From an uncultured Spirochaetota bacterium (GTDB taxonomy: Bacteria; Spirochaetota; Spirochaetia; SZUA-6; Fen-1364): a DNA stretch of 64,000 nt. The position numbers were made by a program, and so were the translations under genes. The notes under the pieces were generated by a model, which saw only the letters and a list, made by a program, of their open reading frames with translations, ran no database searches and was not told the origin of the DNA. The DNA lies in contig CAWGAA010000002.1 of NCBI GenBank assembly GCA_963820525.1, positions 192,001 to 256,000 on the forward strand. Reading direction: 5' to 3'. Below are positions 1 through 64,000 of this stretch, one piece after another; position 1 is the stretch's first letter; each line of letters begins with the position of its first letter.

Positions 1-819
1 GCCCCAGAGGGTATCGGCCAGCTGTTTGCCCAGCGCTCCGGCGAGAGAGACGGGATACGTGATGCCGCGCAGGAGCACGTAGGTGACGAGATAGATGGCG
101 AGAATGACCGCGAGATTGTAGGACATCGAATCGATGGCTTCCGTGTCCGTGCGCAGGAGCGCCCCGACGGGCAGGCTCTCCTTCGGGCCGTAGATTCCCG
201 TGCGCAGCTCCTTCTTGCTCATGCCGGCGAGGGACTTCTTCTCCAGCCAGCCCCTGCTCCTGCCGTAGTTGATGAGATAGACCCCGCCGATGCACCCCCA
301 GATGTATCCCATTGCCGCGAATATGAGGCCGAGGTTTCCCGCGTTCTCGAATCCCGAGGATTCCCATGCCTTTCCGATGGCGAAGGATTGGCCGGGCCCC
401 AGGCCGTAGCCGAGGGCCAGGAAGAAGCCGAAGTTGAGGAAGAGCTTCGGCATGGCGGCGACGATGATCAACGCCGTCAGCGCCAGTCCGACGATGACCT
501 GGATGGTGTACTGGGAAACGATGGTCACGGCGGTGGCGAAGATCCGCTTTCCCGATCCCTTCACGGAGCCTTCCTTGAGGCTCATCGCGATAAAGGAGAG
601 GTTCAACAGGTGGAAGACGAGGTTTCCCAGGCCGTCGCTGTTCATGCCGATGCGCGGCGCCAGGAAGTTGTAGAAGGGCAGGAGGAGAAAACCCGCCGTG
701 AGGGCATTGGGGATGAGATAGCGCTGGAAAAAGGGGACCTTGGCTCTGACGAGCGTGGCAATGAGCAGGGCGAGGGAGATGAGCCCGAAATCGAGGAAGA
801 TCGACCATGAGAAAGTCAT
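1..819 (-). CDS. Sodium/glutamate symporter-family membrane transporter (3' end runs off the window)
   Basis: Manual translation from ATG 819: MTFSWSIFLDFGLISLALLIATLVRAKVPFFQRYLIPNALTAG...GYGLGPGQSFAIG. Multiple hydrophobic segments with GltS-like motifs. Not in the ORF track because it has no stop in the window. Confidence 0.7.
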   Translation of the reverse strand, partial: MTFSWSIFLDFGLISLALLIATLVRAKVPFFQRYLIPNALTAGFLLLPFYNFLAPRIGMNSDGLGNLVFHLLNLSFIAMSLKEGSVKGSGKRIFATAVTIVSQYTIQVIVGLALTALIIVAAMPKLFLNFGFFLALGYGLGPGQSFAIGKAWESSGFENAGNLGLIFAAMGYIWGCIGGVYLINYGRSRGWLEKKSLAGMSKKELRTGIYGPKESLPVGALLRTDTEAIDSMSYNLAVILAIYLVTYVLLRGITYPVSLAGALGKQLADTLWG

Positions 820-1014
820 GCCGATATCACCCCCGGGCGTCCCCGGCATCTCGCGGGACAGCCCCCTTCAGGCCGGGAGTTTAGCAGGAATGAGGCGGGG
901 TGTCGAGGAGCCGCGAAAGGCGCGGCCGTCAAAGGCGCGATCGGCCTCTGTACAGCGTGCGGTGTTTCCACTACCCTTGCGGGAGCAAATTGTACAAAGG
1001 TAGAAGGAGGCGGT

Positions 1015-3552
1015 ATGGGGCTTCTCAGCTTCACCGTCAAGCCGAACATCCCCGAGCAGCTCAAGGCGCTCGAGGAGCTTGCCAACAATCTGTGGATCAG
1101 CTGGAACTTCGAGGCGATCATGCTCTTCATGCGTCTCGACTACGAGACGTGGCTCGCTTCGCGCCAGAACCCGACGCGGATGCTCGGCATGGTCTCCCAG
1201 AAGAGGCTCGAGGAGGCGGCCACCGACGACTCGTTCCTCGCCGCCCTGGAAGCGGTTTACGGCAAGTTCAAGCGCTATCAGAGCGCCGAACGCTGGTACA
1301 CGGGGCCCATGGACAAGGTGATCGCCTACTTCTCCATGGAATACGGCCTGGACGTGGCGCTTCCCACGTATTCCGGCGGCCTGGGAGTCCTGTCGGGGGA
1401 CCATATGAAGACCTCCTCAGATCTGGGCCTTCCGCTGGTAGGAGTGGGCCTTCTCTACAGGCAGGGTTATTTCCAGCAATACCTCAACGTGGACGGTTTC
1501 CAGCAGGAGCTGTACCCGGAAAACGACTGGTACAACATGCCCGTTACGCTGTGCCGCGACGCCAAGGGCAAGCCCATCACCGTCGTCGTAGAGCTCGCCG
1601 ACAAGCCGGTTTCCGCGTGGATCTGGGAGGTGAAGGTGGGAAGGAACTCCCTCTACCTCCTGGACACGAACATCGAGTCAAACACTCCGCAGAGCCGTCC
1701 CGTCACCGCCTCGCTGTACGGCGGCGACAGGGAGACGAGGATCCAGCAGGAGATCCTCCTGGGAATGGGAGGGATCCGCGCGCTTCGCGCCCTGGGCCTG
1801 ACGCCGGCGGTGGTGCACATGAACGAAGGCCACTCCGCGTTCCTCGGCATCGAGCGCATCCGCCTGCTCATGCGGGAGGCCAAGCTCTCCTTTGCCGAGG
1901 CATGGCAGGCCGTGTGGTCCAGCTGCATCTTCACCACCCATACGCCGGTCCCGGCGGGCAACGAGCGTTTTTCTCCGAGCCTCATGGAGAAGTACTTCCG
2001 GCCCGTGTGCCAGGAGCTCGGCATGGTTTGGAAGGATTTTCTCGCGCTGGGCCGGGAAGACCCGAACAACGACGGGGAGGAGTTCTGCCTCACCGTGCTT
2101 GCGCTGAAACTTTCGGCCTACAACAATGGAGTGAGCAAGCTGCACGGCGAGGTGTCCCGCCACATGTGGCGGCGCATCTGGCCATCGCTCCCCCTCGACG
2201 AGATTCCCATCTCCCACGTCACCAACGGCGTTCACCCCCGTACCTGGGTCACCCACGACATGGTGGATCTCCTGGACCGGTACTTCGGCCCCGACTTCCA
2301 CGACGAGCCGACGAACCTGGCGGTGTGGGCCAGGATCAACCGGATCTCAGACGAGGAGCTGTGGCGGACCCACGAGCGGCGGCGCGAGCACATGGTGGCC
2401 TACGCCCGCTCGCGCCTCATGGCGCAGCTGGCGCGTCGCGGGGTTACCAACGCCGAGGTCTCCCAGGCCGAGGGTGCCCTGTCTCCCTATGCCCTCACGA
2501 TCAGCTTCGCTCGACGCTTCGCCACCTACAAGCGGGCGGACCTCCTCCTTCGAGACCCCGACAGGCTCACCCGGCTCCTCACGGACAAGGAAAAGCCCGT
2601 GCAGATGATCTTCGCGGGCAAGGCGCATCCTCACGACCTTGCCGGCAAGGAGATCATCAAGAGGATCATCCATTTCGCGAGCGAACCCCGGGTGCGCAGC
2701 CGGATCGTCTTCCTGGAGGACTACGACATGACCATGGCCCGCTACCTGGTGTCGGGAAGCGACCTGTGGCTCAACTGTCCCCGAAGGCCCCTGGAGGCGA
2801 GCGGGACCAGCGGCATGAAGGCGGCGATAAACGGCGTGCTCAACATCTCGGTGCTCGACGGCTGGTGGGACGAGGCTTTCTCCAAGGAAATCGGCTGGGC
2901 GATCGGACGCGGAGAGGAGTACGAGGACCAGTCTCTACAAGATGAGGTGGAGGGCAAGGCCCTCTACGACCTTCTGGAGCGCGAGATCGTCCCCCTGTTT
3001 TACACCCGCGGCATGGACGGTCTTCCCCGGGAATGGATCCGCATGATGAAGGCCTCGATGAGCCGCGTGGGGCAGGGCTTCAGCACCCACCGGATGCTGC
3101 TGGAGTACGCCCAGAGGTTCTACGAGCCGGCCCTCGCCAACTTTGCCGCTTTCACTGCCGACGGCTCCAGCCTGGCCAAGGAGATGGCGGCATACGTGGA
3201 GAAGCTGAAGGAGAACTGGGGCGCCCTTCGAATCGAGGAACTCACCTCCTCCAGCGCGTCGATCCTCAAGGTCGGCGACACCATCTCGATCCGCGCCAAG
3301 GTTTTTCTCGCCGGCCTGTCCTCAAGCGATGTCGCCGTGGAGCTGTACCACGGCACCCTCTCCTCCCAGGGTGAGATCGGGCAGCCGATGCGAAAGGAGA
3401 TGACCGCCTGCGGCCGCGACGGGCAGAGCTCGATCTATTGCGTCGATCTGATCTGCGAGGCCACGGGGAGACAGGGTTTCACCCTGCGGATCCTGCCCAA
3501 GCACAGGGCCCTGGTGCACCCATTCCTTCCCGGCCTGGTCAAATGGGGCTGA
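1015..3552 (+). CDS. glgP: Alpha-glucan (glycogen/maltodextrin) phosphorylase
   Basis: 845 aa. Motifs YFSMEYG, YSGGLGVLSGD, NEGHSAF, ARRFATYKR and EASGTSGMKAA (PLP lysine). RBS AAGGAGG upstream. Confidence 0.95.
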   Translation: MGLLSFTVKPNIPEQLKALEELANNLWISWNFEAIMLFMRLDYETWLASRQNPTRMLGMVSQKRLEEAATDDSFLAALEAVYGKFKRYQSAERWYTGPMDKVIAYFSMEYGLDVALPTYSGGLGVLSGDHMKTSSDLGLPLVGVGLLYRQGYFQQYLNVDGFQQELYPENDWYNMPVTLCRDAKGKPITVVVELADKPVSAWIWEVKVGRNSLYLLDTNIESNTPQSRPVTASLYGGDRETRIQQEILLGMGGIRALRALGLTPAVVHMNEGHSAFLGIERIRLLMREAKLSFAEAWQAVWSSCIFTTHTPVPAGNERFSPSLMEKYFRPVCQELGMVWKDFLALGREDPNNDGEEFCLTVLALKLSAYNNGVSKLHGEVSRHMWRRIWPSLPLDEIPISHVTNGVHPRTWVTHDMVDLLDRYFGPDFHDEPTNLAVWARINRISDEELWRTHERRREHMVAYARSRLMAQLARRGVTNAEVSQAEGALSPYALTISFARRFATYKRADLLLRDPDRLTRLLTDKEKPVQMIFAGKAHPHDLAGKEIIKRIIHFASEPRVRSRIVFLEDYDMTMARYLVSGSDLWLNCPRRPLEASGTSGMKAAINGVLNISVLDGWWDEAFSKEIGWAIGRGEEYEDQSLQDEVEGKALYDLLEREIVPLFYTRGMDGLPREWIRMMKASMSRVGQGFSTHRMLLEYAQRFYEPALANFAAFTADGSSLAKEMAAYVEKLKENWGALRIEELTSSSASILKVGDTISIRAKVFLAGLSSSDVAVELYHGTLSSQGEIGQPMRKEMTACGRDGQSSIYCVDLICEATGRQGFTLRILPKHRALVHPFLPGLVKWG

Positions 3553-4243
3553 AGCTGAAGAGCCCTTCCAGGACCACGAAGAGCACGATGAGGAGGAGGG
3601 CGGGAAGGAAGTTGGCCGTTTTCAGCTTGGCAAGCCCCAGCAGGTTGACGCCGATCATCAGGACGAGCGCTCCCCCCACCCCGGTGAGCTCCCGCAGGAG
3701 AATGTCCGAGACCAGCGGTTTCAGCCACGCGGCGGCAAGCGTCAGCGCCCCCTGGTAGACGAGGACCGTTACGGCCGAGAACGCCACCCCGATTCCCAGC
3801 GCCGCGGTGAGCATGACGGCCATGAACCCGTCCAGAACCGACTTGGTCAGGATGAGGGTGTAGTCGCCCTCCGTTCCCGCCTTGAAGGATCCGACGAGCG
3901 CCATTGCCCCCACGCAGAACAGGACCGATGCCGTGAGGAACGCGTAGGCGAAATCCTTTCCGCTCTCCTTGCGAGCGAAGGTCCGCTTGAGCGCCTCTCC
4001 CAGCGCGAGAATTCCGTCCTCGATCTTCCACCACTCTCCCAGTATTCCGCCGATGATGAGCGACAGGGCGAGAAAAACGATCTTCGAGCTCTCCAGGGCC
4101 ATTTTGACGCCCAGGATGACGGTCATGATCCCGGCGCCGACGTAGACGATGTTCTTGAACGACTCCTTTATCCTTGCGTGCAGGAGAAGCCCGATGATAG
4201 ATCCGAGGATGACTGCGGCTGCGTTGATGACGGTGGCGATCAT
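3539..4243 (-). CDS. DUF554-family membrane protein
   Basis: MIATVINAAAVILGSIIG, LFCVGAMALVGS, LTKSVLDGF, KTANFLPAL; hydrophobic throughout. Confidence 0.85.
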   Translation of the reverse strand: MIATVINAAAVILGSIIGLLLHARIKESFKNIVYVGAGIMTVILGVKMALESSKIVFLALSLIIGGILGEWWKIEDGILALGEALKRTFARKESGKDFAYAFLTASVLFCVGAMALVGSFKAGTEGDYTLILTKSVLDGFMAVMLTAALGIGVAFSAVTVLVYQGALTLAAAWLKPLVSDILLRELTGVGGALVLMIGVNLLGLAKLKTANFLPALLLIVLFVVLEGLFSFSPI

Positions 4244-4373
4244 GGCAAGGCACGATAGCTGAATTCGAGGCCAAAGGGAAGCGTCCACGAAGCCGCGGGG
4301 AGCGTCTCACCGCCGGCCATGTCGGCCCCAAGCCCTTGTCGGACGACTCCAAAACCCGTAGAATCCGCAGGCT

Positions 4374-4832
4374 GTGAGAGTACGCAACGCCGCGGCCGCC
4401 GTAGTGATCTTCGCCTCGCTTCTCTTCTGTCCCTCGATGTTCGCCGACGATGTCGACCCGGCTTCGATCATCGGCATGGAATTGAAGCAGGCATTCGACG
4501 CCTTCGGCGCTCCCCGGGAAGTCTTTTCCTTCCGGGGACCCGAGGAGTGGCAGGACAACGTCGTGTTCTTCTATCCCAATTACACCTATCTTTTCTGGTA
4601 CAGGAACAGGGTGTGGCAGGTACGATGTGACGGGAGGTTCGGCGGAACGCTTTTCGGGCTCTCTTTCGGCATGGGCCGCGAGGCTGTGAAGGAGAAGCTC
4701 GGGCGGCCGCTCGCCGACCAGGACGGCTCGCTTTACTTCGACATCGACGGGGGGAAGTATCCCATCCGCGTTCGCCTCGTTTTCGCCGCGGAAAGCCTTT
4801 CCGACGTCTACGTGTACAGGAGCGACTTTTGA
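4374..4832 (+). CDS. Hypothetical exported protein
   Basis: 152 aa with an N-terminal signal-like segment; its stop overlaps the start of the next gene. Confidence 0.7.
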   Translation: MRVRNAAAAVVIFASLLFCPSMFADDVDPASIIGMELKQAFDAFGAPREVFSFRGPEEWQDNVVFFYPNYTYLFWYRNRVWQVRCDGRFGGTLFGLSFGMGREAVKEKLGRPLADQDGSLYFDIDGGKYPIRVRLVFAAESLSDVYVYRSDF

Positions 4833-6376
4833 AGACGCGCGCGTCAAGCTTCGATGCGCCCCTCGACGGAGCGAATCTCTGCCTCTGCCTGACGGGACGC
4901 TCCATCGAGGAGGACCTCCAGATCGTTCGTGAACACGGCAGGCATGCCGACCTCCTGGAGCTTCGCGTCGATTTTCTCTCCGCCGGCGAGCGCTCCCTCG
5001 CCTCGCGAATACCCGGGCTTGTCCGGCTTCCCGTGATCCTCACGGTCCGCCGGACCAAGGAAGGGGGGCAGTTCGCGGGTGAGGAATCCGAGAGGGTCTC
5101 CCTTTTACGGCGGCTTGTTTCCAGCGGCTTCGCTTTCGCGGATCTCGAGGAGGATCTGGAGGCCCCGGAGCTCGACCAGGCGGCGCGCGCGGCCGGATGC
5201 CGCGTCATCCGCTCGCTGCACGATACCGGCGGAGTTCCAGAGGACCTGGCGCGGCGGCTCGCCTGCATTGCGCGAAACCGGCAGGAGATCGCCAAGGCGG
5301 CCGTCACTCCCTGCGGCGCCGAGGAGCTCCGGCGGCTTCTGGGTGTGTTCGCGGAAACGCGCGGGATGGCGAAGATCCTCATTGGAATGGGCGAGGTGGG
5401 TTTTCCCACCCGCGTGCTGGCGGGCAAGCTCGGCTCCCTGGTGTCCTACTCATCGGGCCCGGGGAGGAACGCCGCGCCCGGGCAGACGGATCCCGGGACC
5501 CTTCACGATCTGTATCGCTTCCATTCCATCGGGGCAGAGACCGCGGTGTTCGGGGTGATCGGCGATCCCATTGCCCACACGCTTTCGCCCCTGATCCACA
5601 ACAGGGGATTCGCGGCGCTGGGAATGGACGCCGTTTACCTGCCGTTTCTCGTGGATGAACCGGCGCCGTTCCTGAAGGCGGCCGAGACGCTGGATATCCG
5701 GGGCTTTTCCGTCACGATCCCGCACAAGCAGGCCGTCATCCCGCTGCTTGAGCGGCGCGACCGGTTCGTGGAATCGGCCGGTGCGTGCAACACGGTGATG
5801 AAGAGCCCCACCGGGTGGAGCGGATTCAACACCGATTCCGAAGGCTTTCTCTCCCCCCTGCGCCAGGAGCTGGGCGGCGAGATCCCGCCCGGATTGAAGG
5901 CCACCGTGATCGGCGCCGGAGGGGCTTCCCGGGCAGTTGTGTCGGCTCTCCGCGAGCATGGTGCCCGGGTCCTCGTCCTCAACCGCACCCCGGGGAGGGC
6001 CGAAGAGCTTGCGCGCGCCTTCGATGCCAGCTGGGCCTGCCTTGACGAGAATGGCATTGGACTGATGAGCGCCTACTCGGACCTCATCGTGCAGACGACG
6101 AGCGTGGGGATGGAGCCGGAGCCCGATGGCGACCCCGCGCCGGGATATCTTTTCACGGGCCGTGAAGTCGCCTACGATCTGGTGTACAGACCCGCAGTGA
6201 CGCGTTTTCTTTCCCGGGCGCGCGCGGCGGGATGCCGCATCGTTTTGGGATCCCGCATGCTCCTGGCCCAGGCTTTTGCGCAGTTCAAGCTGTTCACGGG
6301 GCGCGAGTATCCCGGGGAAATCGCGGCGGGGTTGGAGGAAGAGATGGGACTCGGGAGCGCGGCGTGGCAGATATGA
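4829..6376 (+). CDS. aroE: Bifunctional type I 3-dehydroquinate dehydratase / shikimate dehydrogenase
   Basis: N-half ELRVD, ILTVRRTKEGG, SLHD, APGQ (AroD type I). C-half GDPIAHTLSP, SVTIPHK, NTD, GAGGASRA, NRT, DLVYRP (AroE). Confidence 0.9.
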   Translation: MKTRASSFDAPLDGANLCLCLTGRSIEEDLQIVREHGRHADLLELRVDFLSAGERSLASRIPGLVRLPVILTVRRTKEGGQFAGEESERVSLLRRLVSSGFAFADLEEDLEAPELDQAARAAGCRVIRSLHDTGGVPEDLARRLACIARNRQEIAKAAVTPCGAEELRRLLGVFAETRGMAKILIGMGEVGFPTRVLAGKLGSLVSYSSGPGRNAAPGQTDPGTLHDLYRFHSIGAETAVFGVIGDPIAHTLSPLIHNRGFAALGMDAVYLPFLVDEPAPFLKAAETLDIRGFSVTIPHKQAVIPLLERRDRFVESAGACNTVMKSPTGWSGFNTDSEGFLSPLRQELGGEIPPGLKATVIGAGGASRAVVSALREHGARVLVLNRTPGRAEELARAFDASWACLDENGIGLMSAYSDLIVQTTSVGMEPEPDGDPAPGYLFTGREVAYDLVYRPAVTRFLSRARAAGCRIVLGSRMLLAQAFAQFKLFTGREYPGEIAAGLEEEMGLGSAAWQI

Positions 6377-7323
6377 AATTCCCCATCAACCCGGAAGAGC
6401 TTTCGGAGATCGTGGCCGTCTGCGATCAGGACGGGATCATTCTCTGGTGGAACCGGGCCGGCAGCGAAATCACGGGATTCTCCGCGGATGATCTTGCGGG
6501 ATATCACGTCGAATCGCTTTTCTCTGAAGAATCCCGGGGGGGCCTCGCTGAAATCCTCAGCCTGCGCAGGACGGGAACCATCCTGCCGGGAATGCCTCTC
6601 CGCCTTCTCACCAACTACGGGATGGAGGTGCCGGTGGAGGCGACTTCCCTCCCTCGCTACAAGGAGGGAACGTTCGACGGATGGCTGCTGATCCTGCGGG
6701 ACGTCACCCTGAAGGTTCAGCAGGTCGGGCAGCTCGACAAGCTGGATCTCCTCTATAGAAGCCTCGTGGAGAACTCGCCGGCCATCGTCTATGTGCTCGA
6801 TGATCAGGGCAAGCTGATTTTCGTCAACGACACGGCGGAGCTCCTCTTGGGCTACGCCAAGGCGGAGCTCATCGGGCGCGAGCTCTCGGACTTCGTACAC
6901 CCCGAGGACAGGGCGCGTGCATACTGGCCGCTTCGGGAGCGCAGGCGTTTCCCCCGCGCCACGCAGAACTGCGAGTTCCGCTTCGTGACCAAAGCCGGCA
7001 CCACCCGCCGCTTCGATCTCGATTACCTCTACGTCTCCCTCAACAGCATCGGCCTGCAGGATCCCGTCTCGGCTCCGGGGCAGGATCAGGCCCTCTCTCT
7101 CGGCACTCAGGGCATTGCGCGCGACATCACGGAGCTGGTCATGTTCCGCGAGTTCTCCCGGCAGGTCTCGCTGATCCTTCCCATCTGCAGCGTTTGCCAC
7201 AAGATCCGGGTGGAAATAAAGGGCGGCGAGGAATGGGTTCCCCTCGATTCGTATATCTCGGGCAAGACCACCACGCGCTTCTCCCACACCTTCTGCCCCG
7301 ATCATATGCCGAAGGCGGAGTGA
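6373..7323 (+). CDS. Tandem PAS-domain protein with a C-terminal Cys/His (zinc-ribbon-like) motif
   Basis: ATG at 6373 overlaps the aroE stop. Two PAS-like units (WNRAGSEITGFS; VNDTAELLLGY...VHPEDR), then LPICSVCHKIR...FSHTFCPDH. Confidence 0.8.
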   Translation: MKFPINPEELSEIVAVCDQDGIILWWNRAGSEITGFSADDLAGYHVESLFSEESRGGLAEILSLRRTGTILPGMPLRLLTNYGMEVPVEATSLPRYKEGTFDGWLLILRDVTLKVQQVGQLDKLDLLYRSLVENSPAIVYVLDDQGKLIFVNDTAELLLGYAKAELIGRELSDFVHPEDRARAYWPLRERRRFPRATQNCEFRFVTKAGTTRRFDLDYLYVSLNSIGLQDPVSAPGQDQALSLGTQGIARDITELVMFREFSRQVSLILPICSVCHKIRVEIKGGEEWVPLDSYISGKTTTRFSHTFCPDHMPKAE

Positions 7324-7416
7324 AGCCGCTCCATCGAGAATATTTTCACGATTACGGCTTGACTCATTTTTCTTTTTTTGTACTATTATGCAAACCTTCA
7401 TCAAGAGAGGAAAACG

Positions 7417-8493
7417 ATGCCGCACAAGAAACTCTTCATCCCAGGGCCTACCGAAGTCCATCCCGACATCCTGGCCGCCATGGCCACTCCCATGATCGGG
7501 CACAGAGGATCCGAGTACACGGAGCTGCAGAAGCGCGCCACAGAAAAGGTGCAGAAGCTTCTCTTTACCGCCAATCCCGTGCTCTTCTCCGCCTCATCGG
7601 GAAGCGGGTTGATGGAAGGGGCGATTCGCTGCAGCACCGCCAAGCGTGCCATCGTTTTCTCCGTCGGCACCTTTGGAAACCGCTGGCACGAGATCGCCGA
7701 AGGCAATGGAGTTCCCTCGGACAAGCACGAGGTGGAGTGGGGCACCGGGATCACCCCGAAGATCGTGGAGCAGTACCTGTCCACGGGCAAGTACGACTGC
7801 GCCACCGTCACCCACAGCGAAACCTCCACCGGAGTCATGAACAATCTCGAGGAGCTGGCCCCCGTGTTCAAGAAATACCCCGAGGTGGTGTGGTGCATCG
7901 ACGCGGTGTCCTCGGCGGGCGGAGTCAAGATAGAGACCGACAAGCTGGGAATCGACATCCTGGTCACCTCCAGCCAGAAATGCCTCGGCCTGCCCCCCGG
8001 GCTGAGCCTCGCCACGCTCTCCCCCAAGGCGGAGGAGCGCGCCAAGGGGGTGAAGAACCGCGGCTACTACTTCGACCTCCTTCAGCTCTTGAAGTTCATC
8101 CGGGAGAAGAACTACCAGTATCCCTCCACGATGAGCATCTCCCACATGTTCGCCCTGGATCGGCAGCTGGACAGGATGATGGCCGAAGGCTTCGACGCGC
8201 GGTTCAAGAGGCATGCCGAGATGGCGGCCATCGTCCAGGAGTGGGCAAAGAAGTATTTCGCCCTGTATCCCGAAGAGAAGCTCGCCTCCAAGACCGTGAC
8301 GTGCATCAAGAACACGCGCGGCATCGTGGTGGCGGATCTCAACAAGGAGCTGGGAAAGCGCAACCTTCAGCTCTCCAACGGCTACGGAAAGCTCAAGGAG
8401 CAGACCTTCCGCATCGCCCACATGGGAGACCTTCAGAAGAGCGACATCAACGAGCTTCTCACGGCCGTCCAGGACATCCTGAAGCTGAAATGA
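7417..8493 (+). CDS. Class V PLP aminotransferase (alanine-glyoxylate / serine-pyruvate family)
   Basis: LFIPGPTEV, THSETSTG, IDAVSS, SSQKCLGLPPG (PLP Lys), FRIAHMG. RBS GAGAGG. Confidence 0.9.
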   Translation: MPHKKLFIPGPTEVHPDILAAMATPMIGHRGSEYTELQKRATEKVQKLLFTANPVLFSASSGSGLMEGAIRCSTAKRAIVFSVGTFGNRWHEIAEGNGVPSDKHEVEWGTGITPKIVEQYLSTGKYDCATVTHSETSTGVMNNLEELAPVFKKYPEVVWCIDAVSSAGGVKIETDKLGIDILVTSSQKCLGLPPGLSLATLSPKAEERAKGVKNRGYYFDLLQLLKFIREKNYQYPSTMSISHMFALDRQLDRMMAEGFDARFKRHAEMAAIVQEWAKKYFALYPEEKLASKTVTCIKNTRGIVVADLNKELGKRNLQLSNGYGKLKEQTFRIAHMGDLQKSDINELLTAVQDILKLK

Positions 8494-8549
8494 TCGGCTC
8501 ACGGCCGCCTTCGCTGCCGTCTTAGCAGTGCGCCCGGCAGGACGCACTA

Positions 8550-8691
8550 GAAAACAGGCAGCAGATGGCTCCGCTGCCTGTCCAAATCTGCTCCCCCTAT
8601 TGGACGAGCTTAGAACATATTACTATGAGCACGGGATTGAGGAGATACCAGCTCTTCTCGCCGTTTGACAAGCGTGTTCGAGCCGGTTTCT
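8550..8691. repeat. Left copy of a 142-bp inverted repeat bounding an accessory island
   Basis: Reverse complement of 14810-14951 with only 2 mismatches (at 8614 and 8622). Confidence 0.95.
8551..8581 (-). terminator. Intrinsic terminator-like hairpin inside the inverted repeat, downstream of the tRNA-like 3' end
   Basis: Minus strand reads ACAGGCAGC-loop-GCTGCCTGT followed by Ts. A second copy lies at about 14920-14950 on the plus strand. Confidence 0.6.
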
Positions 8692-8723
8692 GCTCCCCCG
8701 GACGGACTCGAACCGCCGACCTA

Positions 8724-9860
8724 GTGTAGTGCGTCACAAATCTATTGACATATGTCTCGCTTCCTTGTATACTACCCTTGAAATGAGCAGGAAAGCCCAA
8801 GCGATTATACTCTGCGAAGCCGAGCGCGGGACGCTGGACACGTGGAAACACAGTAGAAGTCTCCCTCACCGGCAGGTGATTCGCGCACAGATCATCACAC
8901 GAGCGGCTGATGGCCAAGACAGTCAGGACATCGCCAGGGCTTTGCACGTGTCACGTCCCACGGTTCAGCTTTGGTGTCAGCGATTTCTCGCCCTGCGCGT
9001 GGAGGGTTTGCTGAAGGACGCGCCCCGGCCGGGAAGAAATCCCCGCATCTCAGCAGGAAAAATCAAGAAAGTGGTAGAGGCAACCTTGCACAGTACTCCC
9101 GCAAACGCCACCCATTGGAGTACGCGGAGCATGGCCAGAGCACAGAAACTCTCCGAAGCCAGTATTCGCCGCATCTGGAAACAACACAATCTCAAACCCC
9201 ATCTGGTGGAAACGTTCAAACTCAGTCGTGATAAAAACTTCGTGGAGAAGCTGAAGGACGTAGTCGGACTGTATCTGAATCCACCGGATAAGGCTCTTGT
9301 ATTATGTGTGGATGAAAAGAGCCAGATTCAAGCGCTCGACCGAACCCAGCCGCTGTTGCCCATGCGGCCGGGTGTTCCAGCTCGTCAGTCGCACGACTAT
9401 AAACGCAACGGCACGACAACGTTGTTCGCCGCTCTGAGCATGCTGGATGGACGGGTCATCGGTGATTGCATGCCACGGCATCGGCATCAGGAGTTCATCC
9501 GGTTTCTGAAAAAAATCGATGTCGAGACACCACCAGAATTGGAGCTTCACCTGATCGTGGACAACTACGGGACTCACAAACATGCTCGGGTGAAAGCATG
9601 GATTCAACGCCACCCCCGCTACCATCTGCATTTCATCCCGACGTCTAGTTCGTGGTTGAATATGGTCGAACGCTGGTTTCGTGAGATAACCGATAAAAGA
9701 ATTCGTCGTGGGACTTTCCCCAACGTCCAGACTCTGATTGCGGCTATTAAGCAGTACCTTGAGAATCACAATCAAAACCCGCAAGCCTTCGTCTGGAGTG
9801 CCCCGGTTGCGCATCCTCGCCAAAATCGCCAAATGTAAAGAAGCGTGAGACGCACTACAC
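8724..9860 (+). mobile_element. IS630-family insertion sequence, 1137 bp
   Basis: 12-bp terminal IRs GTGTAGTGCGTC (8724-8735) and GACGCACTACAC (9849-9860). TA duplicated at 8722-8723 and 9861-9862. Encodes a DDE transposase. Confidence 0.95.
8783..9838 (+). CDS. IS630 transposase; extreme C-terminus appears frameshifted
   Basis: DAPRPGR, WSTRSMA, VLCVDEKSQIQAL, DYKRNGTTTL, LIVDNYGTH, SSSWLNMVERWF. After WSAPV the typical tail RILAKIAKCKEA is in another frame. Confidence 0.85.
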   Translation: MSRKAQAIILCEAERGTLDTWKHSRSLPHRQVIRAQIITRAADGQDSQDIARALHVSRPTVQLWCQRFLALRVEGLLKDAPRPGRNPRISAGKIKKVVEATLHSTPANATHWSTRSMARAQKLSEASIRRIWKQHNLKPHLVETFKLSRDKNFVEKLKDVVGLYLNPPDKALVLCVDEKSQIQALDRTQPLLPMRPGVPARQSHDYKRNGTTTLFAALSMLDGRVIGDCMPRHRHQEFIRFLKKIDVETPPELELHLIVDNYGTHKHARVKAWIQRHPRYHLHFIPTSSSWLNMVERWFREITDKRIRRGTFPNVQTLIAAIKQYLENHNQNPQAFVWSAPVAHPRQNRQM

Positions 9861-10143
9861 TAGTGGTTAACAGCCACCCTGCCCAGGCTTTCCATCCCAG
9901 TCTTAATAGAAGGGGAGAGGCTTCGGCTGTCCTTCAGCTTCTACGCCGGAGAACCGCTGGAGCGGATCTGGGCTTCCCTGGAGGCACACTCGGAAAGTTC
10001 AGGTCGGCCGGTTCGGCTCCGGGTGAAGCGTTTCGCCGTGAAGCAAATCGAAGGACAGGAGAAGCACGACTTTCGCGTCTCGTGCTTCGATCTTGTTCAC
10101 GAAGATCGGCCGTGATCAGGAGATAGACGCCGTCTTTGATTAA

Positions 10144-10545
10144 GCTTCTGCGCAAGGGTACTTCAAGGGCAAGGGCGCTCGTCCCAGAGACCGCGGCTAT
10201 TACATCTACTACAAGGCTTCTTCAACGGGCGGGCACTTCCAGATCGTGGCTGCCACAGCGGAAACGCCCGCTCCTGGCGGGACGCCCGGACCGGCTGCTG
10301 CTCCGGCTAACGTGCCGACAATCGCTCCCACATCCGCGCCAGGCGGATGAAAGGGCGACGTCAACAACTCCGGCAGTGTCGATATCGCTGACGCGCTCCT
10401 CGTCGCGCAGTACTATGTGGGATTGAATCCGATAGGCTTTGTGAGCGCAAATGCCGGTGTGAACTGCTCGGGCGGGATCGACGTTGTGGACGCGCTATTG
10501 ATCGCCCAGTATTGCGTGGGGCTCATCTCGTCCTTCCCCTGCTGA
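10144..10545 (+). pseudogene. 3' remnant of a secreted protein: Pro/Thr/Ala linker + type I dockerin, with in-frame TGA at 10348-10350
   Basis: Manual translation: ...ETPAPGGTPGPAAAPANVPTIAPTSAPGG*KGDVNNSGSVDIADALLVAQYYVGLNP...VNCSGGIDVVDALLIAQYCVGLISSFPC*. Shows the duplicated dockerin motif; no start codon. Confidence 0.8.
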
Positions 10546-10563
10546 TGCAAGATGAATGGGCCG

Positions 10564-12274
10564 CTATTTCTTTTTCCTGCCGGAATCATGTGCCGCGACC
10601 CACGCCTCGTATTCTGCGCCGACATCAGTCGGAGTTTTATTGCTTTTGATGAGCTCCTGCAGCAGCGGATTAAACACCCCCATTCCTTCGCGGTTCATAA
10701 CTATGTCTATAACAAATCCTGCAGGGGTTCTGGCGTTGAACGTGACGAGCTTCTTTGACATCGGATCGAGATTGGGGATATCAATTTTATATGCCACCTC
10801 CTGGTTTCCAGCGGATCCCAAGGCTTCGCTCCTTAATTTTGAGCCGCCCGGCCCCGAGTAGAACCATATCCATTTCCAGGCCGCATCCGCCTTCTTTTCC
10901 GTAAGCTTCGCATTCATTCCGAACCCGAAGCCTGGAACGGCGGATGTGGAACCAGCATTTTTCTCACCGGGGATCGCGGGAAAAACTTCGAGAGATACAT
11001 ACTCTTTCTGTTGTGGGGAGAGGCCGCTCGCGAAGCTTACGACTCTCCAGCTTCCGTCAATAAGATATACCGCCTTCTCGTTTATAAAATCTCCAAACGC
11101 GGTGCCGTAAGAATTTGCGTTGATTCCCGGAGAAAACATCTGAGCATCGGCTAGGTCTTTGATTACTTTTATCGCCCTAATAAATTCCGGATCAGTAAAC
11201 TTAGCTTTCCCTTCGATCGCTTTCTGGAACCATTCTTTGCCGCACATACGCTCAACAAGAACGCTCGCAAGGCACGACTGCAACTCCCAGCCTTCCCAGT
11301 TATCCATTGCGATCGGTATCAATTTTTTCGCCCTGATCTTCGCGCCTTGGTCGATCAATTCCGACAGTGTTTTCGGAAATGTGAGCCCCAATTCCTTTAG
11401 CAGCCTGTTGTTGGTGTACATGATATGAGTTGCGGTCACAACCCCTGGGAAGCTCGAAGAGTTCTCCGTTCGGCCCCTGAGGAATCAATGCTGCGGGTAT
11501 AAACTCGCCCTCGTGTCCTTTAAGGAATGGCCGCAGGTCCTTAAGCTTTCCGCCGGCGATCAACGTGTTCGGCCAATTGTATATGAGATCGGGCAATTGG
11601 CCCGCCGCTGCAGCCGCGGACAATTTCTGTAAATAGGATGACTCCTTGTATTCGTATTCGATCGTGAGCGTAGTATTCGGGTTTGCGGATTTGAATCCCG
11701 CAAGCAGCGAGTCCCAACTTAGTGATGATGCTGTATCCGACGGATTATTCATGTACATGAGCATGCTGAGCTGTACCTCATTATCAGTTTTTCCGGCTGT
11801 CACCGCAGTTCCCGCATTTCCTTCAGAGAGTTTGATGCCCACGCGGCTGGCGATTTTGAGCGTAATCGAGGCTTTGCCTTCATCCTCATCAGATGCCTGG
11901 GCCGTGATCGCCCCGGTCTGCACGTCGATCATCTTTGCCGAAATGAAATACGTACCAGCAACGAGGGAAACACGGGTCACGACGACGTAATCGGCGCCGA
12001 GCCGTTCCCCGGCCTTTTTGATCTCGGCGTTGCTCACGATGCCGGACATCTGGAATTCGAGCTCTTTGAGGCTTTGAGCGATGGTTGTTCTATCGAGAAC
12101 CGTAAACTTGAGCGAGGAGACGAGCTCTTCGCTTATCTTTTCGGTTATCCCGATTGATATATCCTTATCCATCTTTGCCGGCAGTAGTGCATCAAGGACA
12201 GCAACCTTGGGTAGAGCAGAGAGAAGTGTTGATGAAGCGAACAAGCAAATTAGCGGTAGCAGTTTTACTTTCAT
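10564..12274 (-). pseudogene. CsgG/TolB-N-like domain fused to a family 1 sugar-binding protein; frameshift near 11440-11450
   Basis: ORF 11300-12274 has a signal peptide, KVAVLD...FTVLDR...LEFQMSG...GADYVV, then SBP start (AAAGQLPDLIY). ORF 10564-11439 continues the SBP (MYTNNRLLKELGL...PKTLSELI). RBS GGAGG. Confidence 0.75.
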
Positions 12275-12356
12275 AAATTCCTCCTGGTTGATTTTATCTG
12301 AATAATTGTATAGTGAATATATGATGAATGCAATAAAAAATGGTATTTAGAGCAAA

Positions 12357-12500
12357 TTGTACATCCGCATCTCCAGTGAACGGCAGGCCAAGGTTGAAGA
12401 AGGTTCGCTGAAGAACCGGGAGCAGATGCTGCGCGCGGGGATCCAATTGAAGATGATTACCGGGGACTACTGGCTCACGGCGGAGCGAATCACAAGAGCA
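12357..12500 (+). pseudogene. Serine-recombinase N-terminal fragment joined to a P-type-ATPase-like fragment
   Basis: YIRISSERQ...GSLKNREQML is the resolvase YxRxS catalytic motif. It is followed directly by AGIQLKMITGDYWLTA, resembling the P-type ATPase GIxVxMITGD motif. Confidence 0.55.
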
Positions 12501-12755
12501 GCCGCAGGTGCGAATCCTCCTGTGCGAGAAGACCGACCGCCTCTATCGCAACTTCAAAGACTATGTGACCATCGACGAGCTGGACTTGAAGCTGATCTTG
12601 GTCAAAGAGGCTCGGTCTTGAACAAAGACTCCCGATCCCACGAGAAATTCATCCACAGCATCAAGGTGTTGATGTGGCGCAGGATCTTGATGGACCTCCT
12701 CCGGCTCGGTAATTTCGGCAAGAATCCGCATCGGAGCGGAACAACGTGGTCCGAG

Positions 12756-13324
12756 TCATTTGGCCTTCATGACTGTGACCTTGCCGCCGTTACCGCCGTC
12801 CTTATAGGCGATGTAGAGAGTATCCGACGAATCGATCGCCAGGGACGTATAGGCCGCCTCGCCCGCGCTGAAGCCCGCCGTGCCCACCGTCTGCCACGAG
12901 CCGTCGCCGTACTTCATGACCGTGGCCTTGGTGCTGTTTCCCCAGTCCAAATAGGCGACGAAGGGGGTGCCCGACGAATCAATCGCCAGGGAGGTATAGA
13001 CCGCTGTGCCCGCACTGAAGCCCGCCGTGCCTACCGTCTGCCACAAGGCGCCCCCGTACTTCATGACCGTGGCCTTGCCGCTGTGTGCGTAGTCCTCATA
13101 GGCGACGTAGGGGGTGCCCGACGAATCAATCGCCAGGGAGGTAAAGGACGCCTCGCCCGCGCTGAAGCCCGCCGTGCCCACCAGTTGCCACGAACCGCCG
13201 GTGTACTTCATGCCTGTGGCCTTGCCGCTGTTTCCCCAGTCCTCATAGGCGACTAAGGGGGTGCCGGACGAATCAATCGCCAGGGAGATATAGTCCGCCT
13301 CGCCCGCGCTGAAGCCCCCGGTAC
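12756..13324 (-). pseudogene. 3' remnant of a beta-propeller-like repeat protein (about 3.8 copies of a 49-aa / 147-bp unit)
   Basis: Repeat WQxVGTAGFSAGxAxYTSLAIDSSGTPxVAYxDxxxxxKATVMKY. The frame stays repeat-like upstream of the ORF-track start, up to about 13324. Confidence 0.75.
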
Positions 13325-14028
13325 GTGTGGAGCTCGTCCAGGACCAGGAAGCGAAGGAGCTTGCCGCTCTGCACGAACGCGCGCTCCCGGGGCCGCGTGA
13401 GGATGAGCTCGAGCATGACGAAGTTGGTGAGCAGGATGTCCGGGGGGTTGGCCAGGATGCGCTGCCGCTCCTCCTCGCCCTCCTGCCCGGTGTATCGATC
13501 GAAGGTCACCGGGGTACTGCCGGCGGGCATCCCCAGTTTCAGGAACTTCTCCAGCTCCCCCTTCTGGCTGTTGGCCAGGGCGTTCATAGGGTAGATGACG
13601 ATGGCCCGCAGGCCCTTTCCGGACCCGCTACGGATAACGTGGTCCACGATGGGCACCATGTAGGCGAGACTCTTCCCGGACCCGGTTCCGGTGGTGAGCA
13701 CGTAGTTGTGCCCACCCGCTGCGATCCGGATGGCCTCCTCCTGGTGGCGATGCAGGCGCAGCATCGTCCCACGTCCCGCCGCGGTCTTCCCCACGCGGAA
13801 GATGCCCCGACACTGCTCGTGGAGCACGCCGTCGATCACGAACTCGTCGATCGTATGCCCGCGCTCGAAGGAGGGGTTCAACTGGATGAGGGGATCCGGC
13901 CACAGCTCGCCGTCGTCAAGGTGCTGGTTCACCGCGGCGCTGATCCTGACGTCCCGGATCACGAAGAAGCTCTTGATGTACTCTTCGTAGTCGCGGATGA
14001 GGTTATTGCGAAGACCGAAGACGTCCAT
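13314..14028 (-). pseudogene. N-terminal fragment of an SF2 DEAD/DEAH helicase (YprA/DUF1998-associated type), truncated just after motif II
   Basis: LHRHQEEAI (Q motif), TTGTGSGKS, YPMNALANSQ, DILLTN, VLDELHTYRG; the sequence then switches to the repeat gene. Confidence 0.8.
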
Positions 14029-14566
14029 GCGATCACCCCGCAGCTTCAGAACTCTTTAAATTGCCCCGATTCAGTATAGTCAATAGACCCTAGAAATGAG
14101 CTTCCGAATATTTTCGCCTGATCGATCATATCACATTTGAGGGTCACTGAAACAGTCGATAGAATGGAGCTTCTTCACAATCCGCCCATCCCCGCAATAC
14201 CGACGGGCTACTTCCCAATACTCCTGGTCGCGGCCTTGCTCGGCTCTTGGGCTCAGACTCTTCACTGACGGTAGTACCCGATAACGGGTGATGATGAGTG
14301 GGCCCGTTGTTTGGGAGTGGCTCCACCGACTCCTTATCCTTCGGAGACGATATTGTTCCCCTCAGTGAGCCGCACCCCAGCACGTAGCGGTCCCCCGACG
14401 ACCGCTCTCCGTCTCAACGCCGAAACTCCCCGTTCCCTCCTCCGCCGGGCAACGTCCTGTTGCCCGGCGGCTCTCTTGAGCCCTACACACCCTGGCAGGG
14501 ACCAGGGGTGTGGGGCTCCTCTTGGGGGGCGCGAAAGAGAAGAAAAAGCTTCGCCTTCCCGACGCT

Positions 14567-14800
14567 TCAGACGCAGAACGTGCTCCGGTGCTCAACCACG
14601 ATGCCGAATCGGCCGAGGGCATCAAGGACCACGGATTGACTGACATGAGTGAGCTGGGCGATCTCCCGGATCGACAGGTTTTGTCCGGAGTAGAGTCCTC
14701 CCAGATATTCCCTGCGCTTCAGACGGAGCAGGGACGGAAGAGGGACGATACCCTCGATGATCGCGGGGAGCGCCGCGCTCCCGTTCGCTTTCTGTTTGCT
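14567..14800 (-). pseudogene. Short HTH-like ORF remnant at the inner edge of the right inverted repeat
   Basis: LYSGQNLSIREIAQLTHVSQSVVLDALGRFGI fits a helix-turn-helix pattern; no clear start codon. Confidence 0.45.
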
Positions 14801-14809
14801 TCGGGGAGG

Positions 14810-14951
14810 AGAAACCGGCTCGAACACGCTTGTCAAACGGCGAGAAGAGCTGGTATCTCCTCAATCCCGTGCTCATAGCAATATGTCCTAAGCTCGTCCA
14901 ATAGGGGGAGCAGATTTGGACAGGCAGCGGAGCCATCTGCTGCCTGTTTTC
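14810..14951. repeat. Right copy of the 142-bp inverted repeat
   Basis: 140/142 identical to the reverse complement of 8550-8691. Confidence 0.95.
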
Positions 14952-15034
14952 ACGGCTGCCGCGCCGGGACCCTCGAGTGCGTCCTGCGGCGCGCGAGGCT
15001 TGCGCACACGGGAGCCTGCGCATATACTAGGGCC

Positions 15035-15418
15035 ATGGAGGAGTTGAAGTGCTGCCTCTTCTGCGGCAGGTACATCGATAAGAGCTTCCGCTACTGCCCG
15101 TATTGCGGCTACGAGTTCACGGCGCGAGAGGAGCTCGGGGAGCAGCCGGAAGAGAGCGCGGAAGAACAGCCGCCCAACTTCGAGCCCGCCGAGTTCGAGC
15201 CGGACCTCCCGGCAATGGTAGCATGGCCGGCGCCGGTGGAAACGCGTCAGGCCGGCGACAAAGCGGCAGACCGCGTCCTGGCGTACCTGGAGAGGCTTCG
15301 AGACATCGAAAAGCATCTCTCCGACATGGAAAGGGAGCTCGACTTCATCATCTCGCGGGCTCGTCCCCTGCAGTCAGCCGCGCGAGGGCCCGTCACGTCC
15401 TCTTCAAAAGGTCCTTGA
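15035..15418 (+). CDS. Zinc-ribbon protein with acidic linker and C-terminal coiled coil
   Basis: CLFC...CPYC; YLERLRDIEKHLSDMERELD. Confidence 0.7.
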   Translation: MEELKCCLFCGRYIDKSFRYCPYCGYEFTAREELGEQPEESAEEQPPNFEPAEFEPDLPAMVAWPAPVETRQAGDKAADRVLAYLERLRDIEKHLSDMERELDFIISRARPLQSAARGPVTSSSKGP

Positions 15419-16628
15419 TAACGCTCCTGTCGTCGAGGAGCGAGCTTAAGCTTCTGTTGTGGTGCAGCCGGTAGATGATCCGGCCGAACAGGCTCGACAC
15501 GTCCGCGCTTAAGTACCATTCCCTGCCCAGAAGGGTGTCGTCATGGTACACCGCGTTCGTCCCGATGATGCGGTAGAACATCCCCTGCCGGTAGGCGTTC
15601 TCGAAGCTTTCCACGGCGCGCGCGGTGAACAGCGGCAGGCTCGTTGCCGAGATGATCCTCTCCGCCCCGAACTCCTTGAGGACCCGCATCGCCTTGATCA
15701 GGGTGCCGCCGGTGCCCAGCATGTCGTCGCTCATGAAGACGGTCTTCCCTTCGACGCTTCCCAGGAGCTTCATGTCCGTGATGTTTCCGTTCTCCGCGTT
15801 CTGGGCCACCCGCGAGTAGTCCCTCTCCTTGTACAGCATTCCCAGAGGCTTTCCCAGGATGGAAGCGAAGAACTTGTTGCGGTCCACCGCTCCCGTATCG
15901 GGCGCCACGATGACCAGCCGCTCGTCCTTCAGATCGATGATGGTGGAGAGCACCTTCAGGATCTGGTAGGTGCCGTGGAGGTTCTCCATCCGCATCTTGT
16001 TGAAGCTGTTCTCGATCTCCTTGGAGTGGATATCGAGGGTGATGACGCGCGCGACGCCGAGATACTCGAGGATCTGGCCGATGCGGGCCGCCGAGAGGCT
16101 CTCCCGTCCCTTTTTCTTGTGCTGGCGCGAGTACGGGTAGGTGGGGAGGACCACGGTGACCTGCTGCGCCCCCGCCTGCATCGCGGCGTCCACGGTCACC
16201 AGGAGGCAGAAGATATGATCGTTCACCGAGAGGACGCAGGGATCGTCTGATTTCTGGAACTGGAGGGGATAGTTGTTGCACACGTCCTGCACAACGTACA
16301 CGTCGGTATTGCGCACGGACCCGAGGATCTCGGTCTTGAACTCGCCGTTGGGAAAGCGCGTGTAGCAGGCCTGGACGAGGTAGTTGGGAGTGCGATACCG
16401 GTCCGGCGGCTCATCCGAATCCCAATGCGATGGGAGAAGGTCGCTGGCCAGGTTGATCCGCCGCAGGATCTCCGCCCGCTCCAGGCCGTAGGACCTGCTC
16501 AAGCTCCTGATGCGGTCTTCGAACTTGTCCCTGGTGGCGGCCTCCAGGAAGGAGAGGAGCCTCTGGGCGAAGCTCATCCCGCCCGGGCAGGGCAGGATGC
16601 CGATCTGAGACTGGCTTAAGTCGGGCAT
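15393..16628 (-). CDS. prs: Ribose-phosphate pyrophosphokinase (long form)
   Basis: RFPNGEFK, YPYSRQHKK, TLDIHS, VAPDTGAV, DDMLGTGGTL. Confidence 0.9.
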   Translation of the reverse strand: MPDLSQSQIGILPCPGGMSFAQRLLSFLEAATRDKFEDRIRSLSRSYGLERAEILRRINLASDLLPSHWDSDEPPDRYRTPNYLVQACYTRFPNGEFKTEILGSVRNTDVYVVQDVCNNYPLQFQKSDDPCVLSVNDHIFCLLVTVDAAMQAGAQQVTVVLPTYPYSRQHKKKGRESLSAARIGQILEYLGVARVITLDIHSKEIENSFNKMRMENLHGTYQILKVLSTIIDLKDERLVIVAPDTGAVDRNKFFASILGKPLGMLYKERDYSRVAQNAENGNITDMKLLGSVEGKTVFMSDDMLGTGGTLIKAMRVLKEFGAERIISATSLPLFTARAVESFENAYRQGMFYRIIGTNAVYHDDTLLGREWYLSADVSSLFGRIIYRLHHNRSLSSLLDDRSVIKDLLKRT

Positions 16629-16634
16629 CGATCT

Positions 16635-17570
16635 CTAGCGCTTCCGCTTCCGGAAATAGGCCGCCGTATTCTTGAGCCCCTCCTCGAGGGAGTGCGACGG
16701 CGTCCACCCCAGCACCGCCTTCGCCTTGGAGTTGTCCAGGCAGCTTCGCCTGATGTCCCCCGGCCGCGGGCCGGCGGAGGTGAAGGCGAGCTCCTTGCCC
16801 ATGACGCGGCAGATGGCGGCGAGAAGCTGCTTGGTTTTCACCGGCTCGGCTGAACCGATGTTGAGGGCCTCCCCGTCTCCCTTCTCCAGGGCAAGAAGGT
16901 TGGCCTTGGCCACGTCCTCGACGTACACGTAATCGCGCGACATCCCGTCGGGGTCCTCGGGAAAGGCGTTGACCGTGGGCGTTTCCCCGGCGAGGAGCTT
17001 GTTGATGAAGATGGCCACGACGCCGGCCTCTCCGGTGGGATCCTGCCGGGGCCCGTAGACGTTGGCGTAGCGCAGGATGGTGAAGCCCAGACCGTACTGG
17101 CGGTTGTAGAACCTGACGTAATTCTCGCCGGTCTGCTTGTGGATGGCGTAGGGGGAGAGCGGCTGGGGAGGGTAGTCTTCCGAAGCCTTCTCGACGGAGG
17201 CCTCTCCATAGATTGCGCCGCCCGAGGAGACGAAGATCAGCTTCTTCACCGAGGCGGTGCGGCAGCATTCCAGGAGATTGAGGGTTCCCAGGGCGTTCAC
17301 CTCGGCGTCAAGGGCGGGGTTTCTCGCGGAAACGGTGACGCTGATCTGGGCCGCGTGATGGCTCACGACATCGGGTCTTTCGATCATGAAGACCTTCGCC
17401 AGCTCCGGGGCCTTGATGTTCAGCAGGTAGAACGAGGCTCCCCGGGGCACGGTGGAGCGCGAGCCCGAGCTGAGGTCATCCACGATCACAACCTGGTGGC
17501 CGGCCGCAAGGTAGGCATCGGCGACGTGAGACCCGATGAAGCCGGCTCCTCCCGTGAGAAGCACTTTCAT
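16635..17570 (-). CDS. NAD-dependent epimerase/dehydratase (UDP-glucose 4-epimerase-like)
   Basis: TGGAGFIGSH, SSGGAIYG, PYAIHK (YxxxK), RYANVYGPRQ. Confidence 0.9.
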   Translation of the reverse strand: MKVLLTGGAGFIGSHVADAYLAAGHQVVIVDDLSSGSRSTVPRGASFYLLNIKAPELAKVFMIERPDVVSHHAAQISVTVSARNPALDAEVNALGTLNLLECCRTASVKKLIFVSSGGAIYGEASVEKASEDYPPQPLSPYAIHKQTGENYVRFYNRQYGLGFTILRYANVYGPRQDPTGEAGVVAIFINKLLAGETPTVNAFPEDPDGMSRDYVYVEDVAKANLLALEKGDGEALNIGSAEPVKTKQLLAAICRVMGKELAFTSAGPRPGDIRRSCLDNSKAKAVLGWTPSHSLEEGLKNTAAYFRKRKR

Positions 17571-17682
17571 GCGAGGACACTACCATCGGCCCGGCGGGGG
17601 GGTCAAGTGCGGGGGCGTCCTGCCCGGCTTTTTCCGTGAAACTTGGCCAAGGGTCTGCCGAACATTGGATGTGGCGGCAAAG

Positions 17683-19986
17683 ATGAGGTACGGCGTCGTG
17701 CGGAGACTCGCGTTTCTCCTCGGGGGGTTTCTCATCCTCACCGCCGAGGCTTTTGCCCAGGTGACTTTTTCCGCGCTCGACCTTTCGGCCCAGGACAAGC
17801 TTCTCTTCCAGGCAACGTCGCAGTCCCCCGATTTCGGCCCTTTCGAGGCGCTTTTCCTCGCGGAATTGAAAGAGAAGGCGCTGCGTCAGCTCACCGTCTT
17901 TCCCGAAGAGGTGCTTCTGCTCCAGCAGAAGCAGGTTGTCCAGATCCAGAACCGATACGGGGTTTTCCGCTCGGACTCGGGCTTCCGCGCCTTTTCTCCC
18001 ATTCCCCTCTTTCCCTCCTTCGTTTCGGGCGGCCAGATCCAGAGCGGAAAGATCGCGCCCATGCAGACATCCCCTGACGGCAGGTACCTCCTGTACCTGC
18101 GCCAGCGCTCTCCCGCGTACGGGGATCTGACGCTCCTGGACATCTCCCGGGAGCAGGAGACCGTGATCTCCAACCGTGTCGAGGTTTCCCTTGCGGGGCT
18201 GCCCGCGATCTGGTCTCCCGATTCTTCCTACGTGGTCTACAGCAAGGGCGCAGCCCTCTACTACTTCTCCCTCGCCCAGCTCCAGCAGGGGCGCGTCCTC
18301 GCGGAGGGCCTGCGCGCTCTGGGCGACGGCAGGATGGCCAACGTGAGATGGAGCGCGAGCGGGCTTCTCTACTACCTGGCGGGCTCCATCCTCTACCGCA
18401 TCAATCCCGGCGAGCTTTTCACGCGCGCCCTCTATGCGGGGTTCCTCTCGATCGGAACGCCCCAGGGCAGGATCCCCTTCGCCTTCGATTCCAATTTCGA
18501 CAGCTTCTGGGTCTCGCCGGACGGCATGCATCTGCTCCTGAACAAGGGGGGCAGAAACGTGTTCCTCTACGAGACGAGCGTGGGGGATTTCCACGGCTCC
18601 GGTGACCCCACCTCCCTTCCCTACCTCTACCTCCCGCGCGATACCACGGTGCGGAAGCTCCTCTGGTCCTCCGCCAACACGGTGACGCTCCTCTGCAGCA
18701 CGCGAAACGGGGGGAAGATCGGCTCGATCATTTTTCGCCTGGCCCCCGACCCAGGCGGCAAGCTGTCGCATTTCGAGCAGCTCCCCGACAGCGACGCCCT
18801 CGACATGGTGCTTTCGCCCGATGAGAGGCACGTCGCGTTCATGCGCTCCGGGGAGGTTGCCTGGAAGGACTACGCTTCCTGGAAGGACGAGGGACGAGCG
18901 GCGCACCCCTCTCCCCTGCACGTGATCTGGCTGAACGACAACGAGCTTCTCATCGCGGGCGCGTGGTATACGGAAAAGCGCGCCATCGATACCGGGATCA
19001 GCACCCTCGTCTCTCTCTCCCAGGTCGACCGCGCCGGCTACAGGCAGGACGGCACGACGGTGATCGCCGCAGTCGGCGACAAGCCGTACACCTTCGACGA
19101 GAAGACCGGCTTCTGGAGGCCCGCCGCGGCGTTCGCGCCCCGAAGCGGCTCGCTTATCTCGGATTCCACCCGGGTGTACCTGGAGACCTCCAAACGCGGA
19201 AGCTACCAGAACCTGATCATGGCGAGGGACATCAAGGGCTTCGGCACCTCCTCCGTGGTTCCCGCGGAGAGCGCGGGCTACGAGGCGTTCCCCGCCGAGG
19301 ACCAGACCATCGACTTCGCCAACTTCACCCATGGATCGCGCCTGCGGCGCCGGGAGGTGAGCCTGGTCTTCAATGCAGTGGATTCCGCGGAAGGGCTCAC
19401 CGATATCCTCAACACCCTCTCCGGCTTCCGGCTTCGGGTCACCTTTTTCGTGAACGGCGAGTTCATCCGCCGCTACCCTGATGCCGTGCGGGAGATAGCC
19501 GACTCCGGCCACGAGGTCGGCTCCCTGTTCACCACCTACTTCAACATGACCGACGCCCGCTTCAAGGTCGACGAGGGCTTCGTCAAGGCGGGGCTGGCGA
19601 AGAACGAGGACGACTACTATGGCGCGGCGGCAAAGGACCTCTCCCTGCTGTGGCACGCCCCCTACTACATCGTGAACTCCGACATCATCAGGGCGGGCGC
19701 CGTGATGAACTACGCCTACATCGCCAGGGACCTCGATACGTTCGACTGGGTATCCGCCGGCGGCGCCAACCAGGGCATGGGGATCTACTCCCCGGCCGCC
19801 GCCCTCGTGGACAGGCTCATCGCGGAGAAGAAACCGGGATCCATCATCCCCATTCTCGTGGGGCCGCCGCCGGAGGGGGGGAGGGGAGACTACCTGTTTA
19901 AGTCTCTCGACCTGATCGTGAACGAGCTCATCAAGCTCGGCTACTCCGTTGTGCCCGTTTCCAGCCTGATGGAGCACGCTCGATGA
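17683..19986 (+). CDS. Exported protein: beta-propeller-like region + C-terminal polysaccharide deacetylase-like domain
   Basis: Signal peptide; repeated SPDG/WSPD motifs; C-terminal VSLVFN...VTFFVNGEF...GHEVGS...APY...GSIIPI...GYSVVPVSSL. Confidence 0.8.
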   Translation: MRYGVVRRLAFLLGGFLILTAEAFAQVTFSALDLSAQDKLLFQATSQSPDFGPFEALFLAELKEKALRQLTVFPEEVLLLQQKQVVQIQNRYGVFRSDSGFRAFSPIPLFPSFVSGGQIQSGKIAPMQTSPDGRYLLYLRQRSPAYGDLTLLDISREQETVISNRVEVSLAGLPAIWSPDSSYVVYSKGAALYYFSLAQLQQGRVLAEGLRALGDGRMANVRWSASGLLYYLAGSILYRINPGELFTRALYAGFLSIGTPQGRIPFAFDSNFDSFWVSPDGMHLLLNKGGRNVFLYETSVGDFHGSGDPTSLPYLYLPRDTTVRKLLWSSANTVTLLCSTRNGGKIGSIIFRLAPDPGGKLSHFEQLPDSDALDMVLSPDERHVAFMRSGEVAWKDYASWKDEGRAAHPSPLHVIWLNDNELLIAGAWYTEKRAIDTGISTLVSLSQVDRAGYRQDGTTVIAAVGDKPYTFDEKTGFWRPAAAFAPRSGSLISDSTRVYLETSKRGSYQNLIMARDIKGFGTSSVVPAESAGYEAFPAEDQTIDFANFTHGSRLRRREVSLVFNAVDSAEGLTDILNTLSGFRLRVTFFVNGEFIRRYPDAVREIADSGHEVGSLFTTYFNMTDARFKVDEGFVKAGLAKNEDDYYGAAAKDLSLLWHAPYYIVNSDIIRAGAVMNYAYIARDLDTFDWVSAGGANQGMGIYSPAAALVDRLIAEKKPGSIIPILVGPPPEGGRGDYLFKSLDLIVNELIKLGYSVVPVSSLMEHAR

Positions 19987-20122
19987 GGGGCGCGCCGTCA
20001 TGGCGGGAGGCGGGGAGATTCCGCTGTAGAGCTTCGAGCCCGGCATGCCGACATTTGGTGTAAAGGGGCTGAATCTGTTGTATACTGGAGAGGATTGCAT
20101 GCGGGAAAGGGGGGAGAGAGCC

Positions 20123-20551
20123 GTGAGCGCCAATGACCCGGTTCAAACCTACAAGGAAATCCAGATCAAGACGGCGAACCAGATCAAGCTGATCGTCATG
20201 CTCTACGACGGGGCTATCCGCCATCTCAACCTCACGCTCGACTGCTTCGCCGAGAAGCACCGGAAGTTCGACGTGATCAACAACCACGTCCTGGCCGCCC
20301 AGGACATCATCTCGGAGCTCATGGCGTCGCTGGACTTCGACAAGGGCGGAACGGTGGCGAAGAACCTCTACGCCATCTACCACTACATGAACCGGCAGCT
20401 CCTGGAAGCCAACTTACGCAAGGAAGACAAGCCGATCCGGGAAGTGAAGAAGCTGCTCTCGGAGCTTCGCGCGGCGTGGGACGAGATCTCCACCAGGAAA
20501 GGCCTCGAGGAGAAGATCACTCCCGCGGGTGGGATCAACATTGCGGGGTGA
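20123..20551 (+). CDS. fliS: Flagellar export chaperone FliS
   Basis: LIVMLYDGAIRHL, AQDIISELMASLDF, NLYAIYHYM, LSELRAAW. GTG 20123 chosen from the RBS; ATG 20099 is also possible. Confidence 0.9.
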   Translation: MSANDPVQTYKEIQIKTANQIKLIVMLYDGAIRHLNLTLDCFAEKHRKFDVINNHVLAAQDIISELMASLDFDKGGTVAKNLYAIYHYMNRQLLEANLRKEDKPIREVKKLLSELRAAWDEISTRKGLEEKITPAGGINIAG

Positions 20552-21015
20552 TGAGGGAGAGACGCGTGACTGCCACGACAATTGAAGAAAGGGTTTCGAT
20601 CGTGAAGAGGCTGCGGGAGATGCTCCTGCGGCAGCGGGAGAAGTTCCAGGGCTACCTCGACCTGCTGGAGCTGGAAGGCGGCGCCATCGAGCGGGGAGAC
20701 CTGAACGCGCTCCAGGTCCAGCTCGAGGCGGAGAAGCTCATCATCGCGGAGATCCACACGCTCGGAAAGGTGATCGCGCCGCTGGAGGACCTCTACCGGG
20801 CCGCCTACCCGCAGAGCGAGGAGAGCATCCCCGCGCTCAAGGCGGTCCTCGATACGATGGGCGCTCGGATGAAGGAGCGCAACAGCAGGAACAGGCAGGT
20901 CTTGAAGGAGAAGATGGAGAGCCTTCGACAGGAGATCGCGGGGCTTCGCTCGTGGCGGCGGCCCGCCTCCCCGTTCGCCGAGGTGGCGCCCAGCCTCGTC
21001 GACATCACCACATGA
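20551..21015 (+). CDS. FlgN-like flagellar chaperone
   Basis: Helical protein coupled to fliS; QREKFQGYLDLLE...NSRNRQVL...PSLVDITT. Confidence 0.65.
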   Translation: MRERRVTATTIEERVSIVKRLREMLLRQREKFQGYLDLLELEGGAIERGDLNALQVQLEAEKLIIAEIHTLGKVIAPLEDLYRAAYPQSEESIPALKAVLDTMGARMKERNSRNRQVLKEKMESLRQEIAGLRSWRRPASPFAEVAPSLVDITT

Positions 21016-23849
21016 GGGGCGAGCTCTACCTCGTCGACGGCTACAGCGTCATCTATCGCGGATACTTCGCATTTCTCAAACGGCCGCTCTTGAACCCGGC
21101 GGGGAGGAACTCCTCCTCTGTTTTCGTGTTCTTCCGCACCCTGCTCGAGCTGATCCAGAAGCGGGAGCCCGGCTACCTCGCCGTGGCCATGGATTCCCGG
21201 GAGCCCACCTTCCGACACAAGCGCTACCCCGAATACAAGGCGAACAGGGAGAAGGCTCCCGATGACCTGCACGCCCAGGTTCCCGTGATCGAAGAGATCC
21301 TCTCGGCGCTCGGCGTCGCCTGCGTCCGGGCGGACGGGTACGAGGCCGACGACGTCCTGGCAACGCTTGCCGAGGGATGCCGCGCCACGCGCAGGCCGTG
21401 CTGGATCGTCTCCGGGGACAAGGACATTCTCCAGCTCATCGGTGCAAACGTGCGGCTGCTCAGCCAGGCCGCCGGAGGCGCGGCCCGCCCCGGCCCCGGG
21501 GGCGATCTCGCCGAGCTCTCGCGCGAAAAAATCTTCGAGACGCGCGGGGTGTATCCCGAGCAGATCGTGGATTACCTCGCCTTGACCGGGGATTCGTCGG
21601 ACAACGTGCCCGGAGTGAAGGGCGTGGGCGACAAGACCGCCGTGAAGCTGCTTTCCCAGTTCGGAAGCCTCGACGCGATCTATCAGCACCTCCAGGAGAT
21701 CTCGCCGGAGTCTCTCAGGAAAAAACTCGCCGATGACAGGGAGTCAGCCTTCCTCAGCAGGGAGCTGGTCACGCTCGTGCGAAACGTCCCCGGGGTGCCC
21801 GGGGTCGAAAAGCTCTCTTTTCCCGGGGTGAGGGCGGAGGCGGCGATTCCTCTCTTCCAGCGGGAAGGCATGAAGAGCATTGTGGCCGAGCTGGAGAAGC
21901 TTTCTACAGTAGACCGCGTGCCGCGCGCGCGGCCGCGCGAGGCCCCCGCCGCGCACGTGGCGAAAAGCCCGGCGGCGGCGAGCCTCTCCGGGCCGGAGGC
22001 TGAACGCTCCCGCAGCGAAGCGGCAGACGTCCAGGCTCCGCGGCCGGCCCTCGCGCGCACGACGCCCGGCACCTACACGGCCGTGACCGAGCTCCCCGAG
22101 CTTGACGCGTGGCTGGAGGGGGCGCGGAAGGCCGGCGTCTACGCCTTCGACGTGGAGACCGACTCGACCGACGAGATGCGCGCCGTCCCCATCGGGTTTT
22201 CACTTTCCTACCAGGAGGGGCGGGCCTGCTACATCCCGATTCGTGCTGTCGGCGTGAGCTGTCCGCCGGAGGGCGCCGTCAGGGAGCGGGTGAAGAGGCT
22301 GTTGGAAGACCGGGGCGCCAGGCTCGTCGGGCAGAACGTGAAGTACGACTACAAGATCCTGTCCCGCTGGGGCGCGCGGCCGGCGAATGTCGACTTCGAC
22401 ACCATGGTGGCCGCCTGGGTCCTCGACAGCGATCAGAGCTCCTACGGGCTGGATAGGCTGGCCGAGCGCTTCCTGCATTTCCAGGCTCTCCCGTACGATG
22501 AGCTTGTTCCCAAAGGGGCCACTCTCGCGGACCTGCCCATTCAACAGGTCACCGACTACTCGGGAGAGGACGCCGATCTCACCCTGAGGATGCACCGCCT
22601 CCTGTCCTTCGAGCTTGAGAAGGAGGGGCTTTCCTCCGTGTTCACGGACGTGGAGATCCCCCTCATCGAGGTGCTGGCGGACATGGAGCTCACCGGGATC
22701 CGCATCCTCACCCGGGAGCTCGCGCGCTACGGCGGGGAAATGGGGACGGAGCTCGCCGCGCTGGAGGAGGAGATCTACAGCCTTGTCGGCAGGAAGTTCA
22801 ACATCGGCTCCACCAAGCAGCTCCAGGAGGTCCTTTTCACCTGGCGGAAGCTCCAGCCCGTGAAGAAGACCAAGACGGGGTACTCGACGGACATGGACGT
22901 GCTGGAAATCCTTGCCGCGCAGGACCCCGTTCCCGAGAAGATCCTGGCGCACAGGAAGCTCTCCAAGCTGAAGTCCACCTACGTCGATGCCCTTCCGCTT
23001 CTGGTCAACGAAAGAACGGGCCGCCTGCACACCCATTACGTGCAGACCGGCACCGCCACCGGCCGGCTGTCCAGCAAGGACCCGAATCTGCAGAATATCC
23101 CCATCAGGGAAGAGGAGGGCCGCCGCATCAGGACCGCCTTCGTGCCGGCCGCCGGCATGCGCTTCATCAGCGCGGACTACGCGCAGATCGAGCTCGCCAT
23201 CATGGCGTATCTCTCCAAGGACCCGATCCTCCTCGCCTCGTTCCGCGAGGGGCGGGACATCCACCGCCAGACCGCTTCCCTGATCTTCGGGGTGAGCGAG
23301 CCCGACGTGACGCCGGAGCAGCGCCGGGTGGGAAAGACGATCAACTTTGGAGTCATCTACGGGATGTCGGCCTACGGCCTTTCGCAGGGTTTGAAGATCT
23401 CCAAGTCGGATGCCGATTCCTTCATAAAAACCTATTTCAGCCGCTACAGCGGAGTGGAAGCCTTTCTCAAGGAGACGATACGGGGCGCGGAGGAGACGGG
23501 GTACGTGCGCACGCTCCTGGGAAGGCGGCGCAGGGTCCTCGGCATCACCAGCAAGAATAGGACGGAGAAGAACGCCGCCGAGCGGATAGCGGTAAACTCA
23601 CCGATCCAGGGCACGGCGGCGGACATCGTGAAGCTCGCCATGGTGAAGCTCCACCGGAGGCTCGCCAGAGAGGGGCTCTCCTCGCGGATCCTCCTTCAAG
23701 TCCACGACGAGATCATCCTCGAGGCGCCGGAGGACGAGGTGGAGCGCGCCCTGCCCGTGGTCAAAGAGGTGATGGAGAGCGTCACCGACCATGAGATACC
23801 CCTCAAGGTGAGCACGGAGGTGGGGGACAGCTGGGGGGATTTCCACTAG
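21012..23849 (+). CDS. polA: DNA polymerase I
   Basis: 5'-3' exonuclease (LVDG, YKANR, EADD, GDSSDNVPGVKGVG); 3'-5' exonuclease (FDVET); polymerase motifs DYAQIEL, KTINFGVIYG, LQVHDE. Confidence 0.97.
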   Translation: MRGELYLVDGYSVIYRGYFAFLKRPLLNPAGRNSSSVFVFFRTLLELIQKREPGYLAVAMDSREPTFRHKRYPEYKANREKAPDDLHAQVPVIEEILSALGVACVRADGYEADDVLATLAEGCRATRRPCWIVSGDKDILQLIGANVRLLSQAAGGAARPGPGGDLAELSREKIFETRGVYPEQIVDYLALTGDSSDNVPGVKGVGDKTAVKLLSQFGSLDAIYQHLQEISPESLRKKLADDRESAFLSRELVTLVRNVPGVPGVEKLSFPGVRAEAAIPLFQREGMKSIVAELEKLSTVDRVPRARPREAPAAHVAKSPAAASLSGPEAERSRSEAADVQAPRPALARTTPGTYTAVTELPELDAWLEGARKAGVYAFDVETDSTDEMRAVPIGFSLSYQEGRACYIPIRAVGVSCPPEGAVRERVKRLLEDRGARLVGQNVKYDYKILSRWGARPANVDFDTMVAAWVLDSDQSSYGLDRLAERFLHFQALPYDELVPKGATLADLPIQQVTDYSGEDADLTLRMHRLLSFELEKEGLSSVFTDVEIPLIEVLADMELTGIRILTRELARYGGEMGTELAALEEEIYSLVGRKFNIGSTKQLQEVLFTWRKLQPVKKTKTGYSTDMDVLEILAAQDPVPEKILAHRKLSKLKSTYVDALPLLVNERTGRLHTHYVQTGTATGRLSSKDPNLQNIPIREEEGRRIRTAFVPAAGMRFISADYAQIELAIMAYLSKDPILLASFREGRDIHRQTASLIFGVSEPDVTPEQRRVGKTINFGVIYGMSAYGLSQGLKISKSDADSFIKTYFSRYSGVEAFLKETIRGAEETGYVRTLLGRRRRVLGITSKNRTEKNAAERIAVNSPIQGTAADIVKLAMVKLHRRLAREGLSSRILLQVHDEIILEAPEDEVERALPVVKEVMESVTDHEIPLKVSTEVGDSWGDFH

Positions 23850-23850
23850 C

Positions 23851-24441
23851 ATGCTCGTCGGGCTTGCGGGAGGGTACTGCGCCGGAAAGGACGCCGTCGC
23901 CCGGCTGCTCGCCGCCCGGGGATTCACCGTCATTGACGTCGATGCCGTGGGACACGAGGTCCTCTCCGAAAAAGCCCCGGAAGTTATTGCCGCGTTCGGT
24001 GAAGCCGTTCGCGGGGCCGGCGGAAGCGTGGATAGGAAGGCTCTGGGCCGGATCGTGTTCGCCCGCCCCTCCGAGCTCGCCCGGCTCGAGGGGATCCTCC
24101 ATCCCCCGATGGTCGAAAGGGTCGTTTCGATCGTTGGCTCCATCGGTGGGGACATCCTCATCAATGCCGCCGTGCTTTTCAGGATGGGCCTCCATTCCAT
24201 CTGCAATGCCGTGATCTGCGTTACGGCACCGGCGCTCGTGCGGGCCCTGCGCGCGGTCAGACGCGACGGCCTGCCCTTCGGAGCGGCCCTGCGAAAGGTG
24301 TTTTCCCAGAGGGGAATCTACCCTAAATCTGATGGTGCGGCGGTCGATACTTATTATATACGAAACTGGGGGACCGTCCGTTCCCTGGAGAGGTCTGTCG
24401 AGAGGGTCCTGGGACGGCTTGGAAGGGGCAAGGCGACTTGA
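23851..24441 (+). CDS. coaE: Dephospho-CoA kinase
   Basis: GLAGGYCAGK, IDVDAVGH, DRKALGRIVF, LEGILHP; directly after polA. Confidence 0.9.
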   Translation: MLVGLAGGYCAGKDAVARLLAARGFTVIDVDAVGHEVLSEKAPEVIAAFGEAVRGAGGSVDRKALGRIVFARPSELARLEGILHPPMVERVVSIVGSIGGDILINAAVLFRMGLHSICNAVICVTAPALVRALRAVRRDGLPFGAALRKVFSQRGIYPKSDGAAVDTYYIRNWGTVRSLERSVERVLGRLGRGKAT

Positions 24442-25199
24442 TGGAAAAGCAGAAGATTTTCTGGGTCATACTCTCCGTGAGCATCTTCATCGTTGTGATC
24501 CTGGTGGCGGGAGTATTCCTGCTGAAGCAGAAGCCGCTCTCCGTGTCCTCCGAAACGATCAGCCCCCTCTCTGAGCCGGGCACCCATGTCTATGAGTTCG
24601 GGCAGGAGAAGCCCCAGCCCGCGCAGCCGGAGGTGACGCCGAACGAGCCGGAGGTGCTGAAGCTCGTGATCGGCGAAGAGCCGGGCAAAAAGACCGAGCC
24701 CCAGAAGCTTCCCACTCCAACGCCGCCGGTCGCTCCCCCTGAAAAACCCGCCCAGCCGCTGGTTCCGGAGCAGCCGAAGCCCGCTCTCCAGCAGAAACCT
24801 CAAGCGGAGCAGCCCCGGATTGCCGAAGCTCCCCGCAAGCCGCAGGCGCAGAAGCCGGCCGGCAGCAGGAGCGCTCCCCGAAAGCCGGAAGCGCAGAAGC
24901 CTTCCCCCCAGAAGCCCGTCCCAGCCAGGACGGTGAGAGGGGTGGATTACTGGATCCAGACCGGGAGCTACAGGAGCCAGACAAAGGCGGAGGACCTGGC
25001 CAGGCTTCTGGGCGACAAGGGCATATCGGCCCGCGTTTTCTCCTACACGGTTTCAGGAGGAGACATGTACTTCCGGGTGAGGATCGGCCCGTATGGGAAC
25101 AAAAACGAGGCGGGGAAATTCCTCGCCATTGTCAAGCAGATCGAGGGGCTGGAGTCCAGCTACATCTCTTCCGTGGCGGGAACCAGAACGATAAACTGA
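24441..25199 (+). CDS. SPOR-domain membrane-anchored protein
   Basis: N-terminal TM helix, Pro/Gln/Lys linker, YWIQTGSY...FRVRIGPY. Confidence 0.85.
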   Translation: MEKQKIFWVILSVSIFIVVILVAGVFLLKQKPLSVSSETISPLSEPGTHVYEFGQEKPQPAQPEVTPNEPEVLKLVIGEEPGKKTEPQKLPTPTPPVAPPEKPAQPLVPEQPKPALQQKPQAEQPRIAEAPRKPQAQKPAGSRSAPRKPEAQKPSPQKPVPARTVRGVDYWIQTGSYRSQTKAEDLARLLGDKGISARVFSYTVSGGDMYFRVRIGPYGNKNEAGKFLAIVKQIEGLESSYISSVAGTRTIN

Positions 25200-25208
25200 C
25201 CCCCGCTT

Positions 25209-26390
25209 TTATCGCCCCAGGAGCCGCTCATAGATCGCCTCGTAGCGGGGCACGATGCTTTCGTAGCTGAAATGCTCCACGGCCCTCTTTCGCGCCGCCC
25301 TCGCGAAGCGCTTTTCAACAGCGCAGTCCAAAAGGATTTTCATGCTGTAGTCGGCCATGGCCTCCACGTCTCCCACGGGAGCCAGGAACCCGCTGACGCC
25401 GTGCTCCACCACTTCGGGCAGCCCCCCCACGTCTGACGCGACAACGGGCACGCCGCTTGCCATCGCCTCCAGCGCCGCCAGGCCGAAGCTCTCCGTCTCG
25501 CTGGGAAGGAGCAGCAGGTCCGCCGATTTCAGGATGGGAGCGATATCGTCCACGACACCGACGAACCGCACTGAGCCGGAGAGCCCGAGGCTCTCCACCA
25601 GGTCCATCGTGGTCCCGAACTCCGGGCCGTCTCCAACCAGCACCAGCCGCGCGTCGATCCTTTCATGGACCCGCGAGAAGATCGACACCACGTCGTGCAG
25701 TCTCTTCACGGGCCGGAAGTTGGAGATATGCATCAGCGTCACCTGCCGCTCCGAGGCCTTCTCAGGGATGCAGCGGGAGGACGGGACCTTGTGCGAATCG
25801 GGATCGATGAAGTTGTGCACGACCTCGATCTCCTTGTTCACCTCCAGCTGGCGGTAGGTCTCGTCCCTGAGGTAGCGGGAGACGGCGGTCACCGCATCCG
25901 AATGCTCGATGGAGAAGGCCGTGACCGGCTTGAAGGAAGGGCTGCCGCCGACAAGGGTGATGTCGGTCCCATGGAGGGTCGTGACGATCTTCAGCCCCAG
26001 CTCCGGCGCGATCTGCGCCGCCATGATGGCCGACGCGGCAAAGGGAATCGCGTAATGGACGTGGAGGATCTGCAGGTGGTGAGTACGAGCCACCTCGACC
26101 ATCTTGGCCGTGAGCGTGAGACTGTGGGGAAACTGCCTGAGCAGGGGGTGGCTTTCCTGGTCCACCTCGTGGTAGCAGACGCGCGGGGGAAGCTCGCGCA
26201 GGCGCAGCGGGTTGGAGTAGCTGATGAATGCAATGGAATGCCCGCGCTCGGCCAGGTGCTTTCCCAGCTCCGTGGCCACCACGCCGCTTCCCCCCGCGGT
26301 GGGATAGCAGCAGATACCGATGCGGATGCCCGGCTTTCCCGCCCGACCTGCGGCCAGCGGCTCGTGGCGATGCGCATGGCCGTCCGACAC
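25209..26390 (-). CDS. bshA: N-acetyl-alpha-D-glucosaminyl L-malate synthase (GT4)
   Basis: IGICCYPTAGGSGVVATELG, LHVHYAIPFA, TTLHGTDITLVG, HISNFRPVKR, ESFGLAALEAM. Start uncertain (GTG 26390). Confidence 0.85.
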   Translation of the reverse strand: MSDGHAHRHEPLAAGRAGKPGIRIGICCYPTAGGSGVVATELGKHLAERGHSIAFISYSNPLRLRELPPRVCYHEVDQESHPLLRQFPHSLTLTAKMVEVARTHHLQILHVHYAIPFAASAIMAAQIAPELGLKIVTTLHGTDITLVGGSPSFKPVTAFSIEHSDAVTAVSRYLRDETYRQLEVNKEIEVVHNFIDPDSHKVPSSRCIPEKASERQVTLMHISNFRPVKRLHDVVSIFSRVHERIDARLVLVGDGPEFGTTMDLVESLGLSGSVRFVGVVDDIAPILKSADLLLLPSETESFGLAALEAMASGVPVVASDVGGLPEVVEHGVSGFLAPVGDVEAMADYSMKILLDCAVEKRFARAARKRAVEHFSYESIVPRYEAIYERLLGR

Positions 26391-26391
26391 G

Positions 26392-27372
26392 TCAGGACCC
26401 CTTGGCGTGCGCGTCGGATGGGGCGGGGCTCTCTTCCCGGCAGCCGGCCTTGCCGGGCTCTCCATTGCCTCTGGTTTTTCTCGCGTTTCTGGGCACGCGA
26501 GCGACCTGGGTCGGCTGGTGGAGGATCCTGCTGTTGGGGGGCACGGATTCGGTCAGCCAGACGTTGCCGCCGATGATGGACCCCCGGCCCACGACGGTGT
26601 TTCCGCCGAGGATGGTCGCCCCCGCGTAGATGGTAACGTCGTCCTCGATGGTGGGATGCCTCTTCTTGTTGGCAAGCTCCTTCTGGACGCTCAACGCTCC
26701 CAGCGTGACCCCCTGGTAGAGCTTGACATTGTTGCCGATGACGGCCGTTTCTCCGATCACCACCCCCGTGCCGTGGTCGATGAAGAAGGACTCGCCGATG
26801 GTGGCCCCGGGATGGATGTCGATCCCGGTTTTTCCATGGATGTGCTCGCTCATCATCCTCGGGATCATGGCCACGTCGCGGATCCACAGCTCGTGGGCGA
26901 TCCTATGGACCATGATGGCCTCGATGCAGGGGTAGGCGAGGATGACCTCCTCGTCGGAGCGGGCCGCGGGGTCTCCGCGATTCGCGGCAACCACGTCGAG
27001 GCTGACCTTGGCGCGGATTTCCGGGATCCTGTCCAGCAGGGCTTCGACGATCTCCTGGGCTTCGGCGTGGCAGTCCTCGTGGCGCTCGCAGTCCTTCCGT
27101 ATCCTGCAGGTGTAGCGCAGGCTCTTCTCCACCTCCAGAGCGAGGGCGCGGGCCACCGAGATCACTTTCTCTCCGATCGCGTAGCGCAGGTTGGCCAGGT
27201 CGAGGTTCTCCTCGGCGCGGAAGCCGGGGAAGATGAGGGATTGAAGGTCCTCGACGATGCGCGCCACGCTCTGGCGGGAGGGAAGGTTCGGGCCTTCGAG
27301 GTGGTTGATGCCCCCGATGGCACGGTAGGAATCGAGGATCTTGTCGATCAGCGGATCGTAATTGCCGGTCAT
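26392..27372 (-). CDS. cysE: Serine O-acetyltransferase (long, EpsC-like form)
   Basis: GDPAARS, HRIAHEL, GIDIHPGATIG, IDHGTGVVIGET, YQGVTLG, KRHPTI. Confidence 0.9.
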   Translation of the reverse strand: MTGNYDPLIDKILDSYRAIGGINHLEGPNLPSRQSVARIVEDLQSLIFPGFRAEENLDLANLRYAIGEKVISVARALALEVEKSLRYTCRIRKDCERHEDCHAEAQEIVEALLDRIPEIRAKVSLDVVAANRGDPAARSDEEVILAYPCIEAIMVHRIAHELWIRDVAMIPRMMSEHIHGKTGIDIHPGATIGESFFIDHGTGVVIGETAVIGNNVKLYQGVTLGALSVQKELANKKRHPTIEDDVTIYAGATILGGNTVVGRGSIIGGNVWLTESVPPNSRILHQPTQVARVPRNARKTRGNGEPGKAGCREESPAPSDAHAKGS

Positions 27373-27467
27373 CGCATGAAGGGTAATCCAGGAGTGCGCT
27401 TTGTCAAGTGCGGCCCGTGAGCACGCTCACTTGCGTTTTGGAGGCGAGGAGCGTACACTCACGTCCC

Positions 27468-27917
27468 ATGCGGACCGTCTTTCCATTGAGCATCACTCTG
27501 GTCTCGGCGATTGTCGTACAGGTGGCCTGCCAGCTCTTCAAGGTGGTTTTCTACTCCATCCGCGAGCGCAAGCCGAACCTCTCCTACTTCTTCTCGGCCG
27601 GAGGCATGCCGAGCGCCCATTCCGCCTTCGTCACCGCACTCACCGTGTCCGTCGGGCTGTGGGACGGGCTGCGCTCCGAGCTGTTCGCCGTCTCCTGCGT
27701 GTTCGCCGTCATCATCATCTACGACGCCTTCCGCCTGCGGGGAACCGTCGAGCATCACGCCAGGGTGTTGAAAGCGCTCGCCGCCAAGCATCCCGACGTC
27801 GAGACGGGAGAGCTCACCGAAATGGTGGGCCACTCCCTGGGTGAAATCCTCGCGGGCATCGTGGCGGGTGGAGGTTTCTCCGCCATCGTCTATCTTATTC
27901 TCTCGCGCCTTCTGTAG
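27468..27917 (+). CDS. Divergent PAP2 (DUF212) family membrane protein
   Basis: GGMPSAHSA, IIYDA, LTEMVGHS. Confidence 0.85.
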   Translation: MRTVFPLSITLVSAIVVQVACQLFKVVFYSIRERKPNLSYFFSAGGMPSAHSAFVTALTVSVGLWDGLRSELFAVSCVFAVIIIYDAFRLRGTVEHHARVLKALAAKHPDVETGELTEMVGHSLGEILAGIVAGGGFSAIVYLILSRLL

Positions 27918-27933
27918 GGGCGACGGGGGCCCG

Positions 27934-28539
27934 TCAGCCCGAGTCCCCTTTTTCCGGCTCGGCGGAGAGAGCGAATATCAGCTCCTCCAGCGGACGCTTG
28001 GGAACGTGGTGGGTCTGGGAATCGTCGCGATGGTACGCGATGGAACCCCCGGCGGGCACCTCTTCCACGACGACTTTTTCGGCGGGCTTCCCCAGCGCGA
28101 TCACCAAGAGCGGTTTGAGGTTCTTCGGGAGCCGCAGCGCGCCAGCGAGATCCTCCCACTTGAAATTGGCGAACATACAGCCCCCGAGGCCTTTCTCCAC
28201 GGCGCCCAGGAGGATGGTCTGGGCCGCGATCCCCACGTCGATCTCCGCATCGAAGGTGATGTCCGTGTCATGGAGAACGACGATGTACGCGGTTGGCCTT
28301 TCCCTCTCTTCGGGTCCCTGCCAATCCCGCAGCTGCGCGGCCCAGGTCAGGGTGTCGAAGATCCTGCCGTTCCATGGCGGCGAGAACGAGAGGGCGAATT
28401 TGAGCGGCTGTCTATTCGCCGCCGAAGGGATGTAGCGCGCAAGATCCACCAGCTCGCGAAGCGTCTCCTCCTGGATGACGAAGCTTCCGTCGAATCTTCG
28501 ATAACTTCGGTTCCTGCGAACGAGGCTGCTCAGTTCCAT
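27934..28539 (-). CDS. Nitroreductase family protein
   Basis: NRSYRRF, PSAANRQP, DVGIAAQTILLGA, VPKRPL. RBS AAGGAG. Confidence 0.9.
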   Translation of the reverse strand: MELSSLVRRNRSYRRFDGSFVIQEETLRELVDLARYIPSAANRQPLKFALSFSPPWNGRIFDTLTWAAQLRDWQGPEERERPTAYIVVLHDTDITFDAEIDVGIAAQTILLGAVEKGLGGCMFANFKWEDLAGALRLPKNLKPLLVIALGKPAEKVVVEEVPAGGSIAYHRDDSQTHHVPKRPLEELIFALSAEPEKGDSG

Positions 28540-28701
28540 GGATATCTCCTTCTCACCCCCTCGGGTTTCCTTCCGCGGCCCCTTCCGCCGGCCTCTGGTC
28601 GGTGTCTTCAATGTATAGGAAAGGGAGGGCGGTCGAACAGGACAACGGCGGGCGTAGACGGGAACATCCTTTTTCTGAATAATGCGGCTGCGAAAGTGCG
28701 C

Positions 28702-29817
28702 ATGACGAAGCTTCTCTCCATCCTGTGGATACTCCTGCTCGCCGCCGGCCCCGCGATGGGACAGGCGCCGACCGTCCTCAGGCTGTCATTCATCGGCGAC
28801 ATCATGGCCCATGAGGTCAACTATCTCAGCAAGGACTTCCACGATATCTATCGCGGAGTCGAAGGCCTGCTCACGGCGGACGACCTCACGTTCGCAAACC
28901 TCGAGCTCCCCATCGACGAACGAAAGCCCATCGCCGGATATCCGAAATTCAACGGAAGCAGGGCATACCTGAGGGCCGCGGTGGACGAAGGCGTCGAGGT
29001 CTTCTCCCTGGCCAATAACCATGCCTTCGACCAGGGCGCGGAGGGGATATCCCAGACCCTGATGTCGGTGGCCGCCGTGCGGAAGTCCAGCGGCCGTCCC
29101 GTCTGGGCCTCCGGCATCAGGGAGAACCCGGCGATCCCCTTCTCCGCCATGGAGATCAGGGTCAAGGGACTTCGCATCGGCTATCTAGCGGCAACCCAGT
29201 TCATGAACGAGGCCGGGCCGTGTCCCTCCGTCGATGTGGTGGACTACCTCGATCCCCCTGCGGCGGACCGGTTCGTTTCCCTTGTGCGGGAAGAGAGCAG
29301 GCGTTTCGATGTGTTCATCGTCTCATATCACTGCGGCGCCGAGTATGCGCCGAAGCCAAGCCCCTCGCTTCTGGCCTTTTTCGATCGGCTGCTGGCAAAC
29401 GGCGCGCACGTCGTGCACGGCCACCATCCCCATGTCTTCGAGGGCTGGCGCCTGGTGAAGGTGAAGGGGGAGCTTCGCGTTTCCCTTCCATCAATGGGCA
29501 ACTTCATATCCGGAATGACGTGGGGCATGTCCCCCTTCCCTCCGAGGCCTTTCTTCGCCGCAACCGGGGATTCCGCGATTGTCAGGGTCACCCTGCTCTG
29601 CGTCGGCGGAAGCGTCTGCGTGATCGGCTCCGATGCCGTCCCGATCGCCGACTATAGAAACGCCGGCGGCGAGATGGTTGTGGGCAGGCTCGATGAGCTG
29701 GCTTCGGGAAAGACTCCGCTCTCCGCGGGATGGACGGCGTACTACAGGGAGAGGCTTCGGGAAGTGGCGGGGAGGCTCGAGCCCGCCAGGGAGATCATCT
29801 CCCCTTGGCCACCATGA
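28702..29817 (+). CDS. CapA-family metallophosphoesterase-like exported protein
   Basis: Signal peptide; FIGDIM, ANLELP, SLANNHAFDQG, YHCGAEY, GHHPHV, SMGNF. Confidence 0.85.
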   Translation: MTKLLSILWILLLAAGPAMGQAPTVLRLSFIGDIMAHEVNYLSKDFHDIYRGVEGLLTADDLTFANLELPIDERKPIAGYPKFNGSRAYLRAAVDEGVEVFSLANNHAFDQGAEGISQTLMSVAAVRKSSGRPVWASGIRENPAIPFSAMEIRVKGLRIGYLAATQFMNEAGPCPSVDVVDYLDPPAADRFVSLVREESRRFDVFIVSYHCGAEYAPKPSPSLLAFFDRLLANGAHVVHGHHPHVFEGWRLVKVKGELRVSLPSMGNFISGMTWGMSPFPPRPFFAATGDSAIVRVTLLCVGGSVCVIGSDAVPIADYRNAGGEMVVGRLDELASGKTPLSAGWTAYYRERLREVAGRLEPAREIISPWPP

Positions 29818-30385
29818 TCGCCTCGTTTATCCGGCTTTCTCCATCGGCGAGCTTCTCCTGGATCGTGAGGGCCTTCGCCTTCGCCGCGGCGAAAGCGCCG
29901 GAGGCAAGATCGTTCTGCGCGTCGGCAAGCGCGGTTCTCGTCGCTTCCGCCATGCTCAGGATGTCGGGGTCCAGCTTGACGCCTCTCACCCTCCTGGCCG
30001 CCCACACCTTGCCTTCGAACGCCGGTATGGCGGCAGCGAACCCCGCGATCAGGGCTTCGGCATCCGTCCGGGACTGCAGCTTGGCGCGGGCCGCATCCGT
30101 GGCGGCCTGTTCGGCCATTAACTTTGCCTCGGCGGCCAGTGTCTTCGCCGCATCGTAGCGCCGCATGAGAACGCCTCTTTTGGCCTGGGCGTCCAGCGCC
30201 GCCTGGAGCGTGTCCAGCTTTTCCTGAGCCGCGCGCAGAGAATCAGGCGCGTAGGTAATGACGTCGGGGTCCTTCGCCGACGCCTGGAAGGCCATCGCGG
30301 CGGCGTCGATCTCCGGTTGCGGAGGCTTTTCGCATGATACGAGCGCCAGCATCGCAGAAGCGAGCAGCAGGCCAAGATATTTCAT
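29795..30385 (-). CDS. Ala-rich helical lipoprotein (DUF4398-like)
   Basis: Lipobox-like LVSC; PPQPEIDAA...YAPDSLRAAQ. Confidence 0.65.
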   Translation of the reverse strand: MKYLGLLLASAMLALVSCEKPPQPEIDAAAMAFQASAKDPDVITYAPDSLRAAQEKLDTLQAALDAQAKRGVLMRRYDAAKTLAAEAKLMAEQAATDAARAKLQSRTDAEALIAGFAAAIPAFEGKVWAARRVRGVKLDPDILSMAEATRTALADAQNDLASGAFAAAKAKALTIQEKLADGESRINEAIMVAKGR

Positions 30386-30548
30386 TGCGCATTAGAAGAA
30401 ACTTTTTCCCAGGGTCTGTCAAGACGGGCCGTGCTCGCTTTCCGCTCCTGGAGATCCCGCGGACCGCCGGACGCAAATTCCCTGTTGATTTATCGCGTTT
30501 GAGGGTTATACTTTCGATGAAAGATCCGCTCACCGAGGAGGAGTACAG

Positions 30549-31505
30549 ATGAAGAAGCGCATGATCGTTCTTGCCTCTCTTGGCTTCATCCTTCTGCTTC
30601 TGACCGCGCCGCTTTTCGCCCAGGGCTTCAGCACGGGCAGAATCGGCGGATTCAGGGTGACCATCGTCACCAACGTGCCCAACCCCACGATCACCATTGA
30701 CGATCGCCCGATTGAGGGGAACACGGCAGTGGTGCCTGTGGGCGTGCACACGTTCCGCGTCAGCGCTCCCGGGTTCAATGATTTCGTACAGAGAGCCAAT
30801 GTAAGGGCCGCCCTCACCATCAATGCGCGGCTCACTCCCCAGGGATTTGCGCTCACGATCAACGGCAACGTGCCCGACGCGTCCATTTTCGTCGACGACG
30901 CCCAGATCTCGGGCAACATGGTGGTCGTGCCGCCGGGAAACCACACGGTTCGAATCTTCGCGGACGGCTATCAGGAATACAGCACGGTGGTGAACGTCGC
31001 AGGCCCGATGGTGCTCAACGCCGCTCTTGCGCCCGCGGGATTCCCGCTCATGATCACGGGCAATGTGAAGGGCGCCATCGTATTCATCGACGGCGTCCAG
31101 AAAGGCCCTGTTCCCTATAGGGAGATTCTGCCTCCCGGCAACTATTCACTCTCCGTTCTGGCGCCCGGCTTCCAGAGCTACGACAGGGATGTCATGCTTT
31201 CGGGACCTCTCTCCATCAATGCCAACCTCCAGCCGCTGGCTCCCGCCACCCTCACTTTCCTCTTCCCCCAGGGATTTCTCGGGCCCGGCGGCCGCAACGA
31301 TCGCAACCAGCTCAAGGTCCTCATCGACGGCAAGCCGATCCAGCAGCGGGATTTCGCGCACGCGCGTGTCCCCGCGGGAAGGCATAAGATCGACGTTTCC
31401 ACCGGCGGGATGATGCTGCGCTCCGGAGAGTTCGATTTCGATTCCGGGATGAGCTACACGGTCGAGCTCGTCCTGGATCTGCAGGTCTACGCCAGCGGGC
31501 AGTGA
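30549..31505 (+). CDS. PEGA-repeat exported protein
   Basis: Signal peptide; repeated NVPxAxIxID...PGxHTxRxxAxGY units. RBS GAGGAG. Confidence 0.8.
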   Translation: MKKRMIVLASLGFILLLLTAPLFAQGFSTGRIGGFRVTIVTNVPNPTITIDDRPIEGNTAVVPVGVHTFRVSAPGFNDFVQRANVRAALTINARLTPQGFALTINGNVPDASIFVDDAQISGNMVVVPPGNHTVRIFADGYQEYSTVVNVAGPMVLNAALAPAGFPLMITGNVKGAIVFIDGVQKGPVPYREILPPGNYSLSVLAPGFQSYDRDVMLSGPLSINANLQPLAPATLTFLFPQGFLGPGGRNDRNQLKVLIDGKPIQQRDFAHARVPAGRHKIDVSTGGMMLRSGEFDFDSGMSYTVELVLDLQVYASGQ

Positions 31506-31511
31506 ATGCTG

Positions 31512-31545
31512 AGGCCCGTTTCTCAGGGAAGCGGGCCTTTCTTTT
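31512..31545 (+). terminator. Intrinsic terminator
   Basis: AGGCCCGTTTC-loop-GAAGCGGGCCT followed by TTCTTTT. Confidence 0.7.
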
Positions 31546-31593
31546 CCCACGTTCCTGAAGGGTAATCACCGATACATCCGAAGAGGAGGACAG

Positions 31594-32487
31594 ATGATGC
31601 GCCGTTGCTTTTCCGTTGTGATCCTGCTGCTCTTTGCCCTGACGGCGGGCTACGCCGACTTTGCCCAGACCATCGTTTCCGCGGATTCCCTGCACGACCA
31701 GGGCCAGTATCTCCAGGCGCGCGCCATGCTGCTCGAAGCCGCCGCCTCGGCATCCGCAAAAGAGCAGGCCGAGCTGTATTGGCGCGCCGCCCGCGAAACC
31801 CTCGAGATCGGCGATCAGGCGGACAAGGCGAAGAAGCCCGTCGATTCCGTCCTGAAGATTTTCGAGGAAGGCCAGCTTTACGCGAACATGGCGATGTCGG
31901 CGGATCCGGACAATTGCCTCGGCTATTACTGGAAGTCCGCTCTCATCGGCCGCTGGGGCCAGGTGAAAGGGATTTTCGATTCTCTCGGCCAGGCCGCTCC
32001 GATGAAAGAGCTCCTCTCTAAGGATATCTCCCTGAATCCCCGGCATGCAGACGCGTATTTCGTTTTTGGCCAGCTCTACCGCGAGCTGCCGGGATGGCCG
32101 CTGTCCTTCGGGAACATGGACTACGCCGTCTCCCTGGGACGTATGGCGGTGGATCTGAACGCCGAGCAGGTTCAGGATGGCACGGAAAAGGAGATCATCT
32201 ACAGTTTTGAAACCGAGCTCGCCAAAACGCTGTATAAGAGGAACTGGTCTTCGGCGGCCCGCCTGAGCGAGCAGAAGAACAAGCTGGCGCGTTTTACGGC
32301 GACAAAGGATCTGTTGGAAAAGGGCTGGGCTTACGAGGGAACGGTCCAGCTGCCAAACGTCTCGGACCGCGAGGAGGCCAAGACCCTCGTGAAGGCAGCC
32401 ATCGCCGGACTGGAAGACAAGGCAAACCGCACCGTCTCGGACGACAAGGACCTGGCAACAGCCCGGGATGTCCTGAAGGGCTGGTAA
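31594..32487 (+). CDS. Exported TPR-like helical protein
   Basis: Signal peptide; LYWRAAR, GYYWKSALIGRWG, DAYFVFGQLYRELPG. Confidence 0.7.
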   Translation: MMRRCFSVVILLLFALTAGYADFAQTIVSADSLHDQGQYLQARAMLLEAAASASAKEQAELYWRAARETLEIGDQADKAKKPVDSVLKIFEEGQLYANMAMSADPDNCLGYYWKSALIGRWGQVKGIFDSLGQAAPMKELLSKDISLNPRHADAYFVFGQLYRELPGWPLSFGNMDYAVSLGRMAVDLNAEQVQDGTEKEIIYSFETELAKTLYKRNWSSAARLSEQKNKLARFTATKDLLEKGWAYEGTVQLPNVSDREEAKTLVKAAIAGLEDKANRTVSDDKDLATARDVLKGW

Positions 32488-32558
32488 GGCCGGCTTCAAG
32501 CCCCCGTCAGCTCCGCGGGGGCCGCCCGCCGCGCTCGCTCTCTCCCTCGGACGCGTTT

Positions 32559-33752
32559 TTATCGGTCCGGGAGCCCTCCCGTCCTTTCGCAGGAGACTCG
32601 CCTTTGTCAGCGTGACGCCGCTCATCTTGCGTCGGATCTTGAAGACCGCCTCTTCAACCCTCTTTTTCCTGGAGAAATCCTCGGCGAAAAGCTCCAATTG
32701 GTCCTGGGACTCCAGGGCAACGAGGTTCGACATCCCCACCCCCACCAGCCGGATCGGCGTGCTGCCGTTCCAGCGGGCGTGAAGCAGCTCCCTGGCCACA
32801 TCGTGGAGCTCCTCGGCGGAGGAGACCCAGTGTTTGAGGGACTTCTGCGCGCTCGTCGTGGTGAAGTCGTGATACCGCAGCTTGAGCGCGACCGTCTTGG
32901 ACTTCCAGCCCTCCTCCATCATGCGGAAGACGATCTGGTGGCAGAGCTCGAGCAGCATCCGTTCGATTCCCGTCACGTCCTTCCTGTCCGTCTCGAAGGT
33001 GATCTCGCTGGAGAGCGACCTGCTCTTCGGCTCTTGGGAGAAGATCCCGGGTCCTCTCCCCGCACCACGCCGTGGAGGAATGATGCCGTCCCCTTTCCCA
33101 GGAGGCGGGCCAGCTCCTCACTGCCGAACTCGCGAAGCTGCGCAGTCGAGACGATGTTCAGCTCGGTCAGGCGGGCAAGCGTCTTCTCCCCGATGCCCCA
33201 GAGGTCCTTGAGCGCCAGCCGGTCGAGGAAAGCCTCAACCTCGGCCTGGGTCACCAGCGTCAACCCGTCGGGCTTGCCCGCGTTGGTGGCGAGCTTGGCC
33301 ACGTACTTGTTCGGCCCGATGCCGACCGTTATGGCGAGGCCGGTCTCGCGTTTCACCTCTTCCTTCAGCCCGCGGCCCACCTCAATGGCCGGGCCCAGAA
33401 GTCGCTCTGTCCCCGTCATGTCGAGGAAGGCCTCGTCAACCGAGATCTGCTGCATGTGAGGAGTGTACGTGCCCAGAATACCCATGACCTTCCGCGAGAC
33501 TTCCAGGTACCTCTCCATGCGGACGGGAAGGAACACCCCCTGGGGGCAGCGGCGGTAGGCCTGGGAGATGGCCATGGCGGAGTGGATGCCGAATCTCCGC
33601 GCCTCGTACGAGCAGGCGGACACCACGCCGCGCCTTCCCGGTGCGGCCCCGACGATGACGGGCTTTCCCTTGAGGCGGGGATCGTCGCGCTGCTCCACCG
33701 AAGCGTAGAAGGCGTCGAGGTCCACGTGGAATACGACCGGCGGCGGGCTCAC
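32559..33752 (-). pseudogene. dinB: DNA polymerase IV, frameshifted at about 33045-33051 and apparently again near the 3' end
   Basis: HVDLDAFYASVEQ, CSYEARRFG, ISVDEAFLD, GKPDG, LWGIG in one frame. KSRSLSSEITF...TVALKLRY...IRLVGVG (little finger) is in the -1 frame. Confidence 0.85.
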
Positions 33753-35950
33753 GTCTTCAGCTCCAGGCTTTTCACGTAGTGCAGGTGAGTCTCCGCCTTT
33801 GCGGAGACGGGAAGCACGTCCACTCCGATGAGGGGCGCGTCGAAATCCATGGTGAGGGTGAGGGTGAAGGTCATTCCCGACGGAAGGGTGAGCTGGATGG
33901 GGAGGGGATCGGGGGGAAAGGCGCCGATGAGCAGCCGGTAATCGTGAGCGCTCTCCCGGATGAAGGGGAAGGAGCAATCCAGCAGGATGAACTCGTCGGG
34001 GGAGGAAAGCTTCGCGCTGAGGCTCCGCGGGTTGGCGCCCGAGGAAACGTCGAGGAGCAGGTTTTTCTTGTGGAGGAACTCGCTCTCACGCACCGCCACG
34101 GAGATGGGCACGTCGCGCGGTGGAAGGGCAAGGACACGCCGTGACTGGCGCACCTCCAGCCGCTCTTCGCCGTTTGCGTCCCGCACGACAACTTCCCCGA
34201 TCGGCGCCGGGCTGTCCATCTCCACGGCGTTGGTCTGGGAAGCCTCGTCGATGGTCTGCGTGACGCTGACGGGCTGAGGATGATCCGCCGTGAAGGGAGA
34301 AAAGAGAACGAGAGTCACGATGAGAGCGAGGGAGGCGGCGGAGAAGACTCCGGCGAACAGCGGCGAGCGCGTCCCCCGGCGCAGGATGCCCGGACCGCGG
34401 AAGAGGAGCCCCAAGCGGATGATGAACAGGACAAAGGGCAGGATCAGGCCAGCGATGAGCAGGTTGCCCCTGATCGGGGAGAGGAGGATGAAATGGCAGA
34501 ACGGGAGGGCGGGCATGAGGAAGACCTCGATGAGACCGCGCACGCCCCAGAAAGACGCGGGGAGGAAGAGCAGGAGCTTGGCCCACCGGTTCCTGGTCAG
34601 GGTGGCGAGGAGCACGAAGACGAAGGCCCAGAGAAAATAGAAGCTGAAGGAGATGTTGATCGCGGCGACGACCAGGATATCGGCGAGGAGAAAGAAGATC
34701 GAAGCCGCGGAGTAGAAGCTTCCATTGCGGGAGAAGCGGACGCCGCGCAGGAGAGGGAAGAAGGCGCTGTAGAGCCCGAGGGGCAGGGCAAGCTTCAAAA
34801 GCAGGAAGGTCATGGGAACGTACGTCCAGAGCGAGGGAAAGAGCCTCAAGGCCAGGATCCCCTCCAGAGCGAAGGTGGCGATCAGCAGGAGGAGAAACGG
34901 GATGGCGTACACCGGCAGGATGCTCCAACCATTGCGCAGCAAGGTGCGGATGTACTTCCTCAGTCCCTTCCGCAAGACCAGGGAGTAGAGGAGAATCGCC
35001 GTGACGGCCGCCAGAAGGATCCCGATATAGGCCTTCTCCGTCACGATGAGCGAGGCGCTTCCTTCCTGGAAGAGCAGGTAATGGCGGTCCCACTCTTCGG
35101 GGATCCGTCCGGAGCCCGCGTTCAGGAAATCGGAGAAAAACGTGTCGAAGGAGGAAAGCCGCTCGCCGATGAGCGCGGGATCAACCGCGCCGTATTCTCC
35201 TTCGAGGCTGATGGCGGGATAGCCGGCGCGAAGGTACGGCTCGATGATGGTGGGCTCGCCGGCCAGCCCGAGGCGGAAGACCTGGTTTTCATAGCCCCGC
35301 AGGAGGTAGGGGACTTTCGATTGCCGAAGCGCCTCGACCGAGCGGTTCATGAGCCAGTAGGGGCTCACGATTCCCGTCCCGCCCCCGCGCACCAGCACGC
35401 GGGAGGGCACGGCCCGGAAGTTCAAGTACAGGACCGCCACCCGGTAGTCGGGCTGGAAATCGCTCAGGAAGAGGTTGCTGCCCAGGGGATAATCGGGAGT
35501 GGAGCCGAACTCGGCGCCGAGGAACAGGACGGTCACGGAGACGGGAGGCGGCGCCGCCTTCATCTGGCGAAGGAGCCCGAGGGCCAGGGCGATATTCACC
35601 GCGCCGTCCATGCCCGGCGCGGCGTCGGGCATGTGGTCCAAGGGAACGGCGATGATCATGGTATCCCGGGATGAGCCCACGATATCGACGCGGATGCAGG
35701 AGGAGAAGGAGTGCTCGAAGTCGCTCTGGCTGAAATCGAATGTCGAATACGGGATGCCGTAGGCGCCGAGGCGGGACTCGATATAGGCGAGCGCCCTCGT
35801 GGAGCCGGCAGAGCCCTCCAGCCGCGGGTACAACGAGCTTATCGCCCGCAGATCGTTCGACGCGTCGTCGGGCGGAGCCTCCGGCGCGCTTTGTGAAAAA
35901 ACAAAGGAGGGAAGGGCGGAGAGCAGGGCGAGGACAAGGATCTTCCGCAT
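33749..35950 (-). CDS. Polytopic membrane protein with N-terminal M28-peptidase-like domain
   Basis: Signal peptide, PRLEGS...IIAVPLDH...VLFLGAEF, multiple TM helices, soluble C-terminal domain. Metal ligands look degenerate. Confidence 0.65.
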   Translation of the reverse strand: MRKILVLALLSALPSFVFSQSAPEAPPDDASNDLRAISSLYPRLEGSAGSTRALAYIESRLGAYGIPYSTFDFSQSDFEHSFSSCIRVDIVGSSRDTMIIAVPLDHMPDAAPGMDGAVNIALALGLLRQMKAAPPPVSVTVLFLGAEFGSTPDYPLGSNLFLSDFQPDYRVAVLYLNFRAVPSRVLVRGGGTGIVSPYWLMNRSVEALRQSKVPYLLRGYENQVFRLGLAGEPTIIEPYLRAGYPAISLEGEYGAVDPALIGERLSSFDTFFSDFLNAGSGRIPEEWDRHYLLFQEGSASLIVTEKAYIGILLAAVTAILLYSLVLRKGLRKYIRTLLRNGWSILPVYAIPFLLLLIATFALEGILALRLFPSLWTYVPMTFLLLKLALPLGLYSAFFPLLRGVRFSRNGSFYSAASIFFLLADILVVAAINISFSFYFLWAFVFVLLATLTRNRWAKLLLFLPASFWGVRGLIEVFLMPALPFCHFILLSPIRGNLLIAGLILPFVLFIIRLGLLFRGPGILRRGTRSPLFAGVFSAASLALIVTLVLFSPFTADHPQPVSVTQTIDEASQTNAVEMDSPAPIGEVVVRDANGEERLEVRQSRRVLALPPRDVPISVAVRESEFLHKKNLLLDVSSGANPRSLSAKLSSPDEFILLDCSFPFIRESAHDYRLLIGAFPPDPLPIQLTLPSGMTFTLTLTMDFDAPLIGVDVLPVSAKAETHLHYVKSLELKT

Positions 35951-36092
35951 CGGCGAGGCAAGCATAGGGAATGGGGTGGGGAGCGTCAAGGCGCGCCGAC
36001 GCCGCCGGCCTGCCGCCGCTGCTTTTGTGAAGATGCACGTGAGATCCTGGACTTGCAAACACGGGGGGGATGCGTTACGCTCGATCTACACT

Positions 36093-36602
36093 ATGGACGT
36101 TCTGGCCGAGATCCTCCAGCGCAGGAGCGTGAGGAGCTTCCTGCCCCAGCCCATCGAGAAGGAGCAGCTCGAAAGGATCCTCGAGGCGGGCAGGCTCGCC
36201 CCATCCGCGAAGAACCGCCAGGAGTGGCGCTTCGTCGTGATCCAGAAGAAAGAAGTGCGCGATCGGATCAAGGAGGCTGCTTTCGGGCAGGAGTTCGTTG
36301 GGCAGGCGGCGGCGATCATCGCGGTCTGTACCACCAACATCGACTATCGAATGCCCAACGGCCAGCTCTCCTACCCCATGGACCTGGCGTTCGCCGCATC
36401 CTTCATGGTCCTGCAGGCGGTCCATGAAGGGCTGGCAACCTGCTGCCTGACGACGTTCGACGAGCAGGAGGTGCGCGAGATCCTCACCGCTCCTTTTTCG
36501 ATGCGCGTCGTTCTGCTCTTGCTCATCGGTCACGGGGAAAGCATCCCCGAGCCGACCCCCCGCAAATCCTTGAAGCAGATTTCAGCCCGCGACCACTGGT
36601 GA
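36093..36602 (+). CDS. Nitroreductase family protein
   Basis: RRSVRSF, LAPSAKNRQEW, TPRKSL. Confidence 0.9.
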   Translation: MDVLAEILQRRSVRSFLPQPIEKEQLERILEAGRLAPSAKNRQEWRFVVIQKKEVRDRIKEAAFGQEFVGQAAAIIAVCTTNIDYRMPNGQLSYPMDLAFAASFMVLQAVHEGLATCCLTTFDEQEVREILTAPFSMRVVLLLLIGHGESIPEPTPRKSLKQISARDHW

Positions 36603-36623
36603 GCCCGCGCCCGGCGAGAGCCG

Positions 36624-36962
36624 TCATGCGCCTTCCCCTTGATAGTATTCCACAAGCTTCGCGAAAGGGTCTTCCCCTCCCTCCGCAGGAGGCTCGATGA
36701 TCTCCCCACCCAGGGAGAAGTAGATGCCGTCGCTTTTCACCCACCGCACCCGCAGGCGGAACGAAAAGGGAACCGTCTGAGTGCCGCCGCCCGCCACCAC
36801 GTCCAGCGCGATATCGTCTCCCGGAGCCGCGGGGATGCTCTGGACGAAGGAGAGATGGCAGCCGGTCCGGCTCAGGTCCCGGATGTAGCCCGGCGTCGTC
36901 CTGGCAAAGAGCACTTTCGCGTAGCATTTGACCCGCGGCGATCTTCTCTGTTCACTTCCCAT
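36624..36962 (-). CDS. Stand-alone PilZ-domain protein
   Basis: RxxxR (QRRSPR) and DxSxxG (DLSRTG) motifs. Confidence 0.8.
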   Translation of the reverse strand: MGSEQRRSPRVKCYAKVLFARTTPGYIRDLSRTGCHLSFVQSIPAAPGDDIALDVVAGGGTQTVPFSFRLRVRWVKSDGIYFSLGGEIIEPPAEGGEDPFAKLVEYYQGEGA

Positions 36963-37491
36963 CGCTTTCCTCCCGGGCGGCGATATCCAGCCTGATCAGG
37001 GTGCCCGCGACCCGGTTCGCCCCCCATCGCACGGGGACGTCGCTCGAGTCGAGGAAGAGGAGCTGGAAATGCTCGAAGGTCTTCTTCGCGAGGTAGATTC
37101 CCATGCCGAACCTCTTGTATCCGTTTCTCTTCTGGTAATCCTGGAAGCTCTCGGAATGAATGTCGAGGGTGGAGGGCGAAGCGTCCAGCGGATACGGCAG
37201 GAGCTTGGGGTCGAACCCGCCGCCGAAGTCGCGTATCGCGAAATGGAGACGCCCTTCGGTGAGCGTTATGTCGATGAGGATTTCCCTCGCGTCGCCGCGC
37301 TCCTTGTGCGCCCGGATCGAGTTGTTGACGAGCTCCAGGATTGCGAACTTCAAGTTATCGGGGCTGATACCGGTCTGCGGGATCTCTATCGAGTCGAACA
37401 CATGGATGATGGAGCGGAACTCGGCCTGCGGGTTCACTTTCACGCGAACGGTCCGGCTTCGCTTTCCGTCAACGGAGAGACTTTGGATCAT
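36952..37491 (-). CDS. HATPase_c protein, RsbW/anti-sigma-factor-kinase-like
   Basis: ELVNNSIR (N box), DFGGGFD (G1), GMGIYL (G2); no H-box. Confidence 0.7.
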   Translation of the reverse strand: MIQSLSVDGKRSRTVRVKVNPQAEFRSIIHVFDSIEIPQTGISPDNLKFAILELVNNSIRAHKERGDAREILIDITLTEGRLHFAIRDFGGGFDPKLLPYPLDASPSTLDIHSESFQDYQKRNGYKRFGMGIYLAKKTFEHFQLLFLDSSDVPVRWGANRVAGTLIRLDIAAREESDGK

Positions 37492-37779
37492 GGGCCCTTC
37501 TCAACCAAGGAGTTTGCCTGCATAGAACCTTGGAATTGCATTCACAAACACTATAGGCGAATCTTATCAAATCCACAAGGAGGAGGACGCCGCCGGCGCC
37601 CGCCGCTCGACGCTCCATTGTCGGGCGCGCGCGGCCCGCCTGAAGCTCGATGGAACATGAAGGCAAAACGGCGGAATGCCTTGTGTTGACAGGAGAATCG
37701 CTATAATCTGCCACCATGATGTCTTTGAGGCCGGCACAGCATATGCGGATCTCTCTTGAGGACAAGAGGAAATAGCTGC

Positions 37780-40700
37780 ATGGTTTATCTTCTCGTCGAC
37801 TTGTTCAATTACCGACAGCTGGCGAGATTGAGACGGAACATCCTGCCCGGCGTCGAGAAGCGGCTTGCGGAGCTGTACGGAAGCCGGAAGGTCCGCGTTC
37901 TGAAGATACGCGAGGGAACGGCCCTCGTGGAGTGCGGGCGCGAAGAGGAGTTCGATTCCCGAGGGTGCGCCTCTCTGGGGCTCGAGATACGGGATTACCT
38001 CGGCTCCCTGCGGGAGGAGCTTTTCGGATTCGCCGTCCTCCTCGATGCGGAGGTCCCGGCGGAATCTGACCGCATCGAGGAGGCCATGAAGGATACGGCC
38101 TCGGAGCTCGAGCGGGAGCAGGACCTCTGGGTCACTCTCCGCGCCCTCCCGCTGTTCAAGGCTCACCTGACCGTGGAAGAAGGCAGGCAGGCGTGCCGCG
38201 TCACGGGGATCAAACAGCCGGCGCCCCGAAAGGTGGAGGAAGAGGCGCGGACGGGTTGGGTTCGGGAGAGCCTGGTCCAGCGCACCCTCGACGGGCTCTC
38301 TCCGCGGCTGAACGGCGGCGAGGAGGTTCTCTTCCTCTCCGGTCCCCCCGGTGCGGGCAAAACGGCCGTCCTTCGGGAGGCGGCCAGGCGGTTGGGGGCC
38401 GGTGACGAGAGAGCTCCCCTCTTGCGGATGTACACCCTTTTTCGACGCCGCTCGCCGGTTCACCCTTTCATCAACAGCCTCTCCGCCCAGCTTCTCGCCG
38501 AGGTTCCCCGGTACCTTCATGGAGCGGAGCTCGCGGTCTGGAACGACGTGAGCCCTCTGATAGCCGAGCTGCGCGGCGAGGAGCTCTCGGAAGGCGCCGG
38601 ACGGACCGCGTTCTTCCCCGACCACCTCCAGGAGGATTTCTCCATTGGCTACCAGCTCTACCTCCTGGCCTTCATCAGGATGACTTCAACGAAGCTCCTG
38701 CCTGCCTTCCTGGCATGCGAAGGGGTTGAAGCGTACCACCCGTCGGCGCGCAGGCTCGCCGCGCGGATGATTTCCGAGATGCTCGCCCACCCCAATTTCA
38801 TTCCCGTTCTCTCCTCCACCTCGCCGCAGGCGCCGGAGGAGTTTCGCGGCTTCGCCCTCGTCCCCCTCTCCATCCATCCCCTCGGCGAGCGGGAGATCCG
38901 CTCTTACGCGCGCCACCTCTTTCCCGGCCTCGAGATACCGGAAACGGAGGCGCGCCGCCTTCGAAGATACACGGGGGGGCTCTACCTCCCGGTCTCATCC
39001 TGCCTCCAGTACCTGGCCAAGACGTCGCGGATTCGCGGGCGGGAGGGGAGATTCGAATGGGTCCAATCCTCCGCGGATGCGCCGCCCCTGCCGCCAAATC
39101 CCCTTTCGGTCTCCTGGTTCCTGCTGCGGTCCCTCCCCGAGGAGGCGCTTCGCCTCCTCTCCATCCTGTACCTTACCGGCGGACTGCTCGATCAGAGCGG
39201 AGTCCTTTCACTTCTCTCTCGCGCGGGATTCGACGAGGCCTCCATTGAGCGGATCATTGCCGGCTTCGTATCCCTGGGGGTCGTGGCCGAGGAGGAACCC
39301 TTCACCCCCCGCATTCCCGCGCTGAGAAGGAAGCTGGAGGAGCTTCTGGGGCGCGACGCCGAAAAGCTCCGGGAGGAGTTCATCTCCTCCATCTTCTCGC
39401 AGTGGAAGAGGGGCGAGTACCCCAGGCGCGTGCTGCTCTTCTCCTTTCTCGCCAAGGCGGGCAAGACAGCCCTCGCCCTGGAGGTCCTCCCCGAGATCAT
39501 CCGCCGGAAGCTCGACGAGCGGGACCTGGCGGGAGCGAGGCTGTTCTGCGAGGCGGAAAGGCTCGAGTTCGCCGCTCCTCCCGACGACGGGCAGAAGGAG
39601 GAAATCTCCCTTATCTCCGGGGCGGGCAGATTGCACGCGGCGTTATTGGAGGGGAATCTGGAAGACGCCGCGCTCCATTTCCAGGCGCTGGCCCGGCCCG
39701 ACAGGTCCGGCATAGCGGGGGAGCCGGCCGGCGACGCGGCCCTCTCCCGGTCGCTGTACTCGCTGGCGTGCGGGGACTGCCCGGCCGCGATGGACGGCCT
39801 GAAAACGGCGCTGCTGGAGTTCCAGGAGTCCGGATTTGCCCGTGGAGAGCGGAGAGCCTACCACCTCCTGGGTCTCACCCTGCTGGCGGAGGGGAGAACG
39901 AGCGAGGCCATCGAGTACTTCTCTCTCTCCGAGAGGCTCTCCCTAAAGGCGGGAGATGCCCTCGGCGCCCTGCGTTCCGAGGCTTTTCTTGCCGTCTGTT
40001 TCTTCCTGGAAGGCAGGCTCACGCAGAGCCTCCAGAAGGCGGAGCACGCGGAAGAGACGGCGCGAGCATGCGGCCAGAGGGAGCAGGAGATCTTCCTCGG
40101 GTTTCTGAGGGTAAAATGCCTGTTCCAGCTCGGGCTCTACCAGGAGTGTTGCACCCTTCTCCAAGACTGCCTCAGCGGGGCAACCCTCTACTCGGCGGAC
40201 CAGGCGGCAGCCGTGCTCACGGCATGGCTGGCGCGCTCGATGCTCTACAAGGGGGACACGGCCTGTGCCACGCGGACGCTTGCGGCGCTGGAAAAGGGCC
40301 GTGAGGTTTTATTCTTCCTCGCGGAAGCGGAGCTTTTCTCGGGGAATCTCGAGAATGCCTCCCTGTGCGCCGAGAGGGCCCTCACAGCGGCGAGCTCGTC
40401 GTTCTTCCCTCCTCCCGAAGGGGTGAGCTGGAGGGATGGGTTTGCATCCGTGGAGGGGAGGTGCTTCCGCCTGATCCGGGAAGACGCGTTCCTTCGCCGC
40501 GGCGTGCGCGCCCTGGCCGGCTGCCTTCTGGGGATGCGCGGGTTCACCCGGGAGGCGGTGCGGGAGCTCCATCGTCTGACCCGGGGAGAAGACTCCACGG
40601 GGAGCGACCCCCATGCCTTCCTCCACGGCTACTTCTATTCCCTCGTGCTGCCGGAGTACGCCTCCGAGGAGGGAGACGACAAAACAACGATCCTGAGCAA

Positions 40701-40827
40701 ATCGCTGAAGGCGCTCCAGGAACGGGCAAGCCGGATAGAAGCGCCGGCCCAGAAAAGCGCCTTCCTCACGTCCAACTATTGGAACAAACGGATCATGGAG
40801 GATGCGCGCCAGCGGAAGCTGATTTAA
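37780..40827 (+). CDS. Large P-loop NTPase + TPR-repeat protein
   Basis: About 1015 aa; LSGPPGAGKT Walker A; C-terminal helical repeats (AYHLLGLTLLAEGRTSEAIEYF). Confidence 0.7.
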   Translation: MVYLLVDLFNYRQLARLRRNILPGVEKRLAELYGSRKVRVLKIREGTALVECGREEEFDSRGCASLGLEIRDYLGSLREELFGFAVLLDAEVPAESDRIEEAMKDTASELEREQDLWVTLRALPLFKAHLTVEEGRQACRVTGIKQPAPRKVEEEARTGWVRESLVQRTLDGLSPRLNGGEEVLFLSGPPGAGKTAVLREAARRLGAGDERAPLLRMYTLFRRRSPVHPFINSLSAQLLAEVPRYLHGAELAVWNDVSPLIAELRGEELSEGAGRTAFFPDHLQEDFSIGYQLYLLAFIRMTSTKLLPAFLACEGVEAYHPSARRLAARMISEMLAHPNFIPVLSSTSPQAPEEFRGFALVPLSIHPLGEREIRSYARHLFPGLEIPETEARRLRRYTGGLYLPVSSCLQYLAKTSRIRGREGRFEWVQSSADAPPLPPNPLSVSWFLLRSLPEEALRLLSILYLTGGLLDQSGVLSLLSRAGFDEASIERIIAGFVSLGVVAEEEPFTPRIPALRRKLEELLGRDAEKLREEFISSIFSQWKRGEYPRRVLLFSFLAKAGKTALALEVLPEIIRRKLDERDLAGARLFCEAERLEFAAPPDDGQKEEISLISGAGRLHAALLEGNLEDAALHFQALARPDRSGIAGEPAGDAALSRSLYSLACGDCPAAMDGLKTALLEFQESGFARGERRAYHLLGLTLLAEGRTSEAIEYFSLSERLSLKAGDALGALRSEAFLAVCFFLEGRLTQSLQKAEHAEETARACGQREQEIFLGFLRVKCLFQLGLYQECCTLLQDCLSGATLYSADQAAAVLTAWLARSMLYKGDTACATRTLAALEKGREVLFFLAEAELFSGNLENASLCAERALTAASSSFFPPPEGVSWRDGFASVEGRCFRLIREDAFLRRGVRALAGCLLGMRGFTREAVRELHRLTRGEDSTGSDPHAFLHGYFYSLVLPEYASEEGDDKTTILSKSLKALQERASRIEAPAQKSAFLTSNYWNKRIMEDARQRKLI

Positions 40828-40900
40828 TTATAACGGAATATTCTTTGTTCAGACGCTTGACGGGGTGCAATAAAATTGCGATTTTCCTGTTTACTATTGT

Positions 40901-41698
40901 ATGGTGCGTGATCTTGCCGCGATTCCCCGGGCTCTGCTCAGGCCGGACCGCGCCTTCGCCGAGCACGGGGTGTACCGGTTGCCCAAATCCCTCCTTCTGA
41001 TCCTCCTGTTCATCCTGTACATAACGGGGCAGAGACTCTCCGCCGGGTACGACGAGAACGCCCATGCCAAGGAGCTGGCCCTTGCGGAGGCCGGCGCCAG
41101 GCTGGATTCCCTCATGACCACGGCGCCCCCCGAGGCAAAGGAAAGGGCGCGCGAGCAGATGGTGGGCTCCATCCTTGGGCAGCAGAGCACGCTCTTCACC
41201 GCACTATCCATCGCCTTTTCCGGCCTCTTCTTTTTCATCCTCATGCTTGAGATGTGGCTGATCTCCACCGTCTCGTCCCAGTTTTTCGGCGGGCAGGAGG
41301 ACCGTCACGGCCGCGACAGGCCGTCGCTCACCCTTTTTCTGGTCGCCTTCTTCCCCCTCGCCCTGCGAAAGCTCCTGGCAGGGATCGTGCTTGCCACGAA
41401 GAACCCCGAAGCGGCGTCAAACGCCCTCACGCTGACGGACTACCGCGCCGTGAGCGCGGTCCACTTCGATTTTTTCTCGCTCCTGCCGCCAATAGGCGTT
41501 CCGGAGTTCATCGCTTCCATCGCGCGGTTGGTGACGGATCCTTTCTTCCTCTGGACCCTCGCCGTCGTGATCCTGGGGGGGCGCGTGGTTTATCGCGTGA
41601 GCGCGCGCGGGGCGGTGGCGCAGACGGCTATCGTTGTCCTTGTCCTTGCCCTCCAGGCGGCGCTTCTCAAGAGTATCGGTATCACAATGGAGATCTAG
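40901..41698 (+). CDS. Yip1-like membrane protein
   Basis: LLRPDRAF start, about 5 TM helices, DPFFLWT; first gene of the exporter operon. Exact start uncertain. Confidence 0.65.
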   Translation: MVRDLAAIPRALLRPDRAFAEHGVYRLPKSLLLILLFILYITGQRLSAGYDENAHAKELALAEAGARLDSLMTTAPPEAKERAREQMVGSILGQQSTLFTALSIAFSGLFFFILMLEMWLISTVSSQFFGGQEDRHGRDRPSLTLFLVAFFPLALRKLLAGIVLATKNPEAASNALTLTDYRAVSAVHFDFFSLLPPIGVPEFIASIARLVTDPFFLWTLAVVILGGRVVYRVSARGAVAQTAIVVLVLALQAALLKSIGITMEI

Positions 41699-41700
41699 AG

Positions 41701-43281
41701 ATGAAACGACTCGCGCTCCCGCTGTTTCTGCTTTTCGCCGCCTCGTCCCTTTTCTGTCAGGAGAAGCCGCTCGCACTGAGGGACCTCCCGTCCCTGGTGC
41801 TCGCCAAGGACCCGGTGGTGAGCTCCGCCGAGCAGTCGGCCCTCCTGGCCTACCACACCTACCAGGGCACCCTGTCGCAGGCCCTGCCCCAGCTGGATCT
41901 CTCCACGTCGTACTCGCTTGACTACCTGCCGTCCCAGGTCTCGCAGAGCTTCATATCGCTTCCCATTGCCCCTTATTACGCGATCCAGAGCGTGACCACA
42001 AACGACCAGGGGACCCACAACCTGGGCGCCAAGGTATCGCTCTCCCAGCTCCTTCCCACCGCGGGCACCGCCTCGCTGTCGCTTTCCAACCAGACCAGCA
42101 TCGACAGCTTCGGTTCTCAAGCGACGACCATTGGGACAACGACGACGGGCGCCGGGGGAGGAGCACAGTACTCCCAGAAGCCGGCCGTGACGCTCGGCAT
42201 TACGCAGCCCCTTTTCATGAACGGCAAGTTCCTGGACCTTGACCTCTTCCCCGCCACCTTCAGGAAGGTGCGGCTGGGGTATCTCAAGGCGGATCTTGCC
42301 AAACAGACGCAGTCCAACCAGTCGGTCTCCCAGGCAACCCAGCTCTTTCTCTCCGTCGTGCAGCTTCGAAAGAACATCGATCAATCTCGGAAAGCAATCG
42401 CCGTGAGCCAGGGCAACCTGGACAACCTCCAGAAGAACTTCTCCCTCGGGCTTGTCTCCGAGGCGGACCTGCTGGACCAAAAGATTTCGGTGGCCACCCA
42501 GAAACAGGCGCTCCTACAGCTTCAATCCAGCCTGACGAAGGCTGAGAGATCCCTTGCCCATTCGCTGGGCCGCGAGAGCCTCGACGGCGCGGCCCTGGAT
42601 GACGGCATCCCCGCATTGCAGGTCCCGCTGGGCAGCGACGATCTTCTGGCCAAGGCGATGGAGAACTATCCCGCCATACGTCAGCAGGGCCTTGCCCTGG
42701 AGGAGAAGAAGGTGGACGACATCCTTTCCGGCCAGAAGTACGCATCCACCCTGAGCCTCTCGCTTTCCTACTCCCCCCGCTATCCAGCCGCGGCGCTCTT
42801 GAGCCAGTACACCACCACGGATTTCGCGAGGTCGTTCTCGGACCTGTACGGCAGCGGCTCCACTTCGGACATCACGCTCAGCGCCAGCCTCACCATACAC
42901 CTGTTCGACGGCGGGCAGCAGAGCGAGGCACACGCGGGAAACATGGCAGTGACGCGCATGGCGGAAGACAGCCTCGAGACCCAGAAACAATCGGTGCAGG
43001 ACCAGGTGGCACTGGACCTTGCCTCCCGGGACAACCTCCAGGACAAGGTCTCGCTCCTCTCCGACGCGACGGACCTCGCTTCGCGGAGGCTTGAGACCGA
43101 AGCGGACCTCCTCGCCTTAGGCAAATCCACCCAGCTCAATGTCGATTCCCGGCGCGCCGACTACGAGGCCAAGCAGAACGACCTGTGGCGCGCCAAGGCC
43201 GACCTCTTCCTCACAGTGCTGGATCTCGCCTCCCTCGCGGGGGAGGACATCGCGAGGCTCATCGAAGGGAAATCTCCATGA
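41701..43281 (+). CDS. TolC-family outer-membrane channel
   Basis: Signal peptide; LPQLDLS, ITQPLF, LGLVSEADLL, IHLFDGG, LGKSTQLNV. Confidence 0.85.
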   Translation: MKRLALPLFLLFAASSLFCQEKPLALRDLPSLVLAKDPVVSSAEQSALLAYHTYQGTLSQALPQLDLSTSYSLDYLPSQVSQSFISLPIAPYYAIQSVTTNDQGTHNLGAKVSLSQLLPTAGTASLSLSNQTSIDSFGSQATTIGTTTTGAGGGAQYSQKPAVTLGITQPLFMNGKFLDLDLFPATFRKVRLGYLKADLAKQTQSNQSVSQATQLFLSVVQLRKNIDQSRKAIAVSQGNLDNLQKNFSLGLVSEADLLDQKISVATQKQALLQLQSSLTKAERSLAHSLGRESLDGAALDDGIPALQVPLGSDDLLAKAMENYPAIRQQGLALEEKKVDDILSGQKYASTLSLSLSYSPRYPAAALLSQYTTTDFARSFSDLYGSGSTSDITLSASLTIHLFDGGQQSEAHAGNMAVTRMAEDSLETQKQSVQDQVALDLASRDNLQDKVSLLSDATDLASRRLETEADLLALGKSTQLNVDSRRADYEAKQNDLWRAKADLFLTVLDLASLAGEDIARLIEGKSP

Positions 43282-44576
43282 AGCGACGAATCGGTCTTTA
43301 TGTTTTCGGCGGCATCCTCCTCTTGATCGTGGCCATCGTTGTGCTCAATTTTACCCTGCGGGGAAATCGCTATGACACGGCCATACCGGTGCGGGTCTAC
43401 ACGGTGGCCACGGGGACCCTCCAGGACAGGGTGAGCGGCAATGGCACGTTCAAGCCGGACACCGCGGTCAACGTCACCGCGCAGGTGTCGGGGGAGGTGC
43501 AGTCCATCCGAGTTTCAGAGAACTCCGTGGTGACGAAGGGAGCCCTGCTGCTCACGCTGCGCGACGACGACTACCGGCTGACGGCCCAGAAGGCGAGAGC
43601 CGCCCTCGATTCCACCCGCAACTCCATCCGCCAGTCCCTGGTGACCCTGCGCGCCCAGTACAGGAGCGCCGCTTCCGCCCTGGCGGATGCCCAGAGGACC
43701 TTCAACAACAACAAGGACCTCTACGCCTCCAAGTCGATCTCCCAGGAAGCCTACCAGAAGTCCTCCGATGCCCAGGAGAACGCCACGGTGAGCTTCCAGT
43801 CCGTCAAGGAGCAGCTCGACCTCCGCTGCGGGCTGCCCCTCACCTCGGATCCTCCCCTCACCCCTGACACGGACGACCAGATCGTCGAGAGATCCCCCGA
43901 GGTGGAACAGGCGCTGGTATCCCTGCGGTCGGCCCAGGACAGCGTGGACAAATGCCGGATAACGGCCCCCATCGCCGGCACCGTCACCGACGTCACTCCC
44001 ACCGTGGGAGACATGGTGGCCCCATCCACGCCCCTGGTGCGCATCGAGACGCTCTCCGCGATGCTGGCGGAGATCCAGATCGACGAGGTCGATATCGGAA
44101 AGATCAGGATGGGTCAGGACGCGGAGCTCACCAGTGATTCCCTAATCGGCCAGACGATCAAGGGAACCGTGGTCACCATCGCCCCGACGGTGACCAGCCT
44201 CGGATCCACCCGTGCAAGCCTCGTGGACCTCACCATCGACAAAAAAAGCCTGCCGCCGGGCGGCGCCATCATCCGCTCGGGGGCTTCCTGCACGGCCCGG
44301 ATAGCCACCAATGTCAAGCAGGGAGTGCTCACCATCCCGCTTGCCAGCTTCGTCACGCAGGAGAACGCCTCCTCCGTGTACCTGCTCACACCCACCGGCC
44401 GCAAGAACGCTTCCGGCTCGGAGGTCTTCCTCCTCTCGAAGAAGCAGATCGAGACAGGGTCCAGCGACGTGAACTTCGTCGAGGTCACTTCGGGGCTCTC
44501 GAACGGAGACCGGATCGCCGCGGGCAACCTCAACCTCCTGCGGGACGGGATCCTGGTGACGGCGCGAAAGGAATGA
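43278..44576 (+). CDS. Periplasmic adaptor (membrane fusion protein)
   Basis: TM anchor; [27 protein letters not shown]. Confidence 0.9.
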
Positions 44577-45394
44577 GCGCCGCGATGATCCAGCTGGAGA
44601 ACATCGTCAAGATCTATCGCATGGGAAAGCTCGAGGTGGAGGCCCTGCGCGGCGTGAACCTCTCCGTGGAGGCCCACGAGTTCGTGGCAATCATGGGACC
44701 ATCGGGCTCCGGCAAATCGACGCTGATGAACATCATCGGCTGCCTGGACCGGCTCACAAGAGGGCGCTACGTGCTGGATGGGATCGACGTTTCAGAGATG
44801 ACCGACAACGAGCTGGCCGATGTGCGCAACAAGAAGATCGGGTTCGTGTTCCAGACCTTCAACCTCCTTCCCCGCATGACCTCGCTTCGAAACGTGGAGC
44901 TCCCCCTCATCTATGATGGGGTGGGAATACGCGAGAGGCGGGAGCGCGCCATGGATGCCCTGAAGATGGTCGGCCTGGAAGACCGGGCCCATCACAAGCC
45001 CAACGAGCTCTCCGGCGGCCAGAAGCAGAGGGTGGCCATTGCGCGCGCTCTGATCAATAAGCCCGCTATCATCCTGGCGGATGAGCCCACGGGCAACCTC
45101 GACTCCCGCACGGGCGAGGAGATCATGGCGACCTTCGAGGAGCTCAACGACCGCGGCGTGACCATCATCCTCGTTACACACGAGCCCGACATCGCCTTCT
45201 GCGCGAAGCGGATCGTCGCCATCCGAGACGGCCTGGCCACGCGGGACGAGCCGGTAGTCCGCCGCAAGGTGGCCGCCCACGGAGGAGGCTCCCCGGCTGA
45301 CAACGGGCTTCCCCCCTCGATGGAGCAGCCTTCGCCGAGGAAACGCCCGCGCAAGCGCTCCCCTGCAGGGCCATCGGGGGCTTCCGAGGCATGA
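44573..45394 (+). CDS. ABC exporter ATP-binding subunit (MacB/LolD type)
   Basis: [30 protein letters not shown]. Confidence 0.95.
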
Positions 45395-46608
45395 ACTTCA
45401 CGGAGGGCTTCACCCAATCCTTCGAGACCATCAGCCACAACAAGCTCCGCACCTTCCTCACCATGCTCGGGATGAACATCGGAGTCGCCTCCGTGATCGC
45501 CGTCATGGCGATCGGCCTCATGGGCCGGGGCGCCATCATGAAGGGGATCGAGAACATCGGCTCCTCCCTCATCTGGGTGCAGCCCAACGCCAAGGCCTAC
45601 CCATCGGATACGACGCCCCAATACATGAAGGCCGAGGACCTGGATGTGCTTTCAGGCCTCGTGCAGGACGCGTGGATGTCCCCCATCCTTCGGGGGAACT
45701 ACTCCATCGGCTACCGCGGCGAGCAGAGCGCTTCCGCGGTGTATGGAGTGTGGCAGCCGTATGAGCGGATCTGGGCCCGGGGGGCCGCTATCGGGCGATT
45801 CATAACGAACGAGGACAGCGACCTGCACCGCCGGGTGATCGTGCTTGGCTCCAACACAGCGAAGGCCTTCTTTCTGTCGGACGAGGAGGCGCTGGGGCAG
45901 AGCGTCACCTTCGCGGGCAAGGATTTCACCGTTGTGGGGGTGATGCCGAAGAAGGACAGGTCTCCCGTCGACGACGGCTCGGACGACGACACCTGTTTCG
46001 TGCCCTACGAGGTCCTGGATTCGGTCACGGACTGGAGCGCATTCGGAGGCCCCCGGGTGATGCGGATCTACTTCAAGGTCCATTCGCTTTCCGACCTGGA
46101 CTTCGTATCTTCCCAGATCGACCAGTACCTGACCAAGAAGTACGGGGACATCGACGGCTCGCCGCGCTTTTTGGTTCGAAAGGCCGAGTCGAACATCCAG
46201 ACCACCAACAAGGTCTTCGACGTCATCACCACGGTCATCACGCTGATAGCCGGCATCGCCCTTGTGGTTGGCGGCATCGGGATCATGAACATCATGCTCG
46301 TCACGGTGACCGAGCGCACCAGGGAGATCGGGATCCGGAAGGCTGTCGGCGCCAAGCGGCGCGACATCCTGGCCCAGTTCCTCATCGAGAGCATCATTAT
46401 CTGCCTGATCGGCGGCGGGATTGGGATCGTCTTCGGAATGGTCATTACAACCATTGTCGCCGTGGCGCAGCACTGGGAGTACCTCCTGCCCTGGTTCGCC
46501 ATCGTCATCGGGCTTGCCGTCTCCATCGGGATAGGGCTTTTCTTCGGCATCTATCCCGCGCTGAAGGCCGCGCGGCTGGATCCCGTCGTGGCCCTCACCA
46601 AGGAGTAG
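45391..46608 (+). CDS. MacB/FtsX-type ABC permease
   Basis: [47 protein letters not shown]. Confidence 0.92.
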
Positions 46609-46612
46609 ACGC

Positions 46613-47917
46613 GTGCGTTTTCCCTCTCTCCTGGAAGAAGCGTGGCTCGCGGTCAGGACCAACCGGTCTCGAACCGTCCTCACCATCCTGGGCATCGTGA
46701 TCGGCGTGGGCTCGGTGATCGCCGTGGTGGGCATCGGGGATGGGGCAAAGCAGGTTGTTGGAGACCTCCTGGGCCAGTACGGCTCTACATCTCTTGTCGT
46801 GTTTCCCAACTTCTCCGCCATCAGGGAGAGCAAGGGCAGGTATCATTTCGAGGAGATGAGCCGGGAGGACATCGATACCATAAACTCCAGCGCTCACGCC
46901 GTGAGCGCCGTGACCCCCCAGATCACCATGGAAGTGAAGGTGAAATACGGAAGCGGCGAGGAGAAGGCGACGATGCTGGGCACGATGCACCAGTACCTGA
47001 GCGCGAGCAAGCTTCGTGTTGCCAACGGCCGGTTCCTGAGCGATGAGGACGATACCTTCATGCGCAAGGTGGGAGTCCTGGGCTCGGACCTCGCCGGCAA
47101 GCTCTTCGGCGGAGAGGACCCCATCGGGCAGTTCGTCCGGGTATCCACGGTCACGAGCAACTCGGCCAGGACCTCCGCGCAGTCGAGCGACCCCTTTGGG
47201 CGTTCTTCCGGGATCAACTACTTCATCGACATCCAGATCATCGGGGTGCTGGAGCACGAGGAGAAATCCTTCATTTCCACGGTTTCAGACTTCGACACAT
47301 CGGACAACAATCGCCTGTTCGTCCCCTCCTCGGCAATCGAGCGCATGGGAGGCTCGTCCCATATCTACTTCTTGAACGGGGAGGCGGTTTCCAAGGACAA
47401 GATCGAGGACGCCAAGCGGGAGATCCTGGTCATCCTGGACAAGAGCCACGGCAAGTGGGACGGCAAGGTTGAGAAATACCAGGTGCAGGAGATGGGCCAG
47501 ATCCTGAGCATGATCGACACGGCAACCGGGACCCTTACGGCGGCCATCTCCCTCATTGCAGGGATCGCACTTTTTGTGGCGGGGATCGGGATCATGAACA
47601 TCATGCTCGTTTCGGTAAAGGAGCGGACGAGAGAGATCGGCGTGCGAAAGGCCCTCGGGGCCAAGCAGTCATCGATTTTGAACCAGTTCCTGTTGGAGAC
47701 TCTCATCCTCTGCGGGGGCGGGGGATTGTTCGGCGTGGGCTTTGCCACGGCTGCAATTCAGACCGTTGCGGCCCTCACCAAGTGGCCGGCCCTCATTTCA
47801 TGGAGCGTGATCCAGCTCGCCGTGATCCTCTCGCTTGCAACGGGCCTCATCTTCGGCCTGTACCCGGCGAGCAAAGCGGCGAAGATGGATCCCGTTGAAG
47901 CTTTGCGCTACGAGTAG
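46613..47917 (+). CDS. Second MacB/FtsX-type ABC permease
   Basis: [44 protein letters not shown]. Confidence 0.92.
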   Translation: MRFPSLLEEAWLAVRTNRSRTVLTILGIVIGVGSVIAVVGIGDGAKQVVGDLLGQYGSTSLVVFPNFSAIRESKGRYHFEEMSREDIDTINSSAHAVSAVTPQITMEVKVKYGSGEEKATMLGTMHQYLSASKLRVANGRFLSDEDDTFMRKVGVLGSDLAGKLFGGEDPIGQFVRVSTVTSNSARTSAQSSDPFGRSSGINYFIDIQIIGVLEHEEKSFISTVSDFDTSDNNRLFVPSSAIERMGGSSHIYFLNGEAVSKDKIEDAKREILVILDKSHGKWDGKVEKYQVQEMGQILSMIDTATGTLTAAISLIAGIALFVAGIGIMNIMLVSVKERTREIGVRKALGAKQSSILNQFLLETLILCGGGGLFGVGFATAAIQTVAALTKWPALISWSVIQLAVILSLATGLIFGLYPASKAAKMDPVEALRYE

Positions 47918-48226
47918 CGCAAAGCTTCAACGGCCCGGCAGCCGCGCTACTGCGCGGCGGGAGGGCGCCAAGAAGCTCCCGGGGCTGCGAGTAGCGCAAA
48001 GCTTCTACGGCCCGGCAGCCGCGCTGCTGCGCGGCGGGAGGGCGCCAAGAAGCTCCCGGGGCTGCGAGTAGCGCAAAGCTTCTACGGCCCGGCAGCCGCG
48101 CTGCTGCGCGGCGGGAGGGCGCCAAGAAGCTCCCGGGGCTGCGAGTAGCGCAAAGCTTCTACGGCCCGGCAGCCGCGCTGCTGCGCGGCGGGAGGGCGCC
48201 AAGAAGCTCCCGGGGCTGCGAGTAGC
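47911..48226. repeat. Tandem array of 4 x 77 bp plus an 8-bp partial unit
   Basis: Units start at 47911, 47988, 48065, 48142 and (partial) 48219. Copies 2-4 are identical; copy 1 differs at 2 positions. Confidence 0.95.
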
Positions 48227-48230
48227 CTGC

Positions 48231-48569
48231 TCACCCCTTGATCCAGACAGCCCAGCTTGCCGGCTCGTATCCAACGGTTGCGCGCTTTCCATCCCGGACA
48301 ATCGGCGTCTTTAATATCAGCGGATCAGATAGTATTTCTGATTCTGCATCGAATTCCTGGTATGCAAGCCCGCGATCCTTGAAGCGCCTGCTTTCCGTAT
48401 CAACTAAAGCGGTCATCCCCGCAGCAGCGGCAACCGCGCGAAGCTCCCCGACGCTGATGCCTTTCTCGGCAAGGTCGATGAGCTGGAAGGGGATTCCCCG
48501 CTCCCTGAAAAACCGCTCGGCCTTCTTCGTGTCTTGGCATTTCCTGGTGCCGAAAATCTGCAGGTTCAT
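48231..48569 (-). CDS. ArsC/Spx/YffB-family protein
   Basis: IFGTRKCQDTKKAERFF, PLILKTPIV. Confidence 0.85.
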   Translation of the reverse strand: MNLQIFGTRKCQDTKKAERFFRERGIPFQLIDLAEKGISVGELRAVAAAAGMTALVDTESRRFKDRGLAYQEFDAESEILSDPLILKTPIVRDGKRATVGYEPASWAVWIKG

Positions 48570-48595
48570 TAGACGTCTTGGCTGGTGCTGCAAAG

Positions 48596-50113
48596 CTACT
48601 GGAAGCGCCGGCGGATCTCGGCGCTCACGTAGTCGAGCACGGCCACCGTCACGGCGATGAACCAGACCGCGATGCCCGCGGCCCGGTAGTCGAGGAGCCG
48701 GATGTACTGCACGAGGATGAAGCCGACCCCGCCGCCGCCCACAAGCCCGATGACCGTGGACATGCGCACATTGACGTCCCAGCGGTAGATCGAGAAGGAC
48801 ACGAACGGGGAGATCATCTGCGGTACCACCGCGTACATGATGTTCTGAAGGCGCGTGGCGCCCGTGGCGTCGATGGCCTCGATGGGTCCCGGGTCGATCC
48901 CTTCGATGGCCTCGGAATACAGCTTTCCCAGGGCGGCCACCGAATGCACGGTGAGCGCCACGATCCCGGCAAAAGGCCCGAGTCCCACCCAGACCACTGC
49001 GATGAGGGCCCAGATCAAGGGCTCGATGGCCCTTACCACGTTCATGACGGTGCGGGTGAAGAAGTAGATTGCCAGGGTGATGGGCGAGCCGGACATGATG
49101 TTGCGTGCCGCCAGGAAGCTTACAGGAATGGAGAGGATGATCCCGAACAGCGTGGCCATCATGCCCATGAAGATCGTCTCAACCATGCGCTGCACTACCA
49201 ACTGCAGCGGCTCGCTCACGCGAAGCGGCGCAAAACCGATGGGCTGCCGCGCCTCCACCCTGTGCGGCTGTTCCCTGCCCTTCACCGAAGGCCCGATGGA
49301 GTAGGGCATGACGACATCCACGGTGAAGCTGCCCTGCGCGTCGGTCTGAATAGAGAGGTAGTTTCCGCCCTTTCGAAGCTGAAAGGCGTTTCCCAGGGGA
49401 TCGATCCACCACAGATCCACCGGAAGCCCCGGCTTGAAGCCGGTGCCGGAGAGCGTGATGGTAGTGCCGGGAATGAGCTGGTTGTTCTCGTCGAGAAAGG
49501 AGAGGTCTCCCGTGCTCGGGTTGGCCACCATGTGCGGCTTGCCGGGCACGATGGGATCCGGCGCCGGCCCCGGCCCGGCGGACTTCGGCACCATGATGGA
49601 AGCGCCGGCAACCGAAAGGAGCGGCTCCCTGACAACCGCAGCCTGCCACGGCCAGATCACCCTGCCAAGCGGCTGCATGGCCTGGGGGAAGTCGGTCACC
49701 AGCCGGGCGGGGGAGATCTCGCTGATCTGCCACCCCAGGGCAAAGAAAGCGAATAGGATGAGCACGAATAAAAGCGGGCTTCCGCGGTGCTCCCGTGCCC
49801 GAAGGAAGGCGTCCCACCCGTTCCAGAGCCAGATTGCGGCGGCGCAGAGGATCACCAGCACCACGAACAGGGGCTGAAGCTCGAAGGCCTTTCGGAGCAT
49901 CGCGCCGCGAGTCTGCTGCAAGCGGCCGAGGAGCGCGAACCTCCACGCCATCATTCCCACGATGGACAGGACCGAGCAGAGGATGAGAACACCGCGCCAA
50001 ATAGCGCGAGAAAGGGCCTGGCCGAGTCCCGGCACGATGAGGGAGAGGATTCCAGCGGCCCAGGGGCGTACGAGAGCGGGACGCTCTTCCTGGGGGGCGA
50101 GTGCCTGTTTCAT
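48596..50113 (-). CDS. phnE: Phosphonate/phosphate ABC permease with extended N-terminal region
   Basis: C-half ETIFMG, RAIEPLIWAL, GKLYSEAIEGID, RWDVNVRMST; 505 aa. Confidence 0.85.
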   Translation of the reverse strand: MKQALAPQEERPALVRPWAAGILSLIVPGLGQALSRAIWRGVLILCSVLSIVGMMAWRFALLGRLQQTRGAMLRKAFELQPLFVVLVILCAAAIWLWNGWDAFLRAREHRGSPLLFVLILFAFFALGWQISEISPARLVTDFPQAMQPLGRVIWPWQAAVVREPLLSVAGASIMVPKSAGPGPAPDPIVPGKPHMVANPSTGDLSFLDENNQLIPGTTITLSGTGFKPGLPVDLWWIDPLGNAFQLRKGGNYLSIQTDAQGSFTVDVVMPYSIGPSVKGREQPHRVEARQPIGFAPLRVSEPLQLVVQRMVETIFMGMMATLFGIILSIPVSFLAARNIMSGSPITLAIYFFTRTVMNVVRAIEPLIWALIAVVWVGLGPFAGIVALTVHSVAALGKLYSEAIEGIDPGPIEAIDATGATRLQNIMYAVVPQMISPFVSFSIYRWDVNVRMSTVIGLVGGGGVGFILVQYIRLLDYRAAGIAVWFIAVTVAVLDYVSAEIRRRFQ

Positions 50114-50901
50114 GTCGTCGGCCCCTCCTCCCGACGGCCCGCATTAGTGCGCACGGCCTCCTCGCCGTAGATCTCCTTGAACTCGGTGTCCGTCATTCGG
50201 CGGATGTCCTCTCCCGTTCCGCGCCATACGAGCCTGCCGCCGTGGAGACCGATGACCCGGCTGGCATAGCGCTGAACCAGGTCGAGGTAGTGCAGGCTGC
50301 AGAGGATCGTGATGTGGTCCTCGCGGTTGAGCTCCTCCAGGTGTCCGAGGATCGAGTGGGCGAGGACGGGATCGAGGCTGGCAACGGGCTCGTCGGCCAG
50401 GATCATGCGGGGCTGCTGCATCAGGGCCCGGGCGATTCCGACCCTCTGCTGCTGCCCGCCGGAAAGCTCGCGCGCCTGCTTTCGCGCCTTGTCGCGCATC
50501 CCGACCCGTTCCAGCGCCTTCCAGGCCAACTCGCGGTCCGCCGGGGGGAAGCGGTGGAAGAGGCTGGGCCCTGATTTCACGTAGCCGAGGCGGCCGGAAA
50601 GGACATTGGTAAGCACCGAGGATCGCTTCACCAGGTTGAACTGCTGGAACACCATCCCGATCTGGCGGCGGATGCGCCGAAGGTCCTCGCCTTGAGCGGC
50701 GGTGACGTCCACCCCGTCCCAGAGGATCCTGCCCTCGGTGGGGTCGATCAGGCGGTTGATGCAGCGAAGGAGGGTGGATTTGCCCGAGCCGCTCAGGCCA
50801 ATGATGATGAGAAACTCGCCCGGCTCGACGGTGAAGCTCACGTCGCGCAGGGCTACCGTTCCGTCCTTGTACACCTTGGTCAGGTTCTGAACCTCGAGCA
50901 T
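50110..50901 (-). CDS. phnC: Phosphonate ABC ATPase
   Basis: GLSGSGKS, NVLSGRLG, LSGGQQQRVGIAR, ADEPVASLDP. Confidence 0.9.
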   Translation of the reverse strand: MLEVQNLTKVYKDGTVALRDVSFTVEPGEFLIIIGLSGSGKSTLLRCINRLIDPTEGRILWDGVDVTAAQGEDLRRIRRQIGMVFQQFNLVKRSSVLTNVLSGRLGYVKSGPSLFHRFPPADRELAWKALERVGMRDKARKQARELSGGQQQRVGIARALMQQPRMILADEPVASLDPVLAHSILGHLEELNREDHITILCSLHYLDLVQRYASRVIGLHGGRLVWRGTGEDIRRMTDTEFKEIYGEEAVRTNAGRREEGPTT

Positions 50902-50924
50902 GACCGAGTGAGTCCCTTCCTGAA

Positions 50925-50948
50925 AGCGGGGGCCTCGCGGCCCCCGCT
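50925..50948 (-). terminator. GC-rich hairpin between phnD and phnC (terminator or mRNA stabiliser)
   Basis: AGCGGGGGCC-TCGC-GGCCCCCGCT perfect 10-bp stem. Confidence 0.6.
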
Positions 50949-50973
50949 CAATCCATTGCCAAGCGGCCGTCCG

Positions 50974-51882
50974 TCACTTCTTCGGCATCAGTACGTCCGC
51001 TGTCACGCCGGCGGCCTGGAGCACCTGGCGGAAAGAATCATAGAAGCTGTCGTCATGCTTCTCCAGGGCGGTCCACTGGTATGCCGTGTTGATCGCGGCC
51101 TTGCCCTCGGGGGTCGCAATGATGGAGAGAAGACCGTCGACGATCTTGTCTCGCAGCTCCTGCGGCACGGACGGGCTGAACTGCACGCCGTCGTTGGGGA
51201 TGTTGCCGGATTCCTGGAGCACGATCACCTTCTCCATCACGTCGGGGTGATCCTTCTGGATGTTGGCGCGCGCGTCCACGAAGCAGGCGCCTGCATCGGC
51301 CTGGCCCGTGTACACGGCGGTCACGACCGCCGGATGGCTGCCGGCATCCAGGACCTTCAGATCGGTATCCAGATTCAGCCCCGCCGCTTTGAGCATCAGG
51401 CTCGGGATGATCCAGCCGCTCGCGGAAAGCGGGTCCACCCGGGCGAAGCTGTGGCCCTTGAGATCGGCCAGCGTCTTTATGCCCGTATCCGGCCTCGTGA
51501 TGATCATGCCCTTGTAGAAGGCGCTTCCGTTTCGCACGGAGACCAGCGCGGCCTGGGCCACCTTCTGGTCCGCGGCGAGGATGTACGCTGCCGTGGCGAG
51601 CGAGCTCATCTGCGCCTTGGGCGGCTTGGCCTTCATGGCTTCAATGACGCCGACATAGTCCGTGGCCACGAAGGTCTTGAAGAACAGGCCGGTCTTGGCG
51701 TGAAGAAGGTCCGCGACGCTCTGGGCCCCCGCGGAGACTTTCCCCGTCTCGCCGGAGGGCACGTACGCCCAGATGATGGGGTTCTTCTCGGTCCCGAGCT
51801 GCTCCTGCTGCGCCGAGGCGAATCCAATGATCGCGCATGCCGTCATCAGCGCGAGCGATAGGAGAACGATTTTTCTGCCCAA
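50974..51882 (-). CDS. phnD: Phosphonate/phosphate ABC substrate-binding protein
   Basis: TTG start after AAAGGAGG; DYVGVIEAM, DPLSASGWIIP, GSHPAVV, IPND. Confidence 0.88.
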   Translation of the reverse strand: MGRKIVLLSLALMTACAIIGFASAQQEQLGTEKNPIIWAYVPSGETGKVSAGAQSVADLLHAKTGLFFKTFVATDYVGVIEAMKAKPPKAQMSSLATAAYILAADQKVAQAALVSVRNGSAFYKGMIITRPDTGIKTLADLKGHSFARVDPLSASGWIIPSLMLKAAGLNLDTDLKVLDAGSHPAVVTAVYTGQADAGACFVDARANIQKDHPDVMEKVIVLQESGNIPNDGVQFSPSVPQELRDKIVDGLLSIIATPEGKAAINTAYQWTALEKHDDSFYDSFRQVLQAAGVTADVLMPKK

Positions 51883-52053
51883 GCGATACCTCCTTTGGTG
51901 AAAAGCTTTCCATCAGGGTACGACGCTGGAGCTAAACCGTCAAGCGAAAGGAGAGCAGTGCCTCAATGGGCCGGCAGGGCAGTCGTGCGGCCGTTAAGGC
52001 CGCGGGGCACATGCCACTTCACCAGGGGCGCCGGCCCGGATATGCTTTCCGCC

Positions 52054-52779
52054 ATGGCCGCGGACATTCACGAGCTTCTCCTTCTTCTGGGGAGGCCCGC
52101 CTCGGGCAAGAGCGAGATCATCGACTATCTCCAACATCTCGATGCCGAGCAGAGGCGCCGGCGCTTTCGGGTCGGCACCCCGGTTGTCCTGGACGACTTT
52201 CCCCTGCTCTGGGCCTGGTTCGAGGAGGACGGGATCCTGGAGCGGATTGGCAAGGCGCGGCTGCACAGCGCGGCTGACGGGTACTTCTCCGCGAGACACT
52301 TCTGGGAGGTGCTGATCAGGCGCCTCGCCCTCGAATACGACAAGCTTCAAGCCGCGGATTCCGATCTGCACAAAACCACTACTGTCGTCATCGAGTTCTC
52401 CCGGGGAACGGAGCACGGCGGGTATAAGGAGGCGCTTGCCCAGCTCTCCGATGCGGTGCTCGAGCGGGCGGCGGCGCTGTATGTCCATGTCTCTTTCGAA
52501 GAATCCCTGCGCAAGAATCGCCGCAGGTTCAACCCCGACAAGCCCCACAGCGTCCTCGAGCATGGGCTGCCCGACGAAAAGATGGACCGGCTCTACCGCC
52601 GGGACGACTGGCAGGATCTCACCCGCGCCGATACCGGACACCTCCTGGTGCGGGGCCGCACAGTGCCGGCAGTCACGTTCGAAAACGAGGACGATGTCAC
52701 GACTCCCCGGGGAGACGCCCTGGGAAAACGGCTCCAGGAGTGCCTGGAAAAGCTCTGGAGGCTCCGCTTCGAATCGTAG
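52054..52779 (+). CDS. Hypothetical P-loop NTPase (nucleotide-kinase-like fold)
   Basis: LLLGRPASGKS near the N-terminus; VVIEFSRG. Confidence 0.65.
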   Translation: MAADIHELLLLLGRPASGKSEIIDYLQHLDAEQRRRRFRVGTPVVLDDFPLLWAWFEEDGILERIGKARLHSAADGYFSARHFWEVLIRRLALEYDKLQAADSDLHKTTTVVIEFSRGTEHGGYKEALAQLSDAVLERAAALYVHVSFEESLRKNRRRFNPDKPHSVLEHGLPDEKMDRLYRRDDWQDLTRADTGHLLVRGRTVPAVTFENEDDVTTPRGDALGKRLQECLEKLWRLRFES

Positions 52780-52853
52780 AGGCGGGCTGCCGAGCTTCCA
52801 ACGTGATGTCGGGGCGCCCCTCTAGAGCCCCCCGGATATCGAGGCTTGAGTGA

Positions 52854-52883
52854 ATAGGTGGGACGGAAGCCCGTCCCACCTAT
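52854..52883. terminator. Perfect 13-bp hairpin between convergent genes
   Basis: ATAGGTGGGACGG-AAGC-CCGTCCCACCTAT. Confidence 0.65.
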
Positions 52884-52920
52884 CGCCGTTCGTCATCGCC
52901 GCTCCGGCTGGAGCAAATCA

Positions 52921-53868
52921 CTATTGCTTATTGCTCTTCAGATCCCAGCTTACCTCGAATTCTGGCCCGGGAGTGCCGTCGGACCTCGTTTGCGTGTACG
53001 TTATCGTGATCTTGGAGAACGTCAGCGCCACTTCTTCCAGCAGCCGGCCGTTGGTTCCCGTGGCGGCCGCGGGCTGGAGCGAGGTTATGATAACGTCCTC
53101 GAGCTCGAACTTGAGAATAGGAAACGTCTCATTGCCTCCACTTCGCAGGACCTCAATGTCCGCGCGTGGGATCTGGTCCCCGTTGGCCGCGTACAAGAAG
53201 AGGCTCGGAGAAGAGCGGTCTATGACTTTGAGGATTGTGAAGCTTCCGAATTCGGCCTTGGATGAGCCGCCGCCGGGAGTCATAGAGCCGGATCTCTCCA
53301 CGCCGAAGTGGTAGCCGACCGTGTCGATCCAATCCCTGTGGTGCTGGTCCGTCGATTCTCCATTTATTTGTTCAAGTTTTGTAAAAATGTCGCATCCGGT
53401 CGGAATGACGATGCCGTCGCTGGAAGCGCCTTGACCCATGCCTTCCAGGTTGACGGTCACATCGCTGGGATCTCCCTTCGGACCCGGGGGACCTTGCGCT
53501 CCGGGATCTCCTTTTTCACCCGCCGGTCCCGTCTGGCCCACGGGGCCGGGAAGACCTTCAGGTCCTATCGGGCCGGTTGAGCCTGCGGGGCCGGGAATGC
53601 CCGCCGGACCCATGGGACCGGTCGGACCTGCAGGTCCGGCAGGGCCCATTGGCCCAACCGGTCCCTTCTCCCCTTTGGGCCCAGGGATGAGATGAATCGA
53701 GCGGACGGCTTTCCAGAGCTGCTGGATGTCGCGCTCGATCCGCTCAAGTCTGGCGTTCTGATTGCCATCCCCCCTGCCGGGTCCGTCGTTGTCTGTCGCC
53801 CACGCTTTCATGGTTAAAAAAGAAATGAATAGGGCGATGATCAGGATCAATCGACGTTCTGTTTTCAT
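52921..53868 (-). CDS. Signal peptide + coiled coil + collagen (24 Gly-X-Y) + Hcp-like (T6SS tube) domain protein
   Basis: RBS GAGGAGG; 315 aa. Hcp motifs [55 protein letters not shown]. Confidence 0.85.
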
Positions 53869-54190
53869 ACTTTCCTCCTCTTGCGTCGAACGGTACCATG
53901 GACGACGAACAGAGGCAAGCGATGGAACGGTCGATTGAGGCATTCTTCCCCGCGTGGAACGCGTTTTGGGGCAAAGTTGGGACACGCGATGCCTTCGGAA
54001 GATCGCTCTTCATTCTCGACTGGATTGTCTCGAATCAGCCCTATTCTCTTACAGTCGCACGAGAGTGTCCCAATGCATGCAATTACAATGATTATATAGG
54101 AATACATGAACGCACTTTCCCGGAAGCGTCATTCTGCTAAGCGATCACTGATTAGCATGGAGCGACGGCAGTATAAGACTATTGAAAGCA

Positions 54191-54206
54191 TGGCATGCTT
54201 TTTGCA
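54191..54206 (+). promoter_or_regulatory. Sigma54 (-24/-12) promoter of the sugar ABC operon
   Basis: TGGCATGCTTTTTGCA, an exact GG-N10-GC match, about 140 bp upstream of the SBP gene. Confidence 0.8.
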
Positions 54207-54347
54207 CAAAATATCATTGACTATCACACCGGGTGATATGTGAAACTCATCGATACAAAGCTCGCACGCCGAGAGCAGGAGGTGATATAACTGTCTAAGG
54301 TGTCAGCTTTGTAGGAGAGTGTCATTTCCAAAAAACGGAGGTGCATT

Positions 54348-55385
54348 ATGAAAAGGTTCCTCGTCTGTCTTCTTGCCCTTCTTGTCCTGGCGGCCTTCAG
54401 CGTTTACGCGGGTGGCGCCAAGGAAGCGGGACCGGCTGCGGGAAAACATCCGATCAAGAACAACACGATCACCATAGCCTGGATACCAAAAGCGTTGAAC
54501 AACCCGGTCTTCGAATTGGGCCGCGTGGGCGCCCTTAAAAAGGCTGAGGAGTTGACCGCCAAAGGTCCCTACAAGGTGAACATCTTGTACGTCGCCTCGG
54601 TGGCATCGGACATTGCGGAGCAGGCGCGGGTTGTCGAGGATGTCATCGCAAAAGGGGTTGACGCCATCGGCATCTCGTGCAACGAACCGACGGGCTGTGT
54701 AGACCCCATCCAGAAAGCGGTCAAAGCGGGAGTCGAGGTCATGACGTGGGATTCAGATTCGCCGAAAAGCGGGCGTTTCACCTACCTGGGTGTCGACAAC
54801 TATGAGGGCGGGAAGGCCGCTGCAGACCTGCTCGTGAAAGCCATGGGGACCAGTGGAGATGTCGCCCTGCTCACCGGCGTGCCGGGAGCGTTCAACCTGG
54901 AGGAGCGCATCCGCGGGTTCAAAGACGGCGTCAAGAACTACCCGAACATCAAGATCGTAAAGACCGTGGCCTGCAACGACGACATCAACCAGGGGGTGCA
55001 GGTCGTGGAGGAGACCATGCAGTCGAACCCCGACCTGAAGGGCTGGTTCTTCGTCGGTCTCTGGCCGCTGTTCGCCAACCGCGGCTCCATGAAGAGCTGG
55101 GAAGCGGCAGAGAAGGCAGGCACGTTGAAGACGATTTCTTTCGACACGCTTCCGGTGGAGCTGGACTTCGTGAAGGATGGATACGTCCAGGGCCTCGTTG
55201 GCCAGAAATACTGGGGCTGGGGATACGACACGGTCCAGATGATCTATGATAAAATCGTCAGCGGGAAGACCTTCGGTTCGTTTACCAACTCCGGCATGGA
55301 TCTCGTCACGCCGAAGAACGTTGCTGTCATGGCCGACATGTGGGCCACAATGGACTTCACCAAGACCCTGCCGCCGGCCTTTTAA
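54348..55385 (+). CDS. Monosaccharide ABC substrate-binding protein (RbsB-like)
   Basis: Signal peptide; [42 protein letters not shown]. Confidence 0.9.
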
Positions 55386-55407
55386 AAGGTGCGCAGGAGC
55401 TTTCGTC

Positions 55408-55445
55408 CCGGCCGGGGTCCATCGCGTCCCCGGTCGGTTTTTTTT
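55408..55445 (+). terminator. Hairpin + T8 between the SBP and ATPase genes
   Basis: CCGGCCGGGG-loop-CCCCGGTCGG-TTTTTTTT. Confidence 0.7.
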
Positions 55446-55465
55446 CGACGCCGCGCAAACCGAAT

Positions 55466-56986
55466 ATGAGTGATGACAGGGCTTTCCTCTTGCAGATGCA
55501 GCAGATATCCAAATCCTTTCCCGGAGTCCAGGCGCTGGACGGCGTGGACCTGGAAGTCCGTGCCGGAGAGGTTCTTGCCCTGGTGGGCGAGAACGGCGCG
55601 GGCAAGTCCACCCTGATGAAGATCCTGAGCGGCGCTCATCGCAAGGACGCGGGGCGAGTCTTTCTGGAAGGAAGGGAGGTGGAGATCGAGAACCCGCACC
55701 ACGCGCTGCAGCTGGGTATCGCCATCATCTACCAGGAGTTCAACCTCACCCGCAACCAGACGGTGGCGGCGAATATCTACATCGCCCGCGAGCCGCGCGT
55801 GGCAGGGCTTGGCGGCGTGTTGGGCTTCGTCGACCGCTCCCGCATGGAAGCGGACGCCAGCCGGGTTCTCCAGCGCATCCGGTCGAAGATTCCCGTCGAC
55901 GTCAAGGTGCGGGATCTTTCCGTGGCCCAGCAGCAGATGGTGGAGATAGCCAAGGCCATCGCGGTGCAGGCGAAGATCCTGATCATGGACGAGCCGACCG
56001 CGGCCCTGGGCGAGAACGAAACCGAGGTGCTTTTCGAGACGGTGCACGGCCTGAAAGCCCAGGGGATCGCCATCATCTTCATCACCCATCGGCTGGAGGA
56101 GATGTTCCGCATCGCGGACCGCGTCGTCGTGCTGAGGGACGGGCAGCGCGTCGGAGAGCTTCCCATCGCGGAGGCGACGCCCGATCGGGTGGTGCAGATG
56201 ATGGTCGGGCGGAGCCTCCAGGAAATCTTTTACAAAGAGCCGGTGGACATCACGCAGCCTATCCTCGAAGTGCGCGGTCTCACCCGGCGCGGCGCCGTTC
56301 TGAACGTCAGCTTCACGCTGCGCCGCGGAGAGATCCTCGGCTTTGCGGGGCTGGTGGGAGCCGGGCGCACGGAGACGGCGCGGCTGCTGTTCGGAGCGGA
56401 CACCCGTGACGGCGGCGAGGTGCTGTTGGAGGGCAAACCTCTGCGGATCGACTCGCCCACCGCGGCCGTGAAGGCGGGGATCGGGCTGGTTCCGGAAGAC
56501 CGCGGCCTGCAGGGGTTGGTGCTCAAGTTGCCGGTCCAGGAGAACATCGTGCTGGCGACCCTGCCGCGGCACAGTACGGCAGGCTGGATGGACAGGTCCC
56601 GGATTGCGGAGACGGCCCATACCTTCGTGCAACGGCTCTCTATCAGGACGCCGCACCTGCGTCAGAAAACGATGCTCCTCTCCGGCGGCAACCAGCAGAA
56701 GGTGGTGCTCGCCAAGTGGCTGGCCTCCCAACCGAAGGTGCTGATTCTGGACGAGCCGACCCGCGGCATCGATGTGGGCGCGAAGGCGGAGGTGCATGCC
56801 CTCATGAGCCGGCTTGCGCGCTCCGGCATCGGCATTATAATGATCTCATCGGAGCTGCCTGAGATCATGGCAATGAGCGACAGGATCATCGTGATGCATG
56901 AAGGTCGCATTGCGGCCGTGCTCGGCCGTTCGGAAGCGACGCAGGAGCTGGTTATGGCGTACGCAAGCGGACAGCAGAGGGGGTAG
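55466..56986 (+). CDS. Monosaccharide ABC ATPase with two NBDs (RbsA-like)
   Basis: GENGAGKS, LSVAQQQMVEIAK, MDEPT; second NBD LSGGNQQK, LDEPTRGIDVG. Confidence 0.95.
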   Translation: MSDDRAFLLQMQQISKSFPGVQALDGVDLEVRAGEVLALVGENGAGKSTLMKILSGAHRKDAGRVFLEGREVEIENPHHALQLGIAIIYQEFNLTRNQTVAANIYIAREPRVAGLGGVLGFVDRSRMEADASRVLQRIRSKIPVDVKVRDLSVAQQQMVEIAKAIAVQAKILIMDEPTAALGENETEVLFETVHGLKAQGIAIIFITHRLEEMFRIADRVVVLRDGQRVGELPIAEATPDRVVQMMVGRSLQEIFYKEPVDITQPILEVRGLTRRGAVLNVSFTLRRGEILGFAGLVGAGRTETARLLFGADTRDGGEVLLEGKPLRIDSPTAAVKAGIGLVPEDRGLQGLVLKLPVQENIVLATLPRHSTAGWMDRSRIAETAHTFVQRLSIRTPHLRQKTMLLSGGNQQKVVLAKWLASQPKVLILDEPTRGIDVGAKAEVHALMSRLARSGIGIIMISSELPEIMAMSDRIIVMHEGRIAAVLGRSEATQELVMAYASGQQRG

Positions 56987-56991
56987 CAACT

Positions 56992-57990
56992 ATGGCAGAA
57001 GACTCGTCGAAATCCTCCGCGCCGAGCGCGCGGCGGGGAGCCGCCCTCCGCGGGATCGTGCGCGCCCAGGAGTTCGGCGTGTCCCTCATCCTGGCCGCGA
57101 TGGTGCTCTTCCTGAGCGTCTTCACGAACACCTTCCTCACGAGCACGAACATCTTCAACATCCTTCGCGCTTTCTCCTGGATCGCCATCAGCGGCTTCGG
57201 CGAATGCATGGTAATCATCACCGGAGGGATAGACCTCTCCGTGGGATCGGTGATGGGCTTCGCCGGTCTGATCTCGGCGATGCTGCTCAGATTCTCCGGA
57301 AACATTCTTCTGGCGGTGGCGGGCGGCCTTGCCGCCGGCGTCGTGATCGGCCTGCTCAACGGATTGATGGTCACGAAAGCACGGCTGCCTCCCTTCATCG
57401 CGACCCTGGGCATGCTGCTCATGGCGCGCGGCCTGTGCTACGGCCTCTCGGGCGGTTGGCCCGTGCAGGATCTTTCCCAGGGCTTTCGAAACCTGGGGCA
57501 GTTCGACATCCCCTTCCTGGGCGCGGGCATTCCCCTCCCCCTGGTGTTCATGATCGTCATCGGCGCGATCATGATGGTGTTCCTGACGCGCACTGTCTGG
57601 GGATACCGCATCTACGCGGTCGGAGGCAATGAAGTGGCCTCGGGGCTTTCCGGCATCAGCACGGACCGCGTGAAGATCATGGTCTACACCCTCGGCGCGT
57701 TCCTCACCGCGATCGGCGGTATCCTGATGACCGCCCGCTTGGGGGTGGCGTCCCCGATGGCTGCATACGGGTACGAGCTCGATGTGATTGCGGCGGCGGT
57801 GGTCGGGGGCACGAGCCTCGCCGGCGGGGAAGGAACGATCCTTGGGGTTCTCATCGGTGCGGCTATCATGCAGGTGCTCCGCACGGGACTCATACTGACC
57901 GGCGTGTCCGCCTACTGGCTGCAGGCGGTCCAGGGTCTGGTGATCGTCGTGGCGATCATGCTCGACCAGCTGCAGAAACGCCGCAGATAA
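56992..57990 (+). CDS. Monosaccharide ABC permease (RbsC-like)
   Basis: GGIDLSVGS, PPFIATLG, YAVGGNEVASGLSGI, ELDVIAAAVVGGTSL. Confidence 0.95.
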   Translation: MAEDSSKSSAPSARRGAALRGIVRAQEFGVSLILAAMVLFLSVFTNTFLTSTNIFNILRAFSWIAISGFGECMVIITGGIDLSVGSVMGFAGLISAMLLRFSGNILLAVAGGLAAGVVIGLLNGLMVTKARLPPFIATLGMLLMARGLCYGLSGGWPVQDLSQGFRNLGQFDIPFLGAGIPLPLVFMIVIGAIMMVFLTRTVWGYRIYAVGGNEVASGLSGISTDRVKIMVYTLGAFLTAIGGILMTARLGVASPMAAYGYELDVIAAAVVGGTSLAGGEGTILGVLIGAAIMQVLRTGLILTGVSAYWLQAVQGLVIVVAIMLDQLQKRRR

Positions 57991-58004
57991 CGCCCCGCCG
58001 GATC

Positions 58005-59816
58005 TTACGCCAGCGGAAACGTGACGCAGAAACTCGTCTTCTCACCCGGAATGCTCTTGAAGGATATCTCGCCCTCATGCTCCTTGACGATCTGCTGGCA
58101 TATGGACAAGCCGAGCCCGGCATTCCTTTTGTTGATCTTCGTGCTGAAGAAGGGCTGAAAAACCCTGTCGTGGATATTGCCGGGGATGCCGTAGCCGTTG
58201 TCGCTGATGATGACCTTGACGCAGCCCTCTTTCTTCTCCGAGTGGATCATCACCTCGAGGTTTCCCTCGTCGAGCATGGCCTCGATGCCGTTATTGATCA
58301 GATTGATGAAGAGCTGCGTAAGCCGGTTCTCGTCGCCGACAATCTCCGCATCGTAGTCGTCCGTCTTTTTTTCGAGCCGGATGTTCTTCTGAGAAAGGCT
58401 GTGGTTGAGAAGCAGGAGGACTTCCTCCAGCAGGACGGCAATGCGGATCCTTTTTTTCGGCAGTTCCCCGATCCGTGAAAAGGAGAGAAGGCTATTGACG
58501 ATCTTCACGATGCGATCCACTTCCTTCTCGATGTCGGTGAGCTTTTCCCTGACCGCCGGGCCCACGGGCTCCCCTTCAATGAGTTCGAAGGTATTCTTGA
58601 TGATGTACAGGGGATTGTTGATCTCGTGAGCGACTCCAACCGCCACTTCGGCTACCGACGCCATTTTCTCGCTCCGGGCAAGGTAGCTCTTGAGATAGTG
58701 CTCCACAGATACGTCCTGAATGAGGATGGTGTTGCCGAAGAAACCGGAATCGGCGTCCCGAAAGCGGACGATGCTGATTTTCACTAGCGCTTTCTGCGCG
58801 AGGGAGACGTTGTCCCAGCTTGCTTCCTCCCCGGCGTCGAGTTTCCGCTTGATCTCTCCAAGGATCTCGCGATTGATTCCATCCAGGATCTTTGAAAGGG
58901 GCATCTTGATGATGGAGTCATGCCCGAGATTCAATATTCTCAGGGCGGCGAAGTTGACCAGCTGCACCCTGGCCTTCAGATCGAGGATGATGACCCCGAT
59001 CGGCAGGTGCTGGATGACGCTTTCGATGTACCGGCGGATGACCAGAAACCTCTTGGCGTCCTCACTGAGCCTTTTCTTGTTGACGGCAAAGGAATAGGTG
59101 AGCTCGAAGAGGCGGTACTTGTCCAGGTCCTTGACCACTTCGGTGCCTCTGCGATAGCCGTCTTTCAATATGGTGACTCGATCGGCGAGATGCAGCACCT
59201 CGTCCATGTTGTGCGTGATATAGATGACGCTTCCGCCGCTCTGCTTCTTCTCCCTGATGATTCTGTAGATGGGCGCCATCTCGTCCGGGGTGAGCTTGTT
59301 GGACACCTCGTCGAAGATGATGAGCCGCGGATCCATCATCCATATCCTGGCCAGTTCCACCATGTACTGCTGGGAGAGGGAGAGCTTGTACATCGGAATG
59401 CCGGGATCGAAACAGAGGTTCAATTTCTCGAAAAGGGCGAGGGTGCTGCGCATCATTTTCGCGTAGTCAATGAAGCCGAGGCGGCTGGCGATCATTTGCC
59501 CGGCGAAGATGTTCTTGACCGCGTCAAGGTTCGGGATGATGTTCAGATCCTGATACACCATCCCGATTCCATGCAGGGTCGACGTTCGCGTGGTGAAATT
59601 CGCAATACCCTTGCCGTCGAATATGATCTCTCCATCCTTTTTCCGCACGGCTCCGCTCAAGACCTTGGCCAGGGAAGATTTCCCCGCCCTGTGCTCGCCG
59701 ACGAGCGCGTGAACTTCGCCGCGATAGAGATCGAAATCGATACCTCTCAAGGCTTGGATGTCGTTGTACGTGACATGAATGTTTCGCATCTGAAGCAGGA
59801 GCTTCTCCGACTTCAT
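58005..59816 (-). CDS. Fusion: RbsA-like ABC NBD + PAS + HisKA + HATPase_c (soluble histidine kinase)
   Basis: GEHRAGKS, MVYQ, LSLSQQYMVELAR, IIFDE, ITH; PAS HLPIGVIILD...VNFAA; H-box VAHEINNPL, N QLFINLINNG, G1 DNGYGI, F QPFFSTK, G2 AGLGL. No TM helix seen. Confidence 0.9.
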   Translation of the reverse strand: MKSEKLLLQMRNIHVTYNDIQALRGIDFDLYRGEVHALVGEHRAGKSSLAKVLSGAVRKKDGEIIFDGKGIANFTTRTSTLHGIGMVYQDLNIIPNLDAVKNIFAGQMIASRLGFIDYAKMMRSTLALFEKLNLCFDPGIPMYKLSLSQQYMVELARIWMMDPRLIIFDEVSNKLTPDEMAPIYRIIREKKQSGGSVIYITHNMDEVLHLADRVTILKDGYRRGTEVVKDLDKYRLFELTYSFAVNKKRLSEDAKRFLVIRRYIESVIQHLPIGVIILDLKARVQLVNFAALRILNLGHDSIIKMPLSKILDGINREILGEIKRKLDAGEEASWDNVSLAQKALVKISIVRFRDADSGFFGNTILIQDVSVEHYLKSYLARSEKMASVAEVAVGVAHEINNPLYIIKNTFELIEGEPVGPAVREKLTDIEKEVDRIVKIVNSLLSFSRIGELPKKRIRIAVLLEEVLLLLNHSLSQKNIRLEKKTDDYDAEIVGDENRLTQLFINLINNGIEAMLDEGNLEVMIHSEKKEGCVKVIISDNGYGIPGNIHDRVFQPFFSTKINKRNAGLGLSICQQIVKEHEGEISFKSIPGEKTSFCVTFPLA

Positions 59817-59829
59817 ACGAGACGACGCC

Positions 59830-61146
59830 TCACGAGCCGATATTGTATCGCTTCATCTTGCGATAGAGGGTTTTTCGGTCTATTTTCAACATCACGGCAG
59901 CTTTCCGCTTGACGCCCCCGCTTCTCCTCAGCGCCTCAACAATGATGTCCCGTGCGCTCGTCTGGTAGCGCACATCCAGGGGCGGTTCGCCGTCCGTTTC
60001 CTTCAAGGCCTGATACTGCTCAGGGATCACCGGGACATCGATCACCTCATCCTCGCAGAATATCACCGCCCGCTCGATGAGGTTCCTGAGCTCTCGCACG
60101 TTCCCCGGCCAATCATGGCCGAGGAGCATGGAGCGCACCTGCTCCGAAATGCCCCGGATCCGTTTCCCGTACCTCTCGTTGAACTCGCGAAGGAAATGGT
60201 CCGCCAATAGCAGAATGTCCTGCCTGCGCTCCCGCAGCGGCGGCAGATGGAGGGTCACCACGGAAAGCCGGTAGTAGAGATCCTCGCGGAATGCGCCCCC
60301 GTCAATCAGGTGCTGCAGGTTCTTGTTCGTTGCCGTCACGATCCGGCAGCCGGCCTTCAAGGTGAGCGAGCCGCCCACGCGCGTGAAACTTCCATCCTGA
60401 AGCACGCGCAGCATCTTTGCCTGGGTCTTTTGGCTCATGTCGGCGATCTCGTCAAGGAAGATCGTACCATCACCCGCGCGCTCGAACATGCCCTGTTTCT
60501 GGAATTTCGCGTCGGTGAAGGCTCCCCTTTCGTGGCCGAACATCTCGCTTTCAAGCAGATCTTCGGGAATCGCCGCGCAGTTTATCTTGATGAAGGGGCG
60601 CTCATCCCGCGCGCTGTGTTTTTGGATCAGGTCGGCGACGAGCTCTTTGCCGGTGCCGCTTTCCCCGGTGACGATGACGGCGGCGTTCGTCGGCGCCGCT
60701 TTCTTCGCCAGCTCGATCACCTTGAGCATCGCCGGGTCCTGGGTCACGATTCGGGCGCCGGCGGCCACGGGCTTTTGCAGGCCCTTCGTGCCGGCCAGCC
60801 GGTCGATCTCCGAGATCAGCTTCCTGTTGTCGATCGGCTTCGCGTAGAAGTTGAGGGCCCCGTATTTCATCGCCGTGACGACGGAGTCCACCGTAGCGTG
60901 CCCGGAGATCATGATCACGGGAATGTCCGCGTTTTCAGCCCTCACGGACCTGAGCAGATCGATACCGTCCTGTCCCGGCATCTTCACGTCGATGATCAGG
61001 AGGTCCATCGGGGCGGATCGCAAGGCAGGCAGGACTTGGAGCGTTTCCGTACAGAAGCGAGCCTCATACCCATGCCTTTTGAGAATGTCACGCAGGGTGA
61101 GGCATATTTTGGGTTCATCATCGACGATAAGCACCGTAAAGCTCAT
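59830..61146 (-). CDS. NtrC-family sigma54-dependent response regulator
   Basis: REC (VDDE, DVKMP), [27 protein letters not shown], Fis-type HTH. Confidence 0.95.
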   Translation of the reverse strand: MSFTVLIVDDEPKICLTLRDILKRHGYEARFCTETLQVLPALRSAPMDLLIIDVKMPGQDGIDLLRSVRAENADIPVIMISGHATVDSVVTAMKYGALNFYAKPIDNRKLISEIDRLAGTKGLQKPVAAGARIVTQDPAMLKVIELAKKAAPTNAAVIVTGESGTGKELVADLIQKHSARDERPFIKINCAAIPEDLLESEMFGHERGAFTDAKFQKQGMFERAGDGTIFLDEIADMSQKTQAKMLRVLQDGSFTRVGGSLTLKAGCRIVTATNKNLQHLIDGGAFREDLYYRLSVVTLHLPPLRERRQDILLLADHFLREFNERYGKRIRGISEQVRSMLLGHDWPGNVRELRNLIERAVIFCEDEVIDVPVIPEQYQALKETDGEPPLDVRYQTSARDIIVEALRRSGGVKRKAAVMLKIDRKTLYRKMKRYNIGS

Positions 61147-61211
61147 TGGCAGCGGCCATTATAGATCACAGCGCGCCAGGCCGCAAGTATCGGCAGCGAA
61201 TGAACGCCGCC

Positions 61212-61538
61212 CTATACTTTCTTGAGATCCCTCGTGAGGAAGTAGCTGAGGATCGTCCGGATGACGATGATCGCCCCGAGGATGCCGAGGCCCTCCCAGG
61301 TCGGGGTCACGACCGTCTTCACGATGTCGCTCGCTATGAAGAACTCGAGCGCGAGAACGAGGTAGCTCCCGAGCTTCAACCTGATCCTCTCGTTCGCCGC
61401 GGAACGGTCTTCAGAACCCGTGATCTCCTTCCTCAGGAAATCGACGAAAGAGAGCGCGATTCCCCAAACCGTGACAAGCGCGCCGATGGCGTTCAAACCG
61501 AGCCCGATGATGTTTATGACGATATGGAAGGTATCCAT
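61212..61538 (-). CDS. DUF1622-family membrane protein
   Basis: RLKLGSYLVLALEFFIASDIVKTV, IRTILSYFL. Confidence 0.85.
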   Translation of the reverse strand: MDTFHIVINIIGLGLNAIGALVTVWGIALSFVDFLRKEITGSEDRSAANERIRLKLGSYLVLALEFFIASDIVKTVVTPTWEGLGILGAIIVIRTILSYFLTRDLKKV

Positions 61539-61724
61539 GGACCAGCGTCCTTCATCTCGATTCTACCCCGCCAACCGGAATCGTCAAGGCCGTTTCCCGA
61601 TGCATTGTTCGGATGCATGCCTATCGGCACTTTTGCCGATTGCGCGGTGAAGCTGCGCTCGGGTACAATTGCTTCTGTCGTGGGACAATGTCCGGGAGTT
61701 GTGTTCCAAAGCGTCGAGGGGCAC

Positions 61725-63044
61725 ATGAAACAGAAGGTTCTGATCGTCGACGATGAGCTCCATATGTGCAGGTCCCTCTGCGAGCTCCTGGAATCGGAGG
61801 ACCTGGAAGCCGTTTACTCCACGGATCCCCTCGAGGCCCTCCAGATCATCTCCGAAGGCGCCGTCGACCTTCTGTTCCTCGACATCAAGATGCAGAAGCT
61901 GAGCGGCATAGACCTGCTGAAGCATGTCAAAGCCAAGGATCCAGGCATTCCCATAATCATGATTACCGGCTATCCCTCGGTGGACAACATCGTCCAATCG
62001 ATGAAGCTCGGAGCGAGCAACGTTTTCGCCAAGCCCCCGAACCTAGACGCGCTCATCAAGGACGCGAAGGTTCTGTTGGAGAGCAGGCTGCGCAGGCAGG
62101 GCAAAGGACGATCGAGCCCACAGAAGATCATCACCCAGGACCACAGGATGAAAAAGATCCTGGGAGCCATGGAGAAGTTCGCCGCCACGGATGCGCCGGT
62201 CCTGATCACGGGGGAAAGCGGGACGGGCAAGGAGCTTTTGGCCAGCGCGCTTCACGACTTGAGCCCCCGGAGGGACAACCCGTTCATCAAGGTGAATTGC
62301 GCGGCCCTGCCGGAGACTCTCCTGGAGAGCGAGCTCTTCGGCCATGAGAAAGGCGCATTCACGGACGCGTTTCATGTCAGGAAGGGCAAGTTCGAGCTGG
62401 CCAACTGCGGCACGATCTTCTTCGACGAGATCGGCGACATGTCGCTGAACAGCCAGTCCAAGATCCTGCGGGTGCTCCAGGAGCACGAGTTCGAGCGTGT
62501 CGGGGGCACGGAGGTCCTCCAGACGGACTTCCGCCTGATCGCGGCCACCAACAAGAATTTATCCGATCTCATCACTGCGGGCACGTTCCGGGACGACCTC
62601 TACTACCGCATTTCCGTGATCAGCGTCGATATGCCGCCGCTTCGGGAGCGGAAGGAAGACATCCTGCTTCTCAGCGGCTATTTCATCAGCGCCTTCAACG
62701 AGGTCTACGCCAAGCGGATCGTGGATCTGGCCGCCGATGTGAAGCAGCTCTTTTTGCGCCATCACTGGCCCGGCAACGTGCGGGAACTGCGAAACTGCAT
62801 CGAGCGGGCGGTCATCTTCTGCGAGTTGGACACCATCTCCCTGGAGGACCTCCCTTCCCAGTACACGGGCTTTGCCGGCGGTCTGCCTGCCACGGATTAC
62901 CAGCAGGCCTACGACAACCTGGACAGGGAGATCATCATGGACGCGCTCATCAGGAGCAAGGGCAAGAAGGCGAAAGCGGCGGAGCTCCTCAAGATCGACC
63001 GGCGCACTCTCTACAACCATATGAAAAGGCTCGGCCTGCGATGA
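61725..63044 (+). CDS. Second NtrC-family sigma54-dependent response regulator
   Basis: REC (VDDE, DIKM), [39 protein letters not shown]. Confidence 0.95.
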
Positions 63045-64000
63045 GCGCGATTTCCTCGCCCCGGCTGGAGATGCGAGGGATCACGGTCCACTACGGCAGC
63101 GTGCTCGCCCTGGAGGACGTGGATTTCGACCTGTACCCCGCGGAGGTTCACGCCCTGGCCGGAGAGCACCGGGCGGGGAAATCGACTCTCGTGAAGCTTT
63201 TAAGCGGCGCGGTGAAGAAGGACGGCGGGCTGATCGTCTTGAACGGCTCGCCCGTCGACGGGTTCACTCCCGGCACCTCGATGCGGCACCGCATAGGGAT
63301 GGTCTACCAGGAGATGAACGTCGTTCCCACCCTGAACGCCATTGAAAACATCTTTGCCGGACAGACGCCCGTGAAGTCGTTCGGGAGGATCAACAGGGAG
63401 TGGATGATCCAGGAGGCAAAACGGCTGTTCGCCCGGCTCAAGGTGGACATCAACCTGGAAGCTCCGCTGTTCAAGCTCTCCATGGCGGAACAGCTCATGG
63501 TGGAGCTTGCACGGCTTCTCTCCATAGATCCCGAGATCCTGATTTTCGACGAGATCTCCAGCAAGCTGACTCCCGTGGAGATGGAGCGCGTGTACTCCAT
63601 CCTCTCCGAGGTGAAGGAGAAGAGCAAGAGCGTCATCTACATCTCGCACGATATGGACGAGATCTTCAGGGTGGCGGATCGGGTGACGATCCTGAAGGAC
63701 GGGCGGCGACGGGGGACGGAGGAGATCAAGGACCTCGACCGGATGAAGCTGATCAAGATGACCTATTCCTTCGTGCTCTCGCGGGAGGAGCTGGAACAGG
63801 ACAACAAGGAGCTGTTCTTCAGAAAGAGGTACAACGAGAACATCATCAAGAACCTGCCGGTCGGGGTGATCATCCTCGACAACCAGAACAGGCTGTACCT
63901 GATCAACAATCCCGCCCGCAAGATCCTGGACCTGGAGGAAAACATCGCCGCCGACAGCTACGTGACCGCCCTTTTCCTGAGGCACGAGCTTCAGGAGTAC
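63041..64000 (+). CDS. Second ABC-NBD + PAS fusion (paralog of 58005-59816); truncated by the window edge
   Basis: Manual translation, 320 open codons: GEHRAGKS, MVYQ, LSMAEQLMVELAR, LIFDEISSKLT, ISH, GRRRGTE, then NLPVGVIILD...INNPA. ATG overlaps the regulator stop. The kinase domain is inferred to lie beyond 64000. Confidence 0.85.
   Translation, partial: MSAISSPRLEMRGITVHYGSVLALEDVDFDLYPAEVHALAGEHRAGKSTLVKLLSGAVKKDGGLIVLNGSPVDGFTPGTSMRHRIGMVYQEMNVVPTLNAIENIFAGQTPVKSFGRINREWMIQEAKRLFARLKVDINLEAPLFKLSMAEQLMVELARLLSIDPEILIFDEISSKLTPVEMERVYSILSEVKEKSKSVIYISHDMDEIFRVADRVTILKDGRRRGTEEIKDLDRMKLIKMTYSFVLSREELEQDNKELFFRKRYNENIIKNLPVGVIILDNQNRLYLINNPARKILDLEENIAADSYVTALFLRHELQEY

Follow-up and report, generated by a model that had tools for sequence, protein, structure and literature searches.

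Soluble histidine kinases with a fused ABC nucleotide-binding domain, encoded beside CUT2 sugar importer operons with sigma-54-type promoters in a Spirochaetota genome

Genes and promoters of the locus

The window is the whole stretch of 64,000 nucleotides analysed here, from an uncultured Spirochaetota bacterium. Two activator-kinase operons diverge from an intergenic region, and the kinase gene of the first converges on an operon encoding the substrate-binding protein (SBP), ATPase and permease of a CUT2 importer (Table 1). Beyond the window, on the 3' side of HK2, an exact -24/-12 site is followed by a second operon of the same composition.

Table 1. Features of the locus (window coordinates, except those marked L009, which are in the numbering of that locus)
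Feature	Coordinates	Strand	Basis or remark
Predicted sigma-54 (-24/-12) promoter, importer operon 1	54191..54206	+	exact TGGCAY-N5-TTGCW match
SBP1, sugar-type substrate-binding protein (Peripla_BP_4)	54348..55385	+	Pfam 2.3e-60
Importer ATPase, RbsA/XylG-like, two NBDs	55466..56986	+	two ABC_tran stretches
RbsC1, RbsC-like CUT2 permease (BPD_transp_2)	56992..57990	+	Pfam 7.1e-44
HK1, NBD-PAS-HisKA-HATPase_c kinase	58005..59816	-	603 aa, soluble by sequence
RR1, NtrC-type sigma-54 activator (REC, AAA+, HTH_8)	59830..61146	-	Pfam; operon with HK1
Intergenic region from which the two activator-kinase operons diverge	61147..61724	.	ORF map
RR2, second NtrC-type activator	61725..63044	+	tblastn and ATG for start
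HK2, paralogous NBD-PAS-HK	63041..64000 (runs past window end); L009 2542-4356	+	604 aa, complete in genome
-24/-12 site, importer operon 2	L009 4548		exact match
SBP2	L009 4604-5659		
ATPase2	L009 5768-7312		
Permease2	L009, to 8505		

HK1 joins a single ABC nucleotide-binding domain (NBD) to a PAS domain and a complete histidine kinase. The Pfam matches are ABC_tran (residues 23-172), PAS (approximately 263-350), HisKA (394-451, E-value 7e-12) and HATPase_c (494-602, E-value 4.8e-25), and the domain limits are placed at residues 1-241 for the NBD, 242-269 for the connector, 270-368 for PAS, 370-445 for DHp and 455-601 for CA. The Walker A lysine, the Walker B Asp-Glu pair, the Q-loop glutamine and the H-loop histidine are present in both HK1 and HK2, which are 45% identical; in HK1 these motifs are GEHRAGKS, IFDE, Q89 and H202, and the H-box is HEINNPL, in which H397 is invariant among 42 of 42 fusion kinases. 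The signature motif of the HK1 NBD is degenerate, like that of the N-terminal half of RbsA-type ATPases. With a 19-residue Kyte-Doolittle window of at least 1.6 as the criterion, no membrane helix was found in HK1 (maximum 1.39) or HK2 (maximum 1.43), and the same criterion gave at least five windows in RbsC1 and two in each of three other kinases of the genome; the kinases of three other CUT2-adjacent sigma-54 systems in this genome have two membrane helices and a HAMP domain. An AF2 monomer model of HK1 does not fix the relative arrangement of the domains, its confidence being low at residues 242-257 and its pTM only 0.44.

Both activators possess the NtrC-type domain set of REC, AAA+ Sigma54_activat and HTH_8, and RR2 is 49% identical to RR1. 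The open reading frame 61146-63044 was rejected as the full extent of RR2 because it is over-extended: REC begins at its residue 198, and tblastn together with an ATG places the start at approximately 61725. The AAA+ loop reads GAFTDA in RR1 and RR2, with aspartate at position 5, and mostly GAFTGA in the other activators of the genome.

In the importer operon, SBP1 has a hydrophobic window at residue 4, an N-terminal signal, and is predicted to be periplasmic; none of its top NCBIfam matches (RhaS, RbsB and others) reaches the cut-off, nor does the RbsC match of RbsC1 at 232 bits. The ATPase reading frame opens at 55340, and the likely start is the ATG at 55466, since NCBIfam alignments begin at residue 49-50 of the frame. 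Its N-terminal half carries GENGAGKS and a degenerate LSVAQQQ, and its C-terminal half carries a degenerate Walker A, GLVGAGRT, and a canonical LSGGNQQK. Upstream of SBP1 the sequence TGGCATGCTTTTTGCA (TGGCAT-N5-TTGCA) matches the consensus TGGCAY-N5-TTGCW, in which GG and GC are 10 bases apart, and is probably a sigma-54 promoter by its motif, its position and the presence of rpoN in the genome. Exact matches number only 24 on both strands of the whole 5.05-Mb genome, and four of these head CUT2 operons that adjoin NtrC-type systems. A search of the divergent intergenic region found no -24/-12 match and no inverted repeat.

Pfam and hydropathy agree with the original prediction of one RbsA-type NBD, a PAS domain and a full histidine kinase with no transmembrane helix; HK1 does lie directly downstream of an NtrC-type gene, on the same strand with a gap of 13 bases, and the exact -24/-12 promoter proposed to precede an SBP-RbsA-RbsC operon convergent with the kinase is located at 54191-54206.

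Distribution, gene neighbourhood and ancestry of the fusion

An assembly or gene-calling artefact is virtually ruled out as the origin of the fusion, and the original prediction had likewise considered a chimera improbable: the genome carries two paralogues; ABC_tran occurs together with HisKA and HATPase_c in 117 of the best 120 homologues, from independent assemblies; and the NBD-PAS junction (approximately 59009-59096 of the window) is bridged by contigs of three of four public runs, from three studies, one of these runs possibly being the source sample. The architecture is common to at least 120 clusters at 50% identity. Among 401 Spirochaetota genomes sampled, 14 carry members of the family, as does a KSB3 genome. 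A literature search found no published study and no characterised system of NBD-PAS-HisKA-HATPase_c architecture, as had been surmised.

The gene neighbourhood was compared across 27 fusion loci, comprising the two described above, 23 from other Spirochaetota and named MAGs, and two from the KSB3 genome. An NtrC-type gene is directly upstream on the same strand in all 26 assessable loci, and 26 of 27 have CUT2 permease or ATPase genes no more than about 10 kb away, whereas the chance of CUT2 adjacency is about 7%, the 5.05-Mb genome having 22 BPD_transp_2 permease genes at 18 sites; an absence of such linkage among homologous fusions, which would have spoken against the original prediction, was thus not observed. 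A -24/-12 site with at most one mismatch heads the neighbouring operon in 27 of 27 loci (15 exact, 12 with one mismatch), and only seven more such sites occur in the approximately 424 kb of 25 loci that were scanned. The importer's own ATPase is encoded in 23 of the 25 loci of the first set, the exceptions being a contig that ends too early and a locus with no importer. At locus L105 there are no CUT2 genes within 9 kb, and the sigma-54 site faces a Big_5/ice-binding-like gene with araBDA downstream. Kinases of both clades adjoin importers of differing subtypes, and some of the operons include catabolic enzymes such as shikimate dehydrogenase; this variety agrees with a sensor of the transporter itself, as opposed to any single sugar. 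Kinase and permease do not co-diversify strictly, since one importer subtype has a clade A kinase as its partner at this locus and a clade B kinase in KSB3.

The ancestor of the kinase NBD appears to have been the N-terminal NBD of a CUT2 ATPase. Residues 3-250 of HK1 align with the N-terminal halves of CUT2 ATPases with E-values of 1e-43 to 1e-54, and in a quick IQ-TREE analysis, rooted only at the midpoint, the NBDs of 42 fusions cluster in a single clade (SH-aLRT 99), the sister group of which comprises 20 N-terminal NBDs from neighbouring CUT2 ATPases; the joint grouping has support of 93. Residues were counted in 120 full-length representatives of the family, and the pattern is one in which nucleotide-binding residues appear to be kept and hydrolysis residues are often lost: the Walker A lysine is present in 119 of 119, the Walker B aspartate in 117 of 120 and the Q-loop glutamine in 101 of 120, with the catalytic glutamate in 107, the H-loop histidine in 76 and LSGGQ in none of the 120. 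Of the DEPT motif, proline is kept in 3% and threonine in 2% of fusions; the signature glutamine is kept in 16%, and the D-loop region is altered. The basic residue five positions after the Walker A lysine, the MalK counterpart of which pairs with the EAA loop of the permease, is lysine in 88% of CUT2 ATPases and lysine or arginine in 64 of 120 fusions. As an observation that bears against docking on a permease, positions conserved in true CUT2 N-terminal NBDs are relaxed in the fusions.

Decay of the hydrolysis motifs in many lineages might be expected if the NBD were an evolutionary relic with no signalling role, carried by an ordinary cytoplasmic PAS kinase, but this is very improbable, given that mean column identity is higher in the NBD (0.44) than in the PAS core (0.33), that the Walker A lysine is invariant, and that the connector from G220 of the NBD to G274 of PAS is 54 residues long in 95 of 120 representatives (range 50-55). 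The PAS core, by comparison, shows the lowest conservation and the widest spread in length of any part, from 65 to 111 residues. Moreover, no full-length orthologue that lacks the NBD was seen among the best 150 representatives, where the NBD-less matches, of fewer than 400 residues, all cover the query only partly.

Possible sensory role of the nucleotide-binding domain

The conserved linkage gives good support to a wiring in which the kinase acts on the activator and the activator on the sigma-54 importer operon; phosphotransfer to the adjacent regulator and control of the promoter are predicted from kinase family and synteny. The locus would then consist of two paralogous three-part circuits, in each of which the soluble histidine kinase would phosphorylate the NtrC-type activator of the gene immediately upstream, which in turn would drive the adjacent CUT2 (ribose/xylose-type) importer operon from its sigma-54 promoter. 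The best explanation, offered tentatively, is that the input of each kinase is its N-terminal NBD docked on the permease. Nucleotide would be bound, hydrolysis would be dispensable, and a connector of fixed length would join the NBD to the PAS-DHp core; the two NBDs of a kinase dimer would sit on the coupling helices of the permease dimer, replacing or exchanging with the importer's own ATPase, and the docking of sugar-loaded SBP, or transport itself, would shift the NBDs and so set the balance of kinase and phosphatase activities. It is possible, although open to doubt, that a sub-population of importers serves in this way as a transmembrane receptor in which the motor ATPase is swapped for a kinase dimer with its NBDs plugged into the coupling helices, the docking of loaded SBP outside being turned, by ABC conformational coupling and the fixed connector, into a kinase signal and sigma-54-dependent expression of the importer. 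The receptor would be SBP and permease together, and a single kinase family could work with importers for differing substrates.

The original prediction had called for modelling of the fusion NBD with the permease. In complex predictions, RbsC1 and residues 1-250 of HK1 scored an ipSAE of 0.55 (runs of 0.55, 0.57 and 0.55) and the best of three controls scored 0.01; the runs share at least 82% of contacts, and the partner pLDDT is at least 79. The pass mark admits 116 of 157 solved complexes along with 2 of 215 mismatched pairs, and passes with an ipSAE of at most 0.60 comprise only 18 of the 157 solved complexes and both of the passing mismatches. A score of 0.55 therefore carries limited weight, and any CUT2-like NBD might obtain it by family likeness; a PDB sequence search found no CUT2 permease, but other NBD-permease complexes are present. 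Thus the proposed interaction stood out from the controls but as a weak pass, and docking is plausible, with the model weakly suggesting it. Where the importer's own ATPase is encoded, the kinase would have to compete for the docking site or share it.

The same circuit could operate with the NBD away from the transporter, as a cytoplasmic nucleotide sensor or a nucleotide-stabilized dimerization module that gates the kinase by ATP/ADP, in which case PAS would detect the imported sugar or a metabolite and the gene linkage would reflect the importer as a regulatory target only. This is unlikely, although near-invariant binding residues with relaxed hydrolysis residues, signature, DEPT motif and D-loop are what it would lead one to expect, PAS is present in all members examined, importers own separate ATPases, and one member has no adjacent importer. 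It leaves unexplained why the NBD should be a single clade of CUT2 N-half type, linked to CUT2 genes, in at least 120 clusters of two phyla; formation of an ATP-sandwich dimer ordinarily depends on the signature motif, and every member has a degenerate one; the Q-loop glutamine, the element that couples NBDs to permeases, is mostly kept; and the supposed sensor, PAS, has the least conserved core.

Alternatively, the NBD could read the transporter through its ATPase, an N-type NBD pairing with an NBD of canonical signature and reporting engagement of the ATPase, the partner being the C-terminal half of a two-NBD ATPase or the single-NBD ATPase of some loci. In the importer ATPases of the window the signature is degenerate in the N-terminal half, while the C-terminal half combines a canonical LSGGNQQK and a degenerate Walker A, and by this complementarity a C-type NBD is the natural partner of an N-type NBD; two loci (L093 and L103) encode single-NBD importer ATPases with LSGGQ-type signatures. 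Such pairing is nevertheless improbable, as the C-terminal half is covalently tied to its own N-terminal half in most loci and the fusions have an altered D-loop region.

In the usual view, two-component kinases sense through domains of their own or, in a small number of examples, by way of accessory transporters contacted in the membrane. The large family described here has acquired the soluble motor domain of a sugar importer, apparently as a kinase input. If the NBD docks on the permease, a soluble kinase could detect a ligand outside the cell by way of an ABC transporter, the design would be modular, with sensor specificity set by a swappable binding protein, and the system would be a clean one for study of NBD-permease coupling without ATP turnover; if SBP and permease are the receptor, transmembrane signalling would proceed without a membrane-spanning sensor protein. 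Even without docking, the NBD would be an unrecognized kinase input module that accounts for regulation of many spirochaete sugar importers.

Comparison with known systems

The fusion NBD resembles the CUT2 ATPases (RbsA, XylG, AraG, MglA, YtfR; TC 3.A.1.2) in its alignment with their N-terminal half, its position as sister clade, and its consensus Walker A with degenerate signature. Those ATPases have two tandem NBDs in a chain of about 500 residues, whereas HK1 has one NBD, the fold of which ends at about residue 241, joined to a kinase, the importer motor being encoded separately. HK1 falls below every equivalog cut-off of NCBIfam, including those for AraG (185 bits versus 689), RbsA (178.6 versus 745) and YtfR (178.6 versus 850), its family's Walker A reads GEH[R/G]AGKS in place of GENGAGKST, and across the family the DEPT motif, signature glutamine and H-loop are relaxed.

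With NtrB/AtoS/ZraS-type kinases HK1 has in common the PAS-HisKA-HATPase_c order, the HEINNPL H-box, the adjacent REC-AAA+-HTH_8 activator and the -24/-12 target promoter. The best matches of its kinase part are AtoS (residues 254-602), ZraS (9jfj) and ThkA (3a0r), but the AtoS equivalog NF008468 scores 219 bits against a cut-off of 646 and covers residues 254-602 only. For sensing, AtoS and ZraS use membrane or periplasmic parts and NtrB uses PII; the sole extra module of HK1 is the ABC NBD.

In the MalK-MalT and PstSCAB-PhoU-PhoR systems of E. coli, transcription responds to the state of the NBD of an ABC importer by way of separate proteins: the regulatory domain of MalK binds MalT, and PhoU bridges PstB and PhoR. 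Here, in contrast, the NBD is fused to the kinase. Bce modules (BceS/BceR-BceAB, Firmicutes) are alike in logic only, two reports describing a kinase that has no ligand-binding sensor of its own and relies on the ABC transporter that it regulates (PMC12070737, PMC9169098). BceS is embedded in the membrane and contacts the permease there, whereas HK1 is soluble by sequence and carries its transporter domain covalently; BceAB is a resistance transporter with a permease family of its own and a non-sigma-54 regulator. HK1 was rejected as a Bce-type sensory module, having no membrane helix where the intramembrane-sensing kinases of that type have two, a BPD_transp_2 permease as neighbour and a regulator of NtrC type rather than OmpR type. 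A further parallel in design is CbrA/CrbS, an SLC5 symporter domain-STAC-HK protein in which, as outlined in PMC5715377, the transporter module is the kinase input; CbrA/CrbS captured the membrane permease of a secondary transporter, whereas HK1 captured the soluble ATP-binding subunit of a primary transporter.

The mirrored locus and its sigma-54 promoters

The kinase HK1 carries, in 603 residues, a single ABC nucleotide-binding domain (NBD) followed by PAS, HisKA and HATPase_c domains, in the order that the original prediction gave them, and a membrane-spanning hydrophobic stretch is absent both from it and from its paralogue HK2 (45% identity to HK1), the Kyte-Doolittle maxima over 19 residues being 1.39 and 1.43, respectively. 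HK1 begins 13 bases downstream of the gene for its NtrC-type activator, RR1, and the pair converges on the plus-strand genes of a CUT2-type importer, in which the second of two possible ATPase starts is preferred because family alignments begin at residue 49-50 of the ORF. In the genome, where the window spans C2:192001-256000, HK2 is followed by an exact -24/-12 site and by genes for a second binding protein (SBP2), an ATPase with two NBDs and a permease larger than that of importer 1; since HK2 has its own promoter and importer operon, the locus is a mirror pair of one three-part module. Downstream of the second importer are a 4'-phosphopantetheinyl transferase and an AMP-binding (acyl/aryl-CoA ligase-like) gene (8572-13031 of L009, the region that holds HK2). 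The phosphonate-type importer elsewhere in the window appears to be unrelated to the association of kinase and importer.

Features of the kinase-importer locus and neighbouring genes, in window coordinates
Feature	Position	Strand	Domains and remarks
Phosphonate-type ABC importer	48596-51882	-	Phosphonate-bd binding protein, 50974-51882; ATPase, 50110-50901; BPD_transp_1 permease, 48596-50113
354-aa protein	52921-53985	-	Collagen triple-helix repeats (~117-174) and C-terminal T6SS Hcp domain (201-330); unusual Hcp architecture
-24/-12 site of importer 1	54191-54206		TGGCATGCTTTTTGCA; exact TGGCAY-N5-TTGCW match
SBP1, sugar-type binding protein	54348-55385	+	Peripla_BP_4 (Pfam/NCBIfam scans)
Two-NBD CUT2 ATPase of importer 1	ORF from 55340, likely ATG 55466	+	Pfam/NCBIfam scans
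RbsC-like permease (RbsC1)	56992-57990	+	Pfam/NCBIfam scans
HK1, fusion kinase	58005-59816	-	603 aa; ABC_tran 23-172, PAS ~263-350, HisKA 394-451, HATPase_c 494-602
RR1, NtrC-type activator	59830-61146	-	REC, Sigma54_activat, HTH_8
RR2, NtrC-type activator	start ~61725, to 63044	+	Divergent from RR1
HK2, fusion kinase	from 63041, past window edge	+	604 aa, complete in genome

The suspicion that the fusion might be an artefact of assembly can be virtually dismissed: two paralogues in one genome share it, and the NBD-PAS junction (~59009-59096) is bridged by contigs from three of four public runs (3 studies), one of the runs being possibly the source sample and the fourth having no cover at the junction.

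The promoter of importer 1 is one of only 24 exact -24/-12 matches on both strands of the 5.05-Mb genome, which contains rpoN; four of the 24 head CUT2 operons adjoining NtrC-type systems, both operons of this locus among them. In RR1 and RR2 the sigma-54 contact loop is GAFTDA, a variant of the GAFTGA found in seven of ten other activators of the genome; the D variant is common to the partners of clade A kinases, the group that includes HK1 and HK2, and was present in seven of 26 regulators scanned when GSFTDA is counted. No inverted repeats that could serve as activator sites were detected in three intergenic regions with a seed of 6 and a length of 12; by eye, ATTGCC-N7-GGCAAT (L009 4480-4498, ~50 bases upstream of the -24 element of SBP2) is a candidate activator site. 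Elsewhere in the genome the exact -24/-12 sequence TGGCACAGGG[C/G]TTGCA recurs six times (C1:2098018, C1:3095695 and C3:828104, 836923, 838868 and 859594) and TGGCACCCCGGTTGCT occurs twice (C1:1961557 and 1967164), suggesting that a gene family or element controlled by sigma-54 is repeated.

Three further NtrC-type systems of the same genome adjoin CUT2 importers (L107, C1:1210000-1222000; L108, C1:1644000-1656000; L109, C1:1904000-1917000), with exact -24/-12 sites at C1:1654605 and C1:1910316. Regulation by sigma-54 seems to be widespread among the sugar importers of this organism. Their kinases are conventional, two membrane helices flanking a periplasmic part of ~260 aa that is followed by HAMP. 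That the NBD stands in HK1 and HK2 where these kinases have a membrane sensor is the main reason for regarding it as the input module.

Spread and neighbourhood of the fusion family

When 1.84 billion representatives were searched exhaustively and without a profile, the best 150 matches included 120 full-length members (570-660 aa). ABC_tran, HisKA and HATPase_c occur together in 117 of the 120 best homologues, which are those listed of 1577 at E <= 1e-20 out of 7997 candidates that were scored, and the other three are short fragments. Even sampling of the phylum showed a full-length match at E <= 1e-60 in 14 of 401 genomes, representing 11 of 153 genera, at 19 places. Source labels of the relatives are Spirochaetia and Treponemataceae, and a genome labelled as candidate division KSB3 has three copies. 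Atlas clusters that combine ABC_tran with HisKA, one of 852 aa with GAF_2 (166 members) and another of 826 aa, both mostly in Actinomycetota, and one of 515 aa in Spirochaetota, are leads only because their scores of 0.83-0.84 lie under the 0.9 reliability line. A pattern search of genome contigs was dominated by a generic H-box pattern and hit true fusions at only 6 of 80 loci; L064 proved to be an ordinary two-NBD ATPase beside a conventional kinase and is left out of all counts.

Neighbourhoods were mapped at 27 fusion loci by tblastn with the proteins of the window, ORF calls and Pfam searches of unassigned genes (L113 being the same place as L014). In 26 of 26 loci the gene immediately upstream of the kinase, on the same strand, is of NtrC type, L103 standing outside this count as its contig ends too early. 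At all 27 the neighbouring operon begins with a correctly oriented -24/-12 site that has no more than one mismatch and is exact in 15; only seven further sites of this quality occur in ~424 kb of 25 scanned loci. CUT2 genes lie within ~10 kb in 26 of the 27, compared to a chance adjacency to a CUT2 permease of ~7%, estimated from the 22 permease genes at 18 places in the genome of HK1. Linkage to CUT2 transporters, which the original prediction required of homologous fusions, is supported by these counts. From the conserved synteny, the promoters and family knowledge it is very probable that the kinase signals through the activator to the sigma-54 importer operon.

The sole locus with no adjacent importer is L105 (G143:C31), where the sigma-54 site faces a secreted-looking Big_5 and ice-binding-like protein on the divergent side (noted spans 4804-7314 and 11153-16130) and LacI-araB-araD-araA follows the kinase. 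At two loci the sigma-54 importer operon opens with a shikimate/quinate dehydrogenase gene (L099 6614-7483, L100 12385-13338) and at a third with a URO-D-like gene (L016 7203-8459); such enzyme-headed operons mean that the substrates are probably diverse, and they hint that cyclitols or other compounds that are not sugars may be imported by some of these systems. In the KSB3 locus L111 (G402:C43:59000-78900) the binding protein, ATPase and permease are 58-60% identical to those of the second importer, yet the kinase is of clade B; kinase-importer modules appear to cross between phyla and to form new combinations.

The nucleotide-binding domain and its possible input

In a tree of 92 NBDs, built by quick search and rooted only at the midpoint, the 42 fusion NBDs form one clade (SH-aLRT 99), whose sister group consists of N-terminal NBDs from the CUT2 ATPases encoded alongside, the C-terminal NBDs being a separate group. 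The Walker A motif is GEHRAGKS in clade A and GEHGAGKS in clade B, the members of which have 28-31% identity to HK1. The ATPases of the window combine a consensus Walker A and a degenerate signature, LSVAQQQ, in the N half with a degenerate Walker A, GLVGAGRT, and a canonical LSGGNQQK in the C half; this is the asymmetry typical of CUT2, and the N-type pattern is the one inherited by the fusions. Single-NBD CUT2 ATPases, which must homodimerise, retain LSGGQ.

Among representatives of a 120-member family set, the Walker A lysine is kept in 119 of 119, the Walker B aspartate in 117 of 120, the catalytic glutamate in 107, the Q-loop glutamine in 101 and the H-loop histidine in 76. A search of the PDB at E 0.01 gave no sequence relative of the permease, and true CUT2 N-halves took the place of a solved CUT2 complex as the reference for conservation. 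Compared to 34 of these, the fusions are relaxed at the P and T of DEPT, the signature glutamine and the lysine five residues after the Walker A lysine, and have histidine for the Walker A asparagine. Such a pattern is that of a domain retained to bind nucleotide and not to hydrolyse it. Between the NBD and the PAS core, the connector is 54 residues long in 95 of 120, and 36 residues separate PAS from the histidine in 110 of 120; the length of the PAS core ranges from 65 to 111 residues. The near-fixed lengths of connector and spacing suggest a register-sensitive mechanical link. An AF2 monomer has good domains (mean pLDDT 80.4) but is uninformative about their arrangement, given its pTM of 0.44 and low confidence at residues 242-257 of the connector.

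The original prediction was that the kinase NBD may dock on the importer permease. A kinase dimer would seat its two NBDs on the coupling helices of the permease dimer, and the binding protein and permease would thereby set kinase activity. A complex prediction covering one permease chain (RbsC1) and one NBD (HK1 residues 1-250) gave an ipSAE of 0.55, compared to 0.01 for the best control, with contact agreement of at least 82% and partner pLDDT of at least 79; of 157 solved complexes 116 attain the ipSAE mark, against 2 of 215 mismatches, and scores of 0.60 or less come from only 18 of those complexes and from both passing mismatches. The score lends weak support to this pairing, and family likeness could produce such a score as well. 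Docking on the permease is the favoured account of the input, tentatively and as somewhat short of an even prospect, on the strength of this score, the strict association with CUT2 importers of various subtypes, the ancestry of the domain, the connector of fixed length, and the persistence of the Q-loop and nucleotide site in a domain that is losing its hydrolysis residues. Reassembly of RbsABC is the reported subject of a 2015 study by Clifton and co-workers. Dynamic association of RbsA with RbsC is a background point that carries no weight in this argument.

Several observations count against docking. The importers keep their own ATPases, found wherever the contig allows and usually with two NBDs (a single one, in 262-265 aa, in L093 and L103). 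The locus lacking an importer and the re-assortment of kinase clade and importer subtype at L111 also speak against docking, as does the relaxation of several positions that working NBDs conserve. Among the rival accounts, a purely cytoplasmic nucleotide sensor, with the PAS domain sensing the ligand, is less likely than docking; pairing of the kinase NBD with the importer's ATPase is improbable, and that the domain is a mere relic is very improbable.

Relation to known transporter-linked sensors

A full-text literature search found no published study of an ABC-NBD/histidine-kinase fusion, in agreement with the original statement that no system of this architecture is known to have been characterised. 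The domains are merely listed as abundant in PMC2788356; ECF S-component-like kinases, the subject of PMC11109136, are a different case; and a passage of a 2025 paper names only AtcS/R and Hpk2/Rrp2 as characterised in Treponema denticola. HK1 is not a CUT2 ATPase, having one NBD and missing all cut-offs, whereas its C-terminal half is that of an ordinary HisKA kinase. The logic of the fusion resembles that of Bce modules, MalK-MalT, Pst-PhoU-PhoR and SLC5-domain kinases, but the features by which each of the four is defined do not fit it.
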